Positions 1-32,000 of a stretch of DNA of 32,000 nt are shown one piece after another. The translations under genes were made by a program, and so were the position numbers. The stretch's first letter is position 1. Every line of letters starts with the position of its first letter. Origin of the DNA: Candidatus Absconditicoccus praedator. Lineage in GTDB: Bacteria; Patescibacteriota; Gracilibacteria; Absconditabacterales; Absconditicoccaceae. The DNA lies in NCBI RefSeq assembly GCF_021057185.1, contig NZ_CP054059.1, forward strand, positions 120,001-152,000, read 5' to 3'. The notes under the pieces are model-generated. The model worked only from the letters and a program-made list of their open reading frames with translations, was not told where the DNA came from and did not search any database.

Positions 1-1365
1 AGGTCTGCTTCTGCTCCTTTTATAACTTCAACATTACAGCAAGAAGCTAGTAATAAGCTTTGATGGTGAGTAAAGCAGGTAATGTCAGTTGCTCAAAAGT
101 TGTATGAAAATTGATATATAACATACATGAGAACGGATAGTTTGAATTTGTCGTCTTGATTTATCAACTCTGCATGATCATATATTAAAAAAAATTACTG
201 AAAAGAGTTTGTTCAAACCAAAAACTATAAAACAAAATCAAAATGAGCGCAAGAAGCCCATGAAGCAATAAGGCCTACAGATATAAATAAAACCCCAAAA
301 AATGTTGGGCTTTCTGGGAATGAAGCAAAGTTGTATACATTGATATGGACAAGAAGTTTAGCTACTCAAATGGCAGATGCAAAGCTTGAAAATCTTACAT
401 TGAAAATGACTGTGAAATGAAAAAATCATGAATGGTCTGCCAAAGGTCAGACAATAAAGTTTTTGGGTTTTATGCAAGTTTGGCAGGATGTTTTTGGAAA
501 GATTCCGATGCAAGAAAATATTTTGCCACCTTTACAAAAAGATCAAGAAATTGAGTCGGACAAAATTTTGTCAAATCAGCATTTTACAAAACCACCAGCA
601 AGATACACAGAGGCTACTTTGGTGAAAAAACTTGAAAGTGAGTGAATTTGAAGACCTTCTACATATGCACCAACAATAAGTACAATAATAGATAGAGGTT
701 ATGTAGAAAAAAAAGATGACAAAAAACTTCATCCTACAGATATAGCATTTTTGGTGAATGATTTTTTGGAGTCAAACTTTAAAAGCTTGATGGATTACAA
801 TTTTACAGCAAAAATGGAAGACAAGCTTGATAAAATTTCAGAATGAAAGCAAGACTGGGAAAAGATGTTGAAAGAATTTTGGAAAGATTTTGAAAAAGAT
901 TTGCAAGCATCAGATAAAAGCGAAAAAGCTAAAATGTATGTATGAGAAAAATGTCCTAAATGTTGATGAGATTTGGTGTATAAGTTTTGAAAAACAGGTA
1001 AGTTTATAGGTTGTGATAATTATCCTGACTGTAAATATGTTACAAACACCAAAGAAGAACAAGATTATATCCAACAACTAAAAGATAAATATGAATGAAA
1101 ACCTTGTCCAGAATGAGGTAATATAGTGGTAAAAGTATGAAGATATTGACCGTTTTTGGCTTCGGATAAGTATCCTGAAGTAAAGTGGATATGAAAAATA
1201 CCAGATGAGAAAACAGAGAAATTGCAGGAACAATTTGGCTGAGAAACTTGTGATAAATGTGGAGAATGAAAAATGGTTGTGAAAAAATGAAGAAGATGAC
1301 CATTTTTGGCTTGTGATAAATATCCAGACTGCAAAAATGCCAAACCTATTCCTAAGAAAAAATAA
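1..1365 (+). CDS. topA: DNA topoisomerase I, C-terminal part (5' end outside window)
   Basis: Frame +1 is open from base 1 when TGA = Gly. The translation includes [47 protein letters not shown] and LESEGIGRPSTYAPTISTIIDRGYVE. C-terminal CxxC zinc-ribbon repeats are present ([61 protein letters not shown]). Stop TAA at 1363-1365. Confidence 0.92.
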
Positions 1366-1410
1366 TTTTTTGATATTTGACAAAATAAAAAAGATGGTTA
1401 TAAATAGTAT

Positions 1411-1436
1411 GCTGGTAGTTTTGCCAGCGTTTTTTA
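1411..1436 (+). terminator. Rho-independent terminator after topA
   Basis: GCTGG (1411-1415) / CCAGC (1424-1428) stem with an 8-nt loop, followed by G + TTTTTT. Confidence 0.6.
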
Positions 1437-1442
1437 TAAAAA

Positions 1443-1701
1443 GGAGAATATATGCACAAAGTCCAGACTGTCCAGACTGAACGGGCTGCAAACTCTATCA
1501 TTACTGGCAGAGAGGTTATGAGACTCCAAAGCGAAGATGACTTTTGGAGACTTGTAGATGAACGTAGGGGAAATGAGGATGTAATTCCTCTCAGCCCCTT
1601 AGCTATAGAGTGTGCGGCCAAGAAGGGATGGTTGAAGACACCTGAGGTGTTATAACACTTCAGGTATCCACCTTGGAGTTTACTCCAAGGTGGTCTTTTT
1701 T
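1443..1701 (+). ncRNA. GC-rich structured RNA candidate of unassigned class (alternatively a 67-codon small ORF at 1452-1655)
   Basis: This roughly 260-nt island has much higher GC than its flanks. It has several internal helices: CUCCAAAG/CUUUUGGAG, GAGGA-UGUAAU-UCCUC, GGGCUG...CAGCCC, and a 10-bp hairpin at 1640-1665. It ends in a perfect 11-bp stem CCACCTTGGAG/CTCCAAGGTGG followed by a T-run (1668-1701). A direct 9-nt duplication GTCCAGACT x2 sits near the 5' end. The 5' boundary is uncertain. Confidence 0.4.
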
Positions 1702-1847
1702 GTTGAAAAATATTTAAAATTATTTATAAAATACTTATTTAGGAGGTTGCTCCTTTTTTATTTATATTGTTATCTTAAATGTTTTTAAATTCTTCTTAAG
1801 ATTAACTTTTAGATAATAGTTTTTAGTAATTAAGCTCTCAAAAAAAT

Positions 1848-4313
1848 ATGTTGTATAGTTGAAATATGATTGGTAGGTTGATAAATATTGATGATAGTTA
1901 TGAAAATTTAGTAAAAAATTTAACATTGAAGTCTTGTGAAGTAGAAGAAGTCAAAAAAAGACAGCTTCCAGATGAGTTGGTTGTTTGAAAGACTACAAAA
2001 GTAGAAAAACACCCTGATGCAGACAAATTGTATGTTTGTCAGGTAGACTGTGGAGAACACTGAAAATTTCAAATAATTACTTGATGAGAAAATATAGTTT
2101 CAAACAGATTTGTAGCTGTAGCATTACCAGGATGTTACCTTTCACATATAGATCTAAAAATTTGAGAAAGGAAGATGAGGTGACTTGATTCAGCAGGTAT
2201 GATTTGTTCAAAAGAAGAATTGTGAATAAATGAAGATACAGATAAACATTGGATATGGTTGTTGGATGAAGATATTTTGGTAGAGCAGTCTGATATATGA
2301 AAACCTCTAAAAAATGTTGCAACTTATTTAGAAAATGCAATTATAGATGTAGAAAATAAAACTTTGACAAACAGGCCTGATCTTACTGGACATTTTTGAT
2401 TGAGTACAGAAATATTTGCAATATATCCAAAAAACAAATTAAGGTATAGTAAAATAAACTCATATATGGAAGATTTCTCAAACATAAATGTTTTTGAAAT
2501 GTTAGAAAATACAAAACCATTAGAAAAAGAGATTATTTCAGAAACTTCATGATTGAGATCCTATATTTTGATGAGCATAGATAACATAAATGTTGAACAA
2601 TCTGATTTTTATACAAGATTGAATTTGTTAGACTTATGACTTACTCCAAAAAATAACTGGGTTGATTTTAGTAATTTATTTTTGTTTTTTACTTGACAGC
2701 CAATTCATTTCTTTGATGCAGACAAAGTGAAAGGGAATATAAGAATCAAAGATGCAAAAGACTGAGAAGAGTTTGAAGATCTGTTTTGAGAAAAGCATAC
2801 TCTAAATAGTAATGATCTTGTAATAGCAGATGATGAAAAGATATTGGCTTTAGCTTGAGTAATGTGATCAAATAATTCTTGTGTTGATGAAAATACCAAA
2901 AATATACTTGTTGAAATAGCAAATTTTGATAATGTTAGGGTTAGAAAAACTTGAACTAGACTTTGATTGAGAACTGATGCTCAAATAAGATATGAGAAGA
3001 ATATTAACCCACTTTTTTCTTTGTATGCTAGCATAATTTTTTTGGAAGAATTAAAGTTTTTTTATAAAACATTGTGAGATTATCAAATAGGTTGAACTAA
3101 TTTTTATGCAGATCAGTTTACAAGGTCTTTGTATACCAAAACAATTGATATAGATATTTCAAATATAGAAAAATTTGTTTTTTGAAAAGAAGCAGATTTA
3201 CAAGGTGATATAAAAAACACACTTGAATGATTGTGATTTGTATTTGTATGAAATAATACTATAAAAGTACCAGTTCGAAGATCTCCAGAAGATATAAATA
3301 TCAAAGAGGATGTTGTAGAAGAATTTGCTAGAATTTATTGATATGATAATATTAAAGAAATTCCATTGTCTTGGGATCTTGAGAATGTAGAATTTACTCA
3401 AGAAGTTAATTTACAAAGAAAGATAGAGGATGTTTTTTCAAAAGATTATGATTTTGATCAGATAGAAACTTATCCATGGATAAATGAAGATATCCTTGAT
3501 GTTTTTGGAGTTGATAAGTCACAACTAGTAGAGCTTGAAAATCCTATAGACTATCAGCAAAGATACCTAAGATCAGATATGCTTTGAAGTATGGTTTCTT
3601 CTGTAGCTAAAAATTTTAGAGAGTTTGATTTTATAAAAATATATGATACTGGTAAAGTTTGGTACAAAACTTCAGATAGTGTAGTGGAGCAAAAAAGACT
3701 TTCATTTGCTTTATATAAAAGATCAATTGACTGATGGCAAGAAGATTTGAGTTTGTTGGCTAAGTCTTATGTTAGAGGTTTTATATGAAGTATGTGAATA
3801 GATTTGAATATTGATTATCAGCCAACTGATAAATCTTATTTCCATCCCAAAAAACAATGAAAAATATTTTTGTGAGATGAAGAGATTTGATATATATGAG
3901 TTTTGCATCCTATATATTATGAAAATTTTAAATTTTTTGAAAATAGTCAGATATGTTATGTAGAATTGTGTTTGGAGAAAATAAGTAGTATTGTTGAGGC
4001 ATTTGACAAAAAGATCTGAAAATCTTATTATGAAACATTACAAGATCAAATAGTATTTAGAGATGTTAGTTTTGTGGTAGACAAAGATTTTCAATATTGA
4101 AAAATAATAGAACAAATCAATAAAGTAGAGTGAATAGAAGATGTGGATGTTTTTGATATATATTTTTGAGAAAATCTTCCAGAAAACAAAAAAAGTATAT
4201 CTTTGACATTGAAAATAAGATGAAAATGAGATAGTAGTTCTGATGAAATTAATAAACATATGCGAGAAGCAATAGAAAATGTAAAGTCAGTATGATGAGA
4301 AGTAAGAGAGTAG
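1848..4313 (+). CDS. pheT: Phenylalanine--tRNA ligase beta subunit
   Basis: Table-25 translation shows the tRNA-binding domain ([34 protein letters not shown]), a B3/4-type segment (IIDVENKTLTNRPDLTGHFGLS) and HFFDADKVKGNIRIKDAKDGEEF...LALAGVMGSNNSCVDENTKNILVEIANFD. Stop TAG at 4311-4313. An alternative start is ATG 1866 in the same frame. Confidence 0.9.
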
Positions 4314-4423
4314 TTTTACATAAAAATTGTATTTTAAAATATAAAATCTTATTATCAAGAAGTATTGACTTTAAGTTATAAATAATTATTAATTTTGTAT
4401 TTATAAATTATTTTGTTTTGATA

Positions 4424-5287
4424 ATGAAAGACAGTCTTTGTATCCTGAAGTTTGGTTCAGAAACTATCTGTCCAGAAAACACTTCTTGGTCTCAACATGT
4501 TGAAAATTTTAGAAAACAAATTGGTAATGTGATCTCTTCAAAAAAGGAAGATATGGACTTTGTAGTAGTTTCATCTTGAGCAGCAAAACTTTGAAGAATG
4601 TTTCACTGAGAAAATATGTCAAATGATGCATTGATGGCAAGTTTGTGACAACCAGAGCTGATAAATTTTTGGAAAGAGGTTGTATGACCTAAAGTATGAC
4701 AGATTTTGATAAACTATGTTCCTTCTATTGATATAAATAGTATGGAGACTAGTCAAAGAATTAGAAAAATACTTTCTAGCCTTTATGATAATATTAAAAC
4801 CCAACAGGATAAAAACATATATGATACTATAGTGGCAAATTTGGGTGTATGATCAATACCTGTTTGTAACTATAATGATTCTACTGATAGAATAGAAATT
4901 GAGTGAATAGATAGATTGGAAGATAATGATTATAATTCTGGTTATGTTGCAGAGTTGATGAGGCATTATGGAAACTGGGAGAATATATATTTGGTGACTT
5001 ACTCCAATTCGCCTTTGTGTGAAATTACTCAAGATTGACAATTTGTGATTCCTTATGTAAATCCAGATAAAACACCTCAAGAAGAGATTGCAAAATTATG
5101 CAACTGAAAATCTTCTTCTTGAAGATGATGAATGAAAACAAAAACTTGAATTCATCACTGGTTGGTGAGTAACGATATAGTAGATAAAAGTGTGATAGCA
5201 GACACTTCTTCCGATCTTGCAACTGTATTGTGATCTTTTGATAGAAGTGTACCATCTGATAAGTTTACTACATTTTCTAAAAATTAA
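4424..5287 (+). CDS. proB: Amino-acid kinase family protein, glutamate 5-kinase-like
   Basis: The translation contains ILKFGSE..., VVVSSGAAKLGR, ASLGQPELINFW, IPVCNYNDSTD, EDNDYNSGYVAEL and SSSGRGGMKTKTG, in the same order as ProB motifs (VSSGA, GQ, NEND, GDND, GTGGM.TK). Stop TAA at 5285-5287. Confidence 0.7.
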
Positions 5288-6282
5288 TGTCTAAATTATA
5301 CCAGTCTTTACTATGGAAAACTATTAATAAAGATATTTTGAAAAAGCCTACTTTTGAGGTAGAAATTTTGGGTAAAAAATATTTTGGAATTGTTAAAGAA
5401 AAATCAAAATTTTGAGTTAAATTTAGGTGGTATCAGGTGATGGGGGTTGATGTAGATTTTGATAATAACTTTTCAAATGAACTTCAAAACATAAAAAGAC
5501 AGTTTGGGGGTGACTTTGGTAATATACTCTTTCAGTTTGGTTTTACAAATATTGTTGATGAAGCAAGATCTTCTGATATGAAAGATTCAGTTATAGTAGA
5601 AAATATTAGAAATAACCAAAAGAAAATATCATCAGATATTACAAAAAAATACAATCTTAAACCTTCATTTAGAGAGAATATGCCTCCAGCAACCGTTTTG
5701 ATAGATTTGGAAAAATCCGAAGAAGAAATTTGGAATGAAATAAGTAAGAATACAAAACAAAAAATAAAAAAAGGTAAATCAAAATGATTAGAGTTTGGTA
5801 TTGCAAATAAAGAAGATATTGAAGAATTTTACAATTTGTGGTATACAACTTTAGGTTCAAAATGATATTCTATTTTACCAAAGAAAGATTATGAAAACTT
5901 GATTCACTTTTGTAAAAATGAGGAAGTAGGTGATTTGTTTTTGGTCAAAAAAGATTGAAAAATTGTAGCAGGTTCAATTTGTGTTTATGAAAACGATGAG
6001 GTATACTATTTGTATTGAGCTGCTAGTAGAGAGTTTGGGAATATATGACAACATCATTTTCTAAAATATAGTTTGTTCAATCATTTAAAGACTCTTTGAT
6101 ACAGGCAGTTTGATTTGTTATGAGTGGCTCCTGCCGGTGATGCTGATCACCCGTTGGTATCAGTTTCAGATTTTAAAAAATCTTTGGGCTGAAATTTTGT
6201 GCAGTATGTTGGAAACTTTGATTTGGTTTTGAGTAATTTTTTGTACAATGTTTTTGAAGTATCAAGAAAATTTAGATCATAA
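5287..6282 (+). CDS. FemAB-family (peptidoglycan interpeptide bridge, aminoacyl-tRNA-dependent transferase-like) protein
   Basis: The ATG overlaps the proB stop (TAATG). The 331-aa translation has a FemAB-like layout: NTKQKIKKGKSKGLEFGIANKEDIEEFYNLWYTTLGSKGYSILPKKDYENLI...IVAGSICVYENDEVYYLYGAASREFGNIGQHHFLKYSLFNHLKTLGYRQFDLLGV. Confidence 0.6.
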
Positions 6283-6514
6283 AATAACTTGGATTTAGGT
6301 TTATTGGTTTTATATTTGTTTAGACTCCAATTTTGCTTAAAAAATATATCTAATAAATTTAATGAATATATTTATTTCTATTGAAATATTAAACTATTTC
6401 TTTATTTATATAGTGTATGGATGTTTGATATGTATTCTTAGAATAATAGAGAGTTTTTTGTGTTACAAGCGTTTTTTCATTAAATATATATTTATAAGCT
6501 AATTTTTTATTAAA

Positions 6515-7609
6515 GTGCAGATAATAGTTGTTTGAATATTGCTAACTATATTTGGAGTTTTGGCTATGTACTCGGTAAGTATATATGAATCTTTCCGCCT
6601 TACAGTATGATTGGAAAACCTAGAGCCTTCCAATTATTTTTATTTCCTAAGACAAATGCAAAGTCTTATTATATGACTGATAGTTGCAATTATAGCTTAC
6701 AAAATTCCTCTTAGGTTTATCCAAGAGTACAGAAATATTATATTTATATTTGTGGTCTTATTCCAGCTTTTAGTGTTTACACCAATTTGAATAGAGCTTC
6801 AATGATCAAAATGATGGCTTTATATACAATGATTGTGAACTGTACAGCCAGCAGAGCTGTTCAAGCTTTGATTTGTAATATTTTTGTCTGGATGGTTTGT
6901 AAGAAAGAAAAAAGAACTTTCTAGTATTCCCTGATTTATAGCTTTTTTGATAGTGGCTGGTGTTTTTTCTGTAATATTTTTGGCGATTCCAGATCTTTGA
7001 ACACTAATGGTGATAGGTCCAGTGGCTTTGATAATGTACTGGTATGCTTGATGAAAGATTAAATATGTTTTGTGACTTTTGTTTGTATGATTGTTTTTGT
7101 GATATACTATATGAATGCAGTTTGATTATATTAGAGTAAGATTTGAGTACTTTTTTGATCCAAGTGTTGATGAGGATGCTAGATGAATAGGTTGGCAAAC
7201 TCAGCAAGCTCTTACTGCTATATGAGGCTGATGATTCTTGTGAGCTTGATACTGAAAATGACTTCAAAAATTTGGTTATATTCCAGAAGCTCAGTCTGAT
7301 TTTGTGTTTGCAGCTTTTTCAGAAGAAGTAGGATTTTTGTGAAATAGTATATTGCTGACTTTATATTTTTTGCTTTCATATTTTTTTCTCAAAAACCTAA
7401 GGTATGTCAAAAATGAGTATTTTAGGGTTTTATGAGTGGGAATAATATCTTTGATAATGATACAAGCTTTTGTGAATATATGAGTTAATGTAAATATACT
7501 ACCATTGACTTGAATAACATTGCCTTTTGTAAGTTATTGATGAACAGCATTGATGATAAATTTTGTCCAGATAGTTTTGCTTTACAAAATAATAACCGAA
7601 AAAACATAA
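6515..7609 (+). CDS. SEDS-family peptidoglycan polymerase FtsW/RodA
   Basis: The translation includes ELQGSKGWLYIQGLGTVQPAELFKLGFVIFLSGWF, PDLGTLMVIG, QTQQALTAIGGGGFLGAGYGKGLQKFGYIPEAQSDFVFAAFSEEVGFLG and NILPLTGITLPFVSYGGTALM. The start is tentatively GTG 6515 (an in-frame TAA lies at 6500-6502; the next ATG is 6570). Stop TAA at 7607-7609. Confidence 0.85.
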
Positions 7610-8490
7610 TGGCTTTTTTGGATGAAAATTGATTTGTGTGTGGGAAAAGTATTTTTGATGAAATTGTAGAATTTTCTATAAACTCACAAAAGTTTAAGTG
7701 CAAAAATAATTCTTTGATTATATATTATAGACAAAATCTGAAAGAAAAAGATATCAAACTTGTTTCTGATAAAATGACTGTTTTTAGGGTTTTGGATAGG
7801 CAGCCTTTTTTCTATGATATACCAAATATTTTGTTTTTTCTTTATGGAGTTAATATTTTTCAAGAATTTGATGAGAATACTTGAAAATTGTATTCGGTTT
7901 TGTTTTGATATGATGTTGATACTCAACAGGAAGTGAATGATGTGCTTGAAGTTTTGGGGAGTGATGTTTTTTTTCATCCAAGTTGAAAGTATATGATAAA
8001 TAATGATATAAATTTTTCTTTTGAAGATATCAAAAAGGATGTGTATGAGTGTATCGAGTACAATGATGTAGAAAAGGTTTTTTCTTTTCTTTTAGGGCTT
8101 GGGCTTTTTTATTGAAATTTTGATACACAAGAAAATGATAATGGTTGATTTCAAATCAATAACTTCAAGTTACACCTACCATTGAGCCTAAATCTTATCT
8201 GAGGAGAGGAGTTTTTCAGCGATATTTGAAATTTTTTGAAAAACAACTGAATTTTTGTGAAACAGGATTTTTTGAAAACAGATATGTCGTATGTTTATCA
8301 GTTGTCCACATCAGATTATGAGGTTTTGGAAAGTTTCAAAAATTACTTGAAAGATATTGTAAATATAGATTTCAATCCTAAGAAATATTTTGTAGAAACT
8401 ATTAAAGAAGAAATTTTGTCGTGATTTGAGTTTGAAGATTTCGACAAGGAAAAGCTTGATTGTTGAACTTTGAAATATTTTGTAAAGTAA
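7609..8490 (+). CDS. Hypothetical protein
   Basis: A 293-codon table-25 ORF whose ATG overlaps the upstream stop (TAATG). I recognise no family (MAFLDENGFVCGKSIFDEIVEFSINSQKF...KLDCGTLKYFVK). Confidence 0.6.
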
Positions 8491-8579
8491 TGCTTTGTTT
8501 TATGGAGTTTTATTGTTATGAAAGCTTATATTCACAAAAGTCTAAATTTTTAGTAATTTAAAGTTTTTCTTAACTCAGG

Positions 8580-8801
8580 GTAAAAAGGAAATTTGCCTCA
8601 AATTATTATACTTTACCCCTAAATTATCGCGCGAAGTTTGAGATATACAGCATCCCTAAGTTACCGCGCGGAGTTTAAGGTATGGACCACCCCTAAATTA
8701 TCGCGCGGAGTTGAGGGTGTGTGGCATCCCTAAATCATCGCGCCAAGTTTGAGGTGTGCTACATCCTTCAAACATCAAATGAATATTGTAGGTGTGATTT
8801 G
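8580..8801. repeat. GC-rich 37-bp tandem repeat: 4 good copies flanked by degenerate copies
   Basis: Copies start at 8617, 8654, 8691 and 8728, an exact 37-bp period. Example: CCCTAAATTATCGCGCGGAGTTGAGGGTGTGTGGCAT. The first ~27 nt are conserved and form an imperfect palindrome around TCGCGCGA; the last ~10 nt vary. Degenerate copies start at ~8580 and 8765. Confidence 0.85.
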
Positions 8802-8913
8802 TCTTTAAAATTGAAATATCATAATTTTTTGAATGTCAATTTGTTAGTTTGCTCTTGAAATCAGAGTTTTTTTGATTATAAAAACTTTTTGTTTTTAAAT
8901 CCTTAAAAATATT

Positions 8914-10326
8914 ATGTGATCCTTTCTTAACTATATCTTGAAAAGAAAAAATAATCTGATAATTTGACTTTTGGCATTTTTGCTTTTGTATACACCTTTG
9001 ACAATGGCTGCCTGACCATCAGAATTGGCTTGAGAAAGTGTTGCTTTTACTTTCTTTGCTCTGGCTATAATTCTAATTTTTTCAAAACTATGATGACTTG
9101 TAGAAAAAATTTGATTCCCTTCGGTCTTGTGACAACTTTTGGCTTGAGTAGTATTATGAAACCTTTTTCTGGTTTGAATAGATTTTTTTGAACCAATCAA
9201 AGAAAATCCATTGCTTATGTTTTTGTCTCAGTTGTGAGTTTTGATACTTTTGTTCCAGATATGACTGGAATCAGAGATAGGGCAAATGAAAAGAGTATGA
9301 ATCAAGGCAATAAATGTAGCATTGGTATGAGTGATTTTGCCCTTTGTATTGGGTTATTTTACAAGTATGCGACTTTTGCCAGATGATGGTATTGCTACTT
9401 GGTTGTTCTTGTGAGCTGCCTTTACAGCAACTTCTGTGGGTATTACCATGTCTGTTTTCAAAGATAATAATATGGTGCAATCCAAAGAGTGACAGATAGT
9501 TCTTTGAGCAGCGGTGATAGACGATGTTTTGTGACTTTTGATACTGGCTATTATTACAGCTATAGTAGCAGATCCTACTGGATGATTGAATTTCATGGAA
9601 ATAGGATCGATAATTTTACAAGCATTTGTTTTCCTGTTTTGAGCTATAGTTTTGTGACAGCTTTTGGAGTGACCAATTAGTAAAGCTTTTGCTAAGATAA
9701 GTACTGGTCTTTGAATGAAGTTTACTATAGTTATTTCTTTTTGTTTGATATTTGCATATTTGGCAGATTTGGCAGGTTTGGATCCTATAATAGGTGCTTT
9801 TGCTGCATGACTTATACTTGATCCTGTTTACTTCAAATATTACAAAGATATTCATGTGGTTAATGATATGAAATCTTATGTAGATTCTGTAGATCTAAAA
9901 AAAGAGGATAAGGATAGATTTGATAATATATTAAAATCTCATGAAAGAAGAAACTTAGAAGATCTAATAGAACCAATATGAATGATGTTGATTCCATTGT
10001 TTTTTGTGATGACCTGAATGCAGCTAGATTTGACTGTATTTAGTGACTTAAGTGTTGTAGCTTTGTCTTTGATACTTACTGTTTTGGCTTTTCTGTGAAA
10101 ATATCTTTCTTGATTTGTAGCTACTGGCATGAATAAACATGTAGTTGGTCTTTGAATGACTCCAAGATGAGAGGTATGACTTGTGTTTGCATCTATAGGT
10201 CTTTGAATGTGAGCTATTAGTAATGAGGTGTTTGGTATAATTATTATTGTTGTGATACTTACAACATTTATTGCACCAGTGATTTTGAATAACTTGCTAA
10301 AAAAATGAGCTTGTGATAACTGTTAA
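8914..10326 (+). CDS. Cation:proton antiporter, CPA2 (Kef/NapA-like) family
   Basis: The 470-aa table-25 translation is a polytopic membrane protein. It includes FSKLGGLVEKIGFPSVLGQLLAGVVLG, LGAAVIDDVLGLLILAIITAIV and GLGMTPRGEVGLVFASIGLG. Stop TAA at 10324-10326. Confidence 0.85.
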
Positions 10327-10387
10327 TAATCTATTGAAAAATTTTTTTAGCTTGTTATAATCTTAGAGTTTAAAAATTAGACTTATA

Positions 10388-10669
10388 ATGAAAAAACTTT
10401 TGGTGATCTCTGGATTGAGTTTTGTTTTGTTTGTATCAACATGATGTAACATTTCGGATGAAGCTGATAAGGTTTGAGAAAAAATCTATGAGTGATGAGA
10501 AAAATTACTTAATGAGTGAGAGAACTTGTCTGAATCAGAAAGTGAAGCTGAGCAAGCAGATGATGTTGATCAACATATTGCACCTGATGAGCAAGAAATC
10601 CAAGTAGAAGATGATTCTGATGATGATCTTTGAGAAATGGAAGATGTTTTAAATCAGTTATTAGAATAG
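10388..10669 (+). CDS. Small acidic putative lipoprotein
   Basis: MKKLLVISGLSFVLFVSTGC is a signal peptide with a lipobox-like STG|C, in which the Gly is a TGA codon. The remainder is strongly acidic (ESESEAEQADDVD...EDDSDDDLGEMED). Confidence 0.55.
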
Positions 10670-10673
10670 ATAA

Positions 10674-12095
10674 ATGAATTATACATTAAAAGATTATATT
10701 AACAAAGTTGATAACAATACTATCCAACCTGAATCTATAGTAGAAGATTATCTAAATAAAGCTCAAAAAGAAAATGACAAGTATTTTTCATATGTTAGAT
10801 TTCACGAAGATTATATAAAAGAAAATATTCAATCCTTGCAACAGCTTCCTTTGAGATGAGCTCCAATATGAGTAAAAGACAACTTTATTACAAAATGATA
10901 TGTATCAAGTTGTGGTTCAAAAATGCTTGAAAATTATATTTGAGTTTATGAGTCTACAGTAACACAAAATCTTAAACAAGCCTGAGCTTGTATGATTGGG
11001 AAAACAAATATGGATGAGTTTGCTATGTGAAGTAGTACCGAAAACTCATATTTTTGAGTAACAAAAAACCCGTACTGAGAAAATATGATTCCTGGGGGGT
11101 CTTCTGGATGATCTGCAGTTGCTGTTGCTTCTGATGGCTGTATAGCTGCTCTTGGTACAGATACTTGATGAAGTATAAGACAACCTGCTAGTATGTGTGG
11201 GGTAGTAGGTTTGAAACCAACATATTGAAGAGTTTCTAGATTTGGTATTCAGGCTATGGCTTCATCATTGGATCAGGCTTGAACATTTACTAAAACTGTA
11301 GAAGATGCTTCTATACTTTTGAAGGCTATGTCTTGAAAAGATGAAAATGATGCTACAAGTGTACACAAAGAAGATTATGATTCTTGGGATGATGCAGTCA
11401 AAACAAAAGATTTGAAATGATATAAAATTGCTGTGTTCAATGAGTTTTTTGGAGAATGAATTGATGAAGATGTGAAAAAAGTAGTTAAAGAAAATATTTC
11501 TAAAATTGAATCTTTGTGAGCACAGGTAGAGTATATTGATTTTCCTATGCTTGAATATGCTTTGTCTGTGTATTATGTGGTGATGCCAGCTGAACTAAGT
11601 ACTAACTTGTCTAGATTTGATGGTATAAGATTTTGACATCAAAAAGACAGTTTTGATTTTGATAGTATATATGATTACTATTCTAATATAAGAAAAGAAG
11701 GTTTTGGTGATGAGACAAAAAGAAGAATAATAGTAGGAACATATGTTTTGAGTGCAGGTTATTATGATGCTTATTATCTTAGAGCTCAGAAGATAAGAAA
11801 ACTTATAAAGAAAGATTTTGATAAAATATTTGCTGAATATGATGCAATAGTAGGTCCTGTAGCTCCTACAGCTGCCTGGAAAATATGAGAAAAAACAAAT
11901 GATCCATTGAAAATGTATCTTTCTGATATATATACTATACCAGCAAATCTGGCTTGATTGCCTGCAATCTCAGTTCCATGAGGTTTTGTAAATAAAGACT
12001 GATCAGATTTGCCAGTGTGAATTCATATAATGGCAAATCAGTGGAGAGAAGATAATATTTTTGCTGTATCTTCAGCTTTGGAAAAAAACAACTAA
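10674..12095 (+). CDS. gatA: Glutamyl-tRNA(Gln) amidotransferase subunit A (amidase signature family)
   Basis: The translation includes [41 protein letters not shown] and [53 protein letters not shown]. One Gly of GGSSGG is the TGA at 11109-11111. Stop TAA at 12093-12095. Confidence 0.9.
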
Positions 12096-12175
12096 AATAA
12101 TTTTAAATTTTGTTTTGATTTTTTATAAAAATATATATAATGTTGGATAATAAGATTTATTAATTATCTTAATTT

Positions 12176-12631
12176 ATGGAAGTTAAAGTTTATGATTGAG
12201 AAAGGTTTGAAAGAACTCAATGGTGGTATATTACATTTGTTGCGTCTTTTGTCTTATTGATAATAGCTTCATTTGTAACAGGAAATATATCAGGTATAAT
12301 TGTGCTTTTTTTGATGTTGTGATGATATTTGTTGTATTCAATAATTTCTTTGAAAAAAGTGACAATAAAAATTAGAGATGAGTGATTAAAAATATGATCA
12401 AAGTTTTTTCCTTGGGAAAATTTTTATGGTTTTGCTTTGGAGCTTGATGAACAAACAGAATCTATAAAAAATATAGTGTTTGTTACAAAAAATGCTAATA
12501 TGATTCATACTTTGGCCGATGAGCCTGATACAATAAAACAATTTGTATTGAACCTAAATGATAAGCTTCAGATGTTATCTGATTTTGAGCAATGATTTGC
12601 AGAAAGATTATGAAGAAAGCTGAAAATTTAA
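12176..12631 (+). CDS. Hypothetical membrane protein
   Basis: A 151-aa table-25 ORF with two hydrophobic N-terminal segments (WWYITFVASFVLLIIASFV; IIVLFLMLGGYLLYSII). Confidence 0.55.
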
Positions 12632-12647
12632 AATTAATTCTAATAAT

Positions 12648-12926
12648 ATGGCTGCTGAGTCTTCAAACGCATTTAAAGAATTTTTAGAGGAAAATAAACA
12701 ATGACTTAATAGTCTGGAGACTTCTATAGTAGAATCAAACTGCAATAAAATGTTGGATTTTTTGTATAATGAAGATGTTAATGTTTTTTTCAAATTGCTT
12801 GAAAAGTCAAAAAAATATAAAAATTGATTAATAATAAAAAAATTTTTAAGTAAAATAGATAGTGAGTCTGAATATACTGACACACAAAAAGAAGCATTAT
12901 CAGTAGCAAAATCTTATATAAGCTAA
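12648..12926 (+). CDS. Hypothetical small protein
   Basis: A 92-aa table-25 ORF (MAAESSNAFKEFLEENKQGLNSLE...) that continues the same-strand gene series. Confidence 0.45.
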
Positions 12927-12952
12927 TATTTTAATTTTAATGTTGATTCAGT

Positions 12953-13423
12953 ATGGAATGATATAGAACAGTTTGACATAAAGATATATGGAGTATTTTT
13001 TTGGTATTATTGAATTGATTATCAGTTTTGATATTAATAAATGCTTGGGCGGTTTTGATATTGTTGTGATGGGATATCCCTTGGTATTATTACCTTGCTA
13101 TAGTTGTTTTTGGTTTTGGGTTTTATGTGGTAATAAGAATAGTTAATTGAATTAGTTATGAATTTGACAAATCTTGAATTACTATAAACTCAGTTTGAAA
13201 CAAAAAATATTTTATAGAAAAGCACAATATAGAAAAAGTTGAATATATATGAAAAGAGTCTTGGTTCAAATGATTTTGAGTTAGGTATAATTTTTTTACT
13301 TGAGAAGTTTTATTTACTACAGGTTTGAATAATATATATAAGATATATACCACAGATTGAAGGCAAATTCTTATTTCTCCAAAAATTTTTAAAAAAGAGT
13401 TTTTCACATATTTCAATTATTAG
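12953..13423 (+). CDS. Hypothetical membrane protein
   Basis: A 156-aa table-25 ORF. Two TM-like segments (IWSIFLVLLNGLSVLILINAWAVLILL; YYYLAIVVFGFGFYVVI) are followed by a soluble tail. Confidence 0.55.
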
Positions 13424-13562
13424 TTTTGATATTTGGTTTATCCTAAGCAAGTTGTATTTTTTGTATAAAATTGAAATAATTTTGAAATATAATTTCTGCT
13501 TGATTTTTGTTGTTCAAATGAGTAGTATTTTTATGTAGTTATTTATGTATAAAAATATTAGA

Positions 13563-14165
13563 ATGAAAAAATTATATATTAATGCATCACCCAATTGAGA
13601 AAATTCATATTCTAAAGTTTTGTGAGATTATATAGACTCAAAAATCGTCTGAGAAACTGATTTTGTAGATTTGATAAAATCAGAAGTGCCTTTTCTTACA
13701 AGTGAATCTTTGGGTTATCATTTTGGCAAACTGGATTATGATGGTCTTTCTTCTGAATCAAAAATAATTGCAGATACTCAGCAAAATTATATAAATAAGT
13801 TGTTGGAAGCTGAAATTCTTATAATTTCTACTCCAATGTGGAATTTTGGTATGCCAGCTATTTTAAAAGCTTACTTTGACTTGATAATAAAACCTCAGTC
13901 TACTTTTAAGATTTGAGAAAATGGTTTTGAATGACTTGTACATAATATAAAGACTGCTTATGTTGTATGAGCAAGATGATGAATTTTCAAATGAGAAAAA
14001 TCTGAAAATATGGACAATTTATCATCTGAAACTAAAAAATTATTGAATTTTATTTGAGTAAACAGTGTAAGACAATTTTGGCTGGAGTGAACAGGTGTTT
14101 TGAGTGATAACCAACTACAAGACAATTTATCAAACTTGAAGAAAGAAATAGATGAAGTGGTTTAA
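13563..14165 (+). CDS. azoR: Flavodoxin-like fold FMN-dependent NADH-azoreductase-like protein
   Basis: The 200-aa translation includes MKKLYINASPNGENSYSKVL and ILIISTPMWNFGMPAILKAYFDLII, which resembles the AzoR/acyl-carrier-protein phosphodiesterase family signature. Stop TAA at 14163-14165. Confidence 0.65.
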
Positions 14166-14212
14166 TTTAAAAAATTTTAGAGGATTTTAATTTTCTATTT
14201 GTCTAACAAATT

Positions 14213-15274
14213 ATGTATAAAAATAAAAATGATGACTGATTTAATAATTTAGCATTTCAATATTTTGAAGCTATACAAGAATGAACTATTGTTTCAAAAA
14301 CTGATATAGACTGAAATATCACATACGCAAACGAAAAATTTTGTGAAATTTCTGGATACACTCGAGAAGAGCTGATTTGAAACTCTCATAATATGGTAAG
14401 ACATCCTGAAATGTCGGATGAGTTTTTCGCAGATATGTGGGATACAATAAAAAATAAAAAACAACCATTTTGGTGAACAATCAAAAATCAAAAGAAGAAT
14501 TGATGATATTATTGGGTAAAAGCTATGGTGAAGCCTATACTGGATGAAAATTGAAACATATTGGAGTTTATATCTTTAAGGCAGGATATTACTAAAGAAA
14601 AAGATTTTGAAGAAAAGATTAAAAGACAGTATGATTTTATAACATATGCATTCAATAAGTATGTTTCTCAAAATCTTATAGAAAAAATAATTTCAGAAAA
14701 CAAGTTGCCTACTGATTTTGAAAAAAGAAATCTTACTGTAATGTTTGTAGATATGGAAGATTATACATTTCTTACTGATAAGTTTGGTACAAAGAAAGTG
14801 GTGGAATTATCTTCTTTGTTTTTCAAGTATATTGTAAAATATGTTCAAAAATATTGAGGAAGTGTTGATAAGTATATTTGAGATAATGTAATGTGTGTGC
14901 GAAACTGATTTGAAGAAAATGAGTTTCATTCACAAAATGCTTGTAAGGCTGCTTTAGAAATTATTGGGAATATTTCTGAATTTAAAAATGAAGTAAAAAA
15001 AATTTTGTTGGATGATGTGAATATTCGTATATGAATAAGTAGTTGAGATTGTTTGGTATGAAATATTTGAACAGATGTAAAGTTTGATTATACTGTTATT
15101 GGATGACCTGTAAACTTAGCTTCTAGACTTGAGTGAGCAAACAAAAGATTTTGAACCAATATCTTGATAGACTATTTTTGTTATGAAAATATAAAAAATT
15201 CTCTTCAAGCAGATTTTATTGGTAATATAAAAATTCGTTGATTTCACAAAAAAGTTGATGTGTATTCTTTGTAG
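14213..15274 (+). CDS. PAS-domain sensor fused to a class III adenylate/guanylate cyclase domain
   Basis: The N-terminal half looks like a PAS domain (TIVSKTDIDGNITYANEKFCEISGYTREELIGNSHNMVRHPEMSDEFFADMWDTIKNKKQPFWGTIKNQKKNGGYYWV). The C-terminal half looks like a cyclase (RNLTVMFVDMEDYTFLTDKFG...YGGSVDKYIGDNVMCV...[38 protein letters not shown]). Confidence 0.8.
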
Positions 15275-15346
15275 TTGTTTTCAAAAATTCTTAAACTTGC
15301 TTTTAGATCTGTTTTATTTTTTTGTTGAATTGGTTTTCTAAAAAAC

Positions 15347-16123
15347 TTAATTTAACTCCAAGAAAAAACTTTTTTTCTTTATTACATTTGCAAAATTTTC
15401 TCAAAGTTTTGGGTCTATACTCATAGAAATTTTATACAACCTATTGATACTTGTGTGATACTTTCAAAGATCTATAATTTTTTCTATAACTTTATAGTCA
15501 ATAATTTTTTTGTATTTTTTTAGAATTTTTTTGGTTAGTTCTTGATTGTATTTTTCTACAATAATATCTGGACTATACAAGCTTTCAAGTAAGGCTAATT
15601 CTATACATGAATACTGGAACACGTTTTTTCAAATTTTTGTCTTGTTGGTGTGTTTTTTTAGTTTTTTGAAAATGTTTTCTTTTCAAGTTTTATATTTTTT
15701 AAAATTTACATACTTTCAGGAAAGTACAACCTCCTTGGCTTGTTTGTTTGGATTTATTATTTGAATTTCTTCTGGTATAGAAAAATCATTTATGTTTAAT
15801 TGTAGTGCTTTTATTCATCAAATATATCGATCTTTATCAAAATTTTCTTTGCAGTGATTTTTTAGTATATCCCAGTAATATTTTTCTATTAGATCTTCTT
15901 CTGTAATTTCTGTATTAGGATCTTTTACAAAAAAAATGTTTTTTTTGATTGATACGATGTATCATCTATTTTTTAGGTAATAAATAATTTTGTATGCTTT
16001 GGAGTCATTGTAGTTTGTATCTAGGATGTTTTGTACTATTTTTTTTATTTTTTGTGTTGATACAATCTTATTTTTGCTTTTTAATATTTTCTTAACAACA
16101 TTGTTGAAATAAGTGTTTTTCAT
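15347..16123 (-). CDS. Hypothetical protein, weakly AbiEi-antitoxin-like (wHTH)
   Basis: This is the only minus-strand gene in the left 29 kb, at 258 aa under table 25. AYKIIYYLKNRGYIVSIKKNIFFV and YIGGIKALQLN...FQYSCIELALLESLY resemble the AbiEi pattern. The family call rests on memory alone. Confidence 0.5.
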
Positions 16124-16287
16124 TTTCCTGTCTATTAGGCTATTTAAAGTAAAAAATTTATAACGATTTTTCTATAAAAATCAACATAAAGTTTCTATAA
16201 AAATTTTAAGAAAGTGTCTATTGAAATTAATTAAAAAAACTGTAAAACTATTTCAGTCAATTCAGGAAGTAATATGTAAGAATTTAT

Positions 16288-16575
16288 ATGTTAAATAATG
16301 TTTTAATGCAGCAGTTGAAATTATTTATGTGTGATAATGTATCTTGCAAAACAGTAAATATTGAGTCTATAGCTGCTGCATTTAGAAGGGTCTGAGATTC
16401 TACATATGAGGTGATCCTAGAGATTAATTCAAATAAGTTTTTAATTCTTTTTCAAACTACTATGAATAAAATAGAACAATTTGAGGTACTTGCTGTTAAG
16501 TGATTTGTGTCAGTTAGTAAAAATATTCTTAAGACATTAAAAAGGATTGTATACAAATTATATTTTGAATACTAG
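16288..16575 (+). CDS. Hypothetical small protein
   Basis: A 95-codon table-25 ORF (MLNNVLMQQLKLFMCDNVSCKTVNIESIAAAFRRVGDSTYEV...). I recognise no family and it could be non-coding. Confidence 0.35.
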
Positions 16576-16678
16576 CATTCTAATTTTTTGTTTTGTTGAT
16601 TAGAAAGAAAAAATTATTATTTATGTTGCTAAAATATCATTAGTTGATATGAAATATTTAAATTATAACTAAGTTTTT

Positions 16679-17011
16679 ATGGCTTGAGGAAAAGTAATAG
16701 AAGTAAACGATCAACAATTTGAGCAAGAAGTTTTGAATTCCGATATTCCTGTAATAGTAGATTTTTGGGCACCTTGGTGTGGTCCTTGTAACCAATTTGC
16801 TCCAACTTTTGAAAATCTTTCTGTTGATTATGAATGAAAAGTAAAATTTGTAAAAGTAAATGTAGATGAAAGCCAGCAATATGCTGCTAATTATGGAGTG
16901 ATGAGTATACCAACATTACTAATTTTCAAAAACTGACAAATCCAGGGTGAGCCTATGATGGGTGTTCAATCAGTGGATGTGATAAATCAAAGATTAAATG
17001 AGGTTTTATAA
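16679..17011 (+). CDS. trxA: Thioredoxin
   Basis: [42 protein letters not shown]...[15 protein letters not shown]. The WCGPC active site lies at 16775-16789, with Trp encoded by TGG. Confidence 0.93.
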
Positions 17012-17077
17012 AAACTATACCTTGAAGTTTTTGTTGCCTTTACAATAAAATATCTACTTTCTTTATAATAACTCAAA

Positions 17078-17728
17078 ATGAAAAAATTTAACTATCCGGA
17101 TTATTGTTGAGATAGTGTATTGAGAGTTTCAGTTGCAAACAAAGTTTCTTTGTTTCAAGAAAAATTAGTAGGTATTTTGAATAAGAATAGTTTAGAACAA
17201 AGTTGAGAAAGAGTATTAACTTGTGTGTGATGAGCAGCACAAGTTTTTGATTATGAGTATCTAAAAAGATTGGGTGCTTTTGATTTTTCAGTAAACGAAG
17301 ACTGAACTTATGATGCAAGGTTTTATATACCAAAGGAGATTCAATATCAAATTATAAGAGAAATTTTGGAGAAAAGAGAAAAGCTGGTGGAGTTTGATCC
17401 TTGAAGAGAGGTGCTAGAAGAGCTATCTATTGAAAAGGTATGAGATCAAGAAGATGTGATTTTGGATATAAAAGATGCTTTGGAAATTACTTATAAGTAT
17501 CTTGGTAGTTATGTATGAATGCGTAAATCTACAAGAAATCCAAAAGTTCAAACAATTGCTATATGGAATTATTTTGCATGAGAGCTTCCAGAGGATGTTG
17601 CTCAAAAATTGTTTGCAAGTAGTTATTTGTTTCAGATATGATCTCAAGAACTAGATAGGGGAATGTATTCTAATATATATCCATTATGAGAAGATATCAG
17701 AAAGGCTTTATCTTTTGAAACAAAATAG
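17078..17728 (+). CDS. Hypothetical protein
   Basis: A 216-aa table-25 ORF (MKKFNYPDYCGDSVLRVSVANKV...). I recognise no family. Confidence 0.55.
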
Positions 17729-17730
17729 TT

Positions 17731-18039
17731 ATGTGATTTATATTAGTGTATGTTGTAAATTCTGATAATAAAGAAGCAGATACGGTAATTTCTCATTTAT
17801 TGGAACAAAAGCTCATAGCCTGTGCCAATAAATTTTCTATACAAAGTAGTTTTATGTGGAAGTGAAATCTTGAAAATGAAAATGAAGTGGTGGCGTTGTG
17901 CAAGTCTATGGAGAGAAATTGGTCAAAGATCAAATCTGAAGTTGAGAAAGTACATTCTTATGAAACTCCTTGTATAATAAAAGTTCAATCAGAAGCCAAC
18001 AAAGAGTTTGAAGAATGGGTGGATAGTGAAGTTTTGTAG
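17731..18039 (+). CDS. cutA: Divalent-cation tolerance protein CutA
   Basis: The 102-aa translation (MGFILVYVVNSDNKEADTVISHLLEQKLIACANKFSIQSSFMWKGNLENENEVVALCKS...VHSYETPCIIKV) fits the CutA1 pattern. Confidence 0.8.
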
Positions 18040-18166
18040 TTTTTTATCAAATTTTATTGAAATTTTTGGGTTGTTTTGTAAAATTAAGTTGTTTATTGGT
18101 AAAAATGTTTGTATGAAAGTGTATACTATGAAATTCTATTTTTACAAGAATCAATGTTTAATCCAA

Positions 18167-18197
18167 AACAAGAGTTTTTCTGACTCTTGTTTTTTTT
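18167..18197 (+). terminator. Rho-independent terminator-like hairpin 20 nt upstream of the cas12a ATG
   Basis: A perfect 9-bp stem AACAAGAGT (18167-18175) / ACTCTTGTT (18183-18191) with a 7-nt loop, followed by a T-run. A perfect TATAAT lies at 18197-18202. Confidence 0.7.
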
Positions 18198-18217
18198 ATA
18201 ATTAAAACGAAATAAAA

Positions 18218-21200
18218 ATGACAAACTTCAAAGACTATACAAAACTTTATGAAATATCTAAAACCTTGAGATTTGAATTGAAACCAATCTGAAATACACT
18301 AGAGAATCTAAAAAAAGATTGAATTATCCAAAAAGATAGACAAGTACAAGAAAACTATACAAAAATAAAAGATTATTTTGATGATTTACATCGTGAATTT
18401 GTAAAACAAGCTTTGCAAGATGTATATTTGAATCAGTTAGAAGATTTTTATAATTCTTATATTGAATTAAACAAATCTCCTGAAAATAAGAAAAATAAAC
18501 AATTACAAAAAAAATTTGAAAAAGCATCCAAAGATCTGAGAAAAGAACTTGTGAAATTTTTTGAAGCTCAATGAAATAAGTGGAAACAAGAATATTCTTT
18601 TCTAAAAAAATGATGAATCGCAGTATTAAACGAAAAAGAAGTCTTGAAACTTATGTGAGAATTCTATCCAGAACAAAAAGATTTATTTGCTAAGTTTGAT
18701 AGTTTCTTTACTTATTTTGTAAATTTTAATGAATCAAGAAAAAATTTTTATGTTGATGATGGTAGAGCAGGTGCAATTGCTACCAGAGCTATTGATGAAA
18801 ATCTAATTACTTTTATCAAAAATATACAGGACTTTCAAAATTTCAAAAATAACTTTCCTGAATTTGTAAAAAATGAACTATCACAAGATGAACAAGCAGT
18901 TTTTGAATTAGATTTTTATAATAACTGTCTTTTGCAAGATTGAATTGATAATTACAATAAGATTTTGTGAGGTTATTCATTAGAAAATTGAGAAAAAATA
19001 CAGTGAATAAATGAAAAAATAAATTTATTCAAACAAAAACAAACTCATTCCAATAAGAAAGACATAAAATTTCCTAAATTTAAACTGCTTTACAAACAAA
19101 TACTTTCAGAAAAAGCTAAACAATCTTTTATAGAAGAATTAGAAGATGACAATGAAATGATTGAATTTATAAAAGAAAGTATTTCAAGAAATAAAGAAAA
19201 ATCAAATCAAGCCAAAAAGCTTATAGAATCTTTTATTTTCAAAAATAAAACTTATGAATTAGATAAAATATATTTAAGTAAGCAAGCTATAAATACTTTA
19301 TCAAGCAAATATTTTTCTGCTTGGGATTATATTAGATGATATTTTGGTAAATGAGAAATTGCAGATTTTGTGAGTTTTGAAGATTTGAAAGAAGTTTTGG
19401 AAAGTATTCCCTATGAAAAGCTTGAAGATGTATTCAAACATATTTATACAAAAGAAAATATTGTTTTTGAAAACAAAACTTTGTATCAAAACTTTTTGAA
19501 TGTATTTTACTATGAATTCAACAAAAATATTGATGAATTAATCCAATACGAACAATCTTTGAATCCTATTTTATCAAGCTTTGAAAAAAATAAGGAAAAT
19601 ATATGAGTTATTAAAAATTACTTTGATGCAGTTTTGTCAGTTTATAGTATGATGAAATATTTTGTATTGGAAAAAAATAGAAAAAAAGTAGAAGACAAAG
19701 AAACTGATAATAATTTTTATAATGAATTAAATGATTATTATACAGATTATGAGATTTGGAAGGATTACAATTTGGTAAGAAATTATTTGACCAAAAAGAA
19801 AGTAAAAACTGATAAGTTTAAATTAAACTTTGATAATTCTCAATTCCTTACTGGTTGGGATAAAGACAAAGAAAAAGAAAGACTTTGAGTAATTCTAAGA
19901 AAAGATTGAAACTATTATTTATGAATACTAAAAAATAATAAGCTTTTTGTAAATTATGATTACAGTTGATGAGAGTTTTATGAAAAGATGAACTATAAAC
20001 AATTAAATAATGTTTATAGACAGCTACCAAGATTGCTTTTCCCATTACAGAAAAAATTAGACTCTCTTTCTTGAAATGAATTAGATAAATATTTGTCAAA
20101 ATACATTGAAAAATTTGGTTATAATGAGGAAATTGCTAATATCAAAAAAGAATTTGATGAGTTTCAAGCAAGCAAAGAACAATGAGAAAAATTTGATCCC
20201 AAAAAATTAAAAAAACTTATCAATTATTACAAAAATGGATTATTGTTTTTGTATGGTGATGTGTATGATTTATCTGCCATAAAGTCAAAAGAATATGATG
20301 ATTTAGCTACATTTTATAAAGACATTGAAGAAAAAATGTATTCTCTAAACTTTAGCAAAATCGATTCAAACTTTATTGATGAAAAAGTGCAATCTTGAGA
20401 ATTATACCTTTTCCAAATATACAACAAAGATTTTGCCCCTGGTAAAAAAGCTTGAAGCAAAGAAAATATTCATACCAAATATTTCAAACTTTTATTTGAT
20501 CCAAAAAATTTAGAAAACTTAACTATCAAACTTTCTGGTGGTGCAGAAGTGTTTTTTAGAGACAAAACTGATGATTTGAATAAAGTGCTTGATAAATCTG
20601 GTAAAGAAGTAATACAACACAAAAGATATTCTCAAGATAAAATACTTTTCCATATTTCCACCACATTGAATGCAAATAAATGAGACAAATATCAATTCAA
20701 TCAAATGATAAATGAATATCTAAATAAAAATAAGGATATCAAAATTATTTGAATAGATAGATGAGAAAAGCATTTGGCATATTATTCTGTGATTGATAGA
20801 AATTGAAATATTATTGAAGTAGATACATTAAATAAAGTAAATTGAGTTGATTATTTGGAAAAATTGGAAGCTATAGAAAAATCAAGAAAAGATGCAAGGG
20901 TTAGTTGGTGAGAAATAGAAAATATCAAAGAACTAAAAAATGGTTATATCTCTCAAGTAGTTAACAAGTTGGCTGATTTGATAATAAAACACAATGCTAT
21001 TATAGTTTTTGAAGATTTGAATCAATGATTCAAGAGATGAAGACAAAAAATAGAAAAGCAGGTGTATCAAAAATTAGAGCTTGCTTTGGCAAAAAAATTA
21101 AATTATCTAACTTACAAAGACAAAGAACTTGATCAAGCAGGTGGTTATCTAAATGCTTGGCAGTTGGTACCCAAAGTTAATGATTATCAAGATATAGCAA

Positions 21201-21841
21201 AATATAAGCAATCTTGAATAATGTTTTATATTAGAGCAAATTATACTTCTACTACTTGTCCTTGTTGTTGATTTAGAAAAAATGTTTATATTTCAAATTC
21301 TGCTACCAAAGAAAAACAAAAGAAATTTTTTGAAAATGTAGCTATTAGTTTTGATGGAAACAAATTTGTCTTTGATTATGAAATTGTGCCAGACAAGAAG
21401 AAAAAAACAAACAAGACTAAATTTTCTATCAATAGTTCAAACAATAGATTAAGATTTAATACTAGAAAAATGGAAGTAGAAGAAATTGATATTACTGCTT
21501 GATTGAAAGATTTGTTTGCAGATATAGATTTGGATAGAGATATAAACCAGCAAATTTTGGGAAAAGATTCTAAGTTTTATAAGTCTTTGACTTTTTATTT
21601 CAATTTGCTTTTGCAGTTGAGAAATTCAGATAGTAAAAATGATATAGACTATATTATATGTCCATCTTGTGATTATCATAGTAAGGATTGATTGCAATGA
21701 AAAGCTTTTAATGCTGATGCAAATGGTGCATACAATATTGCTAGGAAATGAATTATGATTTTGGATAGGATAGATGCAAATCCTGAAAAGCCTGATTTGT
21801 ATATTTCTGATGATGATTGGGATAGATTTGTGCAAGGGTAA
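18218..21841 (+). CDS. cas12a: Cas12a (Cpf1), type V-A effector nuclease
   Basis: 1207 aa under table 25. The N-terminus is [31 protein letters not shown], and [11 protein letters not shown] is present. RuvC-I is [16 protein letters not shown] (GIDRGE = 20750-20767, both Gly encoded by TGA). The bridge helix is [22 protein letters not shown]. RuvC-II is [15 protein letters not shown] and RuvC-III is [14 protein letters not shown]. Stop TAA at 21839-21841. Confidence 0.97.
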
Positions 21842-21868
21842 AGTTTTTATTTATTAAAATGAAATATA

Positions 21869-24800
21869 ATGACAAATATAAAAGATTTACAAAATTTGTA
21901 TGAAGTAAATAAGACGGTGAGGTTTGAATTGTTGTCAATGTATTGAAATGAGGAAAGGTTTGATTTAGAAGTTTTTGATGATCTAAATTTCCTAAATGAT
22001 TTGCTAGATTTAGAAAAAAATATCAAACAAATTGAAATAAAAACAGATTGAAAATCATTTCAAAATTTATTGGATAATAATATTTTAAATGATATTATAG
22101 AAAAATCATTTCAAATTTTAAAAAATGAAATTTGTAGAATTATATATAATTGAGTAGTTTATGATACAAAGCCACAATCTAAAAAAAGTCAATATCAGTC
22201 TAATTTGGAATCTTTTACATGAAAAAATATAGATTATTTTAAACCAAAATGATTTGTAGGTAGAGATTATACACCCTGAGAAGATTTTTCTTATTCAAAA
22301 AAATCTGAATTGTTTTATTCATTGAAATTGATTTGAAAACTTGCATATGATAATGATTTTTTGGATAAATTAACTAAAGAAAGTAAAGAAAAATTACAAA
22401 TGATAAATAAATTTAATCCTAACTCAGAAAGCTTTTTTGAGACATTTACATTAAATCCATATACAGTAAATAGATGGAAATTAGAAGAAATTCAAAAAAA
22501 ATATAAAATTGTAAAAAGTAATTTTAATAAAGAAAAAAAAATAATAAATAATGAGTGAAAAAAAATAATAAATGAAACTTTAGAAAATGATATTTTTGAA
22601 AATAAATCAGAAGATAAAAAAATAAAATATTATAAAACAGTTTTTAATAATATACTTAAAAGTTGTGATAATAATGAAGATGATTTGTCTCATATTTATT
22701 TGTTAACCAACAAAATAGACTCTATACAAAATGATAAGAAATTGAATAATAAAATTGAAATAAAGAAAAATAGAATAAATGATTTAAAAAGAAAAATGAG
22801 AGATATTAATAAAATTAATTCTGAACTTTTAGGTTATAAAATTCATTTGATAGATAATTTTTGAATAGAGAAGTATAGCTTTTTGGTACAGTCAGAAAAT
22901 TATTATTTTTTGTGTCAAAAGAATTTTGAAAAGTTAAGTGATTTTTTAAATTATATAGAAACATTAAAACATTGAGATTCTGAATTGATTTACATTGATA
23001 GTATGACTTTTTGGGGATTTCAAAAAATGTTTTTATCTGAAAAAAGTGATGTAAAGTTTACGGATTGAAGCAATATAGAAGATTTGAATAAAAAAATAAT
23101 TGAGTTAGACAATAAAATATTTGAAACAAAAAGATGAATTGTTGATGAGTATGAGAAAAGAAAAAAAGAATTAGCTGACTCAATTAAAAACTCTATTGAG
23201 AATAAAGAAACAAATGATGATGTTAATAAGTTTCTTAATTTTATATGAAAAGAAAATATTGATGAATTAGTTAATAAAAAAGGAAAATTTGTTTATGATA
23301 AAAATTTAAACGAATATTGTAGAAACTATTTTAATTTAGATGAGATAGAAAAAGAATTTGATTTAGAAAATTTACAAAAACAATATCTAAATTTAGTTAT
23401 TGATTTGTTAGAAAAGATAAAAGATAAGAAATATGTACTATGAACAGAGGAAAAAGATTTGGCTTTTTTATGAGATATTACTAATTTTAAAAATGAAGAT
23501 AAAACTTTAGAAGATTTTAAAAATTATTTTGATGATGTATGATATTGAATAGAGACTAAAAATGTTGATTTGGATGCTATTTTATCACTTGCTAAAAAAT
23601 GAGAAATAGATATTTTTCAAATAAAATCAAAAGATATGCCATATCATGAAAGTTTTGTTAATGAAAATAATTGTGGAATAACTGATACAGCTTTGAATGA
23701 TAAAAAACTACCAAATTCCAAAAAAGACTTACAAACTTATTATTTTGAGTCATTCTTTGAAGATATAAAAAATAATAATAATTTTTCTAGAATATGAGCT
23801 GATTATAAAATTAGATGAGTAAATGCAAGTGCTAATATATGAGATGAAATAGAGAGTTTTTGGCAAAAAGAGAAAAACCAAAAAAGGCATGGGGACAAAA
23901 AAGATAAAATAAATAACTTTGTCACAAGATTTAAAAGAAATAGAAAATATGTTAACTTTTTTATGAAATTAAATGCTACAAATCATAATGATTTTGATGA
24001 AGTTAATAAAAAAGTTAGTAAACATATAAATGACAAGAAAAAAAGTAATAAATCACTAAAAGTATTGTCCATGGATCATTGAGAAAGTAGTTTTCTAACT
24101 TATAAAATATATGAATTCAAATTTGAGGATAGCGGAGGTTATAGTATAAATTTGTTAGATGATTGATGAAATTTTGATAATTTTCAGTTGAATACATCCA
24201 AAGATAAAATTGATAAATTTCAAAATGTAATACAAGAAAAAAGTCCTCAAGATAAGCAGTTTGATGAATTGATTTGAAACTATATTACTAAATATCACCA
24301 AATTATCCAAGATCAAAAAAGGGAAAGGCAGGTACAAGAATGAATTAAAGAATTTGCTAGCAAAGCTATCTCTAATATAAAAGAAATTGTAAGTAATGAT
24401 GAGGTTGACAATAATTGTCCTGAAGTTTCTAAATATACTATAGATAAAGTATTTTCTTTTATAAATTCAATTGTTAATGATTATGACATAAAAAATAAAA
24501 ATAATATTTTTACAATTCTTGAAAAAAATAAATTTAATTATTTTAAATATGAATTTTATAAAACACATCCAGATCAAAGAAACTTAAAAGAAGAGATTGA
24601 TAAATATATTTTTTGAATTCAAGAATTGCTTGAAGATAGAAATAAATTAGATGATTTTTGTAAAGAGATAAAATCTTCCTTTGATTGAATAAGTGAATCA
24701 GATCAAAAAAAATTAGAAAATACAGAATTCTTTAAGTATAAGAACAACTTTAAAACAAGCTTATCACAGATAAATAATTTAAAAAAGTGATATTCATCAG

Positions 24801-25312
24801 CTATTATTTGATGGATATCAAAAAAGATAATTAATAATGAAATTGACTTAATAGTTTTAGAAAATAATATACTATCATATTGAGTTGATAATTCAAAAGT
24901 TTTTACTAAGCATATGTGAACACAAAATCAATCAACTTTTGTACAAGCATTGATAAATAAATTATCATTTGTTTATGATAAAGAAAGCAAACAAAGCCAT
25001 CAATTTTGTTATCCGGTGAAAGCAACAAAAACTAAGGATCTGAAAGATTCTCAAAATTGAATTTTAGTATTTGTTGATGATAACAAAACTTCATTACTTT
25101 GTCCTAAATGTGATGAAAAATTAACAAGAAAGAAAGATAATTGAAATGAAATATTGTCTCATAAAGATGGTGAATGTGACTTCAAAATTGAAAAATGAAT
25201 AAAAGAAGAGGTGTATGATTGAATTGTATTTAAGAATTGAGATGATCTTGCAACTTATAATATTGCCAAAAAATGAATGGAATATATAAAATCTAAAGTA
25301 CAAAATAATTAA
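21869..25312 (+). CDS. Second, highly divergent Cas12-family RuvC nuclease (Cas12a2-like paralog)
   Basis: 1147 aa under table 25. The N-terminus MTNIKDLQNLYEVNKTVRFEL parallels Cas12a, and EIDIFQIKSKDM parallels [11 protein letters not shown]. The RuvC-I-like motif is LKVLSMDHGESSFLTYKIY (~24062-24088), and LKKGYSSAIIGWISKKI is bridge-helix-like. The RuvC-II-like motif is DLIVLENN (~24845-24868). CPKC...SHKDGEC is a zinc-ribbon-like segment (~25100-25160). The RuvC-III-like motif is NGDDLATYNIAKKG (~25236-25276). Confidence 0.85.
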
Positions 25313-25333
25313 ATCTTCAACCCAAAAATAAAA

Positions 25334-25537
25334 ATGCAAAACTATATCAAAATTTCTACTCTCAACGACTTTATCTTTTGCCCTAGATCTATTTATTTTC
25401 ATGAACTGTATGCCAAATACAATACCAAAAATTATCATCAAAAAGCTCAAACTGTAGGCAAACACAATCACGAAAATAAGGAAAACCAAAACTGGAAAAT
25501 CAAACATCTTGTTACAAAATATTTTCTATTTTTGTAA
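25334..25537 (+). pseudogene. cas4: cas4 remnant (N-terminal 67 codons only)
   Basis: MQNYIKISTLNDFIFCPRSIYFHELY...GKHNHE matches only the N-terminal Cys/CPR and G..H.E region of Cas4. The RecB nuclease motifs and the C-terminal Cys cluster are absent. Stop TAA at 25535-25537. Confidence 0.6.
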
Positions 25538-26337
25538 TATGAGATTGTACTATTACCACCAAATTGGTAAATAAATTATTAGAATTTGGAATAAGTGTTT
25601 ATTTTCTCAATCATAGCCTTGCTCCCAAATTTTTGATATGAAATCAACTGGAATGAAATTTTTTACTGAGACAAAAGCAATATAGTTTTGATAAAGAACT
25701 TGATATTTCCAAATTGATTGTCAAAAATAAAGCCGAAAATCAACTCATCTTGTTAAAATCTATCAGAAACAAAGATGCCAAAACCAAACAATGAATAAAT
25801 AAAATCAAATCTACAATTTCCAAAATAGATGCTGTCACAAATCAAGACTCTTTGAGATGATATGAGTGAAATGTTTCCAAAATCTTTTTTGATATATATT
25901 TCCAAGATATGAACTGGTACAAAAGAATGCCAAGGACCAAAATAGATCCTGCAAATCTGCTGATGGATATATGATATACTTTTTTGTATAATTTCCTTGA
26001 ATCCAATTTGAATTTGTATGGTTTTGATATTTATAAATGATTTTATCATCAGATGTTTTTCCAAAGGAAATCATTGGTTTGTGATTTGGTAGAGCCATTT
26101 AGATGTATCATAGACAAACAAATTGTAAAAATGAATAATCTAAATCAAATAAATGAAAAAGATTTTAAATTTGGAAAAGGGGAGTATTGGCTTCCTTGGG
26201 ATAAAAGAAATCATTATGTCAAATTATTGCTAGAGCCGATTTTGGAAAATAAAGAGTGAATTTTTAAATTTAGTAAAAGTTATTATAGAGCATTTGTCAA
26301 AGATGATTTGAATGAATTGGAATATTTTTATATTTAA
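25480..26337 (+). CDS. cas1: Cas1 integrase, apparently 5'-truncated with no start codon in frame
   Basis: The frame opens after the TAA at 25477-25479 and overlaps the cas4 remnant. It reads ...IFSIFVIGDCTITTKLVNKLLEFGISVYFLN...LRGYEGNVSKIFFDIYF...MPRTKIDPANLLMDIGYTFLYN...YHQMFFQRKSLVCDLVEPFRCIIDKQIV. About 30-40 N-terminal residues of a normal Cas1 are missing, and the first canonical start (TTG 25564) lies inside the conserved strand. Stop TAA at 26335-26337. Confidence 0.8.
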
Positions 26338-26348
26338 AACCAAATAAA

Positions 26349-26627
26349 ATGTTGATAGTTTCTTATGATATAAGTAATGATAAGGTTAGGACTAAGTTTT
26401 CAAAATTTTTGAAAAAATATGGTAGGAGATTGCAATATTCAGTTTTTGAAATCAAAAATAGTGAAAGGGTTTTGTGATTGATATTAGCTGAAGTTGATAA
26501 AATTTTTGCAAAATCATTTGAAAATACTGATAGTATTATTATATTTAGTATGTGTGAATGATGTGTCAAAAAAGTAGTCAGATATGGCTATGCAGTAAAT
26601 GAAGAAAGTGATTTGCTGTTTATGTAA
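26349..26627 (+). CDS. cas2: Cas2
   Basis: 92 aa: MLIVSYDISNDKVRTKFSKFLKKYGRRLQYSVFEIKNSERVLGLILAEVDKIF...DSIIIFSMCEGCVKKVVRYG. This is the typical Cas2 ferredoxin-fold pattern. Confidence 0.9.
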
Positions 26628-26874
26628 ATTCATACATAGTTGATCTTTAACAGTTATTTTGATAAACTACATTATTAGAAAATCATACTCTATGGTGATA
26701 GAAATAACAATGTGGGTTGTAATAAATAAGAAATTATAGTTAAGACTTGGGTTTGCAAAGAAAAATTGCAAAGCTATAGTCTTTATAAAAATGGATTGGC
26801 GGTCCAACTGGGTTTTGGAAGCTCGGACATAGATCTGTATGCTTCCAAACTCCAGTAAATAAGCCAAAAGTGCT
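26628..26874 (+). promoter_or_regulatory. CRISPR leader
   Basis: This 247-bp segment lies between cas2 and repeat 1, and the degenerate repeat sits at the far end of the array. A sigma70-like pair is present: TTGCAA (26753-26758), a 16-nt spacer, then TATAGT (26775-26780). That pair is low-confidence in AT-rich DNA. The leader also contains an inverted degenerate repeat copy (26665-26690) and a GC-rich extended hairpin (26796-26867). Confidence 0.6.
26665..26690 (-). repeat. Inverted, degenerate copy of the crRNA-handle half of the CRISPR repeat
   Basis: The plus strand AACTACATTATTAGAAAATCATA aligns to the reverse complement of repeat positions 13-36 (ATCTACAATAGTAGAAATATCATA) with 20 matches, 3 mismatches and 1 gap. 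On the minus strand it reads TATGATTTTCTAATAATGTAGTT versus the repeat TATGATATTTCTACTATTGTAGAT. Confidence 0.45.
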
Positions 26875-29472
26875 ATTTATAACTCATATGATATTTCTAC
26901 TATTGTAGATGCATAGGTTTTCAGTGTATCCAAGCAAAATTTATAACTCATATGATATTTCTACTATTGTAGATTGCTCTTTCAATATTCCATATTCAAC
27001 ATTTATAACTCATATGATATTTCTACTATTGTAGATTGTTTTTCTATCTTTAAAATCTTCTTGTAATATATTTATAACTCATATGATATTTCTACTATTG
27101 TAGATGTTGTGATGGACTCTGACTCTAATTTTAATTTATAACTCATATGATATTTCTACTATTGTAGATGCTCAATAAGATTGCCATTCTTCTAGAGGTT
27201 ATTTATAACTCATATGATATTTCTACTATTGTAGATTAAAGATATAAAAGCAATTTATCTATAAATTTATAACTCATATGATATTTCTACTATTGTAGAT
27301 ACCTATCTCAGTTTTGGTTGTTTAGCCTAAATTTATAACTCATATGATATTTCTACTATTGTAGATTGTTGCCGTGATCCTAAATGTTAATGGCATCATT
27401 TATAACTCATATGATATTTCTACTATTGTAGATAACTCTTTTTTCATCAGCTCTAATATAAGAATTTATAACTCATATGATATTTCTACTATTGTAGATT
27501 TTTTCTAATTCTTCGTTTTTGTTTTCATATTTATAACTCATATGATATTTCTACTATTGTAGATTTGTCAGTCAGGTGAATATCAAACTGAATATTTATA
27601 ACTCATATGATATTTCTACTATTGTAGATGGGCTAAGTAAGGAGCTTATACTTATTATTTATAACTCATATGATATTTCTACTATTGTAGATGGTGGTGG
27701 TGCACCTACGAGACAAGAAATTTATAACTCATATGATATTTCTACTATTGTAGATTGGGGTTCCGATTTTTTGTTGACTATTATTTATAACTCATATGAT
27801 ATTTCTACTATTGTAGATAACTTGATGTATCTATTCATGCATAAATTTATAACTCATATGATATTTCTACTATTGTAGATATTTGCATACTTCCATTTAA
27901 ATCATCAAATTTATAACTCATATGATATTTCTACTATTGTAGATTCTTTACAGTATTTAAGTAGTTCAGAATTTATAACTCATATGATATTTCTACTATT
28001 GTAGATACTTCATTGACTTCATTGTCATAATAATTTATAACTCATATGATATTTCTACTATTGTAGATTTGCGGAACATTGATACTTCAAAGATAATAAA
28101 ATTTATAACTCATATGATATTTCTACTATTGTAGATCAGTTTAATTTTGTATTTAATTGAAAATTTATAACTCATATGATATTTCTACTATTGTAGATAC
28201 TATCATACACCTCAAAACTTCATGTATATTTATAACTCATATGATATTTCTACTATTGTAGATATATAGTTTTTGATATCAAGAAATTCAATTTATAACT
28301 CATATGATATTTCTACTATTGTAGATTTTTTGTCTTGATATAGTTTTGCTATAATTTATAACTCATATGATATTTCTACTATTGTAGATAATTGTAGTCG
28401 TTCAGTCAACAAAAGAATTTATAACTCATATGATATTTCTACTATTGTAGATATTTATTGAATTGCTTTGAATTGTAACATTTATAACTCATATGATATT
28501 TCTACTATTGTAGATTGGCCGATATCTGATGACGCAAAAAAAACCAATTTATAACTCATATGATATTTCTACTATTGTAGATGAAGAAACACTAACAGAA
28601 GCTGGGGACCGTATTTATAACTCATATGATATTTCTACTATTGTAGATAGGTGCAAGAACCTGATTTATATTATTAAAATTTATAACTCATATGATATTT
28701 CTACTATTGTAGATATCAGGACTGAATGTTACTGAATATACATTTATAACTCATATGATATTTCTACTATTGTAGATTCCTTCTTGCTTTTTCTCTTTCG
28801 TTTATTTATAACTCATATGATATTTCTACTATTGTAGATATTATTAGGAAGTTGAATATTATCAGCTGATTTATAACTCATATGATATTTCTACTATTGT
28901 AGATCAAAGGGGCTGAATGTTACTGAATTTATTTATAACTCATATGATATTTCTACTATTGTAGATGCTATATTATCGTTCTTTTTATATTCATTTATAA
29001 CTCATATGATATTTCTACTATTGTAGATAATTGAGTGAGTTAGTGATTTGCATTTATTTATAACTCATATGATATTTCTACTATTGTAGATAATCTGATT
29101 TCTTTTCTGTCTTTAGATATTTATAACTCATATGATATTTCTACTATTGTAGATATTTTCATGAGAATTCTGATACTGGATTATTTATAACTCATATGAT
29201 ATTTCTACTATTGTAGATGTTTTGAATACCATTTTTATTTTATTAGATTTATAACTCATATGATATTTCTACTATTGTAGATTATTAGGATATAAACTAG
29301 ATACATAATCTATTTATAACTCATATGATATTTCTACTATTGTAGATTCACACTGTCTTCTAAATCTTTACAAATTTATAACTCATATGATATTTCTACT
29401 ATTGTAGATTTCAGCTTGCTTGTCCATATTTTCCATATTTATAACTCATATGATATTTCTAATTAAAACAAA
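26875..29472 (+). CRISPR. Type V-A CRISPR array: 40 identical 36-nt repeats, 40 spacers (26-33 nt), truncated terminal repeat
   Basis: The repeat is ATTTATAACTCATATGATATTTCTACTATTGTAGAT. Its 3' end, TCTAC-TATT-GTAGA-T, is the Cas12a crRNA handle stem-loop. Repeat 1 is 26875-26910 and repeat 40 is 29374-29409. The 41st copy matches only the first 25 nt (29437-29461) and lacks the stem-loop. I enumerated all repeats by hand and found every one identical. Confidence 0.99.
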
Positions 29473-29505
29473 AAAAAGGAAGCCATAGTAGGCTCCCTTT
29501 TTTTG
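29470..29505. terminator. Bidirectional terminator between the array and the convergent protease gene
   Basis: An A-run, then GGAAGCC (29478-29484) / GGCTCCC (29491-29497) with 6 of 7 positions paired and a 6-nt loop, then a T-run. The structure reads as a hairpin plus U-run on both strands. Confidence 0.7.
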
Positions 29506-29521
29506 TAATTGTAAACTCAAA

Positions 29522-32000
29522 TTATTGTTCACAAGCTTCTCACCAATTTGGTTGTTTGTCATCATTTCATTGGAATCCAGCTCATCTATCAAAGTGAACT
29601 ACTTGATTTCTTCAATTTATATTTTCAACACACCAACTACTAATATCTTGCTCAAATTTTTCAGCACTTCTAAACATAAATTTCATATCTTCTACAGAAT
29701 CAACATTCCATTCACTTATATCTTGATTAAAAGAACTTGCATTCCAAAACATTTTACTCATGTCTGTAACATTGCTTACATCCCAGTGAGTAATGTTATT
29801 TGTATCCCAGAAATCAACCTCATTTTCATCAGAAGAATTGTTTCCTGGTGCGTTTCATCTTCAGTTTCATCTTCAGTTTCATCTTCAGTTTCATCTTCCA
29901 TTTGAGTTTCTATTATTTGAGTTATTAAAGTTTTTGATGTCTTGAAATAAACCGCTTAAATCTTCTATGTTGGATCACAATTGTAGATCATCTAGTGTAT
30001 ATTGATTTTCATTAGGCTCTCAAGCTCAAGCAAAATCATATTTTTCTCAGTCTTTATCAACGACTTTACCTCATTTAATAGCATTTTCCAGTTGTTGTCT
30101 ATTATCAACAACTATATAATCTTGTTCATCTTTGTCATCATCTTCTTCCTTTTTCTCCAAAACTAGAGTAACAGATTTATCTTCTGTTAGCTCAATTGAT
30201 CTAGATTTACTTTCATATCAATCTTTTGAAGCTGTAAGTTCGTAGTCTCATTCTTCAAGCTCAAATGTTGCATTATATCATTCTTTTTGTTTGTCTCAAA
30301 CACTCAAAATTGAATCTAGTTGTTCTCAATCTTTGTTTTCTGTATTAACTTCTAAAGTGTAAATTTTGTCTTCATCATCTTCTTTTTTCTCTAAAACTAT
30401 AGTAATGGATTTGTCTTCTGTTAGTTCAATTGTTCTAGATTTGTCTTTATATCAGTCTTTTGAAGCTGTAAGTTCATAGTCTCATTTTAATACTGAAGTT
30501 ACTAAGTTTTGATATGTTACATTGGATCAATCTTTAGTGTTTCAGTTAAGATTTAGTTCTGCTTCTAGAGAATCTCAATTTTTATTTTCAACATTAATTT
30601 CTAGGTCAAATGTTTCTTCATCCAAAACTAGAGTAGTGGACTTATCTTCTGTTAGTTCAATTGTTCTAGATTTGTCTTTATATCAGTCTTTTGAAGCTGT
30701 AAGTTCGTAGTCTCATTCTTCAAGCTCAAATGTTGCATTATATCATTCTTTTTGTTTGTCTCAAATACTCAAAATTGAATCTAGTTGTTCTCAATCTTTG
30801 TTTTCTGTATTAACTTCTAAAGTATAAGTTTTGTCTTCATCATCCTCGTCCTCATCTTTATCTTTAATGGCCATTAAACTTTCATATAAATCAGGTATTT
30901 TTCCCGAAGTAGTTTTTGATGCAAGAGAATCAAGATTTCTTCAATTTTCTAATAATATGTCTTTAACTTCCAAATATGTAAGTTCTGGATCATAAGACCA
31001 CAATAGTGATAATGCTCATGCTACATATGGAGCTGCCATAGAAGTTCATTGTTTATTTGAATATTCATTGTCTAATACTGTAGATTTTATACCAACTCAA
31101 GGAGCAGCCAAATTTACAAACTTGTCTCAATAGTTAGAGAACCAAGCAAAACTCTCATCTGAGTCTATTGCAGCTACTGTGATAACATTATCTAATCATT
31201 CGATTTTTTCTCCTCCACAACTAAAATCTGCTGAATATGATGCAGGAAAGAACAACTCTTCATTCAGATTTGCTTCTACATTTCAAGCTGCAGCAACCAC
31301 AATTCATCATTCTTCCTTAAAATTTTCAATTTTATCATAAAAGAACATATCAAGCATTTCTTCATTACAACTATCTTTATCGTATGGTCCAGCTCATAGA
31401 CTCATGTTGATTATTTTTGCTCAATTGTTTTTTGAGAAACTTATTGCATCTATTATGTCTTCGGTTGTTGAAGCTGATCATCTTTCATCCAAAGCTTTTA
31501 CAGCCATTAATTCAGAATTTGGATTGATTCATGCAATTCAAACTTCGTTATCCATTTCTGCTCATATTATTCAAGCAACATGACTTCAATGTCAACTGTC
31601 ATCTTCAGGATTGTTGTTTTCATTCACATAATCATATCAATGTTTGCATCATCCACTTATTTCTTGAGAATCTTCATCTACACAATCAGAACCATCCCAT
31701 AGTTGATTTTTGAGATCTTCGTGTTCAGAATATATTCAGCTATCTACTACAGAAACCAATGACTTACCTCAAGAAGTAGTATCTCAAGAATATATGTTCA
31801 TAGCTTCTTGCCAGTTGATAGCTTCATGTCACCATAGTTCATCTATGTGTTCATCATTAGGTTGATATGGTTCAAAATCTAATTTTTCATATTTAAAATT
31901 GGGTTGAACCTGACTTATATCATTATTATCCTTAAATTTTGATATAAGTTCTTTGGTTGTATGTTTTTCTGATTTAGCTTTCAAGATGTTTTTTGCATTC
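29522..32000 (-). CDS. Mosaic secreted/surface protein: S8 subtilase domain + 3 tandem ~77-aa repeats + (GRGN)4 + DUF285/BspA-type repeats (5' end outside window)
   Basis: The minus-strand table-25 frame is open from 31999 down to the stop (TAA complement at 29522-29524). The catalytic triad contexts are VVDSGI, GHGSHVAGIIGA (~31559-31597) and GTSMAAPYVAGA. Repeat units carry GDYELTASKDGYKDKSRTIELTEDKS. The C-terminus reads WDVSNVTDMSKMFWNASSFNQDISEWNVDSVEDMKFMFRSAEKFEQDISSW. Confidence 0.9.
29852..29899 (-). repeat. 12-nt x4 tandem repeat encoding (GRGN)4
   Basis: The plus strand is GTTTCATCTTCA x3 plus GTTTCATCTTCC. The minus strand reads gga aga tga aac tga aga tga aac ..., giving GRGNGRGNGRGNGRGN. 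Seven of the 8 Gly codons are TGA. Confidence 0.9.
30159..30845 (-). repeat. Three intragenic tandem repeats of ~231-234 bp
   Basis: Copies start at 30159, 30393 and 30624 in plus-strand coordinates. Copies 1 and 3 are near-identical along their whole length. Copy 2 diverges in its second half. Confidence 0.85.

Follow-up and report, generated by a model that had tools for sequence, protein, structure and literature searches.

Organization of the CRISPR-Cas locus

The window, meaning the whole 32-kb stretch of Candidatus Absconditicoccus praedator DNA that was analysed, was found to contain two large effector genes followed by adaptation genes and a CRISPR array, all on the + strand. The first effector gene, cas12a (18218..21841, +), encodes 1207 aa in table 25 and was identified as a canonical type V-A effector by the presence of Pfam REC1, REC2, RuvC_1 and NUC. 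It ends at 21841 and is followed, after a gap of 27 nt, by a second Cas12a-derived effector gene of 1147 aa, hereafter gene X (21869..25312, +), which was recognised from its ORF, profile homology, AF2 model and Foldseek matches. The product is identical to the database entry WP_231178444.1, annotated as 'hypothetical protein'.

Gene X is followed by a cas4 remnant, a 67-codon ORF (25334..25537, +) that was detected by tblastn with the HOT-871 Cas4 and by comparison with Vampirococcus cas4, and in which no more than residues 1-54 of a Cas4 of about 182-203 aa can be recognised. The next gene, cas1 (25480..26337, +), is 5′-truncated and matched Pfam Cas_Cas1 at profile positions 49-280 only; its reading frame is open from 25480, with a TTG at 25564, equivalent to residue 62 in the Vampirococcus Cas1, as the earliest canonical start codon. 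The cas2 gene (26349..26627, +; 92 aa) was found to match Pfam CRISPR_Cas2.

The CRISPR array (26875..29461, +) contained 40 identical 36-nt repeats (ATTTATAACTCATATGATATTTCTACTATTGTAGAT) and 40 spacers of 26-33 nt, followed by one degenerate terminal repeat. The repeat was found to fold into a Cas12a-type 3′ hairpin. It is the one array in the 32-kb window, in agreement with the initial annotation, which had recorded no second array. That annotation had also linked a single Cas12a-type array to both effectors; the array itself was found, and its common use by Cas12a and X is presumed. No protospacers were found for the spacers of the locus.

Reading frame and integrity of gene X

Translation of positions 21869-25312 with table 25 gave 1147 residues and a single TAA at the end, as described previously for a 1147-codon gene placed 27 nt past cas12a. 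The table 11 reading contained 39 stops, of which 38 were in-frame TGA. The frame of 3.4 kb stays open in DNA of 21% GC, and this counts against decay because TAA and TAG arise easily at such a composition. Positions 11869-26910 of the window were found with 100% identity in a second, separate assembly (Logan, SRR15691272), the independence of which is limited as it may share a sequencing project with the reference. As far as tested, gene X is no assembly chimera or other artefact.

The protein matched the PADLOC Cas12a model, which is a broad model, with E=3.2e-10, and the neighbouring Cas12a by BLASTP with E=1e-5. Neither Pfam REC1, REC2, RuvC_1 or NUC nor any NCBIfam model matched it. Together with hhalign matches above chance, these results bear out the description of X as a strongly diverged Cas12a paralogue that is real and intact.

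Motifs and domain architecture

The motif columns were checked in a 32-sequence alignment, and all six motif pairs named for X and Cas12a in the initial annotation were found at their positions and in shared columns. The N-terminal motif was present as LYEVNKTVRFEL at 10 in X and at 10 in Cas12a, followed by IDIFQIKSKDM at 580 (counterpart at 729), RuvC-I as SMDHGE at 734 (GIDRGE at 845), the bridge-helix-like segment as LKKGYSSAIIGWI at 971 (counterpart at 906), RuvC-II as IVLENN at 995 (IVFEDLN at 929) and RuvC-III as GDDLATYNIAKKG at 1124 (counterpart at 1166).

The 5′ end of the gene (codons 1-21; 21869..21930, +) contained the WED-I strand NLYEVNKTVRFEL, as delimited by blastn and alignment, followed by an interior (21931..25236, +) with the REC lobe, WED/PI, RuvC-I, insertion, RuvC-II and zinc ribbon, in which no DNA homology to the Vampirococcus gene was found. 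The WED-III region was alignable. The RuvC-I strand and motif with D736 occupy residues 730-742 (24056..24094, +; alignment, with a model strand at E730-736), followed by the insertion domain at residues ~766-964 (24164..24760, +; AF2 model and alignment coverage). The helix 965-988 (LKKGYSSAII…) and the RuvC-II strand with E998 were located at 24761..24877 (+; alignment and AF2 model), the CxxC…H…C zinc ribbon at 25079..25231 (+; invariant Cys, ApCas12a4 pattern and model β-strands) and the RuvC-III helix with D1125 at 25232..25309 (+; alignment and Vampirococcus DNA comparison).

The retention of the D/E/D triad was corroborated, as D736, E998 and D1125 share their columns with the triad residues of each clade. 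The column of D736 is that of the GIDRGE Asp of all clades, and D736 was invariant in X, in the X-family relative H3 and in six Cas12a4 sequences. Likewise, C1078, C1081 and C1103 align with their counterparts in all clades, and these six residues were invariant in X, H3 and H4. The AF2 model (pLDDT 72.8) places the triad and the Cys residues at the ends of confident strands and helices in a RuvC-like order. The crRNA-processing residues were not identified in X, and the column of the Cas12a catalytic Lys was found to be unconserved in X, Cas12a4 and Cas12a2.

The distance from the RuvC-I Asp to LKxGY was 235 aa in X and 59 aa in the adjacent Cas12a, whereas that from the RuvC-II Glu to the RuvC-III Asp was 127 aa and 235 aa, respectively; the earlier manual estimates (~240/~60 and ~130/~235 aa) were thus close. 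The first spacing and the model also support the reported large insertion between RuvC-I and the bridge-like segment, which measures ~200 aa and is mostly helical, with a low-confidence start (771-796) followed by helices at 796-842, 855-870 and 903-936. The second spacing agrees with the proposed zinc ribbon in place of Nuc, for which metal binding is predicted: C1078-x2-C1081 … H1098 … C1103 lies between RuvC-II and RuvC-III, and short β-strands were modelled at 1086-1121 with pLDDT 83-90. The neighbouring Cas12a shares with X the WED-I strand, the WED-III/'FQIxxKD' region, the RuvC-I/II/III motifs, a TS..CPxC half-ribbon and the repeat type, but X differs from it in the missing Nuc and in an additional segment of ~175-200 aa that separates RuvC-I from the LKxGY helix.

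This architecture bears on whether X targets DNA. Zinc-ribbon/TNB modules are also carried by other, DNA-cutting Cas12 subtypes, and the missing Cas12a-type Nuc domain is no proof of RNA targeting. A DNA-targeting Cas12 variant, acting as a second DNA interference enzyme with another PAM or with anti-CRISPR resistance and not as an RNA sensor, would also fit the Cas12a descent, the full RuvC triad and the CPCC and CPSC pairs that flank Nuc in the neighbouring Cas12a. It is nevertheless considered unlikely. All the biochemically tested relatives with insertion and zinc ribbon (Cas12a2, Cas12a3 and Cas12a4) are RNA-activated; X is devoid of Nuc, to which a part in DNA target-strand loading by Cas12a was ascribed in the Cas12a2 structure paper (PMC9849127); and Cas12a coverage was 36% over X 331-725, a segment expected to contain the PAM-interacting region.

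The RuvC-I of X reads SMDHG, off the near-universal form GIDRG, and next to X lies a damaged adaptation module with the cas4 remnant and the truncated cas1; CRISPR decay was also reported in a related genus (PMC13059738). These observations would suit a scenario in which the CRISPR locus is on its way out and X persists as a relic, either in decay or with a role that needs no nuclease activity, such as regulation through crRNA binding. Such a relic is, however, very improbable in view of the uninterrupted 1147-codon frame, the catalytic and zinc ligands kept in four divergent family members of 38-48% identity, the 40 perfect repeats of the array and the homologs that carry arrays of their own elsewhere.

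Placement among the Cas12a-derived clades

The Cas12a3 and Cas12a4 clades were described recently (PMC12851939, Nature 2026), with Cas12a4 comprising ApCas12a4 and 15 orthologues. In hhalign, X matched Cas12a4 best (prob 99.9, E=2.8e-37, score 317, X residues 4-1145), followed by Cas12a3 (E=5.8e-22, X residues 315-1137), the Cas12a alignment (prob 98.9, E=3e-17, X residues 543-1082) and Cas12a2 (E=1.2e-9, score 89, X residues 963-1138 only). The insertion domain was alignable for 72% to Cas12a3, 54% to Cas12a4, 13% to Cas12a and 1% to Cas12a2. The best Foldseek match was Ba1Cas12a3 (9hlx, E=1.3e-12), followed by Cas12a structures; the Cas12a3 entries were 9hlx, 21we and 21wj.

Membership of X in ordinary Cas12a was rejected, as the Cas12a clade was found without X in 100% of bootstraps and no REC1/REC2/RuvC_1/NUC match was present. 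Membership in Cas12a3 was rejected as well: this tRNA-tail-cleaving clade (Ba1Cas12a3, PMC12851939) gave the second-best profile match and the top Foldseek match, but the N-terminal 314 residues of X were unaligned to its profile, X grouped with it in 3-9% of bootstraps, and Cas12a3 without X had 100% support.

The initial annotation had labelled X as Cas12a2, an RNA-triggered shredder of dsDNA, ssDNA and RNA acting in abortive infection. The gross architecture is indeed that of Cas12a2 (SuCas12a2; PMC9811890, PMC9849127), with an insertion between RuvC-I and RuvC-II, which in Cas12a2 takes the place of the bridge helix, a zinc ribbon for Nuc, a Cas12a-type repeat and a Cas12a paralogue that can co-occur with Cas12a on the same repeats. 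The triad spacing is comparable (Su D848/E1063/D1213 and X D736/E998/D1125), and related SR1 bacteria do have Cas12a2, e.g. AbCas12a2. The label did not hold. Cas12a2 was the weakest profile match of the four clades, with sequence kinship confined to the C-terminal core; the ~200-aa insertion lies at the same position but is hardly alignable; X and Cas12a2 grouped in 0-3% of bootstraps; and ~80% of quartets joined Cas12a2 to Cas12a3 with X apart. The predicted structure gave no Cas12a2 structure in the Foldseek top 50. The aromatic clamp of Cas12a2 (dsDNA collateral cleavage) was not located in X, in which the region does not align; in Cas12a4, too, its residues show little conservation, and Cas12a3 lacks them (PMC12851939). 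A true Cas12a2 is therefore rated as quite unlikely, and the alternative offered in the initial annotation, a distinct undescribed type V lineage, came closer.

The relation to Cas12a4 was less clear-cut. This was the sole clade with a full-length profile match, and it shares with X the domain order, a similar size, the three RuvC motifs and the short CCHC zinc-ribbon pattern (CxxC…H…C) of ApCas12a4, Cas12a-type arrays and the association with cas1/2/4. Some of its members are Absconditabacterales/SR1 proteins of like size. The motifs 'NLKKGY' and 'GDDLA(T/A)YNIAKKG' were found to be common to X, ca76 and ca82, the mean distance of X was smallest to Cas12a4 (2.06-2.19), and in the neighbour-joining tree with Kimura distances X was placed beside ca76, ca82 and ApCas12a4. 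X could thus be a fast-evolving, compositionally biased member of Cas12a4, with the RNA-activated RNase activity of ApCas12a4, which is regarded as a possibility well short of even odds. The bootstrap support for X together with Cas12a4 was 50% under Kimura distances and 1-8% under Scoredist, where Cas12a4 without X was found in 55-68%, so that no robust nesting was obtained. Quartets in which Cas12a was the fourth group favoured no grouping. The score of 317 was lower than every within-Cas12a4 control (435-630) and equal to the level between named clades. Identity to Cas12a4 was ~20-24%, and the SMDHG of X corresponds to G(I/L)DRG in that clade. Two phmmer comparisons, one with 1.84 billion representative proteins and one with the Cas12a4 reference sequences, linked no full-length Cas12a4 to X, with ca76 and ca82 matching weakly at the C-terminal end only, and the X-family invariant motifs DSMTF and YFESFF were missing from all published Cas12a2/3/4 orthologues.

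From these sequence comparisons, X appears to represent a small, previously unnamed deep lineage with its best profile match in Cas12a4, lying either inside Cas12a4 or as a fifth clade. The transfer of the Cas12a4 activity to X is weak because this placement is unstable.

Probable exchange of the effector in the slot shared with Vampirococcus

The locus of the sister genus Vampirococcus was found to be ~85% identical (Cas12a 85.7%, Cas1 84.4%, Cas2 89.1%) except for the interior of gene X, which is occupied there by Cas12a3-type sequence. The Vampirococcus lugosii protein (Vamp_48_93, WP_213348974.1) falls inside the Cas12a3 clade in the 32-sequence alignment and tree, and its gene lies in the identical slot between cas12a and cas4. 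Global amino-acid identity between the two proteins was 22.5%, although 20/22 of the first residues are common and both proteins carry the C-terminal stretch GDDLATYNIAKKGMEYIK unchanged. The blastn match that covers cas12a extended without a break across the spacer and up to ~21930, with codons 1-21 at ~86% DNA identity; homology was lost at ~21930 and came back at ~25237. The DNA identity of the gene ends was 83-86% between X and Vampirococcus and 73-78% between X and H3, so that the terminal similarity behind these breakpoints is partly due to motif conservation. By sequence comparison, the interior of the gene thus seems to have been exchanged in place, with X apparently taking the position of the different, Cas12a3-type effector that occupies this slot in the sister genus.

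The X family in other genomes

Besides X, the family was found to comprise three full-length relatives and some fragments; all members are unnamed or annotated as 'hypothetical' and come from TGA-recoded Absconditabacteria/Gracilibacteria. The published Cas12a2/3/4 sequence set does not contain the family. Each gene contained 38-42 in-frame TGA codons, and most database matches were short fragments, perhaps because standard gene calling breaks TGA-rich genes.

Association with a Cas12a-type array or with cas1/cas2/cas4 was found in the window and in the genomes L002, L005, L006 and L001. Both Gracilibacteria HOT-871 and L002 have a separate array for the homolog, and its repeat differs from that of the Cas12a array. 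L006 contained the homolog and an array with no cas12a, cas1 or cas2 in the available flank, and in L001 no Cas12-like gene other than the homolog was found near cas4-cas1. Because relatives of X come with Cas12a-type arrays of their own, in one case with neither Cas12a nor adaptation genes in the available flank, members of the family probably act autonomously as crRNA-guided effectors.

Proposed function and implications

The preferred reading, to which a probability of roughly 0.6 is given, is that X is an intact crRNA-guided RuvC nuclease of the Cas12a-derived group with insertion and zinc ribbon, acting as an RNA-triggered second tier beside Cas12a. The clades with known activity differ in substrate: Cas12a2 shreds dsDNA, Cas12a3 clips tRNA tails and Cas12a4 cuts RNA (PMC9811890, PMC12851939). 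ApCas12a4, Ba1Cas12a3 and MpCas12a2 are all RNA-activated, and ApCas12a4 cuts RNA only (PMC12851939). By analogy, X would bind crRNAs made from the Cas12a-type array that also serves the neighbouring Cas12a and recognise complementary invader RNA, not DNA. The RuvC site would then open and cleave collaterally, with RNA, the substrate of ApCas12a4, as the most plausible target, and the cell would be arrested with the invader not cleared. X would in this way form a transcript-sensing second tier behind the DNA-cutting Cas12a.

A further reading, held only tentatively, is that the X family forms a fifth clade of TGA-recoded Absconditabacteria/Gracilibacteria with its own substrate or activation rule, carried as an exchangeable cassette. 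If so, recombination at the conserved ends of the gene would exchange one effector for another in an otherwise stable cas12a-cas4-cas1-cas2 locus, and the collateral substrate or activation rule would be unlike those of Cas12a2 (dsDNA, ssDNA, RNA), Cas12a3 (tRNA tails) and Cas12a4 (RNA).

The lineage is a candidate for a further substrate preference, and for a diagnostic or counter-selection tool, because each named clade beside Cas12a has to date shown a different activity. The TGA-rich genes of the family are a blind spot in surveys. A. praedator is among the few cultivated members of its group, which makes expression and phage-defence tests conceivable. The Absconditicoccus-Vampirococcus pair would be a natural case of auxiliary effector exchange at a fixed position, which bears on the evolution of 'two-tier' CRISPR immunity.

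Reading frame and genomic context of X

Candidatus Absconditicoccus praedator is a cultivated predator of the Absconditabacteria (SR1), a group in which TGA is decoded as glycine. Gene X, a second effector derived from Cas12a (window 21869-25312, forward strand), was found to be open throughout its 1147 codons when read with table 25; table 11 gives 38 internal TGA stops. The protein was 100% identical to WP_231178444.1/UFX82655.1, labelled "hypothetical protein" in the database, and a database "relative" of 97% identity proved to be X again, in a code 4 translation. The neighbouring Cas12a (1207 aa, with Pfam REC1, REC2, RuvC_1 and NUC matches) ended 27 nt 5′ of X, and cas1, cas2 and a Cas12a-type array of 40 repeats were present 3′ of X in the same locus. 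A separate Logan assembly (SRR15691272, which may derive from the same sequencing project) contained 15,042 bp identical to the window, spanning the entire operon.

A pseudogene or an assembly chimera was rejected on the intact table-25 frame, the identical second assembly and the family-invariant catalytic and zinc-binding residues. Against the rival of a decaying relic, the frame has stayed intact in DNA of 21% GC, and the ligands are conserved across family proteins that are only 38-48% identical.

Elsewhere in the window, an intergenic gap at 8615-8766 was found to contain about four tandem copies of a GC-rich 37-nt unit, CCCTAAATTATCGCGCGAAGTTTGAGGTATGCAGCAT, in a genome of 27% GC; comparison of the window with Rfam gave no family match, this repeat included. 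Immediately beyond the CRISPR array, the reverse strand (29522-31984) encodes a subtilisin-like protease of 820 aa that has long internal repeats and an acidic run specified by a perfect 12-nt tandem repeat at 29852-29898.

Similarity of X to Cas12a

The similarity of X to Cas12a was weak but real on the sequence comparisons. The PADLOC Cas12a model matched X with E=3.2e-10, BLASTP against the neighbouring Cas12a gave E=1e-5 in the RuvC-II region, the 21 N-terminal residues were 67% identical, and hhalign of the X family against a Cas12a alignment gave a probability of 98.9. Pfam and NCBIfam scans of X and PDB sequence searches with X alone or with a five-sequence profile gave no relevant match, so X is strongly diverged; Cas12a and Cas12a3 structures are nonetheless present in the PDB, as found by Foldseek with the X model. 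The six motif pairs quoted from X and Cas12a in the initial annotation were all found at the relative positions it gave. As it had claimed, the RuvC-I Asp and the LKxGY helix lie further apart in X (235 aa vs 59 aa in Cas12a), and the RuvC-II Glu and RuvC-III Asp lie closer together (127 aa vs 235 aa). The D/E/D residues that it had read as retained (D736, E998 and D1125), together with the zinc ligands, were invariant in the X family and aligned with their catalytic and zinc-binding counterparts in every clade.

Placement of X among the Cas12a-derived clades

In January 2026 two sister clades were added (PMC12851939): Cas12a3, which cleaves tRNA tails, and Cas12a4, which cleaves RNA once activated by RNA. 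Clade alignments were built from the FASTA sequences supplied with that paper and the X-family profile was compared with each by hhalign. The highest score was found with Cas12a4 (317, E=2.8e-37, X residues 4-1145 aligned), followed by Cas12a3 (191, E=5.8e-22, residues 315-1137), Cas12a (152, E=3e-17, residues 543-1082) and Cas12a2 (89, E=1.2e-9, residues 963-1138). Since subgroups of Cas12a4 scored 435-630 when compared with its remaining members, and comparisons between named clades gave 179-444, X is nearest to Cas12a4 but at a distance typical between separate clades. Pairwise phmmer of X against reference Cas12a2, Cas12a3 and Cas12a4 gave at most 21 bits and was not discriminating.

In all neighbour-joining trees, the X family, Cas12a, Cas12a2 and Cas12a3 each formed a 100% clade. 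With Kimura distances, X was nested within Cas12a4 beside its members ca76 and ca82, X and Cas12a4 being joined in 50% of replicates; with Scoredist distances, 55-68% of replicates contained a Cas12a4 clade that left X out, and only 1-8% joined the two. About 80% of quartets paired Cas12a2 with Cas12a3 and excluded X, and quartets on X, Cas12a4 and Cas12a gave no resolved relative order. The motifs DSMTF and YFESFF, invariant in the X family, were absent throughout the published orthologue set.

The initial annotation had called X Cas12a2-like, with a zinc ribbon replacing Nuc. A true Cas12a2 was rejected on the hhalign result (residues 963-1138 only), the bootstraps, the quartets and the insertion-domain alignment. 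Cas12a3 was likewise rejected, as it forms its own 100% clade and is paired by the quartets with Cas12a2 away from X. Plain membership of Cas12a4 is the closest rival, with the profile score and the Kimura trees on its side and the Scoredist trees and the score calibration against it; X would thus be a strongly diverged branch within Cas12a4 or else a clade of its own, the fifth.

A relative of ca76 and ca82, the 1123-aa database protein P0020, was found to contain a RuvC-I region aligned as GIDRWSISS… with an insertion and a RuvC-III region reading NNDVRAWFVIAKK. The active site of this Cas12a4-like protein is possibly degenerate; the W in RuvC-I may stand for G, because the protein was translated with code 4.

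Predicted structure of X

AlphaFold on the single sequence of X was unusable (pLDDT 32.5), and a 29-sequence alignment gave a usable model (pLDDT 72.8, pTM 0.55). In this model RuvC-I contained a strand (residues 730-736) ending at D736 and two more strands, followed by an insertion (about 766-964) with a low-confidence segment first (771-796) and helical otherwise. RuvC-II contained a helix (965-988, LKKGY…) and a strand (994-998) ending in E998, followed by a cluster of short strands (1086-1121) forming a predicted zinc ribbon with C1078, C1081, H1098 and C1103, and by the RuvC-III helix (1124-1146) with D1125 at its start. From this topology, D736, E998 and D1125 would converge in one triad.

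The short CxxC…H…C pattern of X was the same as that of ApCas12a4, a Cas12a4 member. In the neighbouring Cas12a, CPCC (1014-1017) and CPSC (1148-1151) flank Nuc and align with the CPKC and C1103 of X. The X ribbon therefore looks like the Cas12a ribbon minus the Nuc insert, and the neighbouring Cas12a, read as a split zinc ribbon with an inserted Nuc, suggests how the state with a zinc ribbon only relates to Cas12a.

Foldseek with the X model gave Ba1Cas12a3 and BaCas12a3 first (E about 1e-12), followed by many Cas12a structures; no Cas12a2 structure was found in the top 50. Global TM-scores were only about 0.3, which is not surprising when multi-lobed proteins are compared across different states. 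Mapping of the crRNA-processing residues H759, K768 and K785 of LbCas12a onto X was uninformative.

Distribution of the X family

phmmer, run exhaustively over 1.84 billion representative proteins, gave 18 matches to X, and no Cas12a, Cas12a2, Cas12a3 or Cas12a4 protein was significant. Besides the code-4 copy, only two matches were full-length (46% and 38% identity); the remainder were short pieces, as could arise when genes of recoded genomes are called with the standard code. Queried with X or with the X-family profile, word-indexed homology searches gave nothing beyond X itself and its code-4 translation. Two more loci were found by collection scans: one in Ca. Gracilibacteria bacterium HOT-871 (complete genome), with a 1231-aa X-homolog that is the same protein as the ENA metagenome match, and one on a metagenome contig with a 1277-aa relative. 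All X-family genes contained 38-42 in-frame TGA codons at 20-21% GC. A 423-aa C-terminal fragment of the family (P0005) was found to end in the Cas12a-type tail RKGVMMLERIKENPEKPDLLIRDAEWD, near-identical to the C-terminus of AbCas12a of an oral SR1 bacterium; natural recombination between X and Cas12a could account for it, as could chimeric assembly.

Arrays and repeats of the X-family loci

Both in HOT-871 and on the ENA scaffold that matches it, an array belonging to the X-homolog (5-10 repeats, GATTAAAAATAATAAAATTTCTACTAGTTGTAGAT) came directly after it, and cas12a-cas4-cas1 came next; the ENA scaffold, covered over a longer stretch, then contained cas2 and a second array with a different repeat. 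In locus L006, the X-homolog was found with the same repeat type, standing alone, without cas12a, cas1 or cas2 over 10 kb downstream (about 180 nt being covered upstream). In locus L001, the X-homolog was the only Cas12-like gene, no Cas12a being found in the 26-kb contig region, and a restriction-modification pair (14027-16181; a 235-aa protein and an Eco57I-like methyltransferase/endonuclease) was present between it and cas4-cas1; the contig ended in the start of a Cas12a-type repeat.

Folding gave the Cas12a-type 3′ hairpin for every repeat, that of the window included. At the Gracilibacteria loci (arrays at L002 13786-14074 and 20506-21181, L005 13756-14425 and L006 4106-4706), the repeat beside the X-homolog contained a 5-nt loop (TCTAC-TAGTT-GTAGA) and that beside cas2 a 4-nt loop (TCTAC-TTTT-GTAGA), so that X-homolog and Cas12a may discriminate between arrays. 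This array association argues that X-family homologs are probably guide-RNA effectors in their own right. The A. praedator window contained a single array, and X most simply would share it with Cas12a.

Spacers 29 (28715-28741) and 32 (28905-28930) of the window contained a common 16-nt core, CTGAATGTTACTGAAT, which suggests that variants of a single target were sampled more than once. For this core and for spacers 8 and 13, IMG/VR gave no exact match, and no self-target of the spacers was found in the window or in the compared loci.

Proposed activity of X

In the best-supported reading, X would be a crRNA-guided nuclease that is switched on by complementary RNA and then uses RuvC to cut bystander nucleic acid, and it would back up Cas12a as a second tier. 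Of this reading, the intact frame, the homology, the catalytic and zinc ligands, the architecture and the association with arrays are established. The RNA trigger, which a rival DNA-targeting variant would lack, is suggested because every tested enzyme of this architecture is RNA-triggered. A guess at the collateral substrate leans to RNA, since X is closest to Cas12a4 and has no part that aligns with the Cas12a2 region containing the dsDNA clamp.

Replacement of the second effector within the locus

A Vampirococcus lugosii protein flagged as a possible new type V effector (Moreira et al. 2021, PMC8080830) was recovered by profile search and placed inside Cas12a3, beside ca23Cas12a3. Its locus was found to have the same layout as the window, with amino-acid identities of 85.7% for Cas12a, 84.4% for Cas1, 89.1% for Cas2 and 22.5% for the second effector. 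DNA homology (84-88%) extended from cas12a through the spacer to 21930 (X codon 21) and returned at 25237, 25 codons 5′ of the X stop, continuing into cas4. The ends of X (21869-21930 and 25237-25312) were 83-86% identical to the Cas12a3-type gene (6380-6441 and 9784-9856 of the Vampirococcus locus), and the interior showed no DNA identity to it. From this homology at the ends only, the effector interior was therefore swapped in place between Cas12a3-type and X-type, and the conserved ends suggest themselves as the recombination sites. The ends of X were also 73-78% identical to those of the family relative H3 used as a control; the exact breakpoints are thus less certain than the replacement itself, because the termini are conserved motifs that explain part of the identity.

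The adaptation module (25334-26337) was found to be damaged, with 537 bp missing relative to Vampirococcus. The cas4 remnant (25334-25537) is a 67-codon ORF containing only the first 54 cas4 codons, and it is fused to cas1 in a different frame; cas1 is open from 25480 to 26337, with its first canonical start (TTG, 25564) at residue 62 of Vampirococcus Cas1. The array beside it still contained 40 perfect repeats. The A. praedator systems were described as complete in a 2026 paper.

Auxiliary Cas12a-derived effectors beside Cas12a are already known, and unannotated ORFs within type V-A operons of these phyla were noted in a 2023 survey (PMC10746230). No paper naming Cas12a5 or further clades, or citing the X accession, was found in the literature searched outside the original A. 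praedator description (Yakimov 2022). New with X are an unnamed distinct lineage at clade-level distance, a family apparently restricted to recoded bacteria, a repeat type of its own and the in-place swap with a Cas12a3-type gene. The "divergent Cas12a" of Strigamonas was described by its authors as highly similar to proteins on JABCPD020000008.1 and JAQVDN010000005.1 (PMC13059738), the contigs with AbCas12a2 and another listed Cas12a2, and it is therefore probably Cas12a2-like. In that case, three different Cas12a-derived paralogues would be present across three genera of the same family.
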